From Squalus acanthias (Eukaryota): a DNA stretch of 64,000 nt. Under the pieces are notes generated by a model. The model was not told where the DNA came from and did not search any database. It saw only the letters and a program-made list of their open reading frames with translations. Positions 1 through 64,000 of the stretch are shown piece after piece. The DNA is taken from NCBI GenBank assembly GCA_030390025.1, contig JASTWF010000033.1:5210001-5274000 (forward strand). The letters run 5' to 3'. A program made the translations under genes and the position numbers. Every line of letters starts with the position of its first letter. The first letter of the stretch is position 1.

Positions 1-3000
1 TTATTCCTCTTGTCTTTTATTCCTCTTGTCTTTTATTCCTCTTGTCTTTTATTCCTCTTGTCTTTTATTCCTCTTGTCTTTTATTCCTCTTGTCTTTTAT
101 TCCATTTGTCTTTTATTCCCCTTGTCTTTTATTCCTCTTGTCTTTTATTCCTCTTGTCTTTTATTCCTCTTGTCTTTTATTCCTCTTGTCTTTTATTCCC
201 CTTGTCTTTTATTCCTCTTGTCTTTTATTCCTCTAGTCTTTTATTCACTTGTCTTTTATTCCTCTTGTCTTTTATTTCCCTTGTCTATTATTCCTCTTGT
301 CATTTATTCCTCTTGTGTTTTATTCCTCTTGTCCTTTATTCCACTTGTGTTTTATTCCTCTTGTCTTTTATTCCCCTTGTCTTTTATTCCTCTTGTCGTT
401 TGATCCTTTCTCTTTTATTCCTCTTGTCTTTTATTACACTTGACTTTTATTCCTCTTGCCTTTTATTCCTCTTGTCTTTTATTCCGCTTGTCTTTTATTC
501 ACTTGTCTTTTATTCCTTTTGTCTTTTATTCCCCTTGTCTTTTATTCCTATTGTCTTTTATTCCTCTTGTCTTTTATTCCTTTTGTCTTTTATTCCTCGT
601 GTCTTTTATTCCTCTTGTCTTTTATTCCTCTTGTCTTTTATTCCACTTGTTTTTTATTAAACTTGTCTTTTATTCCTCTTGTCTTTTATTCCTCTTCCCT
701 TTTATTCCTCTTTTATTTTATTCCTCTTGTCTTTTGTTCCGCTTTTTTTATATTCCTCTTGTCTTTTATTCCCCATGTCTTTTATCCCTCTCCTCTTTTA
801 TTCCTTTTGCCTTTTAATCATCTTGTCTTTTATTCCTCTTATCTTTTATTCCTCTTGTCTTTTATTCCCCTTGTCTTTTATTCCTCTTGTCTTTTGATCC
901 TCTTGTCTTTTATTCCGCTTGTCTTTTATTCCTCTTGTCTTTTATTCCTCTTGTCTTTTATTCCTTTTGTCTTTTATTCCTCGTGTCTTTTATTCCTCTT
1001 GTCTTTTATTCCACTTGTCTTTTATTCCTTTGTCTTTTATTCCTCTTGTCTTTTATTCCTCTTGTCTTTTATTCCTCTTGTCTTTTATTCCTCTTGTCTT
1101 TTATTCCTCTTGTCTTTTATTCCTTTTGTCTTTTATTCCTCTTGTCTTTTATTCCCCTTGTCTTTTTTTCCTCTTGTCTTTTATTCCTCTTGTCTTTTAT
1201 TCCTCTTGTCTTTTATTCCCCTGTCTTTTATTCCTCTTGTCCTTTATACCTTTGTCTTTTTTTCCCCTTGTCTTTTATTCCTCTTGTCTTTTATTCCTCT
1301 TGTCTTTTATTCCTCTTGTCTTTTATTCCCCTTGTCTTTTATTCCTCTTGTCTTTTATTCCTTTTGTCTTTTATTCCCCTTGTCTTTTATTCCTCTTGTC
1401 TTTTATTCCTCTTGTCTTTTATTCCTCTTGTCTTTTATTCCTCTTGTCTTTTATTCCTCTTGTCTTTTATTCCTCTTGTCTTTTATTCCCCTTGTCTTTT
1501 ATTCCTCTTGTCTTTTATTCCTCTTGTCTTTTATTCCCTTGTCTTTTATTCCCTTGTCTTTTATTCACTTGTCTTTTATTCCTCTGTCTTTTATTCCTCT
1601 TGTCTTTTATTCCTTTTGTCTTTTATTCCTCTTGTCTTTTATTCCTCTTGTCTTTTATTCCTCTTGTCTTTTATTCCTCTTGTCTTTTATTCCTCTTGTC
1701 TTTTATTCCTCTTGTCTTTTATTCCTTTGTCTTTTATTCCCTTGTCTTTTATTCCTCTTGTCTTTTATTCCTCTTGTCTTTTATTCCTCTTGTCTTTTAT
1801 TCCTTTGTATTTTATTCCCCTTGTCTTTTATTCCTCTTGTCTTTTATTCCTCTTGTCTTTTATTCCCTTGTCTTTTATTCCTCTTGTCTTTTATTCCTTT
1901 GTCTTTTATTCCTCTTGTCTTTTATTCCTCTTGTCTTTTATTCCTCTTGTCTTTTATTCCTTTTGTCTTTTATTCCTCTTGTCTTTTATTCCTCTTGTCT
2001 TTTATTCCTCTTGTCTTTTATTCCTCTTGTCTTTTATTCCTCTTGTCTTTTATTCCTCTTGTCTTTTATTCCTCTTGTCTTTTATTCCTCTTGTCTTTTA
2101 TTCCATTTGTATTTTATTCCCCTTGTCTTTTATTCCTCTTGTCTTTTATTCCTCTTGTCTTTTATTCCTCTTGTCTTTTATTCCTTTTGTATTTTATTCC
2201 CCTTGTCTTTTATTCCTCTTGTCTTTTATTCCTCTTGTCTTTTATTCCCCTTGTCTTTTATTCCTCTTGTCTTTTATTCCTTTTGTCTTTTATTCCTCTT
2301 GCCTTTTATTCCTCTTGTCTTTTATTCCTCTTGTCTTTTATTCCTCTTGTCTTTTATTCCTCTTGTCTTTTATTCCATTTGTATTTTATTCCCCTTGTCT
2401 TTTATTCCTCTTGTCTTTTATTCCTCTTGTCTTTTATTCCTCTTGTCTTTTATTCCTTTTGTATTTTATTCCCCTTGTCTTTTATTCCTCTTGTCTTTTA
2501 TTCCTCTAGTCTTTTATTCACTTGTCTTTTATTCCTCTTGTCTTTTATTTCCCTTGTCTATTATTCCTCTTGCCATTTATTCCTCTTGTGTTTTATTCCT
2601 CTTGTCCTTTATTCCACTTGTGTTTTATTCCTCTTGTCTTTTATTCCCCTTGTCTTTTATTCCTCTTGTCGTTTGATCCTTTCTCTTTTATTCCTCTTGT
2701 CTTTTATTACACTTGACTTTTATTCCTCTTGTCTTTTATTTCCCTTGTCTTGTTTTCCCCATGTCTTTTAATCGTTTTGTCTTTTATTCCTCTTGTCTTT
2801 TATTCCCCTTTCTTTTATTCCTCTTGTCTTTTATTCCTCTTTTCTTTTATTCCTCTTGTCTTTTATTCTACTTGTCTGTTTTACCTCTTGTCTTTTAATC
2901 CCCTCGTCTTTTATTCACCTTGTCTTTTATTCCCCTTGTCATTTATTGATCTTGTCTTTTATTCCTCTAGTCTTTTATTCCTCTTGTCTTTTATTCCGCT

Positions 3001-6000
3001 TGTCTTTTATTCACTTGTCTTTTATTCCTCTTGTCTTTTATTCCTCTTGTCTTTTATTCCAATTGTCTTTTATTAAACTTGTCTTTTATTCCTCTTGTCT
3101 TTTATTCCTCTTCCCTTTTATTCCTCTTTTATTTTATTCCTCTTGTCTTTTGTTCCGCTTTTTTTATATTCCTCTTGTCTTTTATTCCCCATGTCTTTTA
3201 TCCCTCTCCTCTTTTATTCCTTTTGCCTTTTAATCATCTTGTCTTTTATTCCTCTTATCTTTTATTCCTCTTGTCTTTTATTCCCCTTGTCTTTCATTCC
3301 TCTTGTCTTTTGATCCTCTTGTCTTTTATTCCGCTTGTCTTTTATTCCTCTTGTCTTTTATTCCTCTTGTCTTTTATTCCTTTTGTCTTTTATTCCTCGT
3401 GTCTTTTATTCCTCTTGTCTTTTATTCCACTTGTCTTTTATTCCTTTTGTCTTATATTCCTCTTGTCTTTTATTCCTCTTGTCTTTTATTCCTCTTGTCT
3501 TTTATTCCTCTTGTCTTTTATTCCTCTTGTCTTTTATTCCTTTTGTCTTTTATTCCTCTTGTCTTTTATTCCCCTTGTCTTTTATTCCTCTTGTCTTTTA
3601 TTCCTCTTGTCTTTTATTCCTCTTGTCTTTTATTCCCCTTGTCTTTTATTCCTCTTGTCCTTTATACCCCTTGTGTTTTAATCCCCTTGTCTTTTATTCC
3701 TCTTGTCTTTTATTCCTCTTTTCTTTTATTCCTCTTATCTTTTATTCCTTCTGTATTTTTTATTCCTCTTGCATTTTATTCCTCTTGTCTTTTATTCCTC
3801 TTGGCTTTTATTCCTCTTGTCTTTTATTCCTCTTGGCTTTTATTGCTCTTGTCTTTTATTCCCCTTGTCTTTTATTCCTCTTGTCTTTTATTCCTTTTGT
3901 CTTTTTTTCCCCTTGTCTTTTATTCCTCTTGTCTTTTATTCCTCTTGTCTTTTATTCCTCTTGTCTTTTATTCCCCTTGTCTTTTATTCCTCTTGTCTTT
4001 TATTCCTTTTGTCTTTTATTCCCCATGTCTTTTATTCCTCGTGTCTTTTATTCCTTTTGTCTTTTATTCCTCTTGTCTTTTATTCCTCTTGTCTTTTTTT
4101 CCTCTTTTCTTTTATTCCTTTTGTCTTTTATTCCCCATGTCTTTTATTCCTCGTGTCTTTTATTCCTTTTGTCTTTTATTGCCCTTGTCTTTTATTCCCC
4201 TTGTCTTTTATTCACTTGTCTTTTATTCCTCCTGTCTTTTATTCCTCTTGTCTTTTATTCCTCTTGTCTTTTATTCCTCTTGTCTTTTATTCCTTTTGTC
4301 TTTTATTCCTCTTGTCTTTTATTCCTCTTGTCTTTTATTCCTTTTGTCTTTTATTCCTCTTGTCTTTTATTCCTCTTGTCTTTTATTCATTTTGTCTTTT
4401 ATTCCTCTTGTCTTTTATTCCTCTTGTCTTTTATTCCTCTTGTCTTTTATTCCTCTTGTCTTTTATTCCTCTTGTCTTTTATTCCTCTTGTCTTTTATTC
4501 CATTGGTATTTTATTCCCCTTGTCTTTTATTCCTCTTGTCTTTTATTCCTCTTGTCTTTTATTCCTCTTGTCTTTTATTCCTTTTGTATTTTATTCCCCT
4601 TGTCTTTTATTCCTCTTGTCTTTTATTCCTCTTGTCTTTTATTCCCCTTGTCTTTTATTCCTCTTGTCTTTTATTCCTTTTGTCTTTTATTCCTCTTGCC
4701 TTTTATTCCTCTTGTCTTTTATTCCTCTTGTCTTTTATTCCTTTTGTCTTTTATTCCTCTTGTCTTTTATTCCTCTTGTCTTTTATTCCTCTTGTCTTTT
4801 ATTCCTCTTGTCTTTTATTCCTCTTGTCTTTTATTCCTCTTGTCTTTTATTCCTCTTGTCTTTTATTCCTCTTGTCTTTTATTCCATTTGTATTTTATTC
4901 CCCTTGTCTTTTATTCCTCTTGTCTTTTATTCCTCTTGTCTTTTATTCCTCTTGTCTTTTATTCCTTTTGTATTTTATTCCCCTTGTCTTTTATTCCTCT
5001 TGTCTTTTATTCCTCTTGTCTTTTATTCCCCTTGTCTTTTATTCCTCTTGTCTTTTATTCCTTTTGTCTTTTATTCCTCTTGCCTTTTATTCCTCTTGTC
5101 TTTTATTCCTCTTTTCTTTTATTCCTTTTGTCTTTTATTCCTCTTGTCTTTTATTCCTCTTGTCTTTTATTCCTCTTGTCTTTTATTCCTCTTGTCTTTT
5201 ATTCCTCTTGTCTTTTATTCACTGGTCTTTTATTCCCCTTGTCTTTTATTGCTCTTGTCTTTTATTCCTCTTGTCTTTTCTTCCTCTTTTCTTTTTTTCC
5301 TCTTTTCTTTTCTTCCTCTTTTCTTTTTTTCCTCTTTTCTTTTATTCCTCTTGTCTTTTATTCACTTGTCTTTTATTCCTCTTGTCTTTTATTCCTCTTG
5401 TCTTTTATTGCCCTTGTCTTTTATTCCCCTTGTCTTTTATTCACTTGTCTTTTATTCCTTTTGTCTTTTATTCCTCTTGTCTTTTATTGCTCTTGTCTTT
5501 TATTCCTCTTGTCTTTTATTCCTTTTGTCTTTTATTCCCCTTGTCTTTTATTCCCCTTGTCTTTTATTCACTTGTCTTTTATTCCTTTTGTCTTTTATTC
5601 CTCTTGTCTTTTATTCCTCTTGTCTTTTATTCTTCTTGTCTTTTATTCCTCTTGTCTTTTATTCCTTTTGTATTTTATTCCCCTTGTCTTTTATTCCTCT
5701 TGTCTTTTATTCCTCTTGTCTTTTATTCCTCTTGTCTTTTATTCCTTTTGTCTTTTATTCCTCTTGTCTTTTATTCCTTTTGTCTTTTATTCCCCTTGTC
5801 TTTTATTCCCCTTGTCTTTTATTCCTCTTGTCTTTTCTTCCTCTTTTCTTTTTTTCCTCTTTTCTTTTATTCCTCTTGTCTTTTATTCACTTGTCTGTTA
5901 TTCCTCTTGTCTTTTATTCCTCTTGTCTTTTATTCCTCTTGTCTTTTATTACTTTTGTCTTTTATTCCTCTTGTCTTTTATTGCTCTTGTCTTTTATTCC

Positions 6001-7202
6001 TCTTGTCTTTTATTCCTTTTGTCTTTTATTCCTCTTGTCTTTTATTCCTCTTGTCTTTTATTGCTCTTGTCTTTTATTCCTCTTGTCTTTTATTCCTTTT
6101 GTCTTTTATTCCTCTTGTCTTTTATTTCCCTTGTCTTGTTTTCCCCATGTCTTTTATTCGTTTTGTCTTTTATTCCTCTTGTCTTTTATTCCCCTTTCTT
6201 TTATTCCTCTTGTCTTTTATTCCTCTTTTCTTTTATTCCTCTTGTCTTTTATTCTACTTGTCTGTTTTACCTCTTGTCTTTTAATCCCCTCGTCTTTTAT
6301 TCACCTTGTCTTTTATTCCCCTTGTCATTTATTGATCTTGTCTTTTATTCCTCTAGTCTTTTATTCCTCTTGTCTTTTATTCCGCTTGTCTTTTATTCAC
6401 TTGTCTTTTATTCCTCTTGTCTTTTATTCCTCTTGTCTTTTATTCCACTTGTCTTTTATTAAACTTGTCTTTTATTCCTCTTGTCTTTTATTCCTCTTCC
6501 CTTTTATTCCTCTTTTATTTTATTCCTCTTGTCTTTTGTTCCGCTTTTTTTATATTCCTCTTGTCTTTTATTCCTTTTGTCTTTTAATCATCTTGTCTTT
6601 TATTCCTCTTATCTTTTATTCCTCTTATCTTTTATTCCTCTTGTCTTTTATTCCCCTTGTCTTTTATTCCTCTTGTCTTTTATTCCGCTTGTCTTTTATT
6701 CCTCTTGTCTTTTATTCCTCTTGTCTTTTATTCCTTTTGTCTTTTATTCCTCGTGTCTTTTATTCCTCTTGTCTTTTATTCCTCTTGTCTTTTATTCCAC
6801 TTGTCTTTTATTAAACTTGTCTTTTATTCCTCTTGTCTTTTATTCCTCTTCCCTTTTATTCCTCTTTTATTTTATTCCTCATGTCTTTTGTTCCGCTTTT
6901 TTTATATTCCTCTTGTCTTTTATTCCCCTTGTCTATTATTCCTCTCCTCTTTTATTCCTTTTGTCTTTTAATCATCTTGTCTTTTATTCCTCTTATCTTT
7001 TATTCCTCTTGTGTTTTATTCCTCTTGTCTTTTATTCCTATTTTCTTTTATTCCTCTCGTCTTTTATTCCTCTTGTCTTTTATTCACCTTGTCTTTTATT
7101 CCTCTTGTCTTTTATTCCTCTTTTCTTTTATTCCTCTTGTCTTTTATTCTACTTTTCTTTTTTACCTCTTGTCTTTTATTCCCCTCGTCTTTTATTCACC
7201 TT
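1..7202. repeat. 16-bp tandem satellite, consensus TTATTCCTCTTGTCTT, about 450 copies, truncated by the window start
   Basis: Continuous repetition of ttattcctcttgtctt, with variants (CCCC, CCTT, CACC, CACT) and occasional 15-bp monomers. 14 of 16 bases on the + strand are pyrimidines. Confidence 0.98.
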
Positions 7203-7975
7203 GGGGGAAAAATTCAGCTGCTTGCGCCTCCCGTTAGCGCCTTAAGAGGGCGCTAATGGGGCGTAAAGCAGCTAACGCTCGGGCGCAGCGCCGCCCACGC
7301 CTCCCGAAAAAATTAGTGGGAGGTTAGCGGCGGCGGCAGCCGGTAGCGCCCTGTGGCGCTGCGCCGCCGGCGATGACGTCATCGCCGTGCGCAGCACCAC
7401 GCTCGCGCCCCGGCCGTGATCTTCAGTCGCGCCCCCTGATTTACCGCCAGACGCTATGTCCGACGGGTTCAGGGAGGCGTACGTGCGGCCGGGGCGGCGA
7501 TATTTAAAGGGGAGGTGGCAGGCGGCCATTTTTGTTGCTGGCCGCCTGCCAGCACCTGCCCCCGTTGCTGTCCCCGGCCCCCGTGAAGCCCCCCCACCGT
7601 GAAGTGCCGGCTGCGCTCCAAGAGCCCGGCACTTCTCTTGAGTGCCGGGCTCTTTTGCCGGCACTCCCGATCCCTGGGGACCCAGCTGGGCCCCGGTTCG
7701 CGCTGCGCACGGTCCCTCCCCTTTAAGAAGGGGAGGAAGGCCTGCAATACCGCGGCGCGACGTGCCGCAGCGCGTGGCGCTGCGGCACGTAGCGCCAGGA
7801 TATTCACTCGCAGCGCCCCAAGAGGGATGCGTGGTGCTTCCAGTGGCGCCCCGCTTCCCTCTTGGGGCGCAACCACTGAAGTTCCGGCGCGGGGCCGCTA
7901 ATTTTTTCGGGGCGCTAAAAGTCGCGCCCCGGCGAGGTTAGCGCCCCAAACGGGGCGCGACTCAATTTTTACCCC
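7203..7975 (-). mobile_element. Non-autonomous PIF/Harbinger element (MITE-like, 773 bp), inverted relative to the adjacent autonomous copy
   Basis: Termini GGGGGAAAAATT (7203) and AATTTTTACCCC (7975). The first 88 bp match the reverse complement of 12091-12178 at 81/88 (manual count). The last 35 bp match the reverse complement of 7992-8026 with 2 mismatches. No transposase. GC- and CpG-rich. Confidence 0.85.
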
Positions 7976-8247
7976 AACTTTTATTCCCCTTGGGCTAAAA
8001 ATTAAGTCGCGCCCCGTTTGGGGCGCACATATCGTCCGGGCGCAAAAATTAGCGCCTGGCACTAATTATCGCCACTGACTGGAAACTTCACTTTTACCGC
8101 CCCGGGAGGAGAGTGGAGCGCTAAATCAGGCGCTGCACACCTGTCTTAAGGCGCAAAGGCCAAGGAGTGAGGCGCTAACTCAGAGCGCGAGCGCAGCGCA
8201 GGTGCTGCCAGTTAGCGAGGGAACACAGACACACTGGCGCCGGCCAG

Positions 8248-8259
8248 TTCTTAAAGGGG
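8248..8259 (+). promoter_or_regulatory. TATA-like box TTCTTAAAGGGG upstream of the Myb gene
   Basis: About 100 bp upstream of ATG 8349. Retained in reverse (CCCCTTTAAGAA, about 7719-7730) in the non-autonomous copy. Confidence 0.4.
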
Positions 8260-8348
8260 GGGGCGATCTTGCTCCCCAGCCACACCCTGCTCATTGCAGC
8301 CTTGAATCTCGGCCTGGAGAGACCTGTGAATCCATTTTCCAGCCAAGG

Positions 8349-10201
8349 ATGGAGAGGGTGAGAGAACGAGCTCAGCGCTTCACCGAGCGGGCCTTGGCTG
8401 CTCTGGTTGGCGCGGTGGAGCGCCAAAGAGCAATACTTTACCCAGAGAGTGGCAGGAGGCCTTTGCCGCGCGACTACAGAAGAGTCTGGAGGGAGGTGGC
8501 TCAGCGCGTCTCCTCCAGGAGCATGGTGCCCAGGACCCATGTCCAATGCCGGAAAAAGTTCAACGACTTCACTCGGGTCGTCAGGGTGAGTGGCTTTTTT
8601 GCAATACCTCTCCATCCCTCCATCTCAACCTCACTCTATGGCCAGAGGGTCTTAAAACCACAATTAACAACACTCATCCAACACCTATGGCCCTTTCATG
8701 AAGCACACACACACATTCCATACTTTGCATACAGTAAGGGCTATTCACCTATGGGAGGCACATCAGGCAATACCATGGCTGTATTCAGTAAGGGCTATTC
8801 ACCTATGGGAGGCACATCAGGCAAGACCATGGCTGCATACAGTAAGGGCTATTGACCTATGGGAGGCACATCAGGCAAGAACATGGCAGTATATTTACTC
8901 AGACGCCGTCCTTTTTTTTGCAGGCCAAGCTGGCGTATAATAGGAGACAGCAGCAGCGGACGGGTGGAGGGCGGCCTCAGCTGAAAACCCTCAGCGATCT
9001 GGAAGAGCGCGTCCACAGGATTGTGGCAAGCCGGGTGATCGGTCCCGTCGCCACTGGAGACGCCGACCCCGTTCTGGACAGCAATGGTAAGGTCATCACC
9101 TTTTTGTCCTCTGTCCTTCCACTTGTCCCTCACAACACCAGCCTTTGACACTTTCAATCCAACTTACTAACTCGCTGTACTTTTTCCTCCCTTACTGCCA
9201 CCCTGTCCTCACGCTAAAGCCACTCTTGTACCTCCCTGCTTTCAGATGGTGATTCACCAGCTGAGGAGACGGGCCCTGAAGCTGCCAGTGGGAGTGAAGC
9301 TGCAGCCGAGGAGGAAGAGGAAGCCGGAGCATCAGTGCCACCCTCTCCCGAGGAAGCCCATGCCGACACTGGGAACACGCCTTCCCTGGAGGTGAGCAGG
9401 GGGGAAGGGTCTGATGAGGGTGAAGCTCCAGGACCCAGCGGGCTGCAGCAACGCGATGGGGGTAGGGAAGCTCGGGGGCCTTCTCCCCGGAGGGAGAGTA
9501 TGCCAGCGAGTCCTGCTGCACTCGACGCAGCGGAGGAGCGGCTGATCGCGGAAATGAACACCCAGGCGGTGGGCATGCACACTGAGCTCATGGCTGCAGT
9601 GGGTAGGGTGCCCGAATGCATTGAAGCACTGGCAAGGAGTGTGGAGCACTTCGCTGCAGCGCAGGCGGATGCGACACTGAAGCTCAGTGCTGGAATTCAA
9701 TCTCAGACTGCTCTCATGCAGGCTCAGATTGAGGTCACGCGAGTGCTGTCTGCTGCCATCCTCGCTGGTTCTTTCACATTTCCCCGGGGCTCTAACCGCG
9801 CCGCAGCAGGCCAGCAATCTGTGCTCCAGCAGATTGCTCCGGATGCTGAGGTGCTGCCCCGTGGGAGTGCCAGTGTGCCGGTCGAGCAGAGAGTTGCTGT
9901 CCTCGCTCAAGATGACAGCATTCCTGCTGCCACCACTGTCACTTATCCACTGCACTTGCCACCGCCTGTAGGACAGACTGCTGCCGCCCATGCAGAGTTG
10001 GTGCAGTCTGCAGCCGGGCCCTCCAGGCCCAGAGCTGGTCGAGGCCGTCCCTCAAGGGCATCTGCATTGTCGGGGCCTGACAGTCAGCAGCCTTCCACCA
10101 GCCTTGCTGCAGCCACTGAGGTCCCATTGCGGAGGAGCAGTAGAGTAAGAAGGGGGGAAGTGCGCAAGGGAAGGAGATCACCCTCGAAGGGCAAAAAGTA
10201 G
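8349..10201 (+). CDS. Harbinger Myb/SANT-like (trihelix, MSANTD/NAIF1-type) DNA-binding protein; exons 8349-8585, 8924-9086, 9246-10201; predicted 451 aa
   Basis: Exon 1 reads RAQRFTERALAALV...WREVAQRVS...RTHVQCRKKFND (Myb/SANT signature) and exon 2 contains RTGGG. GT-AG junctions at 8586/8923 (phase 0) and 9087/9245 (phase 1) join into an open 1356-nt frame. An acidic linker, a helical segment and a basic NLS-like tail (RRSSRVRRGEVRKGRR) follow. Confidence 0.88.
8726..8887 (+). repeat. 54-bp minisatellite, 3 copies, inside intron 1 of the Myb gene
   Basis: CAGTAAGGGCTATT(C/G)ACCTATGGGAGGCACATCAGGCAA recurs at 8732, 8786 and 8840. Confidence 0.9.
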
Positions 10202-10228
10202 GAGGTGTGACAAAATGTTGGTCATTTT

Positions 10229-10237
10229 TTTATTAAA
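10229..10237. terminator. Overlapping bidirectional polyadenylation signals between the convergent Harbinger genes
   Basis: TTTATTAAA gives AATAAA on the - strand (10229-10234) and ATTAAA on the + strand (10232-10237). Further hexamers lie at 10329 (-) and 10379 (+). Confidence 0.45.
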
Positions 10238-10512
10238 GGCCGAGTTTCGTGGTCAAACTTTTGTTTAGTGTTTTGGACATTATCTCCAGGTTATGAGAAC
10301 CAGTTATGGTAATGACTGTTTTTTGGTGTTTATTTCTATTAGTTTGTCATGAAGAAATGACACACACAGAGTTTGTAAAATAAATAAGTTTTTGTATGCA
10401 AAATATACGTGTTTGGTGTTTGGAATCATTGGTGCCTTGGCCGGCTTAGGGGTTGCGTGTTGGGTTCTTTCATGTTGTTCTCAATGGCAGAAGCCATTTC
10501 CACAGCAGGGGC

Positions 10513-11673
10513 CTAGAAGCGGCTTGCTATCAGCCGTTGACGGACGGCCCTTGCAGTTTCACCATTGTGGGCCGCCCTCACGCCTTGGTGCTGCTGATGA
10601 TCATCCTCCTCCTCCTCTTCCTCTTCTTCCTCCTCCTCCTCTGATGGTGCTCCAAGGCCTGGTGGCATTGGCTGGGTCTTCAGGATTGCCATGTTATGCA
10701 GCATGCAGCACACAACTACGAAGTTGGGAACTCGCTCAGGCGAGTACTGCAGGGCTCCTCCAGAATGGTCCAGACAGCGGAACCGTTGCTTGAGCACGCC
10801 GATTGTGTGCTCCACGATGTTCCTGGTAGCTTGATGGCTCTCGTTGTACCGCAGCTCAGCATGGGTGTTGGACGTAGGGAGCGGTGTCATCAGCCAGGTG
10901 CTCAGTGGATACCCCTTGTCCCCGAGAAGCCAACCAACTGGCTGATGCGGTGCCTCGAAAAGTTCTGCTACAGTAGTCTGGCGCAGGATGAAAGCATCGT
11001 GGCAGCTGCCAGGATAGTGGGCATTGACAGCGAGTATCAGCTGTCTGTGGTCACAGACCAACTGAACATTCAAGGAATGGAACCCCTTTCTGTTCCGGAA
11101 ATCCTTGGCATTCTCATGCGGAGCACGCAAACCCACATGCGTGCAGTCAATGGCGCCCTGCACCATGGGGAAGCCCGCTATCCTCGGAAAGCCCAGAGCA
11201 CATTCTTGCTGCTTGTCTGGGGTCATGGGGAAAGAGATGAACTCTCGTCTCCTTTTAAAGAGGGCATTTGTGACCTTCCTGGTGCAGCAGTGCACCGCAA
11301 ACTGGGAGATATTGGCGATGTCCCCAACAGCAGATTGAAATGAGCCAGTAGCATAAAAGTTCAGAGCCACTGTGACCTTCACTGCCACCGACAGAGACGT
11401 CCTGGACCTCAGCTGAGGCTGCAGATCTGGCTGCAGCAGGTGGCAGAGCTCAGTGACCACCTCCTTGCTGATGCGCAGCCTTCGCAGACACTGCTCCTCA
11501 GACATATGAATGTAGGAGAGCTGTTCACGATATATCCTGGGAGGGTAAGCTCTCCTGTACAGACGCCTGTTGGCCCTCCTCCATCTGGCCATCATTGCCA
11601 CTCTCTCTCTGCGTCTCTGTGTCCTCCGATTCAGCTGGCGCAGGACGACGCCCCCCATCAGTGCAGCCCCCAT
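10513..11673 (-). CDS. Harbinger DDE transposase (HARBI1-like, DDE_Tnp_4 family), single exon, 386 aa from the first ATG
   Basis: Motifs GAIDCTH, NRKGFHSLNVQ, PGSCHDAFIL, LLGDKGY, RNIVEHTIGVLKQRFRCL and CCMLHN, plus a poly-E tail. No stops or frameshifts. Confidence 0.95.
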   Translation of the reverse strand: MGAALMGGVVLRQLNRRTQRRRERVAMMARWRRANRRLYRRAYPPRIYREQLSYIHMSEEQCLRRLRISKEVVTELCHLLQPDLQPQLRSRTSLSVAVKVTVALNFYATGSFQSAVGDIANISQFAVHCCTRKVTNALFKRRREFISFPMTPDKQQECALGFPRIAGFPMVQGAIDCTHVGLRAPHENAKDFRNRKGFHSLNVQLVCDHRQLILAVNAHYPGSCHDAFILRQTTVAELFEAPHQPVGWLLGDKGYPLSTWLMTPLPTSNTHAELRYNESHQATRNIVEHTIGVLKQRFRCLDHSGGALQYSPERVPNFVVVCCMLHNMAILKTQPMPPGLGAPSEEEEEEEEEEEEDDHQQHQGVRAAHNGETARAVRQRLIASRF

Positions 11674-11870
11674 ATCTCTAAGCAAGCAAAGTTATGAAGG
11701 CCAGAAACCAAAGTACCAGCAAAGTTAGGATGAGTCGCCAAAACTACCTGACACAGCGTTGACTCAATGCAGAAGTCTCTCTTTCTCTCTCTCCGAATCT
11801 CTCTCTCTCTCTCAGAACGAGTGGTGCAAAAATGTCCACCACAGAGAAAGACAGGAAGAGGCCCCCTTTA

Positions 11871-11882
11871 AATAGAGCCCCC
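11871..11882 (-). promoter_or_regulatory. TATA-like box TATTTAAAGGGG upstream of the transposase
   Basis: About 200 bp upstream of the ATG, with a (GA)n tract between them. The same motif is retained at 7501 in the non-autonomous copy. Confidence 0.45.
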
Positions 11883-12194
11883 CCCAGCCCCACAGCGAAT
11901 TATAGCGTTCCACTCTACCGGTCGTTGGATGCGCCAGGCGGTAAGGATGGGGGCGCCACTGAAATTCTGGTCCGGGGCGCCACAAGGGCGTTGCACTCTC
12001 GTATGACAATCTGCGCGCGCAAGAGATCGCGGCGATATAGTTTAGCGCCGCCGCTAAATGTCTAGTTAAGTTCCTGAGCGGCGCAAACATCGCTGCGCCC
12101 GGGCGCTAGCTGCTTTGCGCCCCATTAGCGCCCTCTTAAGGCACTAACGGGAGGCGCAACCAACTGCATTTTTCCCCCGATGTCTTTGAATCAA

Positions 12195-15100
12195 CGACAC
12201 CTTTTAAAGAGCGAGACTTTCTATCAGGTACCCTTTTAAAAGGGAATCTTACTGTTACGGACACATTTAAAGAGAGAGTCTCACCATCAGGGAAACCTTT
12301 TAAAGAGGGTATCTCCCCATCAGGGTCGGCTTTCAATGATTGTGTGTCTCCAGCAGGGTCCCCTTTTAATGAGGGAGTCTCACCATCAGGGACCACTTTT
12401 AAAGAGGGAGGCTCACCATCAGGGACCCCTTTTAAAGAGAGTGTCTCGCCATCAGCGACCACTTTTAAAGAATGAGTCTCACCATCAGGTACACGTTTTA
12501 CAGAGGAACTCTTACCATCAGGGACCCATTTTAAAGAGAGAGTCTTTCTTTCAGGGACCCCTTGTAAAGAGTGAGTTTGACACTCGGTGACCCATTTTAT
12601 AGAGGCAGTCTTTCTATCAGGAACCACTTTTAAAGAGGGAGTCTTTCTATCAGTGACTCCTTTTAAACAGAGAATCATCCCATTAGGGACCCATTTTAAA
12701 GAGAGAGTCTCACCATCAGGGACCACATTTAAAGCGATAATCTTTCCATCAGGACCCCTTTTAGAGAGGGAGTCTTTCTATCAGGGATCCCATTAAAAGT
12801 GAATCTTCCTTTTACGGACACCTTTTAAATAGAGAGTATTTATATCAGGGACACATTACAAAGTGAGTTTTACCGTCAGGGTCTCCTTTTAAAGAGGGAA
12901 GCTCAGCATCAGTGGCCCCATTTAAAGGGAGTGTCTCACCATTAGGGAGCCCTTTCAAAGAGGGAGTCTTACCATAAGGGACCCCTTTTAAAAAGAGTCT
13001 CACCGTCATTGTCTGCTTTTAAAGAGGGAGTCTCCCCAGCAGGGATCCCATTTAAAGAGTGAGTTTCACCATTAGGGGCCCCTTTTAAAGAGGGAGTTTC
13101 ACCATGAGGGATCCCTTTTAAAGAGGGAATCTCACCATCAGGGACCCCTATTAAAGAGGGTGTTTCAGCATCAGGGAATCCTATTAAAGAGGGAGTCCCA
13201 CCAACAGGGACCCATTTTAAAGTGTGTGTATCATCATCAGGGACGTCTTTTAAAGAGAGATTTTCACCATCTGGGAACAATTTTAAAGAGGGAGTCTCAA
13301 CATCAGGGATCACATTTAAAGTGGGCGTCTTACTATCAGGGACACTTCCATAGAGAGAGTCTTTCTATCAGGGACCCCTTTTAAAGATAATCTTCCTATT
13401 AGGACATCTTTTAAAGAGAGCTTCTCGCCATAAGGGACCACTTTTAAAGTGGGAGTCTCACCACCAGGGACCCCTTTTAAAGAGGGAGACTCACAATCAG
13501 GGACCCGTTTTAAAGAGGGAGTCTCACTATCAGGGACACATTTTAAAGAGAGTCTTTCTTTCAGAGACTCCTTTTAAAGATGCAGTCTCACCCTCGGCGA
13601 CCTGTTTTAAAGAGAGAGTCTTTCTAATTGGAAACGCTTTAAAGAGGGAGTCTTTCTATCAGTGACCCCTTTTAATCAGAGTCTCCAAATTAGGGACACC
13701 TTTTAAAGAAGTAGTCTCACCAACAGTGAACCCTTTTAATGAGGGTTTTTCATTATTCGCGACTCCTATTAAAAAGGGAGCCTCACCAACAGGGCCCCAT
13801 TTTAAAGAGAGAGTCTCACCATCAGGGAGCTCTTTTAAAAAGAAAATCTTTCTCTGAAGGACCCAATTTAAAGAGGGAGTCTTTCTATCAGAGACCCCAT
13901 TTAAAGAGAATCTTCATATTAGGGACACCTTTTAAAGAGATTTTTTCGTCAGGGTCTCGTTTTAAATAGGGAATCTCAGCATCGGAAGCCCCTTTTAAAG
14001 ACCGAGTGTCCACATTAGGAAGCACTTTAAAGAGGGAGTCTCACTATCAGGGACCCCTTTTAAAGAGAGTCTCACCGTCAGTGTCTCCTTTTAAAGAGGA
14101 AGTATCATCATCAGAGTCCCCTTCTAAACAGGGAGTCTCACCATCAGGGACCCCTTTTAAAGAGGGAGTATAACCATCACGGACCCCTTTAAAAGAGAGA
14201 GTCTTCCCACCAGGTATCCCTTTTAAAGAGGGAGTCTCACCTTCAGTGGCCCCTTTTAAAGAGAGAGTCTCATCATAAGGGACATATTTTAAAGAGGGAG
14301 TCTCACCATCAGGTATCCCATTGAAAGAGAGAGTCTCATTATCAGGGATCACTTTTAAAGAGTAATCTTTCCATCAGGGACCCCTTTTAAAGAGGGAGTC
14401 TTTTTATCAGGGACCCCATTTAAAGCGAATTTTCCTATTCGGGACACCTGTTAAAGAGAGATTCTCAACATCATGGAGTCCTTTTAAAGAGGGACCCTCA
14501 CCATCAGCGTCCAATTTTAACGACGTTGTTTCAGCTTCAGGGATTCCTATTAAGGAGAGACTCTCACCATCAGGGACCCCTTTTAAAAAGGGTGTCTCAT
14601 TCTCAGGGGCCTCTTTTAAAGAGGCAGTCTCCCCATTAGGTATCCCTTTTAAAGAGAGATTCTCACCCTCAGGGGCCCCTTTTAAAGAGGGTGTTTCACC
14701 AACAGGGACCCCTTTTATCCAGAGAGTTTCCCCATTAGGGATCTTTTTTAAAGAAGAGGTCTCACCATCAGGGATCCCTTTTAAAGAGGGAGTATTCCTA
14801 TCAGGGAGACATTTTAAAGTTGGACTCTCACCATCAGAGACCATTTTAAAGAGGGAGTCTTTCTATCAGGGACCCCTTTTAAAGTGAGTCTTACCATCAG
14901 GGACGCCTTTTAAAGACAGTCTCACCATCAAAAATGTATTTTAAAGAGGGAGTCTCACCATCAGGGATCCCTTTTAAAGATAGATTTTCCTCGTCAGAGA
15001 CCCTTTTAAAGAAGGAGTCTTTCTACCAGGGACAACTTTTAAAGAGCGTGTATCCCCATCAGGGACCCCTTTTAAAGAGGGATTCTCACCATCAGGGACC

Positions 15101-15655
15101 CCTTTTAAAGAGGGAGACTCGCCATCAGGGATCTCTTTTAAAGAGGGAGTATATCCATTAAGGCTCCCATTTAAAGAGAGAGTCTCTCCGTCAGAGACAT
15201 TATTAAAGAGGGATTCTTTCTATCAGGGAGCCCTTTTAAAGAGTGAGTCTCACCATCAGGGATTCCCTTTAAAGAGTGAGACTCGCCATCAGGGAGTCCT
15301 TTTAAAGAAGCAGTCTTTCTATCAGGGGGCCCTTTTAAAGAGAGAGTCTCCCCATTAGCGACACATTTTAAAGGGGCAGTCTCACCTCCAGGGACCCTTT
15401 TAAAAGAGGATGTCTCACCATCAACGAACGCTTTTAAAGAGGGAGTCTCCCCATCAGGGACCCCTTTTAAAGAGAGAGACTCGCCATCAGGTACCCTTTT
15501 AAAGAGGGAGTATCACCGTCAGGGACCCGTTTTAATGACAGGGTCTCTCCACCAGGGACCCCTTTTAAAGAGGAAATCTCTGCATCAGCGACCCCTTTTA
15601 AAGGGGATGTTTCAGCATCAGAGTCCCCTTTTAAAGTGGGGGTATCCCCGTCAGT
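12195..15655. repeat. 33-bp tandem satellite, consensus TTTTAAAGAGGGAGTCTCACCATCAGGGACCCC, about 105 diverged copies
   Basis: Visible periodic repeat. The 11-aa periodicity (ETPSLKGVPDG) of the minus-strand ORFs confirms a 33-nt unit. Confidence 0.95.
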
Positions 15656-17039
15656 GTGTAAAGGAATGAGACATATTTCAGAAAAATACACCATCCTATG
15701 AACGGAATTCTGATTTTGTTGAAATATGACAAACTGGGTTTAAAAATCTAAAAGCCTGAATGACACAAATCTGTAAATACAGGCTTCTGAGATAAGACGA
15801 ACCACAAAGCTGGAAACACCATACAAGCTTATGAAATAGGAATTGGTTATTGATATTGAGATAATGTCCTCATTAAAACAGAGGATTGTAGGTTCTAAGA
15901 AGTCTGCAGTTTGGAACCAACTCAATAGCTATACCCAGTGTAAAGTGTTATAAACTAACACTTCGAACAGAAACACAGAACATTAAAAAACCATGTGTCT
16001 TTGTAAATGTAACATCAGATGAAAGACAGGAAACATACGTTTGTAATATAACCAACTAAGATGGCTGGGGAAACAATCAAGTACTCGATTGAAGTGTTTT
16101 TGATGTACATATTGTCAAAGGTAAAAACAGAAGACTTGGTAAATATTACATCAATAGATGCATCAAGTAATCACATGGTTTATGTGTTGAAATTGGAACA
16201 CAAAGAGATGCAAAGTCTCTAATACAAGCAGTTAAAGTAATTTAAGAATTCAATAGGAGTACCTCGTAAGAATGGCATCAAATTGTTAAATCTGTCATTA
16301 CAATTTTGTATGATAACTTTCGAACACCTAAAGATAGAGACAGAATTCTGCAAGTTAGCAGCTGAATTCACAGTAAGAATAGAAAGAAGTCAACAGAAAG
16401 ATGACTGGAGATAATTAGTTTACATCAGCAGAAATATTCAAAGAATATACCACTGCAAAAAGGGTATAAAATATAGAGCTGTCAGATTGGAAGTCAGAAG
16501 TCGCTGGAAGGGGCAAAGCAATTCTCAACTTCAGAGGCAGGCTCTGTAACTTTTTATCTTTGAGTCTCGGGGATCAAACGTTACTTTTATTTGATTTTGT
16601 TGGATATTCTGTGTTATAAATATGTACGAAGATTGGAAATGTAACGAAGTTAAGATTTGAGAATAAGGATCTCTGATAAGAAATGTAAGCCATTTGAATT
16701 TTGAAGTGATAAAGTTGCGATTGAAATCACCAACTGTTAAGTACATGTCGGTTCTTTAATAAATCTATACATTTTTAGAATTGTCTCACAGAGTACTTCT
16801 GTATCAAACTCGAAAACTCAATTTCTGTACGCTTTTTTGTGAGGAGTAGCAGAATTCTGTTTTTTTTTCCAGAACCTCATAATAGCCAGAAGGTTACAGT
16901 CTAGATAAACTTATTACAAGAGCTATCTGGAGGATGGTAACATCTTCAAGTCATTCATTTCCTTTATGGAGAGATAGTCTGACATTACCAGTCTGAACAA
17001 TCCTAGCATTGAAGGCTTGGCACCCAACCAGGGCCTCTT

Positions 17040-17330
17040 GAATTCCCCCATGCCTTGGCAACCTTGCCCACAAACACACAAGTGAAGGCTCTGTTTGATA
17101 CCTGAGCTGATTACACTTTAATAGATCCTGCAATTATAAAAACTAACTGGACAGATTTGGGAAGCCCAATTTGTAAAAGACCTTTAGGGGGATTGAACCA
17201 AAATAATTAATTTTTACAAAATACCTATTACTATATATGGAATCACGGTGACCCTAGATGTAGGACTGGTACCACAATTGTGCTGTTCCCTCATTATAGG
17301 AGAACCAGACATGAAACATTACCTTAAAAT
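17040..17330 (+). pseudogene. Decayed retroviral aspartic protease (retropepsin)
   Basis: 17082-17129 translates VKALFDT*ADYTLIDP (DTGA with GGA>TGA). After a frameshift it reads KIPITIYGITVTLDVGLVPQLCCSLIIGEPDM, which carries the C-terminal hydrophobic-hydrophobic-G motif. Confidence 0.75.
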
Positions 17331-17569
17331 TTCAACTAGATCCTTAGAAGCATACACAGACAAGGATGACATGGAAAGACATGTTCGAACACAGCTTGAT
17401 CGAACTTGCCTGGAGGGGGAGGCAAATACCTCCTCGAGCAACTCATTAATAGATACTTCCTTTATCGACAACGCCATCTAAATTAATGTGGAAAGATTGA
17501 GCATCTCCGCATCATGGAGGACGATGATACGGAGGAGGGAATTAGATAAATAACTATGAGACCGCTAAC

Positions 17570-18019
17570 AGAATACTATCAAGTTATTTAATGTGATGTA
17601 ACATCAATGACGATTGAAAAAGTGACATCCCAACAATCTTCAGCTGGGATGGGGTTAGTAGTAGGGACTTTTCGGGATTCCTATTCTTTTTATACAGATT
17701 AATTTCTGTCTAAACCCCTTGGCCATAAGACGGCGCATTATGCTGATGCCACAGAATTACGGTATGTTTAGAGAAGGCAGACTATATTAAAACCGCACTG
17801 TTGGAAGAAATTCTCCGTTCGAGAATGGAGAAACATAATTGTCAGGTGATTCATGTAAACGGGCATACCACTGAGATAGTACACCCAAAAGGCAACAGCC
17901 TTGCTGACGAACAAGCAAAACGTTCGGTCTGCATGACGCCCCCTCGAGAGGGGACTGCCAATGTTAGTGTGAGCACTAAGGCAGAACGGGCAGCTAAACA
18001 GGATAAAGAACTGATTTAG
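17570..18019 (+). pseudogene. Decayed retroviral RNase H (foamy/spumaretrovirus-like) and possible start of integrase
   Basis: Motifs in the expected order across frameshifts: YQVI*CD, SAGMGLVV, KPLGHKTAHYAD, KPHCWKK, VIHVNGH...VHPKGNSLADEQAK. Compared from memory with prototype foamy virus FYTDGS...NAGMGIV...IPLGNHTAQMAE...KPLKHISKWKS...HEKGH...IHTEGNALAD. Confidence 0.75.
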
Positions 18020-18037
18020 CTATTGGACCCGATAACA

Positions 18038-18145
18038 GAGAATATAAGAACATAAGAACATAAGAAATAGAAGCAGGAGTAGGCCAATCGGCCCCTCGAG
18101 CCTGCTCCGCCATTCAATAAGATCATGGCTGATCTGATCCTAACC
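18038..18145 (-). mobile_element. CR1-type LINE (or LINE-derived SINE) 3' tail fragment
   Basis: (AAGAACAT)n followed by AGCAGGAGTAGGCCAATCGGCCCCTCGAGCCTGCTCCGCCATTCAA, homologous to the 3' UTRs at about 62915 and 63270. Confidence 0.8.
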
Positions 18146-18199
18146 GCCAATCTACTATCTATCACAGAACCATCTCCTGCATCTAACAGAATTGCACAC

Positions 18200-18650
18200 A
18201 CGAAATAGGAGCAGAATCAGGCTACACGGTCCCTGGGCCCGCTCCACTACCCACAGGGCCATGACCGGATCCGAACCTAGACTCATGTCCAAATTCCTGC
18301 CCGCTCCCCGTAACCCTTAATGCCCTTTACTTCTAGGAAACTGTCTATTTCTGTTTTAAATTTATTTAATGATGTAGCTTCTACAGCTTTTTGTGGCAGC
18401 ATATTCCATGGACCTACCACCCTCTGAGTGAAGTAGTTCCTCCTCATCTCAGTTTTGAAAGAGCAGCCCCTTATTCTAAGACTATGTCCCCTAGTTCTAG
18501 TCTCACCCATCATCGGGAACATCCTCCCCGCATCCACCCGATCCAACCCCTTCACAATCTTATATGTTTCAATAAGATCGCCTCTCATTCTTCTGAACTC
18601 CAATGAGTAGAGTCCCAATCTACCCAACCTCTCCTCATATGACCACCCCA
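18200..18650 (-). mobile_element. 5'-truncated CR1-type LINE: ORF2 C-terminus and 3' UTR
   Basis: SYEERLGRLGLYSLEFRRMRGDLIETYKI...TRGHSLR...FTQRVV..WN.LP, with stop at 18283. Confidence 0.92.
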
Positions 18651-18673
18651 GGATATCCACCAAGGTAATTTTA

Positions 18674-21600
18674 CAGTAATATTAGAGTAGGGTCACCACC
18701 AGTAATGTTAGAGTAGGGTCACCGCCAGTAATGTTAGAGTGAATCAACACCAGTAATGTTAGAGTAGGTTCATCACCAGTAATTTTAGAGTATGGTCTCC
18801 ACCAGTAATGTTAGAGTAGTGTCACCAGCAGTAATGGTAGAGCAGGGTCACCACCATTAATGTTAGAGTAGGGTCACCACCAGTAATGTTAGAGTAGAGT
18901 CACCACCAGTAATGTTAGAGTAGGGTCACCACCAGTAATGGTAGAGCAGGGTCACCACCATTAATGTTAGAGTAGGGTCACCAGCAGTAATGGTAGAGCA
19001 GGGTCACCACCATTAATGTTAGAGTAGGGTCACCAGCAGTAATGGTAGAGCAAGGTCACCATCAGTAATGTTAGAGTAGGGTCACCACCAGTAATGGTAG
19101 AGCAGGGTCACCACCATTAATGTTAGAGTAGGGTCACCAGCAGTAATGTTAGAGTAGGGTCACCACCAGTAATTTTCGAGTAGGGTCACCACCAATAACG
19201 CTAGAGTAGGCTCACCGCCAGTAATGTTAGAGTAGAGTCACCAGCAGTAATGTTTGAGTACTGTCACTACCAGTAATGTTAGAGGAGGGTCACCACCAGT
19301 AATGTTAGAGTAGGATCATCACCAGTAATGTTAGAGTAGGGTCACCACCAGTAATGTTACAGTAGGGTCACCACCAGTAATGGAGAGTAGTGTCACCAGC
19401 AGTAATGGTAGAGTATGGTCTCCACCAGTAATGTTGGAGTAGGTTCACCACGAGCAATGGAGAGTAGTGCCACCACCAGTAATGTTAGAGTAGGGTCTCC
19501 ACCAGTAATGTTAGAGTAGACTCAGCACCAGTAATGGAGAGTAGGATCACCAAAAGTAATGTTTGATTAGTATCACCACCAGTAATGTTTGAGTAGGGAC
19601 ACCGCCAGTAATGTTAAAGTAGGGTAACCATCAGTAATGTTTGAGGAGTGTCACCAGCAGTAATGTTAGAAGAGGTTCATCACCAGTAATGTTAGAGTAG
19701 TGTCACCAGCAGTCATGTTAGAGTAGGTTCACCACCAGTAATGTTTCAGTAGTGTCACCAGCAGTAATGTTAGAGTAGAGTCACCATCAGTAATGTTAGA
19801 GTAGGTTCACCACTAGTAATGTTAGAGTAGAGTCACCACCAGTAATGATAGAGTAGGGTCACCAGCAGTAATGTTAGAGCAGGTTCACCACCAGTAATGT
19901 TAGAGTAGGTTCACCACCAGTAATGTTACAGTAGGATCATCACCAGAAATGTTAGAGTAGAGTCACCACCATTAATGTTAGAGTAAGGTCACCACCAGTA
20001 ATGTTAGAGAAGGTTTACCACCGGTAATGTTAGAGTATGGTCACCACTAGTAATGTTAGAGTAGGGTAACCAGCAGTAATGTAAGTGTAGAGTCACTACC
20101 AGTAATATTTGAGTGGGGTCACCAGCAGTAAAGTTGGAGTAGGTTCACCACTAGTAATGTTAGAGTAGAGTCACCAACCAGTAATGTTGGAGTAGATTCA
20201 CCACCAGTAATATTTGAGTACTGTCACCAGCAGTAATGTTAGAGTATGGTCACCACCAGTAATGTTAGAGTATGGTCACCACCAGTAATGTTAGAGTAGA
20301 CTCACCACCAGTAATGGAGAGTAGGGTCACCACCAGTAAGGTTTGATTAGTGTCACCACCAGTAATGTTTGAGTAGAGACACCGCCATTAATGTTAAAGT
20401 AGGGTCACCAGCAGTAAATGTTTGAGGAGTGTCACCAGCAGTAATGTTAGAATAGGTTCACCACCAGTAATGTTAGAGTAGTTTCACCAGCAGTAATGTT
20501 AGATTAGTTTCACCAAAAGTAATGTTTCAGTAGTGTCGCCAGCAGTAATGTTAGAGTAGGTTCACCACCAGTAATGTTAGAGTAGGATCATCACCAGTAA
20601 TGTTAGAGTTATGTCACCACCAGTAATGTTAGAGTAGAGTCACCACCAGTAACATTTGAGTGGGTTCACCAGCAGTAAAGTTGGAGTAGGGTTACCACCA
20701 GTAATGTTAGGGCAGGGTCAGCACCAGTAATGTTAGAGTAGGGTCACCACCAGTAATATTTGAGTACTGTCACCAGCAGTAATGTTAGAGTATGGTCACC
20801 ACCAGTAATGTTAGAGTAGGGTCACCACCAGTAAAATTAGAGTTGGGTCACCACCAGTAATATTAGAGTAGGGTCACCACCAGTAATGTTAGAGTGAGTC
20901 ACCACCAGTAATGTTAGAGTAGGTTCATCACCAGTAATGTTAGAGTATGGTCTCCACCAGTAATGTTAGAGTAGTGTCACCAGCAGTAATGTTAGAGTAG
21001 GTTCACCAGAAGTAATGTAAGAGTAGGGTCACCATCAGTAATGTTAGAGTAGGGTCACCACCAGTAATATTAGAGTAGAGTCACTACCAGTAATGCTAGA
21101 GTAGGTTCACCAGCAGTAATGTTAGAGTAGGGTCACCAGCAGTAATGTTAGAGTAGGGTCACCACCAGTAATGGTAGAGCAGGGTCACCAACAATAATGT
21201 TAGAGTAGGATCACCAGCAGTAATGTTAGAGTAGGATCACCACCAGTCATGTTCGAGTAGGGTCACCAGCAGTAATGTTAGAGTAGGGTCACCATCAGGA
21301 ATGTTAGAGTAGGTTCACCACCAGTAATGGAGAGTAGTGTCATCACCAGTAATGTTAGAGTAGGGTCTCCACAAGTAATGTTTGATTAGTGTCACCACCA
21401 GTAATGTTTGAGTAGAGACACCGCCATTAATGTTAAAGTAGGGTCACCAGCAGTAATGTTTGAGGAGTGTCACCAGCAGTAATGTTAGAGTAGGTTCACC
21501 ACCAGTAATGTATCAGTAGTGTCGCCAGCAGTAATGTTAGAGTAGTGTCAACATCAGTAATGTTAGAGTAGGTTCACCACTAGTAATGTTAGAGTAGAGT

Positions 21601-24600
21601 CACCAACCAGTAATGTTAGAGTAGATTCACCACCAGTAATGTTAGAGTAGTGTCACCATCAGTTATGTTAGAGTAGGGTCACCACCAGTAATGTTAGAGT
21701 AGGGTCACCACCAGTAATGTTAGAGTAGGGTCACCACCAGTAATGTTAGAGTAGTTTCACCACCAGTAATGTCAGAGTAGGATCATCACCAGTAATGTTA
21801 GAGTAGAGTCACCACCAGTAATGTTAGAGTAGGGTCACCACCAGTAATGTTAGAGTAGGTTTACCACCAGTAATGTTAGAGTAGCGTCACCACCAGTAAT
21901 GTTAGAGCAGCTTCACCAGCAGTAAAGTTGTTGTAGGGTTAACACCAGTAATGTTAGAGTAAGGTCACCACCAGTAATATTTGAGTACTGTCACCAGCAG
22001 TAATGTTAGAGTAGGGTCACCACCAGTAATATTACAGTTGGGTCACCACCAGTAATGTTAGAGTAGGGTCACCACCAGTAATGTTAGAGTAGGGTCACCA
22101 CCAGTAATATTAGAGTTGGGTCACCACCAGTAATATTAGAGTAGGGTCACCACAAGTAATATTAGAGTAGGGTCACCACCAGTAATGTTAGAGTTGGGTC
22201 ACCACCAGTAATGTTAGAGTTGGGTCACCAGCAGTAATGTTAGAGTAGTTTCAGCACCAGTATTGTTTAAGTCGGGTCACCAGCAGTAATGTTAGAGTAG
22301 GTTCACCACCAGTAATGTTACAGTAGAGTCACCACTAGTAATGTTAGAGTAGAGTCACCACCAGTAATATTTGAGTAGGTTCACCACCAGTAATGTTAGA
22401 GTAGGGTCTCCACCAGTAATGTCAGAGTAGGGTCACCACCAGTAATGTTACAGTAGAGTCACCACCAGTAATGTTAGAGTAAGGTCACCAGCAGTAATGT
22501 TAGAGTTGGGTCACCAGCAGTAATGTTAGAGTAGGGTCACCACCAGTAATGGTAGAGCAGGGTCACCAACATTAATGTTAGAGTAGGGTCACCAGCAGTA
22601 ATGTTAGAGTAGGGTCACCACCAGTAATGTTCGAGTAGGGTCAACACCAATAATGCTAGAGTAGTGTCACCACCAGTAATGTTAGAGTAGAGTCACTAGC
22701 AGTAATGTTTGAGTACTGTCACCACCAGTAATGTTACGGGAGGGTCACCACCAGTAATATTAGAGTAGGATCACCACCAGTAATGTTAGAGGAGTGTCAC
22801 CAGCAGTAATATTAGAGTAGTGTCACCACCAGTAATGTTCGAGTAGAGTCACCACCAGTAATGTTAGAGTAGGTTCAACACCAGTAATGTTAGAGTAGAG
22901 TCACCATCAGTTATGTTAGAGGTGGGTCACCACCAGTAATGATAGAGTAGGGTCACCAGCAGTAATGTTAGAGCAGGTTCACCACCAGTAATGTTAGAGT
23001 AGGTTTACCACCAGTAATGTTAGAGTAGGATCATCACCAGTAATGTTAGAGTAGAGACACCACCAGTAATGTTAGAGTAAGGTCACCACCAGTAATGTTA
23101 GAGTAGGGTCACCACCAGTAATATTAGAGTAGGGTCACCAGCAGTAATGTTAGAGTAGGTTCACCACCAGTAATGTTACAGTAGAGTCACCACTAGTAAT
23201 GTTAGAGTAGAGTCACCACCAGTAATATTTGAGTAGCTTCACCACCAGTAATGTTAGAGTAGGGTCTCCACCAGTAATGTCAGAGTAGGGTCACCACCAG
23301 TAATGTTAGAGTAAGGTCACCAGCAGTAATGTTAGAGTTGGGTCACCAGCAGTAATGTTAGAGTAGGGTCACCACCAGTAATGGTAGAGCAGGGTCACCA
23401 ACATTAATGTTAGAGTAGGGTCACCAGCAGTAATGTTAGAGTAGGGTCACCACCAGTAATGTTCGAGTAGGGTCAACACCAATAATGCTAGAGTAGTGTC
23501 ACCACCAGTAATGTTAGAGTAGAGTCACTAGCAGTAATGTTTGAGTACTGTCACCACCAGTAATGTTACAGGAGGGTCACCACCAGTAATGTTAGAGTAG
23601 GATCACCACCAGTAATGTTAGAGTAGGATCACCACCAGTAATGGAGAGTAGTGTCACCACCAGTAATGTTAGAGTAGGGTCTCCACCAGTAATGTAAGAG
23701 TAGACTCACCACAGTAATGGAGAGTAGGGTCACCACCAGTAATGTTTGATTAGTGTCACCACCAGTAATGTTTGAGTCGAGTCACCGCCAGTAATGTTAA
23801 ATTAGGGTCACCAGCAGTAATGTTTGAGGAGTGTCACCAGCAGTAATGTTAGAGTAGAGTCACCACCAGTAATGTTAGAGTAGGTTCAACACCAGTAATG
23901 TTAGAGTAGAGTCACCATCAGTAATGTTAGAGGTGGGTCACCACCAGTAATGATAGAGTAGGGTCACCAGCAGTAATGTTAGAGCAGGTTCACCACCAGT
24001 AATGTTAGAGTAGGTTTACCACCAGTAATGTTAGAGTAGGATCATCACCAGTAATGTTAGAGTAGAGACACCACCAGTAATGTTAGAGTAAGGTCACCAA
24101 CAGTAATGTTAGAGTAGGGTCACCACCAGTAATATTTGAGTACTTTCACCAGCAGTAATGTTAGAGTATGGTCACCACCAGTAATGTTAGTGTCTGGTCT
24201 CCACCAGTAATGATAGAGTAGAGTCACCGCAAGTAATGTTAGAGTAGAGCCTCCACCAGTAATATTTGAGTACTGTCACCAGCAGTAATGTTAGAGTATG
24301 GTCACCACCAGTAATGTTAGAGTAGGGTCACCACCAGTAATATTAGAGTAGGGTCACCACCAGTAATGTTAGATTGAGTCAGCACCAGTAATGTTAGAGT
24401 ATGGTCTCCACCAGTAATGTTGGAGTAGTGTCACCAGCAGTAATGTTAGAGTAGGTTCACCAGAAGTAATGTTAGAGTAGGGTCACCATCAGTAATGTTA
24501 GAGTAGGTGCACCAGAAGTACTGTTAGTGTAGGGTCGCCATCAGTAATGTTAGAGAAGGTTCACCACTAGTAATGTTAGAGTAGAGTCACCACTAGTAAT

Positions 24601-27600
24601 GTTAGAGTAGAGTCACTACCAGTAATGCTAGAGCAGGGTCACCAACATTAATGTTAGAGTAGGGTCACCAGCAATAATGTTAGAGTAGGGTCACCACCAG
24701 TAATGTTCGAGTAGGGTCAACACCAGTAATGCTAGAGTAGTGTCACCACCAGTAATGTTAGAGTAGATTCACTAGCATAATGTTTGAGTACTGTCACCAC
24801 CAGTAATGTTAGAGTAGGGTCTCCACCAGTAATGTTAGAGTATACTCACCACCAGTAATGGAGAGTAGGGTCACCAGCAGTAATGTTTGAGGAGTGTCAC
24901 CAGCAGTAATGTTAGAGTAGTGTCACCAGCAGTAATGTATCAGTAGTGTCACCAGCAGTAATGTTAGAGTAGAGTCACCAACAGTAATGTTAGAGTAGGT
25001 TCACCACCAGTAATGTTTCAGTAGTGTCACCAGCAGTAATGTTAGAGTAGAGTCACCATCAGTAATGTTAGAGTAGGTTCACCACTAGTAATGTTAGAGT
25101 AGAGTCACCAACCAGTAATCTTGGAGTAGATTCACCACCAGTAATGTTAGAGTAGAGTCACCAACCAGTAATCTTGGAGTAGATTCACCACCAGTAATGT
25201 TAGAGTAGAGTCACCATCAGTAATGTTAGAGTAGGTTCACCACTAGTAATGTTAGAGTAGAGTCACCAACCAGTAATCTTGGAGTAGATTCACCACCAGT
25301 AATGTTAGAGTAGATTCACCACCAGTAATGTTAGAGTAGGGTCACCACCAGTAATGTTAGAGTAGGGTCACCAGCAGTAATGTTAGAGTAGGGTCACCAG
25401 CAGTAATGTTAGAGCAGTTTCACCACCAGTAATGTGAGAGTAGAGTCACCACCAGTAATGTTAGAGTAGGTTCATCACCAGTAATGTTAGAGTAGGTTCA
25501 CCACCAGTAATGTTCGAGTTATGTCACCACCAGTAATGTTAGAGGAGGATCACCACCAGTAATGTTAGAGTAGGATCACCACCAGTAATGGAGAGTAGTG
25601 TCACCACCAATAATGTTTGATTAGAGTCACCACCAGTAATGTTTGAGTAGAGACACCGCCAGTAATGTTAAAGTAGGGTCACCAGCAGTAATGTTAGAGT
25701 TGGGTCACCAGCAGTAATGTTAGAGTAGTGTCACCACCAGTAATGTTACAGTAGAGTCACTACTAATGATGTTAGAGTAGAGTCACCACCAGTAATATTT
25801 GAGTAGGTTCACCACCAGTAATGCTAGAGTAGTGTCACCACCAGTAATGTTAGAGTAGATTCACTAGCATAATGTTTGAGTACTGTCACCACCAGTAATG
25901 TTAGAGGAGGGTCACCACCAGTAATGTTAGAGTCGGGTCTCCACCAGTAATGTTAGAGTATACTCACCACCAGTAATAGAGAGTAGGGTCAGCACCAGTA
26001 ATGTTTGATTAGTGTCACCGCCAGTAATGTTAAAGTAGGGTCACCAGCAGTAATGTTAGAGTAGGGTCACCAACAGTAATATTTGAGAACTGTCACCAGC
26101 AGTAATGTTAGAGTATGGTCACCACCAGTAATGTTAGAGTAGGGTCACCACCAGTAATATTAGAGTAGGGTCACCATCAGTAATGTTAGAGTAGGGTCAC
26201 CGCCAGTAATGTTAGAGTGAGTCACCGCCAGTAATGTTAGAGTAGGTTCATCACCAGTAATGTTAGTGTATGGTCTCCACCAGTAATGATAGAGTAGAGT
26301 CACCGCAAGTAATGTTAGAGTAGAGTCTCCACCAGTAATATTTGAGTACTGTCACCAGCAGTAATGTTAGAGTATGGTCACCACCAGTAATGTTAGAGTA
26401 GAGTCACCACCAGTAAAATTAGAGCTGGGTCAGCACCAGTAATATTAGAGCAGGTTCATCACCAGTAATGTTAGAGTATGGTCTCCACCAGTAATGTTAG
26501 AGTGCGTCAGCACCAGTAATGTTAGAGTAGGTTCATCACCAGTAATGTTAGAGTATGGTCTCCACCAGTAATGTTAGAGTAGTGTCACCTGCAGTAATGT
26601 TAGAGTAGGTTCACCAGAAGTAATGTTAGAGTAGGGTCACCATCAGTAATGTTAGAGTAGGTGCACCAGAAGTACTGTTAGAGTAGGGTCACCATCAGTA
26701 ATGTTAAAGTTGGTTCACCACTAGTAAAGTTAGAGTAGTGTCACCACTAGTAATGTTAAAGTAGAGTCACGACCAGTAATGCTAGAGTAGGTTCACCAGC
26801 AGTAATGTTAGAGTAGAGTCACTCGCAGTAATGTTAGAGTAGGGTCACCACCAGTAATGTTCGAGTAGGGTCACCACCAATAATGCAAGAGTAGCGTCAC
26901 CACCAGTAATGTTAGAGTAGAGTCACTAGCTGTAATGTTTGAGTACTGTCACCACCAGTAATGTTAGAGGATGGTCACCACCAGTAATGTTAGAGTAGGA
27001 TCACCACCAGTAATGTTAGAGTAGGATCACTACCAGTAATGGAGAGTAGTGTCACCACCAGTAATGTTAGAGTAGGGTCTCCACCAGTAATGTTAGAGTA
27101 GACTCACCACCAGTAATGGAGAGTAGGGTCACCACCAGTAATGTTTGATTAGTGTCTCCATCAGTAATGTTTGAGTAGAGACACCGCCAGTAATGTTTCA
27201 GTAGTGTCACCAGCAGTAATGTAAGAGTAGAGTCACCATCAGCAATGTTAGAGTAGGTTCACCGCTAGTAATGTTAGAGTAGAGTCACCAACCAATAATG
27301 TTGGAGTAGATTCACCACCAGTAATGTTAGAGTAGAGTCACCATCAGTAATGTTAGAGTAGGGTCACCAGCAGTAATGTTAGAGCAGGTTCACCACCAGT
27401 AATGTTAGAGTAGAGTCACCACCAGTAATGTTAGAGTAGGGTCACCACCAGTAATGTTAGAGTAGGTTCACCACCAGTAATGTTAGAGTAGGTTCACCAC
27501 CAGTAATGTTAGAGTAGGATCATCACCAGTAATGTTAGAGTTATGTCACCACCAGTAATGTTAGAGTAGAGTCCCCACCAGTAATATTTGAGTGGGTTCA

Positions 27601-30600
27601 CCAGCAGTAAAGTTGGAAAGGGTTACCACCAGTAATGTTAGAGTAGATTCACTAGCATAATGTTTGAGTACTGTCACCACCCGTAATGTTAGAGTAGGGT
27701 CTCCACCAGTAATGTTAGAGTATACTCACCACCAGTAATGGAGAGTAGGGTCACCAGCAGTAATGTTTGAGGAGTGTCACCAGCAGTAATGTTAGAGTAG
27801 TGTCACCAGCAGTAATGTATCAGTAGTGTCACCAGCAGTAATGTTAGAGTAGAGTCACCAACAGTAATGTTAGAGTAGGTTCACCACCAGTAATGTTTCA
27901 GTAGTGTCACCAGCAGTAATGTTAGAGTAGAGTCACCATCAGTAATGTTAGAGTAGGTTCACCACTAGTAATGTTAGAGTAGAGTCACCAACCAGTAATC
28001 TTGGAGTAGATTCACCACCAGTAATGTTAGAGTAGAGTCACCAACCAGTAATCTTGGAGTAGATTCACCACCAGTAATGTTAGAGTAGAGTCACCATCAG
28101 TAATGTTAGAGTAGGTTCACCACTAGTAATGTTAGAGTAGAGTCACCAACCAGTAATCTTGGAGTAGATTCACCACCAGTAATGTTAGAGTAGATTCACC
28201 ACCAGTAATGTTAGAGTAGGGTCACCACCAGTAATGTTAGAGTAGGGTCACCAGCAGTAATGTTAGAGTAGGGTCACCAGCAGTAATGTTAGAGCAGGTT
28301 CACCACCAGTAATGTTAGAGTAGAGTCACCACCAGTAATGTTAGAGTAGGTTCACCACCAGTAATGTTAGAGTAGGATCATCACCAGTAATGTTCGAGTT
28401 ATGTCACCACCAGTAATGTTAGAGGAGGATCACCACCAGTAATGTTAGAGTAGGATCACCACCAGTAATGGAGAGTAGTGTCACCACCAATAATGTTTGA
28501 TTAGAGTCACCACCAGTAATGTTTGAGTAGAGACACCGCCAGTAATGTTAAAGTAGGGTCACCAGCAGTAATGTTAGAGTTGGGTCACCAGCAGTAATGT
28601 TAGAGTAGTGTCACCACCAGTAATGTTACAGTAGAGTCACTACTAATGATGTTAGAGTAGAGTCACCACCAGTAATATTTGAGTAGGTTCACCACCAGTA
28701 ATGCTAGAGTAGTGTCACCACCAGTAATGTTAGAGTAGATTCACTAGCATAATGTTTGAGTACTGTCACCACCAGTAATGTTAGAGGAGGGTCACCACCA
28801 GTAATGTTAGAGTCGGGTCTCCACCAGTAATGTTAGAGTATACTCACCACCAGTAATAGAGAGTAGGGTCAGCACCAGTAATGTTTGATTCGTGTCACCG
28901 CCAGTAATGTTAAAGTAGGGTCACCAGCAGTAATGTTTGAGGAGTGTCACCAGCAGTAATGTTAGAGTAGGTTCACCACCAGTAATGTATCAGTAGTGTC
29001 ACCAGCAGTAATGTTAGAGTAGAGTCACCATCAGTAATGTTAGAGTAGGTTCACCACTAGTAATGTTAGAGTAGAGTCACCAACCAGTAATCTTGGAGTA
29101 GATTCACCACCAGTAATGTTAGAGTAGAGTCACCATCAGTAATGTTAGAGTAGGGTCACCACCAGAAATGTTAGAGTAGGGTCACCAGCAGTAATGTTAG
29201 AGCAGGTTCACCACCAGTAATGTTAGAGTAGAGTCACCAGCAGTAATGTTAGAGTAGGGTCACCACCAGTAATGTTAGAGTAGGTTCAACACCAGTAATG
29301 TTAGAGTAGGTTCACCACCAGTAATGTTAGAGTAGGATCATCACCAGTAATGTTCGAGTTATGTCACCACCAGTAATGTTAGAGGAGGGTCACCACCAGT
29401 AATGTTAGAGTAGGATCACCACCAGTAATGTTAGAGTAGGATCACCACCAGTAATGGAGAGTAGTGTCACCACCAATAATGTTTGATTAGAGTCACCACC
29501 AGTAATGTTTGAGTAGAGACACCGCCAGTAATGTTAAAGTAGGGTCACCAGCAGTAATGTTTGAGGAGTGTCACCAGCAGTAATGTTAGAGTAGTGTCAC
29601 CAGCAGTAATGTTAGAGTAGGTTTACCACCAGTAATGTTTCAGTAGTGTCACCACCAGTAACGTTAGAGTAGAGTCACCATCAGTAATGTTACAGTAGGG
29701 TCACCAGCAGTAATGTTAGAGTTGGGTCACCAGCAGTAATGTTAGAGTAGGTTCACCACCAGTAATGTTAGAGTAGTGTCACCACCAGTAATGTTACAGT
29801 AGAGTCACTACTAATGATGTTAGAGTAGAGTCACCACCAGTAATATTTGAGTAGGTTCACCACCAGTAATGTTAGAGTAGGGTCTCCACCAGTAATGTTA
29901 GAGTAGGGTCAACACCAGTAATGTTAGAGTAGAGACACCATCAGTAATGTTAGAGTAGGGTCACCACCTGTAATGATAGAGTAGGGTCACCAGTAGTAAT
30001 GTTAGAGCAGGTTCACTACCAGTAATGTTGGAGTAGGTTCAACACCAGTAATGTTAGAGTAGGATCATCACCAGTAATGTTAGAGTAAGGTCACCACCAG
30101 TAATGTTAGAGGAGGTTCACCACCGGTAATGTTAGAGTAGGGTAACCACTAGTAATGTTAGAGTAGTGTCACCAGCAGTAATGTTAGTGTAGACTCACCA
30201 CCAGTAATATTTGAGTTGGTTCACCAGCAGTAAAGTTGGAGTTGGGTTACCACCAGCAATGTTAGAGTAGGGTCACCACCAGTAATGTTAGAGTAGGGTC
30301 ACCAACAGTAATATTTGAGAACTGTCACCAGCAGTAATGTTAGAGTATGGTCACCACCAGTAATGTTAGAGTAGGGTCACCACCAGTAATATTAGAGTAG
30401 GGTCACCATCAGTAATGTTAGAGTAGGGTCACCGCCAGTAATGTTAGAGTGAGTCACCGCCAGTAATGTTAGAGTAGGTTCATCACCAGTAATGTTAGTG
30501 TATGGTCTCCACCAGTAATGATAGAGTAGAGTCACCGCAAGTAATGTTAGAGTAGAGTCTCCACCAGTAATATTTGAGTACTGTCACCAGCAGTAATGTT

Positions 30601-33600
30601 AGAGTATGGTCACCACCAGTAATGTTAGAGTAGAGTCACCACCAGTAAAATTAGAGCTGGGTCAGCACCAGTAATATTAGAGCAGGTTCATCACCAGTAA
30701 TGTTAGAGTATGGTCTCCACCAGTAATGTTAAAGTGCGTCAGCACCAGTAATGTTAGAGTAGGTTCATCACCAGTAATGTTAGAGTATGGTCTCCACCAG
30801 TAATGTTAGAGTAGTGTCACCTGCAGTAATGTTAGAGTAGGTTCACCAGAAGTAATGTTAGAGTAGGGTCACCATCAGTAATGTTAGAGTAGGTGCACCA
30901 GAAGTACTGTTAGAGTAGGGTCACCATCAGTAATGTTAAAGTTGGTTCACCACTAGTAAAGTTAGAGTAGTGTCACCACTAGTAATGTTAAAGTAGAGTC
31001 ACGACCAGTAATGCTAGAGTAGGTTCACCAGCAGTAATGTTAGAGTAGAGTCACTCGCAGTAATGTTAGAGTAGGGTCACCACCAGTAATGTTCGAGTAG
31101 GGTCACCACCAATAATGCAAGAGTAGCGTCACCACCAGTAATGTTAGAGTAGAGTCACTAGCTGTAATGTTTGAGTACTGTCACCACCAGTAATGTTAGA
31201 GGATGGTCACCACCAGTAATGTTAGAGTAGGATCACCACCAGTAATGTTAGAGTAGGATCACTACCAGTAATGGAGAGTAGTGTCACCACCAGTAATGTT
31301 AGAGTAGGGTCTCCACCAGTAATGTTAGAGTAGACTCACCACCAGTAATGGAGAGTAGGGTCACCACCAGTAATGTTTGATTAGTGTCTCCATCAGTAAT
31401 GTTTGAGTAGAGACACCGCCAGTAATGTTTCAGTAGTGTCACCAGCAGTAATGTAAGAGTAGAGTCACCATCAGCAATGTTAGAGTAGGTTCACCGCTAG
31501 TAATGTTAGAGTAGAGTCACCAACCAATAATGTTGGAGTAGATTCACCACCAGTAATGTTAGAGTAGAGTCACCATCAGTAATGTTAGAGTAGGGTCACC
31601 AGCAGTAATGTTAGAGCAGGTTCACCACCAGTAATGTTAGAGTAGAGTCACCACCAGTAATGTTAGAGTAGGGTCACCACCAGTAATGTTAGAGTAGGTT
31701 CACCACCAGTAATGTTAGAGTAGGTTCACCACCAGTAATGTTAGAGTAGGATCATCACCAGTAATGTTAGAGTTATGTCACCACCAGTAATGTTAGAGTA
31801 GAGTCCCCACCAGTAATATTTGAGTGGGTTCACCAGCAGTAAAGTTGGAAAGGGTTACCACCAGTAATGTTAGTGTAGGGTCACCACCAGTAATGTTAGA
31901 GTAGGGTCACCACCAGTAATGTTTGAGTACTGTCACCAGCAGTAATGTTAGAGTATGGTCACCAGCAGTAATGTTAGAGTAGAGTCACCACCAGTAAAAT
32001 TAGAGTTGGGTCAGCACCAGTAATATTAGAGCAGGTTCATCACCAGTAATGTTAGAGTATGGTCTCCACCAGTAATGTTAGAGTGAGTCAGCACCAGTAA
32101 TGTTAGAGTAGGTTCATCACCAGTAATGTTAGAGTATGGTCTCCACCAGTAATGTTAGAGTAGTGTCACCTGCAGTAATGTTAGAGTAGGTGCACCAGAA
32201 GTACTGTTAGAGTAGGGTCACCATCAGTAATGTTAAAGTTGGTTCACCACTAGTAAAGTTAGAGTAGTGTCACCACTAGTAATGTTAAAGTAGAGTCACG
32301 ACCAGTAATGCTAGAGTAGGTTCACCAGCAGTAATGTTAGAGTAGAGTCACTCGCAGTAATGTTAGAGTAGGGTCACCACCAGTAATGTTCGAGTAGGGT
32401 CACCACCAATAATGCAAGAGTAGTGTCACCACCAGTAATGTTAGAGTAGGGTCTCCACCAGTAATGTTAGAGTAGACTCACCACCAGTAATGGAGAGTAG
32501 GGTCACCACCAGTAATGTTTGATTAGTGTGTCCATCAGTAATGTTTGAGTAGAGACACCGCCAGTAATGTTTCAGTAGTGTCACCAGCAGTAAAGTTAGA
32601 GTAGAGTCACCATCAATTATGTTAGAGTAGGTTCACCGCTAGTAATGTTAGAGTAGAGTCACCAACCAGAAATGTTGGAGTAGATTCACCATCAGTAATG
32701 TTAGAGTAGGGTCACCACCAGTAATGTTAAAGTAGGGTCACCAGCAGTAATGTTAGAGTAGAATCACCACCAGTAATCTTAGAGTAGGTTCACCACCAGT
32801 AATGTTAGAGTAGTGTCACCACCAGTAATGTTACAGTAGAGTCACTACTAATGATGTTAGAGTAGAGTCACCACCAGTAATATTTGAGTAGGTTCACCAC
32901 CAGTAATGTTAGAGTAGGGTCTCCACCAGTAATGTTAGAGTAGGGTCACCACCTGTAATGATAGACAAGGATCACCAGTAGTAATGTTAGAGCAGGTTCA
33001 CTACCAGTAATGTTGGAGTAGGTTCAACACCAGTAATGTTAGAGTAGGATCATCACCAGTAATGTTAGAGTAAGGTCACCACCAGTAATGTTAGAGGAGG
33101 TTCACCACCGGTAATGTTAGAGTAGGGTAACCACTAGTAATGTTAGAGTAGGGTCACCAGCAGTAATGTTAGTGTAGACTCACCACCAGTAATATTTGAG
33201 TTGGTTCACCAGCAGTAAAGTTGGAGTTGGGTTACCACCAGCAATGTTAGAGTAGGGTCAGCAGCAGTAATGTTAGAGTAGGGTCACCAACAGTAATATT
33301 TGAGAACTGTCACCAGCAGTAATGTTAGAGTATGGTCACCACCAGTAATGTTAGAGTAGGGTCACCACCAGTAATATTAGAGTAGGGTCACCATCAGTAA
33401 TGTTAGAGTAGGGTCACCGCCAGTAATGTTAGAGTGAGTCACCGCCAGTAATGTTAGAGTAGGTTCATCACCAGTAATGTTAGTGTATGGTCTCCACCAG
33501 TAATGATAGAGTAGAGTCACCGCAAGTAATGTTAGAGTAGAGTCTCCACCAGTAATATTTGAGTACTGTCACCAGCAGTAATGTTAGAGTATGGTCACCA

Positions 33601-36600
33601 CCAGTAATGTTAGAGTAGAGTCACCACCAGTAAAATTAGAGCTGGGTCAGCACCAGTAATATTAGAGCAGGTTCATCACCAGTAATGTTAGAGTATGGTC
33701 TCCACCAGTAATGTTAGAGTGCGTCAGCACCAGTAATGTTAGAGTAGGTTCATCACCAGTCATGTTAGAGTATGGTCTCCACCAGTAATGTTAGAGTAGT
33801 GTCACCTGCAGTAATGTTAGAGTAGGTTCACCAGAAGTAATGTTAGAGTAGGGTCACCATCAGTAATGTTAGAGTAGGTGCACCAGAAGTACTGTTAGAG
33901 TAGGGTCACCATCAGTAATGTTAAAGTTGGTTCACCACTAGTAAAGTTAGAGTAGTGTCACCACTAGTAATGTTAAAGTAGAGTCACGACCAGTAATGCT
34001 AGAGTAGGTTCACCAGCAGTAATGTTAGAGTAGAGTCACTCGCAGTAATGTTAGAGTAGGGTCACCACCAGTAATGTTCGAGTAGGGTCACCACCAATAA
34101 TGCAAGAGTAGCGTCACCACCAGTAATGTTAGAGTAGAGTCACTAGCTGTAATGTTTGAGTACTGTCACCACCAGTAATGTTAGAGGATGGTCACCACCA
34201 GTAATGTTAGAGTACGATCACCACCAGTAATGTTAGAGTAGGATCACTACCAGTAATGGAGAGTAGTGTCACCACCAGTAATGTTAGAGTAGGGTCTCCA
34301 CCAGTAATGTTAGAGTAGACTCACCACCAGTAATGGAGAGTAGGGTCACCACCAGTAATGTTTGATTAGTGTCTCCATCAGTAATGTTTGAGTACAGACA
34401 CCGCCAGTAATGTTTCAGTAGTGTCACCAGCAGTAATGTAAGAGTAGAGTCACCATCAGCAATGTTAGAGTAGGTTCACCGCTAGTAATGTTAGAGTAGA
34501 GTCACCAACCAATAATGTTGGAGTAGATTCACCACCAGTAATGTTAGAGTAGAGTCACCATCAGTAATGTTAGAGTAGGGTCACCAGCAGTAATGTTAGA
34601 GCAGGTTCACCACCAGTAATGTTAGAGTAGAGTCACCACCAGTAATGTTAGAGTAGGGTCACCACCAGTAATGTTAGAGTAGGTTCACCACCAGTAATGT
34701 TAGAGTAGGTTCACCACCAGTAATGTTAGAGTAGGATCATCACCAGTAATGTTAGAGTTATGTCACCACCAGTAATGTTAGAGTAGAGTCCCCACCAGTA
34801 ATATTTGAGTGGGTTCACCAGCAGTAAAGTTGGAAAGGGTTACCACCAGTAATGTTAGTGTAGGGTCACCACCAGTAATGTTAGAGTAGGGTCACCACCA
34901 GTAATGTTTGAGTACTGTCACCAGCAGTAATGTTAGAGTATGGTCACCAGCAGTAATGTTAGAGTAGAGTCACCACCAGTAAAATTAGAGTTGGGTCAGC
35001 ACCAGTAATATTAGAGCAGGTTCATCACCAGTAATGTTAGAGTATGGTCTCCACCAGTAATGTTAGAGTGAGTCAGCACCAGTAATGTTAGAGTAGGTTC
35101 ATCACCAGTAATGTTAGAGTATGGTCTCCACCAGTAATGTTAGAGTAGTGTCACCTGCAGTAATGTTAGAGTAGGTGCACCAGAAGTACTGTTAGAGTAG
35201 GGTCACCATCAGTAATGTTAAAGTTGGTTCACCACTAGTAAAGTTAGAGTAGTGTCACCACTAGTAATGTTAAAGTAGAGTCACGACCAGTAATGCTAGA
35301 GTAGGTTCACCAGCAGTAATGTTAGAGTAGAGTCACTCGCAGTAATGTTAGAGTAGGGTCACCACCAGTAATGTTCGAGTAGGGTCACCACCAATAATGC
35401 AAGAGTAGTGTCACCACCAGTAATGTTAGAGTAGGGTCTCCACCAGTAATGTTAGAGTCGACTCACCACCAGTAATGGAGAGTAGGGTCACCACCAGTAA
35501 TGTTTGATTAGTGTGTCCATCAGTAATGTTTGAGTAGAGACACCGCCAGTAATGTTTCAGTAGTGTCACCAGCAGTAAAGTTAGAGTAGAGTCACCATCA
35601 GTAATGTTAGAGTAGGTTCACCGCTAGTAATGTTAGAGTAGAGTCACCAACCAGAAATGTTGGAGTAGATTCACCATCAGTAATGTTAGAGTAGGGTCAC
35701 CACCAGTAATGTTAAAGTAGGGTCACCAGCAGTAATGTTAGAGTAGGGTCACCAGCAGTAATGTTAGAGCAGGTTCACCACCAGTAATGTTAGAGTAGAG
35801 TCACCACCAGTAATGTTAGTGTAGGGTCACCACCAGTAATGTTAGAGTAGGTTCACCACCAGTAATGTTAGAGTAGGTTCACCACCAGTAATGTTAGAGT
35901 AGGATCATCACCAGTAATGTTAGAGTTATGTCACCACCAGTAATGTTAGAGTAGAGTCCCCACCAGTAATATTTGAGTGGGTTCACCAGCAGTAAAGTTG
36001 GAAAGGGTTACCACCAGTAATGTTTGTGTAGGGTCACCACCAGTAATGTTAGAGTAGGGTCACCACCAGTAATGTTAGTGTAGGGTCACCACCAGTAATG
36101 GTGGAGTAGGGTCACCACCAGTAATAATTGAGTAATGTCACCAGCAGTAGTGTTAGATTATGGTCACCACCAGTAATGTTAGAATAGGTGCACCAGATGT
36201 AGTGTTAGAGTAGGGTCACCATCAGTAATGTTAGAGTAGGGTCACCACCAGTAATGTTAGTGTAGAGTCACCACTAGTAATGTTAGAGTAGAGTCACTAG
36301 CAGTAATGTTTGAGTACTGTCACCACCAGTAATGTTAGAGGAGGATCAACACCAGTAATGTTAGAGTAGGTTCACCACCAGTAATGGAGAGTAGACTCAC
36401 CACCAGTAATGGAGAGTAGAGTCACATCCAGTAATGTTTGATTAGTGTCACCACCAGTGATGTTTGTGTAGAGACACCGCCAGTAATGTTACAGTAGGGT
36501 CACCAGCAGTAATGTTAGAATAGGTTCACCACCAGTAATGTTAGAGTAGAGTCACCAACCAGTAATGTTAGAGTAGATTCACCACCAGTAAAGTTAGAGT

Positions 36601-39600
36601 AGAGTCACCACCAGTAATGTTAGAGTAGGGTCACCACCAGTAATGTTAGAGTAAGGTCACCAGCAGTAATGTTAGAGTAGGGTCACCACCAGTAATATTT
36701 GAGTACTGTCACCAGCAGTAATGTTAGTGCAGTGTCATCACCAGTAATATTAGAGTAGGGTCACCAACAGTAGTGTTAGAGTGAATCACCATCAGTAATG
36801 TTAGAGTAGGTTCATCACCAGTAATTTTAGAGTATGGTCTCCACCAGTAATGTTAGAGTAGTGTCACCAGAAGTAATGTTAGAGTAGGGTCACCATCAAT
36901 AATGTTAGAGTAGGTTCACCACCAGTAATGTTAGAGTAGAGTCACCACCAGTAATGTTAGAGTAGGGTCACCATCAGTAATGTTAGAGTAGGTTCACCAC
37001 TAGTCATGTTAGAGTAGAGTCACCACCAGTAATGTTAGAGTAGAGTCACCATCAGTAATGTTAGAGTAGGTTCACCACTAGTAATGTTAGAGTAGAGTCA
37101 CCACCAGTAATGTTAGAGTAGAGTCACCACCAGTAATGTTACAGTAGAGTCACCACCAGTAATGTTACAGTAGAGTCACCACTAGTAATGTTAGAGTAGA
37201 GTCACCACCAGTAATGTTACAGTAGAGTCACCACTAGTAATGTTAGAGTAGAGTCACCACCAGTAATATTACAGTAGGTTCACCACCAGTAATGTTAGAG
37301 TAGGGTCTCCACCAGTAATGCTAGAGTAGGGTCACCACCAGTAATGTTAGAGTAGAGTCACCACCAGTAATGTTAGCGTAGGGTCACCACCAGTAATATT
37401 AGAGTAGGGTCACCACCAGTAATGTTAGAGTAGGGTCACCACCAGTAATGTTAGAGTTGGGTCACCAGCAGTAATGTTAGAGTAGGTTCACCACCAGTAA
37501 TGTTAGAGTAGAGTCACCACCAGTAATGTTACAGTAGAGTCACCACTAGTAATGTTAGAGTAGAGTCACCACCAGTAATATTTGAGTAGGTTCACCACCA
37601 GTAATGTTAGAGTAGAGTCAAAACCAGTAATATTAGAGTAGGGTCACCACCAGTAATGTTAGAGTAGGATCACCACCAGTAATGTTAGAGTTATGTCGCC
37701 ACCAGTAATGTTAGAGTAAGGTCAACACCAGTAATGTTAGAGGAGGTTCTCCACCAGTAATGTTAGAGTAGGGTCAACACCAGTAAGGTTAGAGTAGGGT
37801 CACCAGCAGTAATGTTAGAGTAGACTCACCACCAGTAATATTTGAGTACTGTCACCAGCAGTAATGTTAGTGCAGTGTCATCACCAGTAATATTAGAGTA
37901 GGGTCACCAACAGTAGTGTTAGAGTGAATCACCATCAGTAATGTTAGAGTAGGTTCATCACCAGTAATTTTGGAGTATGGTCTCCACCAGTAATGTTAGA
38001 GTAGTGTCACCAGAAGTAATGTTAGAGTAGGGTCACCATCAATAATGTTAGAGTAGGTTCACCACCGGTAATGTTAGAGTAGAGTCACCACCAGTAATGT
38101 TAGAGTAGGGTCACCATCAGTAATGTTAGAGTAGGGTCACCACCAGTAATGTTAGAGTAGAGTAACCACCAGTAATGTTAAAGTTGGGTTACCAGCAGTA
38201 ATGTTAGAGTAGGTTCACCACCAGTAATGTTCGAGTAGAGTCACCACCAGTAATGTTACAGTAGAGTCACCACTAGTAATGTTAGAGTAGAGTCACCACC
38301 AGTAATATTACAGTAGGTTCTCCACCAGTAATGCTAGAGTAGGGTCACCACCAGTAATGTTAGAGTAGAGTCACCACCAGTAATGTTAGCGTAGGGTCAC
38401 CACCAGTAATATTAGAGTAGGGTCACCACCAGTAATGTTAGAGTAGGGTCACCACCAGTAATGTTAGAGTTGGGTCACCAGCAGTAATGTTAGAGTAGGT
38501 TCACTACCAGTAATGTTAGAGTAGACTCACCACCAGTAATATTTGAGTAGGTTCACCAGCAGTAATATTAGAGTAGGGTCACCAGCAGTAATGTTAGAGT
38601 GAGTCACCAAGAGTAATGTTAGAGTAGGGTCACCACCAGCAATGTTAGAGTAGAGTCACCACCAGTAATGTTAGAATAGGGTCACCACCAGTAATGTTAG
38701 AGTAGGGTCACCACCAGTAATGTTTGAGTAGGGTCACCACCAGTAATGCTATAGTAGAGTCACCACCAGTAATATTTGAGTAGGTTCACCACCAGTAATG
38801 TTAGAGTAGAGTCACCACCAGTAATGTTAGAATAGGGTCACCACCAGTAATGTTAGAGTAGAGTCAAAACCAGTAATATTAGAGTAGGGTCACCACCAGT
38901 AATGTTAGAGTAGGATCACCACTAGTAATGTTAGAGTTATGTCGCCACCAGTAATGTTAGAGTAAGGTCAACACCAGTAATGTTAGAGGAGGTTCTCCAC
39001 CAGTAATGTTAGAGTAGGGTCAACACCAGTAAGGTTAGAGTAGGGTCACCAGCAGTAATGTTAGAGTAGGGTCACCACCAGTAATATTTGAGTACTGTCA
39101 CCAGCAGTAATGTTAGTGCAGTGTCATCACCAGTAATATTAGAGTAGGGTCACCAACAGTAGTGTTAGAGTGAATCACCATCAGTAATGTTAGAGTAGGG
39201 TCACCATCAATAATGTTAGAGTAGGTTCACCACCGGTAATGTTAGAGTAGAGTCACCACCAGTAATGTTAGAGTAGGGTCACCATCAGTAATGTTAGAGT
39301 AGGATCACCACCAGTAATGTTAGAGTTATGTCGCCACCAGTAATGTTAGAGTAAGGTCACCACCAGTAATGTTAGAGGAGGTTCTCCACCAGTAATGTTA
39401 GAGTAGGGTCAACACCAGTAAGGTTAGAGTAGGGTCACCAGCAGTAATGTTAGAGTAGGGTCACCACCAGTAATATTTGAGTACTGTCACCAGCAGTAAT
39501 GTTAGTGCAGTGTCATCACCAGTAATATTAGAGTAGGGTCACCAACAGTAGTGTTAGAGTGAATCACCATCAGTAATGTTAGAGTAGGTTCATCACCAGT

Positions 39601-42600
39601 AATTTTAGAGTATGGTCTCCACCAGTAATGTTAGAGTAGTGTCACCAGAAGTAATGTTAGAGTAGAGTCACCACCAGTAATATTTGAGTAGGTTCACCAC
39701 CAGTAATGTTAGAGTAGAGTCAAAACCAGTAATATTAGAGTAGGGTCACCACCAGTAATGTTAGAGTAGGATCACCACCAGTAATGTTAGAGTTATGTCG
39801 CCACCAGTAATGTTAGAGTAAGGTCACCACCAGTAATGTTAGAGAAGGTTCTCCACCAGTAATGTTAGAGTAGGTTCACCAGAATTAATGTTAGAGTAGG
39901 GTCACCATCAATAATGTTAGAGTAGGTTCACCACCAGTAATGTTAGAGTAGAGTCACCACCAGTAATGTTAGAGTAGTGTCACCAGAAGTAATGTTAGAG
40001 TAGGTTCACCACCAGTAATGTTAGAGTAGAGTCACCACCAGTAATGTTACAGTAGAGTCACCACCATTAATGTTAGAGTAGAGTCACCACCAGTAATATT
40101 ACAGTAGGTTCACCACCAGTAATGTTAGAGTAGGGTCTCCACCAGTAATGCTAGAGTAGGGTCACCACCAGTAATGTTAGAGTAGAGTCACCACCAGTAA
40201 TGTTAGCGTAGGGTCACCACCAGTAATATTAGAGTAGGGTCACCACCAGTAATGTTAGAGTAGGGTCACCACCAGTAATGTTAGAGTTGGGTCACCAGCA
40301 GTAATGTTAGAGTAGGTTCACTACCAGTAATGTTAGAGTAGAGTCACCACCAGTAATGTTAAAGTAGAGTCACCACCAGTAATGTTAGAGTAGGATCACC
40401 ACCAGTAATGTTAGAGTTATGTCGCCACCAGTAATGTTAGAGTAAGGTCACCACCAGTAATGTTAGAGGAGGTTCCACACCAGTAATGTTAGAGTAGACT
40501 CACCACCAGTAATATTTGAGTAGGTTCACCAGCAGTAATATTAGAGTAGGGTCACCAGCAGTAATGTTAAAGTGAGTCACCAACAGTAATGTTAGAGTAG
40601 GGTCACCACCAGCAATGTTAGAGTAGGGTCACCACCAGTAATGTTAGAGTAGGATCACCACCAGTAATGTTAGAGTTATGTCGCCACCAGTAATGTTAGA
40701 GGAGGTTCTCCACCAGTAAGGTTAGAGTAGGGTCACCACCTGTAATGTTAGAGTAGGGTCACCACCAGTAATGTTAGCGTAGGGTCACCACCAGTAATAT
40801 TAGAGTAGGGTCACCACCTGTAATGTTAGAGTAGGGTCACCACCAGTAATATTAGAGTAGGGTCACCTCCAGTAATGTTAGAGTAGGTTCACCACCTGTA
40901 ATGTTAGAGTAGGGTCACCACCAGTAATGTTAGAGTAGGGTCAACACCAGTAATGTTTGAGTAAGGTCACCACCAGTAATGCTATATTAGAGTCACCACC
41001 AGTAATGTTACAGTCGAGTCACCACCAGTAATGTTAGAGTAGGTTCACCACCAGTAATGTTAGAGTAGGATCACCACCAGTAATGTTAGAGGAGGTTCTC
41101 CACCAGTAATGTTAGAGTAGGTTCACCACCAGTCATGTTAGAGTAGGATCATCACCAGTAATGTTAGAGTTATGTCACCACCAGTAATGTTAGTGTAGTG
41201 TCACCACCAGTAATGGTGGAGTAGGGTCACCACCAGTAATAATTGAGTAATGTCACCAGCAGTAATGTTAGATTATGGTCACCACCAGTAATGTTAGAGT
41301 AGGTGCACCAGAAGTAGTGTTAGAGTAGGTTCACGACCAGTAATGTTAGAGTAGAGTCACCACCAGTAATGTTACAGTAGAGTCACCACTAGTAATGTTA
41401 GAGTAGAGTCAACACCAGTAATATTTGAGTAGGTTCACCACCAGTAATGTTAGAGTAGAGTCACCACCAGTAATGTTACAGTAGAGTCACCACTAGTAAT
41501 GTTAGAGTAGAGTCACCACCAGTAATATTTGAGTAGGTTCACCACCAGTAATGTTAGAGTAGAGTCAAAACCAGTAATATTAGAGTAGGATCACCACCAG
41601 TAATGTTAGAGTTATGTCGCCACCAGTAATGTTAGAGTAAGGTCACCACCAGTAATGTTAGAGGAGGTTCTCCACCAGTAATGTTAGAGTAGGGTCAACA
41701 CCAGTAAGGTTAGAGTAGGGTCACCAGCAGTAATGTTAGAGTAGGGTCACCACCAGTAATATTTGAGTACTGTCACCAGCAGTAATGTTAGTGCAGTGTC
41801 ATCACCAGTAATATTAGAGTAGGGTCACCAACAGTAGTGTTAGAGTGAATCACCATCAGTAATGTTAGAGTAGGTTCATCACCAGTAATTTTAGAGTAGA
41901 GTCACCAGAAGTAATGTTAGAGTAGGGTCACCATCAATAATGTTAGAGTAGGTTCACCACCGGTAATGTTAGAGTAGGGTCACCATCAGTAATGTTAGAG
42001 TAGGTTCACCACTAGTAATGTTAGAGTAGAGTAACCACCAGTAATGATAGAGTTGGGTCACCAGCAGTAATGTTAGAGTAGGTTCACCACTAGTAATGTT
42101 AGAGTAGAGACACCACCAGTAATGTTACAGTAGAGTCACCACCAGTAATGTTAGAGTAGAGTCAAAACCAGTAATATTAGAGTAGGGTCACCACCAGTAA
42201 TGTTAGAGTAGGATCACCACCAGTAATGTTAGAGTTATGTCGCCACCAGTAATGTTAGAGTAAGGTCACCACCAGTAATGTTAGAGGAGGTTCTCCACCA
42301 GTAATGTTAGAGTAGGGTCACCACCAGTAAGGTTAGAGTAAGGTCACCAGCAGTAATGTTAGAGTAGACTCACCACCAGTAATATTTGAGTAGGTTCACC
42401 AGCAGTAATATTAGGGTAGGGTCACCAGCAGTAATGTTAGAGTGAGTCACCAACAGTAATGTTAGTGTAGGGTCACCACCAGCAATTTTAGAGTAGAGTC
42501 ACCACCAGTAATGTTAGAATAGGTTCACCACCAGTAATGTTAGAGTAGGATCACCACCAGTAATGTTAGAGTTATGTCGCCACCAGTAATGTTAGAGTAA

Positions 42601-45600
42601 GGTCACCACCAGTAATGTTAGAGGAGGTTCTCCACCAGTAAGGTTAGAGTAGGGTTACCACCAGTAATGTTAGAGTAGGGTCACCACCAGTAATATTAGA
42701 GTAGGGTCACCACCTGTAATGTTAGAGTAGGGTCACCACCAGTAATATTAGAGTAGGGTCACCAGCAGTAATGTTAGAGTGAGTCACTAACAGTAATGTT
42801 AGAGTAGGGTCACCACCAGCAATGTTAGAGTAGAGTCACCACCAGTAATGTTAGAATAGGGTCACCACCAGTAATGTTAGAGTAGGGTCACCACCAGTAA
42901 TGTTTGAGTAGGGTCACCACCAGTAATGCTATAGTAGAGTCACCACCAGTAATGTTACAGTCGAGTCACCACCAGTAATGTTAGAGTAGGTTCACCACCA
43001 GTAATGTTAGAGTAGGGTCACCACCAGTAATGTTAGAGTAGGATCACCACCAGTTATGTTAGAGTAGGATCACCACCAGTAATGGAGAGTAGACTCACCA
43101 CCAGTAATGGAGAGTAGACTCACCACCAGTAATGGAGAGTAGAGTCACATCCAGTAATGTTTGATTAGAGACACAGCCAGTAATGTTAAAGTAGGGTCAC
43201 CAGCAGTAATGTTTGAGGAGTGTCACCAGCAGTAATGTTAGAATAGGTTCACCACCAGTAATGTTTCAGTCGTGTCACCAGCAGTAATGTTAGAGTAGAG
43301 TCACTAACCAGTAATGTTAGAGCAGATTCACCACCAGTAAATCTAGAGTAGGTTCACCACTAGTAATGTTAGAGTAGAGTCACCACCAGTAATGTTAGAG
43401 TAGAGTCACCACCAGTAATGTTAGAGTTGGGTCACCAGCAGTAATGTTAGAGTAGGTTCACCACCAGTAATGTTAGAGTAGAGTCACCACCAGTAATATT
43501 AGAGTAGGGTCTCCACTAGTAATGCTAGAGTAGGGTCACCACCAGTAATGTTAGAGTAGAGTCACCACCAGTAATGTTAGAGTAGAGTCAAAACCAGTAA
43601 TATTAGAGTAGAGCCACCACCAGTAATGTTAGAGTAGGATCACCACCAGTAATGTTAGAGTTATGTCGCCACCAGTAATGTTAGAGTAAGGTCACCACCA
43701 GTAATGTTAGAGGAGGTTCTCCACCAGTAATGTTAGAGTAGGGTCACCACCAGTAAGGTTAGAGTAGGGTCACCAGCAGTAATGTTAGAGTAGGGTCACC
43801 ACCAGTAATATTTGAGTACTGTCACCAGAAGTAATGTTAGTGCAGTTTCATCACCGGTAATATTAGAGTAGGGTCACCAACAGTAGTGTTAGAGTGAATC
43901 ACCATCAGTAATGTTAGAGTAGGTTCATCACCAGTAATATTAGAGTATGGTCTCCACCAGTAATGTTAGAGTAGTGTCACCAGAAGTAATGTTAGAGTAG
44001 GTTCACCATCAATAATGTTAGAGTAGGTTCACCACTAGTAATGTTAGAGTAGGTTCACCACCAGTAATGTTAGAGTGAGTCACCAGCAGTAATGTTAGAG
44101 TTGGGTCACCAGCAGTAATGTTAGAGTAGAGTCACCACCAGTAATGTTACAGTAGAGTCACCACTAGTAATGTTAGAGTAGAGTCACCACCAGTAATATT
44201 ACAGTAGGTTCACCACCAGTAATATTAGAGTAGGGTCACCAACAGTAGTGTTAGAGTGAATCACCATCAGTAATGTTAGAGTAGGTTCATCACCAGTAAT
44301 ATTAGAGTATGGTCTCCACCAGTAATGTTAGAGTAGTGTCACCAGAAGTAATGTTAGAGTAGGTTCACCATCAATAATGTTAGAGTAGGTTCACCACTAG
44401 TAATGTTAGAGTAGGTTCACCACCAGTAATGTTAGAGTGAGTCACCAACAGTAATGTTAGAGTAGGGTCACCACCAGCAATGTTAGAGTAGAGTCACCAC
44501 CAGTAATGTTAGAATAGGGTCACCACCAGTAATGTTAGAGTAGGGTCACCACCAGTAATGTTTGAGTAGGGTCACCACCAGTTATGTTAGAGTAGGGTCA
44601 CCACCAGTAATGTTAGAGTAGGATCACCACCAGTTATGTTAGATTTATGTCGCCACCAGTAATGTTAGAGTAAGGTCACCAACAGTAATGTTAGAGTAGC
44701 GTCACCAGCAGTAATGTTAGAGTAGGTTCACCACCAGTAATGTTAGAGTAGGTTCACCACCAGTCATGTTAGAGTAGGATCATCACCAGTAATGTTAGAG
44801 TTATGTCAACACCAGTAATGTTAGAGTAGAGTCCCCACCAGTAATATTTCAGTGGGTTCACCAGCAGTAAAGTTGGAAAGGGTTACCACCAGTAATATTA
44901 GTGTAGGGTCACCACCAGTAATGTTAGTGTAGGGTCACCACCAGTAATGGTGGAGTAGGGTCACCACCAGTAATAATTGAGTAATGTCACCAGCAGTAAT
45001 GTTAGATTATGGTCACCACCAGTAATGTTAGAGTAGGTGCACCAGAAGTAGTGTTAGAGTAGGGTCACCATCAGTAATGTTAGAGTAGGGTCACCACCAG
45101 TAATGTTAGAGTAGAGTCACCACTAGTAATGTTAGAGTAGAGTCACTAGCAGTAATATTTGAGTACTGTCACCACCAGTAATGTTAGAGGAGGATCAACA
45201 CCAGTAATGTTAGAGTAGGTTCACCACCAGTAATGGAGAGTAGACTCACCACCAGTAATGGAGAGTAGAGTCACATCCAGTAATGTTTGATTAGTGTCAC
45301 CACCAGTAATGTTTGAGTAGAGACACCGCCAGTAATGTTAGCGTAGGGTCACCACCAGTAATAATAGAGTAGGGTCACCACCAGTAATGTTAGAGTAGAG
45401 TCACCACCAGTAATGTTAGCGTAGGGTCACCACCAGTAATGTTAGAGTTGGGTCACTAGCAGTAATGTTAGAGTAGGTTCACCACCAGTAATGTTAGAGT
45501 AGAGTCCCAACCAGTAATGTTACAGTAGAGTCACCACTAGTAATGTTAGAGTAGAGTCACCACCAGTAATATTTGAGTAGGTTCACCACCAGTAATGTTA

Positions 45601-48600
45601 GAGTAGAGTCAAAACCAGTAATATTAGAGTAGGGTCACCACCAGTAATGTTAGGGTAGGATCACCACCAGTAATGTTAGAGTTATGTCGCCACCAGTAAT
45701 GTTAGAGGAGGTTCTCCACCAGTAATGTTAGAGTAGGGTCACCACCAGTAAGGTTAGAGTAGACTCACCACCAGTAATATTTGAGTAGGTTCACCAGCAG
45801 TAAAGTTGGTGTAGGGTTACCACCAGTAATGTTAGAGTAGGATCACCACCAGTAATATTAGAGTAGGGTCACCACCAGTAATATTAGAGTAGGGTCACCA
45901 CCTGTAATGTTAGAGTAGGGTCACCACCAGTAATATTAGAGTAGGGTCACCAGCAGTAATGTTAGAGTGAGTCACCAACAGTAATGTTAGAGTAGGGTCA
46001 CCACCAGCAATGTTAGAGTAGAGTCACCACCAGTAATGTTAGAATAGGGTCACCACCAGTAATGTTAGAGTAGGGTCACCACCAGTAATGTTAGAGTAGG
46101 GTCACCAACAGTAATGTTACAGTAGGATCACCACCAGTAATGTTAGATTTATGTCGCCACCAGTAATGTTAGAGTAAGGTCACCAACAGTAATGTTAGAG
46201 GAGGTTCTCCACCAGTAATGTTAGAGTTAGGTCACCACCAGTTATGTTAGAGTAGGTTCACCACCAGTAATGTTAGAGTAGGTTCACCACCAGTAATGTT
46301 AGAGTAGGATCATCACCAGTAATGTTGGAGTTATGTCACCACCAGTAATGTTAGAGTAGAGTCCCCACCAGTAATATTTGAGTGGGTTCACCAGCAGTAA
46401 AGTTGGAAAGGGTTACCACCAGTAATGTTAGTGCAGGGTCACCACCAGTAATGTTAGTGTAGGGTCACCACCAGTAATGGTGGAGTAGGGTCACCACCAG
46501 TAATAATTGAGTAATGTCACCACCAATAATGTTAGATTATGGTCACCACCAGTAATGTTAGAGTAGGTGCACCAGAAGTAGTGTTAGAGTAGGGTCACCA
46601 TCAGTAATGTTAGAGTAGGGTCACCACCAGTAATGTTAGAGTAGAGTCACCAATAGTAATGTTAGAGTAGAGTCACTAGCAGTAATGTTTGAGTACTGTC
46701 ACCACCAGTAATGTTAGAGGAGGATCAACACCAGTAATGTTAGAGTAGGATCACCACCAGTAATGGAGAGTAGACTCACCACCAGTAATGGAGAGTAGAG
46801 TCACATCCAGTAATGTTTGATTAGTGTCACCACCAGTAATGTTTGAGTAGAGACACCGCCAGTAATGTTAAAGTAGGGTCACCAGCAGTAATGTTTGAGG
46901 AGTGTCACCAGCAGTAATGTTAGAATAGGTTCACCACCAGTAATGTTTCAGTCGTGTCACCAGCAGTAATGTTAGAGTAGAGTCACCAACCAGTAATGTT
47001 AGAGCAGATTCACCACCAGTAAATTAGAGTTGGGTCACCAGCAGTAATGTTAGAGTAGGTTCACCACCAGTAATGTTAGAGTAGAGTCACCACCAGTAAT
47101 GTTACTGTAGAGTCACCACTAGTAATGTTAGAGTAGGGTCTCCACCAGTAATGCTAGAGTAGGGTCACCACCAGTAATGGTAGAGTAGAGTCACCACCAG
47201 TAATGTTAGCGTAGGGTCACCACCAGTAATATTAGAGTTGGGTCACCAGCAGTAATGTTAGAGTAGGTTCACCACAAGTAATGTTAGAGTATGGTCACCA
47301 CCAGTAATGTTACAGTAGAGTCACCACTAGTAATGTTAGAGTTGGGTCACCAGCAGTAATGTTAGAGTAGGTTCACCACAAGTAATGTTAGAGTATGGTC
47401 ACCACCAGTAATGTTACAGTAGAGTCACCACTAGTAATGTTAGAGTAGAGTCACCACCAGTAATATTTGAGTAGCTTCACCACCAGTAATGTTAGAGTAG
47501 AGTCAAAACCAGTAATATTAGAGTAGGGTCACCACCAGTAATGTTAGAGTAGGATCACCACCAGTAATGTTAGAGTTATGTCGCCACCAGTAATGTTAGA
47601 GTAAGGTCACCACCAGTAATGTTAGAGGAGGATCTCCACCAGTAATGTTAGAGTAGGGTCACCACCAGTAAGGTTAGAGTAGGGTCACCAGCAGTAATGT
47701 TAGAGTAGACTCACCACCAGTAATATTTGAGTAGGTTCACCAGCAGTAAAGTTGGTGTAGGGTTACCACCAGTAATGTTAGAGTAGGGTCACCACCAGTA
47801 ATATTAGAGTAGGGTCACCACCTGTAATGTTAGAGTAGGGTCACCACCAGTAATATTAGAGTAGGGTCACCAGCAGTAATGTTAGAGTGAGTCACCAACA
47901 GTAATGTTAGAGTAGGGTCACCACCAGTAATGTTAGAGTAGGGTCACCACCAGTAATGTTTGAGTAGAGTCACCAGTAGTAATGCTATAGTAAAGTCACC
48001 ACCAGTAATGTTACAGTCGAGTCACCACCAGTAATGTTAGAGTAGGTTCACCACCAGTAATTTTAGAGTAGGGTCACCACCAGTAATGTTAGAGTAGGAT
48101 CACCACCAGTAATGTTAAATTTATGTCGCCACCAGTAATGTTAGAGTAAGGTCACCAACAGTAATGTTAGAGGAGGTTCTCCACCAGTAATGATAGTGTA
48201 GGGTCACCACCAGTAATGTTAGTGTAGGGTCACCACCAGTAATGGTGGAGTAGGGTCACCACCAGTAATAATTGAGTAATGTCACCAGCAGTAATGTTAG
48301 ATTATGGTCACCACCAGTAATGTTAGAGTAGGTGCACCAGAAGTAGTGTTAGAGTAGGGTCACCATCAGTAATGTTAGAGTAGGGTCACCACCAGTAATG
48401 TTAGAGTAGAGTCACTAGCAGTAATGTTTGAGTACTGTCAGCACCAGTAATGTTAGAGGAGGATCAACACCAGTAATGTTAGAGTAGGATCACCACCAGT
48501 AATGGAGAGTAGACTCACCACCAGCAATGGAGAGTAGAGTCACATCCAGTAATGTTTGATTAGTGTCACCACCAGTAATGTTTGAGTAGAGACACCGCCA

Positions 48601-51600
48601 GTAATGTTAAAGTAGGGTCACCACCAGTAATGTTTCAGTCGTGTCACCAGCAGTAATGTTAGAGCAGATTCACCACCAGTAAATTTAGAGTAGAGTCACC
48701 ATCAGTAATGTTAGAGTAGGTTCACCACCAGTAATGTTAGAGTAGGGTCTCCACCAGTAATGTTAGAGTAGGGTCACCACCAGTAATGTTAGAGTAGAGT
48801 CACCACCAGTAATGTTAGCGTAGGGTCACCACCAGTAATGTTAGAGTAGGGTCACCACCAGTAATGTTAGAGTAGGGTCACCACCAGTAATGTTAGAGTT
48901 GGGTCACCAGCAGTAATGTTAGAGTAGGTTCACCACCAGTAATGTTAGAGTAGAGTCACCACCAGTAATGTTACAGTAGATTAACCACTAGTAATGTTAG
49001 AGTAGAGTCACCACCAATAATATTTGAGTAGGTTCACCACCAGTAATGTTAGAGTAGAGTCAAAACCAGTAATGTTAGAGTAGGGTCACCACCAGTAATG
49101 TTAGAGTAGGATCACCACCAGTAATGTTAGAGTTATGTCGCCACCAGTAATGTTAGAGTAAGGTCATCACCAGTAATGTTAGAGGAGGTTCTCCACCAGT
49201 AATGTTAGAGTAGGGTCACCACCAGTAAGGTTAGAGTAGGATCACCAGCAGTAATGTTAGAGTAGACTCACCACCAGTAATATTTGAGTAGGTTCACCAG
49301 CAGTAAAGTTGGTGTAGGGTTACCACCAGTAATGTTAGAGTAGGGTCACCACCAGTAATATTAGAGTAGGGTCAACACCTGTAATGTTAGAGTAGGGTCA
49401 CCAGCAGTAATGTTAGAGTGAGTCACCAACAGTAATGTTAGAGTAGGGTCACCACCAGCAATGTTAGAGTAGAGTCACCACCAGTAATGTTAGAATAGGG
49501 TCACCACCAGTAATGTTAGAGTAGGGTCACCACCAGTAATGTGTGAGTAGGGTCACCACCAGTAATGCTATAGTAGATGCACCACCAGTAATGTTACAGT
49601 CGAGTCACCACCAGTAATGTTAGAGTAGGTTCACCACCAGTAATGTTAGAGTAGGGTCACCACCAGTACTGTTAGAGTAGGATCACCACCAGTAATGTTA
49701 GAGTTATGTCGCCACCAGTAATGTTACAGTAAGGTCACCACCAGTAATGTTAGAGGAGGTTTTCCACCAGTAATGTTAGAGTTAGGTCACCACCAGTAAG
49801 TTTAGAGTAGGGTCACCAGCAGTAATGTTAGAGTAGACTCACCACCAGTAATATTTGAGTAGGTTCACCAGCAGTAAAGTTGATGTAGGGTTACCACCAG
49901 TAATGTTAGAGTAGGGTCACTACCAGTAATGTTGGGGTAGGGTTACCACCAGTAATATTTGAGTACTGTCACCAGCAGTAATGTTAGAGTATGGTCACCA
50001 CCAGTAATGTTAGAGTAGGGTCACCACCACTAATATTAGATTATGGTCACCATCAGTAATTTTAGAGTATGGTCACCGCCAGTAATGTTAGAGTGAGTCA
50101 ACAACAGTAATGTTAGAGTAGGTTCATCACCAGTAATGTTAGAGTATGGTCTCCACCAGTAACGTTAGAGTATGGTCTCCACCAGTAATGTTAGAGTAGG
50201 GTCTCCACCAGTAATATTTGAGTACTGTCACCAGCAGTAATGTTAGAGTATGGTCAGCAACAGTAATGTTAGAATAGGGTCACCACTATTAATGTTAGAG
50301 TTGGGTCACCGCCAGTAATGTTAGAGTGAGTCACCACCAGTAATGTTAGAGTAGGTTCATCACCAGTAATGTTAGAGTATGGTCTCCACCAGTAATGTTA
50401 GAGTTGTGTCACCAGCAGTAATGTTAGAGTAGGTTCACCAGAATTAATGTTAGAGTAGGGTCACCACCAGTAATGTTACAGTAGAGTCACCACTAGTAAT
50501 GTTAGAGTAGAGTCACCACCAGTAATATTTGAGTAGGTTCACCACCAGTAATGTTAGAGTAGAGTCAAAACCAGTAATGTTAGAGCAGGGTCACCACCAG
50601 TAATGTTAGAGTAGGATCACCACCAGTAATGTTAGAGTTATGTCGCCACCAGTAATGTTAGAGTAAGGTCACGACCAGTAATGTTAGAGGAGGTTCTCCA
50701 CCAGTAATGTTAGAGTAGACTCACCACCAGTAATATTTGAGTAGGTTCACCAGCATTAAAGTTGGTGTAGGGTTACCACCAGTAATGTTAGAGTAGGGTC
50801 ACCACCAGTAATATTAGAGTAGGGTCACCACCTGTAATGTTAGAGTAGGGTCACCACTAGTAATATTAGAGTAGGGTCACCAGCATTAATGTTAGAGTGA
50901 GTCACCAACAGTAATGTTAGAGTAGGGTCACCAGCAGTAATGTTAGAGTAGAGTCACCACCAGTAATGTTTGAGTAGGGTCACCACCAGTAATGCTATAG
51001 TAGAGTCACCACCAGTAATGTTAGAGTAGGGTCACCACCAGTAATGTTAGAGTAGAGTCACTAGCAGTAATGTTTGAGTACTGTCAGCACCAGTAATGTT
51101 AGAGGAGGATCAACACCAGTAATGTTAGAGTAGGATCACCACCAGTAATGGAGAGTAGACTCACCACCAGCAATGGAGAGTAGAGTCACATCCAGTAATG
51201 TTTGATTAGTGTCACCACCAGTAATGTTTGAGTAGAGACACCGCCAGTAATGTTAAAGTAGGGTCACCACCAGTAATGTTTCAGTCGTGTCACCAGCAGT
51301 AATGTTAGAGCAGATTCACCACCAGTAAATTTAGAGTAGAGTCACCATCAGTAATGTTAGAGTAGGTTCACCACCAGTAATGTTAGAGTAGGGTCTCCAC
51401 CAGTAATGTTAGAGTAGGGTCACCACCAGTAATGTTAGAGTAGAGTCACCACCAGTAATGTTAGCGTAGGGTCACCACCAGTAATGTTAGAGTAGGGTCA
51501 CCACCAGTAATGTTAGAGTAGGGTCACCACCAGTAATGTTAGAGTTGGGTCACCAGCAGTAATGTTAGAGTAGGTTCACCACCAGTAATGTTAGAGTAGA

Positions 51601-54500
51601 GTCACCACCAGTAATGTTACAGTAGATTAACCACTAGTAATGTTAGAGTAGAGTCACCACCAATAATATTTGAGTAGGTTCACCACCAGTAATGTTAGAG
51701 TAGAGTCAAAACCAGTAATGTTAGAGTAGGGTCACCACCAGTAATGTTAGAGTAGGATCACCACCAGTAATGTTAGAGTTATGTCGCCACCAGTAATGTT
51801 AGAGTAAGGTCATCACCAGTAATGTTAGAGGAGGTTCTCCACCAGTAATGTTAGAGTAGGGTCACCACCAGTAAGGTTAGAGTAGGATCACCAGCAGTAA
51901 TGTTAGAGTAGACTCACCACCAGTAATATTTGAGTAGGTTCACCAGCAGTAAAGTTGGTGTAGGGTTACCACCAGTAATGTTAGAGTAGGGTCACCACCA
52001 GTAATATTAGAGTAGGGTCAACACCTGTAATGTTAGAGTAGGGTCACCAGCAGTAATGTTAGAGTGAGTCACCAACAGTAATGTTAGAGTAGGGTCACCA
52101 CCAGCAATGTTAGAGTAGAGTCACCACCAGTAATGTTAGAATAGGGTCACCACCAGTAATGTTAGAGTAGGGTCACCACCAGTAATGTGTGAGTAGGGTC
52201 ACCACCAGTAATGCTATAGTAGATGCACCACCAGTAATGTTACAGTCGAGTCACCACCAGTAATGTTAGAGTAGGTTCACCACCAGTAATGTTAGAGTAG
52301 GGTCACCACCAGTACTGTTAGAGTAGGATCACCACCAGTAATGTTAGAGTTATGTCGCCACCAGTAATGTTACAGTAAGGTCACCACCAGTAATGTTAGA
52401 GGAGGTTTTCCACCAGTAATGTTAGAGTTAGGTCACCACCAGTAAGTTTAGAGTAGGGTCACCAGCAGTAATGTTAGAGTAGACTCACCACCAGTAATAT
52501 TTGAGTAGGTTCACCAGCAGTAAAGTTGATGTAGGGTTACCACCAGTAATGTTAGAGTAGGGTCACTACCAGTAATGTTGGGGTAGGGTTACCACCAGTA
52601 ATATTTGAGTACTGTCACCAGCAGTAATGTTAGAGTATGGTCACCACCAGTAATGTTAGAGTAGGGTCACCACCACTAATATTAGATTATGGTCACCATC
52701 AGTAATTTTAGAGTATGGTCACCGCCAGTAATGTTAGAGTGAGTCAACAACAGTAATGTTAGAGTAGGTTCATCACCAGTAATGTTAGAGTATGGTCTCC
52801 ACCAGTAACGTTAGAGTATGGTCTCCACCAGTAATGTTAGAGTAGGGTCTCCACCAGTAATATTTGAGTACTGTCACCAGCAGTAATGTTAGAGTATGGT
52901 CAGCAACAGTAATGTTAGAATAGGGTCACCACTATTAATGTTAGAGTTGGGTCACCGCCAGTAATGTTAGAGTGAGTCACCACCAGTAATGTTAGAGTAG
53001 GTTCATCACCAGTAATGTTAGAGTATGGTCTCCACCAGTAATGTTAGAGTTGTGTCACCAGCAGTAATGTTAGAGTAGGTTCACCAGAATTAATGTTAGA
53101 GTAGGGTCACCACCAGTAATGTTACAGTAGAGTCACCACTAGTAATGTTAGAGTAGAGTCACCACCAGTAATATTTGAGTAGGTTCACCACCAGTAATGT
53201 TAGAGTAGAGTCAAAACCAGTAATGTTAGAGCAGGGTCACCACCAGTAATGTTAGAGTAGGATCACCACCAGTAATGTTAGAGTTATGTCGCCACCAGTA
53301 ATGTTAGAGTAAGGTCACGACCAGTAATGTTAGAGGAGGTTCTCCACCAGTAATGTTAGAGTAGACTCACCACCAGTAATATTTGAGTAGGTTCACCAGC
53401 ATTAAAGTTGGTGTAGGGTTACCACCAGTAATGTTAGAGTAGGGTCACCACCAGTAATATTAGAGTAGGGTCACCACCTGTAATGTTAGAGTAGGGTCAC
53501 CACTAGTAATATTAGAGTAGGGTCACCAGCATTAATGTTAGAGTGAGTCACCAACAGTAATGTTAGAGTAGGGTCACCAGCAGTAATGTTAGAGTAGAGT
53601 CACCACCAGTAATGTTTGAGTAGGGTCACCACCAGTAATGCTATAGTAGAGTCACCACCAGTAATGTTAGAGTAGGTTCACCACCAGTAATGTTAGAGTA
53701 GGGTCACCACCAGTAATGTTAGAGTAGGATCACCACCAGTAATGTTAGAGTTATGTCGCCACCAGTAATGTTAGAGTAAGGTCACCACCAGTAATGTTAG
53801 AGGAGGTTCTCCACCAGTAATGTTAGAGTTAGGTCACCACCAGTAAGTTTAGAGTAGGGTCACCAGCAGTAATGTTAGAGTAGACTCACCACCAGTAATA
53901 TTTGAGTAGGTTCACCAGCAGTAAAGTTGTTGTAGGGTTACCACCAGTAATGTTAGAGTAGGGTCACTACCAGTAATGTTGTGGTAGGGTCACCACCAGT
54001 AATATTTCAGTACTGTCACCAGCAGTAATGTTAGAGTATGGTCACCACCAGTAATGTTAGAGTAGGGTCACCACCACTAATATTAGAATATGGTCACCAC
54101 CAGTAATTTTAGAGTATGGTCACCGCCAGTAATGTTAGAGTGAGTCAACAACAGTAATGTTAGAGTAGGTTCATCACCAGTAATGTTAGAGTATGGTCTC
54201 CACCAGTAATGTTAGGGTATGGTCTCCACCAGTAATGTTAGAGTAGGGTCTCCACCAGTAATATTTGAGTACTGTCACCAGCTGTAATGTTAGTGTATGG
54301 ACACCACCAGTAATGTTAGAATAGGGTCACCACTATTAATGTTAGAGTTGGGTCACCGCCAGTAATGTTAGAGTGAGTCACCACCAGTAATGTTAGAGTA
54401 GGTTCATCACCAGTAATGTTAGAGTATGGTCTCCACCAGTAATGTTAGAGTTGTGTCACCAGCAGTATTGTTAGAGTAGGGTCACCACCAGTAATGTTAG
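18674..54500. repeat. 26-bp tandem satellite, consensus CAGTAATGTTAGAGTAGGGTCACCAC, about 1380 copies (35.8 kb), with higher-order duplications
   Basis: Uninterrupted head-to-tail monomers with recurrent variants, including 24-, 25- and 27-bp units. The ORF track shows no ORF of 60 aa or more here. Confidence 0.98.
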
Positions 54501-54821
54501 GACCAAATCATCGTCAGTCATGTTAGAGCTGGTACATCATCATTCATCATCACAGTACAAAACAAATCGTTATACAATGGATGAGTGACGTTTTCACCAA
54601 ATTAACTTGTGACTTCAAGAACCTAATGCAGTGTCCGGGAGTGATGTTGCCTTCAGTTTTCACCAGAGATTCGCAGAGCACATTCCCTCTGGGATTACTT
54701 TCCGTTCATTTATTTTAATGGACGGAGTTTCATTGACTAAGTTGTACAATTTCCCCAGTGGTGGCCGGGGCGTACTGAAGGGGAAAATCGCCCCTTGTTT
54801 GTTAAGCGACTGTAACTAACG

Positions 54822-54873
54822 CCAATTATTGTGTAACATGACTTTCTCACAGGGGCAGCGGCGGTCCTATAAA
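54822..54873 (+). promoter_or_regulatory. Putative GPCR promoter: CCAAT (54822) and TATAAA (54868)
   Basis: TATAAA lies 85 bp upstream of ATG 54953, with CCAAT 46 bp further upstream. Confidence 0.55.
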
Positions 54874-54952
54874 GGGGGAACATTTACGGATCTCCGATTG
54901 ACTCTAGTCGGAACCGTAAAGCCGCTCAATCTTCACACAAATCTGCAAAACA

Positions 54953-56667
54953 ATGGAACGGCCAGCAATTCTACAGATAAAGGACATTTACTATCATTTT
55001 CTCGCAGCCTTTGGCGTTCCCGGTAAGTCAATGTATCCTGTTGCCTAATAGCTGTTGACTATCTCAGTGTTAATGCAACATATTCCGAGAATGTCCTCAT
55101 TGCAGATTCATTCATCCACCGGGATCAGTCGCTGAATATCAGCGGGAATCCTACCAGACCGCGCGGCCGCTGTTCTGATGGGCAGATCGTTTAACCGGGC
55201 GCTCAACCTTCCTCCCTATACTGAGTGAGGGCGAGGCTAATTCCCCGGGCTCTCCAACCGTGCATAGATCAATAAAGAACGTGTTGCTCACTGTCTATAA
55301 TATACAACTCATTTGTGCCTTTGTTCCCTGTCTATATTAATGTGATAATTCCTCGGACTGCAGCCACCTCCACCCAACAGGGGACTTTGAAAGACATTTT
55401 GAGAAATAATTTCCACTCAAGAAGATGCTCCCCTCCCCTCGGCAGAATTTGGACATAGATTAAACGTTGTTGTCTCAGCTAAATGTTTCATTTGAATTAT
55501 ATCTTTCCATTAATTGCCGTGAAATAATATTTAAATTTGACAAAGACTGAGTGAAGTTTGCTGGAAGGATGATGGATTTTCAGTCCTTCTATATTGAATG
55601 TCCAATGAATAATTTATGTTAAACAAAATACATTAACCCTCGCCTATATTCATGATAACAATCCGTGTGCATAACCCTAAGTAGGGACACATCTGAACAT
55701 TTCCCCACAATATGCTGTGAGATTTATCTGAGTGACCCCGTTACTGACCTCTTGTCCCTCTTTCTCACAGCGAACCTACTGACAATCGTGATTCTCTGCA
55801 GAGGAAACTGCGGCCTTTCCAAATGTATCTCTGTCTACATGGTGGCCATGGCAACAGCAGATCTACTGGTCATGATAATCAATATATTACTGAACCGCAT
55901 TTTACGTTCTCACTTTCCACAGTCCTTCCTGTCCTACACTGTCGTTTGCAAGATCATTATGTATGTGCAATGTGTCGCCCTGTATTTGTCGGTGTGGTTT
56001 ACAGTCTCGTTCACATTTGACCGATTTGTAGCTATATGTTGTGAGAAGTTTAAAACCAAGTATTGCACAGTAAGAACTGCGGCCGCGGTTGTAACAGCGG
56101 TCTCTGTCCTGATCTGTTTACAGAGCCTCCCTTTTCCGTTTGCATATGAACCTGAGGGAATAATTAACAATGTTCACTGGGGTTGCCGCGCCAGTGGAGT
56201 TTTTTTCATCGGCTGCAGGTGCCGCTTACTACTGGTTAGAAAGTATTTTCATTGCTTGGCTTGCATTTGCTTTGATATTACTGTTTAATTGCTTGACAGT
56301 CAGACGTATTTTAATGGCCAGCAGAGCCCGCAGGAAACTCCGGGGTCACAGCAGTGAGAATCAGAGCGATCCAGAGATGGAGAACCGAAGGAAATCCATC
56401 ATTTTACTGTGCAGTGTATCGGGCAGTTTTATACTATTGTGGCTGACAACTGTTGTTAGTTATTTAACTACCGGACTGTCAACCACCGCGTTTTACCGAG
56501 GCGATTTTACAGCCCCCGCATACATCGCCACTGAAACCGGATATATGCTCAAGTATTTGAGCTCCTGTACAAACACGTGCATTTATGCAGCTACACAAAC
56601 TAAATTCAGGGCAGAACTGAAGAAGCTGCTGAAATCTCCTTGGAAGTTTATTGTTTTTCAAAAATGA
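54953..56667 (+). pseudogene. GPR139/GPR142-like class A GPCR; exons 54953-55022 and 55771-56667; one frameshift at about 56194-56206 (pseudogene or assembly error); about 321 aa if repaired
   Basis: Exon 1 is MERPAILQIKDIYYHFLAAFGVP + G|GTAAGT. The acceptor TTTCTCACAG| gives ANLLTIVILCRGNCGLSKCISVYMVAMATADLL. TM3 FTFDRFVAIC, ICL3 DPEMENRRKSIILL and TM7 SSCTNTCIY are present. AATAAA at 56767. Confidence 0.88.
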
Positions 56668-57259
56668 AAAAAAAACGGAAACTTCCTGTCCAAACTAGAG
56701 TTAAATTACAACTACCTTTTAGAACGGCCGTCTTCTGTTAGGACGGAAAGGGTTTATTGTTGTTAAAATAAACAGGTATCAGAAAAAAAATTCCGTGACA
56801 TTCTGCCGTGTGTTTGATGTCTGCTGCTTTCCCCGTGTGAACAGAATCGTTTTTTTCTAAAACAGCGCCCTTCCCGCTCAAGATTCAGAAAGAACAGTCA
56901 TAACTGAGCTTCAGCAGTGGAGTAGAACATGTGGGCGTCAGCGTTAACTGCCTCACACAACAGGCAAAGGAATGAGATGCTCAGTTTAATTAACAGGTAA
57001 TGTTTCATTTAGTGTAGTAACAATGTGTTACAATGGTGGTTATCTGTAATTCTGTAATCTTGGTGTGAATGTTGCAGGCGCTGATCTCCCCATCAGACAC
57101 CGCCTCCCATTGTCTCCTGGACTAATAGAACGGGGCCCTGTCTCCTGATCAGTGTCTGATGATGGAGACAGTAGGAACTTGACTCGTCAATGTGACATTA
57201 GACAACTTTGTTCACAAATATTTACTGAAAATCTCAACTGGTCATCACAATGTTGGAAT

Positions 57260-57585
57260 GTTATAACAGTCCATTCGTCCCAGCAGTCCTTGTTGGCGTT
57301 TACACTCCACCCCAGTAATTAGTTCCATCCACTTTACCCATCCGGTTTCAACATCACTTCAACCTATTTTTATTTTTCCATCTATATAATTTAATCTTCA
57401 ATACTGACAATTTCTGACTCCGTTATTTCCATCTCACAACTCTCCGTGTAAAGTGGCTCCGACTAACTTTAGTTATAAATCTCTAACATATATGTATCTC
57501 TGGCCGTTAGCCCTTGATCCCTCAACTATTGGAAGCAGTCTGCTTCTATCTATACTGTCAAGTCCCTTCTTAACTTAAATCACCT
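57260..57585 (-). mobile_element. Highly decayed CR1-type LINE 3' fragment
   Basis: Patches (CCATTCGTCCC, CACAACTCTCCGTGTAAAG, TCTATCTATACTGTCAAGTCCCTTC) resemble the CR1 3' ends at 62-64 kb and occur in the same order. Confidence 0.4.
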
Positions 57586-59319
57586 GGGTACCACTCGCCA
57601 AAATATATCAATCTGCTGTCAAAGCACAATCTAGTGAAAGTCAGGTAAGTTTAGTTAAGATGGATAATTGATAAGATTTTCTTGGAAATGGCTGTGTCCT
57701 TTTTAAAACTGAACGAAGGAAGTTTGTATTTGATAGCTAGTCACTATCCAAAAACATCAGGACCATGCAGGGGGAGATTGTAATCAAACACCTCCATGCC
57801 CTGGTCGTTCGATATGATAGCCAGAAAGGAGAGGGATGGCTTGTATTGGATGGCTCGCGCGGCATAATCTTTGGAATCGCTGTGTGTGCAGAAGTGACAT
57901 GCCGTACATAAAGCAACCAGCATGTGAAATACTTGATGAAGAATGGATCCCAAGACATGGTCAGTCACACTGATAACACCACTACATGAAATGTTTAATC
58001 TGGCTCTGGAGAGTGAGAACATATGCAAAAAAACAGGTACAGAGAACTGTACCATAGAATAGGTCGAGATAGATATACGATGCTGGTAAAAAATTGTTTA
58101 CAATTGACCATAAATATTCTAACGCCAACAAAGGATGCAATGTAAGGAAATGGTTAATCAAACCACCCGAAATTCTTCTAATGCTATGCTGTATTGGTTT
58201 GTCTTTCTATTGTAGCAATGTTAATCTTTAGCCTTTTCCTGTTATGCAGGGACGTATAAATCTACTTAAAGTACCATGGCTGTTGGGCCAGCGCTGACGC
58301 TGCAGCAATGGTCAGTTTCAGGATGAAGTCATAAGCGATTTAATTAAACTCATGACATTGCAAACAGATTCATCAATTTCAGGGAACGTTAATCATTTAG
58401 TGTGGGAAGACAGTACTGCAAAGCAAAACATCCGGGCATCCATCATCATTTTGAATTAGTACATTAGATACAGAAACAAAGACGAACTTATTACTAAATG
58501 ATTCAATTGGTACAATTGCAATTATATGAATCAAGAGTGAAACTATCGATCAGATATGTCAATTAAATTATCTTTCTATGGATTTTTATTTTAAATTTGA
58601 AGTAATCTCGTAATGCAGGATTGTGTGGATTGTCAAGTACAGGGATTGAGAAAAATGCATGAAAACTGGCAGTTTTATTGAATATTGGTTTGGTAAAGGC
58701 CTAAGCAACTCAGAACTGTGACAAGTTTGGGTCTCCACCCAATCAATATCAGGTGTGTGTCTAATGTCTACCTTGTAAATGTATACTTAAATAAAATTGC
58801 GTGTATTATGTGCCGAATAAATCTATGGCACTTCACTCCAATGTTCAGGAACATCTTACGCTAATAAAAGCCTTTTTACTTTAATTGTGAATGGGCTTCA
58901 TTTATTAACTGTGTTTAAGTGTCCGCTTTACCCGTCACTCTTTAACGTTCCTCTTGTATCTGACGTTATCCAAAAGCCAAAATGCAATTGATTGCAGGTC
59001 CCCGGGCTCTGCCAATCCGGATGGCATCCAACTTCTGGGGAACTTGCTCATTAGATGCGGACAGTTCTGTGAAAGAATCACATACACATTTATCTCGATT
59101 CAGACGACCCACAATATTTAAGGCAGGAGTCAGGCAGCAGGCGGAGGTTTTAATTCCATCAGTCAGCGATGTTCAGAACCCAGCTACAATCCTGAGAAGA
59201 CGACCTGCAATCAACCGCATCATTCGAACTCAACAGATAAAATAGGATGCAAAGGCATGAATAATTAACCATTACATTACCGGGTCACATTCAATCTCAT
59301 GTGGTTGTGTTTCCCCGTC

Positions 59320-59970
59320 CCCTGATTCTATTTAAAATGTTTTGATACTCCCTTTGAGTTTCTCTATTTCTAATTAAACAGTTGATGTGTTTCCTTGACA
59401 TTCCTTTCCCTCTATTTGTTATTAAACAGTAACTGTGCTCCCCTGTCAAGTAATTCTATATACATGGGTACTATGTTCTTGCGCCAAATTTCTAATTAAA
59501 CAGTTGCTGTGTTTCCCTGACATTCCCGTCTCCTCTATTTCTAAATAAAGAGTTACTGTCTCGCTAGTCCCCTATTTCTAAATAAACAGTCACTGTGTTA
59601 CACCATGTCTCATTTAATTATATTTCTAATTAGACAGTTCGTTGATTCCCCTGAATTTCCTTGTCCTCTATTTCTAATTGAACAGTTGCTACCTTCCCCT
59701 GTCCCCTACTTGTAAATGAAGTGTTATTGTGTTCCGCTGGTCGCTATTTCTAATATCAGTTGCCATATTCCACTGTCCTCTATTTCTAATTAAACCATCA
59801 CTGTGTTCCTCTATATTCCCTTTAGTCTATTTCTAATTAACAGTTAATTTATTGCACTTAATTTTCCTGTTCTCTATTTCTAATTAAACATTTTCAGTGT
59901 TCCCCTGAATACTCCTTTATTCTAATTCTAATTTTGCTGCCCGTGTTCCCCTGAACTCCCCTGACCTCTA
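59320..59970. repeat. Degenerate minisatellite with core CTCTATTTCTAATTAAACAGTTGCTGTGTTCCCCTG, units about 35-46 bp
   Basis: The TATTTCTAA(T/A)TAAAC core recurs more than 10 times. Confidence 0.8.
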
Positions 59971-60739
59971 GATTTAATATAAAGATTAGCAAGGAAGCCT
60001 GTTCCATAGATAGACAGTCGCTCGCTGAAATAATGTTTCCAGAGATTAGTTTTGCATTTAGTTCTTCAATCTCAGGCCGTGTCCTCTGGTTCCCCTGTTG
60101 TGGACAAGTTGAAACAGCTCATCATGGTCCACCTTATCTTAGTGGATTAAGAACAGCGTCTCACTTATATTCAGGTCCCGGAAATTCCTGTAACCTTTGT
60201 ATGTTTGTCATAGGATTGTTAATACGAAAAGTACAAGTAAACTGCTGGTGTTGGGGTCAACTACAATACATCAGTTTAAGTTGTTTACATTATATTTTAA
60301 TTCAGAATCTAACAGCCTATGTCTTTGGCCTCTATATCATCCAATGCCGACTTGTCCTGTTACTAGAATTTCACTATGAAATCTCACTTACAAACATTCT
60401 ACTTCACTACATAGTCGCTAAAAAATAAACGCTGTGAGTGTCCCGCATGATCCCATTGGATTTACTGAGGTCCGAACCGCCAGTAAAGATCGCACCTACT
60501 TGGTGCCTCCGTACATTCGAAGACTCGCGCTCCTGGGTCTGCAGGCCTACGCCTGAGTAAAGGCCCACATATCCCAGGGGCACATGCGGTTCATAACCGT
60601 CCCTGGGATCATGTGGGCCGGCCCAACCAATCACAAAGGGGGGTCGCTATTTCTAATATCAGTTGCCATGTTCCACTGTCCTCAGAAAAAATCATTCTTT
60701 AACACAATGTTTTTAGAAAAAACACTGACTTATCTTTCT

Positions 60740-61300
60740 GAGGTCCAAAGTGGATGATCAGACACTTCCCCACATTGAAAACCATTAATCACAGATTTCC
60801 CACTCACATAATCCATCAATGTCCTTTTACAATTCACTGCTCCCACCTACACTGCTTACTGTGCTCCCAACTTAGTGCCATCAGTAAACTTGGATATCCG
60901 GATCCCTATTCCTTCATCGAAGTCATTTATCAATATAGAGAAAATTTGAGGGCGCAGTACAGATCCCAGGGGACACCACTAGTCACATCCTGCCAATTGG
61001 AGCACATTCCCATTATCCATACTCTGTGCCTCCTACCTCCTAACCAATTCCCTACCCGTGTCAATACGTCGCCTCAAATTCCATGCGCTTTGGTTTTTGC
61101 TAACAGTCTCTTGTGAGGAACCTTCTCAAATGCCTGCTGGATGTCGTTATATTAAATCTAGTATATCCCTCCGGGTGTTTTAGTTTTCGTATTCTCCATT
61201 TCTCTATTAGTTTTTCCTTTCCTCTACTTTGAAGACCGACACAAAGCAATTGTTTAACATGTCTGCCATTTCTTTATTTTCAACTACAATGTCGCCTGCG
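60740..61300 (-). mobile_element. Old CR1-type LINE fragment, reverse transcriptase region, with internal deletions
   Basis: The minus strand reads NKEMADMLNNCFVSVF, DIQQAFEKVPHKRLL, WQDVTSGVP and SKFTDGTKLG (compare DFQKAFDKVPH, SGVPQG, SKFADDTKLG), with stops and frameshifts. Confidence 0.8.
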
Positions 61301-62022
61301 TCTGTTTTTAAGGTGCCCGCATTATCCTGAGCCTCTCTGTGAGACCGTGAATAATTATGTTAATGTCCCATCATTTTTTTGCAGACTGAACGAAATGCTC
61401 ATATGTTTGACGAGTGACAGTGAAAATGTAATAGCTTTACTGCTCTGCATGAACATTGAACCTTCCCGTTTTGTGCACTGTATTGTAAGAGTTTGGTTTA
61501 AAATATTCAGTAAGTATGAAACCTGGAATCTGCTGCAGCCGTTGTTAAATTTAAAAGGATGTCGCCCCTTTCACACGAGAAGAAACGTTCATGAGGAGCA
61601 AGTTCCCACAAATTGTTTCCGCCCGGGGTTTCCCCATTGAGGCCCAAAGAAAGTTTCCCTCACTCCGGTATCTGTAAATGCTGCTAGAAGGCTGAGTGAC
61701 CCGCATATAATCGCCCCGCCTTTTCGGAAGCCTTTGTTGGGTGTACGGGGAGATTTGGTCCGGGCCGTTGCAGCTTGCATTCCAGGGATGGACAGTAACC
61801 ATTGACTGAGGCTGCATCCGCCGCTTTCCACAGGCAGCGGGTGATTGGAGAGTGCGGGGCCGGAATGTTGCTGCTTGTCCCGGCCTCACTCACTCTGGAG
61901 CTGGGGAAGAGCGAATCATTGATGGGCTTGTTTCCGGCTTTGAAATGCGGCTTAGAACTGCTGCTGTTGACCGAGGCAGCGCTGCAGGATCTTTGAATCA
62001 TCTAGAACATAGAACATAGAAC

Positions 62023-62812
62023 ATAGAACAGCACAGTACAGGCCCTTCGGCCCTCGATGTTGTGCCGAGCATTGTCCGAGACCAAGAGCAAGCTATCACA
62101 CTCCCTAGCACTCTGGTGTGCTCCATGTGCTTATCCAATAACCGCTTGAATGTTCCTAAAGTGTCCGACTCCACCATCACAGCAGGCAGTCCATTCCACA
62201 CCCCAACCACTCTCTGAGTAAAGAATCTACCTCGGATATCCCTTCTATATCTCCCCCCATGCACCTTATAGTTATGCCCCCTTGTAAGAGCTGCCTCTAC
62301 CCGAGGAAATAGTCTCTGAACATCCACTCTATCTATCCCCCTCATCATCTTATAAACCTCTATTAAGTCGCCTCTCATCCTCCTCCGCTCTGAAGAGAAA
62401 AGCCCCAACTCCCTCAATCTTTCCTCATAAGACCTCCCCCCCAAACCAGGCAGCATCCTGGTAAATCTCCTTTGCGCTCTTTCCAATGCTTCCACGTCCT
62501 TCCTATAGTGAGGTGCCCAGAACTGCACACAATATTCCAAATGTGGTCTCACCAAGGTCCTGTACAGTTGCAGCATAACCTCACGGTTCTTAAACTCAAA
62601 CCCTCTGTTAATAAACGCCAACACACCATAGGCCTTCTTTACTGCTCTATCCACTTGAGTGGCAACCTTCAGAGATCTGTGGATATGAACCCCCAGATCC
62701 CGCTGCTCCTCCACGTTCCTCAGAACCCTGCCGTTGACCCTGTAATCCTTATTCAAATTTGCCCTACCAAAATGAATCACCTCGCACTTATCAGGGTTAA
62801 ATTCCATCTACC
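62023..62812 (-). mobile_element. 5'-truncated CR1-type LINE with (TTCTATG)n tail
   Basis: ORF MEFNPDKCEVIHFG...RDLGV...LVRPHLEYCVQFWAP...RRMRGDLIEVYK; tail AGAACAT repeats at about 62024-62050. Confidence 0.93.
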
Positions 62813-62907
62813 CTATCTCTCACAATTCAACTGATATCAGCCGGAATGTGCAGCTTTGAGAGGGGCTTTCTGCACCGTCAGTACTGTTGACGGCAGCGAG
62901 TGAGAGA

Positions 62908-63260
62908 GCATCGGAACATCGGAACAGGAGGAGGCCATTCAGCCCCTTGAGCCTGCTCCGCCATTCCAAGAGATCAAGGCTGATCTGCGACCTAACTCTA
63001 TACATCCGCCTTTCATATCGCTTCATACCTTTATTTAACAAAAAACTATCAATCTCAGATTTAAACTTTGCAATTGATCTAGCATCAATTGCAATTTCCG
63101 GAAGAGAGTTCCAAAATTCTACCACCCTTTGTGTGTAGAAGTGTGTCCTAATTTCACTCCTGAAATGTCTGTCTCTAATTTTGAGACTATGCCCCCTGCT
63201 CCTAGTATCGCCAAATAGCAAAAATAGTTTCTCGCTATCTACCCTATCTGTTCCCCTTAA
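62908..63260 (-). mobile_element. Short 5'-truncated CR1-type LINE with (GATGTTCC)-type tail
   Basis: LRGTDRVDSEKLF...SRGHSLKIR...FYTQRVVEFWNSLP; tail CATCGGAACATCGGAAC. Confidence 0.88.
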
Positions 63261-64000
63261 TAGAAACATAGAAACATAGAAAATAGGTACAGGAGTAGAC
63301 CATTCGGTCCTTCGAGCCTGCACCGCCATTCAATGCGTTCATGGCTGAACATGCTACCTCAGTACCCCATTCCTGCTTTCTCGCCATACCCCTTGATCCC
63401 CTTAGTTGTGAGTGTTATATCTAACTCCCTTTTGAATATATTTAGCGAACTGGCCTCAACAACCTTCTGTGGAAGAGAATTCCATAGATTCACCACTCTC
63501 TGGGTGAAGAAGTTCCTCCTCAGCTCAGTCCTAAATGGCTTCCCCTTAATCCTTAGACTGTGACCCCTGGTTCTAGTTTTCCCTACCATTGGGAACATTC
63601 TGCCTGCATCTAATTTGTCTAAACCAGTCAGGATTTTAAATGTCTCTATAAGATCCCCCCTCATTCTTCTGAACTCCAGAGGATACAAGTTCAGTTGACC
63701 CAATCTTTCTTGATATGTCAGTCCGGCCATCCCAGGAATCAATCTAGTGAACCTTCGCTGCACTCCCTCAATAGCAAGAATGTCCTTCCTTAAGTTAGGA
63801 GACCAAAACTGCGCACAATACTCCAGGTGTGGCCTCACCAAGGCCCTGTACAACTGTAGCATCACCTCCCTACTCCTGTACTCAAATCCCCTTGCTATGA
63901 AGGCCATCATTCCGTTTGCTTTCTTGACTGCCTGCTGCACTTGCATTCCCACCTTCAGTGACTGATGTACCATGACGCCCAGGTCTCGTTGCACGTCCCC
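63261..64000 (-). mobile_element. CR1-type LINE 3' portion with (TTTCTATG)n tail, continuing beyond the window
   Basis: Open ORF 63359-63994 (QRDLGV...VRPHLEYCAQFWSP...RRMRGDLIETFKI); tail TAGAAACATAGAAACATAG. Confidence 0.94.

What the first reader, a model, noticed from the sequence alone, without database searches (positions are those of the whole stretch)
7190..12190. Two Harbinger elements inserted in register into adjacent monomers of a satellite that resembles the Harbinger target site
Seen: the small element follows ...TTCAC-CTT and the large one follows ...TTCCC-CTT, the same position in the monomer. The spacer between them (7976-7991, AACTTTTATTCCCCTT) is exactly 16 bp, one monomer. 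After the large element come 3 bp (GAT) and then the satellite continuation GTCTTT. Established (from memory): zebrafish Harbinger3_DR prefers AAACACCWGGTCTTT and duplicates CWG. The reconstructed empty site CACCTTGTCTTT matches its right 12 bases at 11/12, CTT occupies the CWG position, and the small element sits in a rare CACC-variant monomer. Inference: the satellite is an array of Harbinger landing sites, either targeted by this family or amplified from a target site next to the element. Caveats: the 3-bp duplications are imperfect (CTT/GAT, CTT/AAC) and the left AAA half-site does not match.
Basis: partly seen in the sequence, partly recalled or inferred. Interest (0 to 1): 0.75.

Follow-up and report, generated by a model that had tools for sequence, protein, structure and literature searches.

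The report
Harbinger pair bridging two satellites
Two copies of a very abundant cut-and-paste transposon sit one repeat unit apart at the edge of a 16-base satellite, in the one phase that weakly matches the landing sequence the family prefers genome-wide; the satellite is not measurably favoured, and the larger copy joins it to a different satellite, likely through a later rearrangement.

Summary
Partly confirmed. Window 7203-7975 (non-autonomous) and 7992-12178 (both genes intact) are head-to-head copies of one Harbinger family with about 68,000 copies in this shark-like genome. The family makes 3-bp duplications (29 of 33) at ARASWC-WWW-GWSTYT: zebrafish Harbinger3_DR half-sites, but an A/T centre rather than CWG. 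Register is real: 5 of 6 independent insertions elsewhere in this satellite are exact, one is a base off. But the monomer is a weak site and insertion density is 0.7-1.9 times the genome average, so it is not a special target; arrays also begin without any Harbinger. Two details are wrong: clean neighbours give a 19-bp spacer (seen on C3513), so 16 bp is a damaged junction; and GAT-GTCTTT starts a different 33-bp satellite, whose empty site exists in paralogues. The large copy is therefore a rearrangement joint, as is a second copy on C1461; 9 of 21 satellite insertions have swapped or broken flanks versus 4 of 33 elsewhere. The family's real landing array is an 8-bp microsatellite (482 of 721 neighbouring pairs are 11 bp apart). 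The scan noted satellite phasing and 8-bp trains before on other DNA. Mostly a known trait.

The parts
1..7202 (+). 16-bp satellite (GTCTTTTATTCCTCTT-type); right end of a 93.6-kb array that starts at G000:C2561:5123570
7194..7202 (+). Left half-site and 3-bp centre (ATTCAC CTT) of the small element's target, a rare better-matching monomer
   Evidence: 5.5 bits; 0.4% of monomers score as high
7203..7975 (-). 773-bp non-autonomous Harbinger, opposite in orientation to the large one (A end left, B end right)
   Evidence: (40 near-full-length matches of 94-100% among 40 scored candidates)
7976..7991 (+). 16-bp spacer: one satellite monomer with a damaged left junction (expected CTTGT replaced by AA), ending in the large element's left half-site and centre ATTCCC CTT
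7992..12178 (+). 4187-bp two-gene Harbinger (B end left, A end right)
8349..10201 (+). Myb/SANT-like gene; predicted exons 8349-8585, 8924-9086, 9246-10201 give an open 451-aa frame
   Evidence: PF13873 hit; GT-AG search; splicing inferred
8729..8893 (+). 54-bp tandem repeat (3.1 copies) in the first predicted intron
10513..11673 (-). HARBI1-like DDE transposase, 386 aa, open; acidic residues D176, D226, D252, E288 present
   Evidence: PF13359, homologues, alignment, positions
12179..12187 (+). 3-bp centre and right half-site (GAT GTCTTT) of a target inside the 33-bp satellite; its left half is missing here
12179..15654 (+). 33-bp satellite, cut at its left end by the large element

Best explanation
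Two copies of one abundant Harbinger family sit at the only phase of the 16-bp monomer that resembles the family's genome-wide target, and the large copy has 16-bp satellite on its left and 33-bp satellite on its right, likely because its flanks were exchanged after insertion. Shown: the family preference (ARASWC WWW GWSTYT, 3-bp duplication), fixed register in both satellites, no clear enrichment, the foreign right flank and its empty paralogous site. Inferred steps: (1) the large copy inserted at ATTCCC-CTT-GTCTTT and the small one a monomer upstream at the better CAC variant; (2) the small copy's inner junction lost 5 bases and gained 2; (3) the large copy's right flank was replaced by a target half-site in the 33-bp satellite, deleting or moving what lay between. 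For step 3 I commit to ectopic recombination between two full-length copies, one in each satellite (about 0.5), over a transposase-driven one-ended event (about 0.35) or a misjoin (about 0.1).
For: Target logo from 56 duplication-perfect sites. The consensus monomer's best register is the one used (1.6 bits, next -1.5), yet lies below the 10th percentile of real sites (4.7). Register-free searches: 4 of 4, 7 of 7 and 5 of 5 rows at the predicted gap, 9 of 10 rows lying in arrays, the tenth one base short, with 4 of 14 rows dropped as not in arrays. 4 of 6 scored sites are better-than-consensus variants (Fisher p=6e-4). 33-bp satellite: 6 of 7 and 4 of 5 rows in the register of the window's right junction. 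Empty paralogous site scores 9.5 bits. Second, independent bridge on C1461 (88% identical copy). Swapped flanks sharing one AAA duplication across two copies on C1373. Irregular flanks 9 of 21 in satellites vs 4 of 33 on C1 (p=0.02). Both bridging copies are full length.
Against: No reciprocal product found: none of the 39 of 65 rows that I inspected is a 33-bp left junction with a GAT/AAT centre. No switch of nearest relative along the large copy in 300-bp windows against 40 other copies, so no mosaic signal. The enrichment range (0.7-1.9) does not exclude mild favouring. The weight matrix is scored in-sample and three of six sites use an assumed right half. The satellite set comes from one-ended searches and fetched stretches, not a census; C394/C3245 and C2274 were seen after the count and left out. 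Public contigs could not phase the two ends.
Confidence: 0.65

Rival explanations
1. The joint was made by the transposase itself: the large copy's A end, paired with a nearby B end (its own on the sister chromatid, or the small copy's), attacked a good site in the 33-bp satellite and deleted what lay between, as in Ac/Ds alternative transposition.
For: The junction is exactly at a strong target centre; a second element lies 16 bp away, and nearby ends are the substrate for such events in maize (PMC3744419, passages); both genes are open; no mosaic signal; inverted-flank copies on C3513/C1151, C3622, C2450.
Against: Recombination between two inserted copies gives the same in-register junctions; about 68,000 copies supply partners; no reciprocal product with a shared triplet found; no paper found for such events in Harbingers.
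Confidence: 0.3
2. One reading: the 16-bp satellite is an array of landing sites that this family actively targets, or was amplified from a target site beside an element.
For: Fixed register; perfect right half-site in every monomer; clusters of two and three insertions within 1-2 monomers; upper enrichment estimate 1.9-fold, p=0.005 at the smallest array-size estimate; GTCTTT is kept in the derived GCGTCACCTC variant satellite.
Against: Consensus monomer is a weak site; density near genome average; no insertion inside 93.6-kb and 31.5-kb arrays or found beside the variant satellite; array borders without elements; the unrelated 33-bp satellite shows the same phasing; clustering of neighbours is genome-wide (721 pairs vs 41 expected).
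Confidence: 0.08
3. The 16-bp/33-bp join is an assembly misjoin through the repeated element.
For: Both flanks are satellites; the contig is unplaced-size; public contigs do not span the element.
Against: The best-matching other copy is only 95% identical among 36 scored; a second, different copy makes the same kind of bridge on C1461; no N gap in the stretch.
Confidence: 0.08

Closest known systems
Zebrafish Harbinger3_DR / Harbinger3N_DR (PIF/Harbinger); seen in passages of PMC3016246 and PMC2836001; the primary paper was not held
   Same: Two genes (DDE transposase plus Myb-like protein), non-autonomous partners, 3-bp duplication, 15-bp palindromic preference whose half-sites AAACAC and AAAGAC fit ARASWC
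   Different: Centre is A/T-rich WWW rather than CWG; about 68,000 copies; preference read from genomic copies, not from an assay
Tandem TE dimers by double insertion (McGurk and Barbash 2018, PMC5932611, passages)
   Same: Insertion-site preference produces neighbouring copies; best-matching sites are reused
   Different: Here the second copy usually takes the next site 8 or 16 bp away (482 of 721 pairs have 11-bp spacers) rather than the same site with only a duplication between
Ac/Ds reversed-ends transposition and NAHR between elements (PMC3744419, passages)
   Same: An element with one flank replaced by a distant target half-site and no matching duplication
   Different: No reciprocal product or progenitor allele is available here, so the two routes are not separated
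Repeat-specific elements such as R1 in rDNA (described in PMC5932611, passage)
   Same: Fixed insertion position within a tandem unit
   Different: Almost all copies lie outside the satellite and no clear enrichment was found

Membership tests
PIF/Harbinger DNA transposon | DDE_Tnp_4 (HARBI1-like) transposase | tested here: met
   PF13359 E=1.6e-40; best homologues 53-65% identical, named putative nuclease HARBI1, from cartilaginous fishes
PIF/Harbinger DNA transposon | Second gene with Myb/SANT-like domain | tested here: met
   PF13873 E=8.9e-10; open spliced frame predicted
PIF/Harbinger DNA transposon | Terminal inverted repeats shared by autonomous and non-autonomous copies | tested here: met
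   12-bp core at all four ends; A ends 92% alike over 88 bp, B ends 72% over 130 bp
PIF/Harbinger DNA transposon | 3-bp target site duplication | tested here: met
   Family: 29 of 33 position-ordered C1 copies, 24 of 29 small copies, 9 of 17 large copies with both ends located out of 29. Absent at both window copies, which is explained as secondary
PIF/Harbinger DNA transposon | Extended palindromic target preference (15 bp in vertebrates) | tested here: met
   literature passage in PMC2836001
PIF/Harbinger DNA transposon | Both proteins required for mobility | not testable with these tools
   needs a cell assay
Harbinger3_DR-type target | CWG central triplet | tested here: not met
   C at the first position 9%, A/T about 91% at each position
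Satellite-targeted element | Fixed register in the unit | tested here: met
Satellite-targeted element | Strong enrichment in the array over the rest of the genome | tested here: not met
   0.7-1.9-fold; 22 of about 135,000 termini
Same-site double-insertion dimer | Spacer equal to one target duplication | tested here: not met
   spacer is 16 bp of satellite
Element-bounded rearrangement (NAHR or alternative transposition) | Two flanks from different target sites | tested here: met
Element-bounded rearrangement (NAHR or alternative transposition) | Reciprocal product sharing the triplets, or mosaic element | tested here: inconclusive
   none found, searches not exhaustive

The most novel reading that the evidence does not exclude
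Harbinger ends act as sequence-specific joints that cut and re-join satellite blocks in this shark-like genome: the transposase itself, using ends of neighbouring copies, makes deletions and inversions at in-register sites, so that many borders between different satellites are transposase products.
Probability: 0.22. Interest if true: 0.62.

Novelty: new member of a known kind. Interest (0 to 1): 0.3.

Why it matters
It shows that the 15-bp half-sites known from one zebrafish element are shared by a very large cartilaginous-fish family with a different central triplet, and that in-register insertion in a satellite follows from that preference without any special targeting. The more useful lead is that copies inside satellites often have exchanged flanks, which makes these loci a test set for whether vertebrate Harbingers drive rearrangements directly or only serve as recombination substrates.

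Tried and rejected
Composite transposon (outer A ends moving both elements together): rejected, outer triplets differ (CTT/GAT) and the flanks are different satellites. Satellite amplified from an element-adjacent site: no element at the C2561 left edge (an 18-bp satellite abuts it), at C28 or at C1108. Insertions in the GCGTCACCTC variant satellite: 0 matches in either orientation. Mosaic test of the large copy: no switch. Reciprocal product: not found among the 39 of 65 rows inspected. Public runs: only short contigs; spacer centre covered at depth 4-10 in two samples, no listed piece bridges it and no 19-bp form appeared, so inconclusive; one sample may be the source of the assembly. The 100 flanks listed were read by eye only and not used in the matrix. 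The end-finding script located both ends for 17 of 29 large copies; 12 were dropped. Literature: searches (listings only, except the four papers read in passages) found no paper on Harbinger phasing in shark satellites or on Harbinger alternative transposition; subscription journals and Repbase reports are not covered, and no supplements were read.

Full report
1. What is in the window. A 16-bp satellite runs to 7202, a 33-bp satellite from about 12179 to 15654. Between them lie a 773-bp element (7203-7975), a 16-bp spacer and a 4187-bp element (7992-12178). The longest inverted repeat pairs the small element's left end with the large element's right end (93 nt, 90%), and the two inner ends match each other, so these are head-to-head members of one family with distinct A and B ends. 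The large copy encodes an open 386-aa DDE_Tnp_4 transposase and a Myb/SANT-like gene. Its closest homologues are HARBI1-like proteins of sharks and rays, so the host is probably a cartilaginous fish (inference).

2. The family and its target. The 12-bp terminus occurs 140,608 times against 5,271 for the reversed control, about 68,000 elements. Duplications of 3 bp are exact in 29 of 33 position-ordered copies on C1 and 24 of 29 other small copies. From 56 duplication-perfect sites the preference is ARASWC WWW GWSTYT (A 0.65, R 0.87, A 0.88, S 0.71, W 0.88, C 0.69; centre about 0.91 W). The zebrafish consensus AAACACCWGGTCTTT (PMC3016246, passage) has half-sites that fit this; its CWG centre does not. 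A 15-bp preference in vertebrate Harbingers is already stated in PMC2836001 (passages and section 7).

3. Register. In the consensus monomer the best phase is ATTCCT CTT GTCTTT at 1.6 bits, the next at -1.5; real sites have median 8.6 and 10th percentile 4.7. Searches that left the gap free found 4 of 4, 7 of 7 and 5 of 5 rows at the predicted gap. A looser one gave 14 rows, 4 not in arrays; 9 of the other 10 were exact and C1461 was one base short. After merging duplicates (C3513 a/b 99% identical; C1151 with C3513; the two on C424) there are 6 independent insertions outside the window, 5 exact. Four of six scored sites are variants better than the consensus monomer, the window's CAC site among the top 0.4% (combined p=6e-4; in-sample matrix, three right halves assumed). 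The unrelated 33-bp satellite is phased in the same way: 6 of 7 and 4 of 5 rows, the two exceptions lying outside arrays.

4. Enrichment. The dimer pattern occurs 13,047 times; 7,005 lie in the 197 kb of arrays I fetched, giving 0.32-0.66 Mb in all and 12-24 expected termini. Observed: 22, or 17 without the duplicate contig, a ratio of 0.7-1.9 (p=0.005 only for the smallest size estimate with duplicates kept). The 93.6-kb array has no internal insertion. Homogenisation may purge insertions, so mild favouring is not excluded, but strong targeting is. Array borders without elements argue against amplification from an element-adjacent site.

5. Adjacency. End-to-end pairs within 30 bp number 721 against 41 expected; 482 have an 11-bp spacer, that is an 8-bp unit plus a duplication, and only 6 have 16 bp. 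On C3513 the 16-bp satellite gives 19 and 35 bp with perfect duplications. The window pair fits this habit, but its spacer is 3 bp short: a damaged junction, not a cleaner one. Neighbouring copies from site preference are known in Drosophila (PMC5932611, passages), there at the same site.

6. The right junction. After GTCTTT the sequence matches the 33-bp unit at 20 of 27 bases and the 16-bp unit at 9 of 27. L127, L128 and L130 hold the same patch uninterrupted, with AAAGAG AAT GTCTTT at the junction point, a 9.5-bit site, and about 1.6 kb more array upstream on C1021. The large copy thus carries the left half of one target and the right half of another. A different copy (88%) bridges the same two satellite types on C1461. 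Counting independent events seen in fetched satellite stretches, 9 of 21 have inverted, foreign, mismatched or truncated flanks (8 of 19 without the window) against 4 of 33 imperfect on C1 (p=0.02).

7. Mechanism and rivals. Insertion phase follows from the known extended preference (shown for this family from genomic copies). The flank exchange is inferred. Ectopic recombination between two full-length copies and transposase-driven one-ended events both give in-register junctions without a duplication (PMC3744419, passages). I favour recombination slightly because partners are abundant and both bridges are full length; against it, no mosaic signal and no reciprocal product. A misjoin is unlikely but untested, since public contigs do not span the element.

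8. Earlier notes. I had stated my reading before seeing that the scan had noted 33-bp phasing without enrichment in another genome, trains in 8-bp tails, overwritten duplications and a same-end inversion. They are unchecked notes, not support. An overwritten triplet could account for AAC or GAT; I did not test it.

9. Verdict. Real elements, real register, ordinary cause; two details of the observation wrong; the bridge between satellites is the modest new point. New member of a known kind, interest 0.3.

Noticed in passing
genome-wide; e.g. L005, L007, L026, L046: The family piles into an 8-bp microsatellite (TATGAYTC type): 5,245 of 140,608 termini have one exact flank of it and 482 of 721 end-to-end pairs are 11 bp apart. 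The motif overlaps itself at period 8, so each insertion leaves a new site one unit away (inference). That these repeats are LINE tails is recalled, not tested.
   Followed up: partly
G000:C3513:224099-251897 and C1151:798-43303: Three copies within 35 and 19 bp; the first has inverted satellite on its two sides (CAT centre both), the third is truncated and runs into a very homogeneous variant 16-bp satellite of at least 37 kb. The two contigs are 99.6% identical over 27.8 kb but differ at that junction.
   Followed up: partly
G000:C1108:25829-46853: The TATTCCTCTT-type satellite grades through intermediate monomers into the GCGTCACCTC-type with no transposon, so the two 16-bp satellites are one family keeping GTCTTT.
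   Followed up: partly
G000:C1373:429780-431614: Two copies about 230 bp apart in the 33-bp satellite whose flanks are swapped and share one AAA triplet, an apparent inversion.
   Followed up: partly
16-bp arrays on C2561, C3513, C424, C1461: 5 of 8 independent insertions in the 16-bp satellite are full-length (about 4.2 kb) against 6 of 33 in the C1 sample; unexplained.
   Followed up: no
window 18674-54500: 26-bp satellite, 1380 copies; its best site scores 1.2 bits.
   Followed up: no
window about 55760-56670 (+): Single-exon stretch that by eye resembles a G-protein-coupled receptor gene (recalled resemblance, not searched).
   Followed up: no
window 15655-18674: Decayed repeat-like segment also present, interrupted, inside 33-bp arrays on C1021 and C2450 (74-87%).
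   Followed up: no
G000:C424:9777-23372: Duplicate of the C424 insertion interrupted by a 9.5-kb insert.
   Followed up: no
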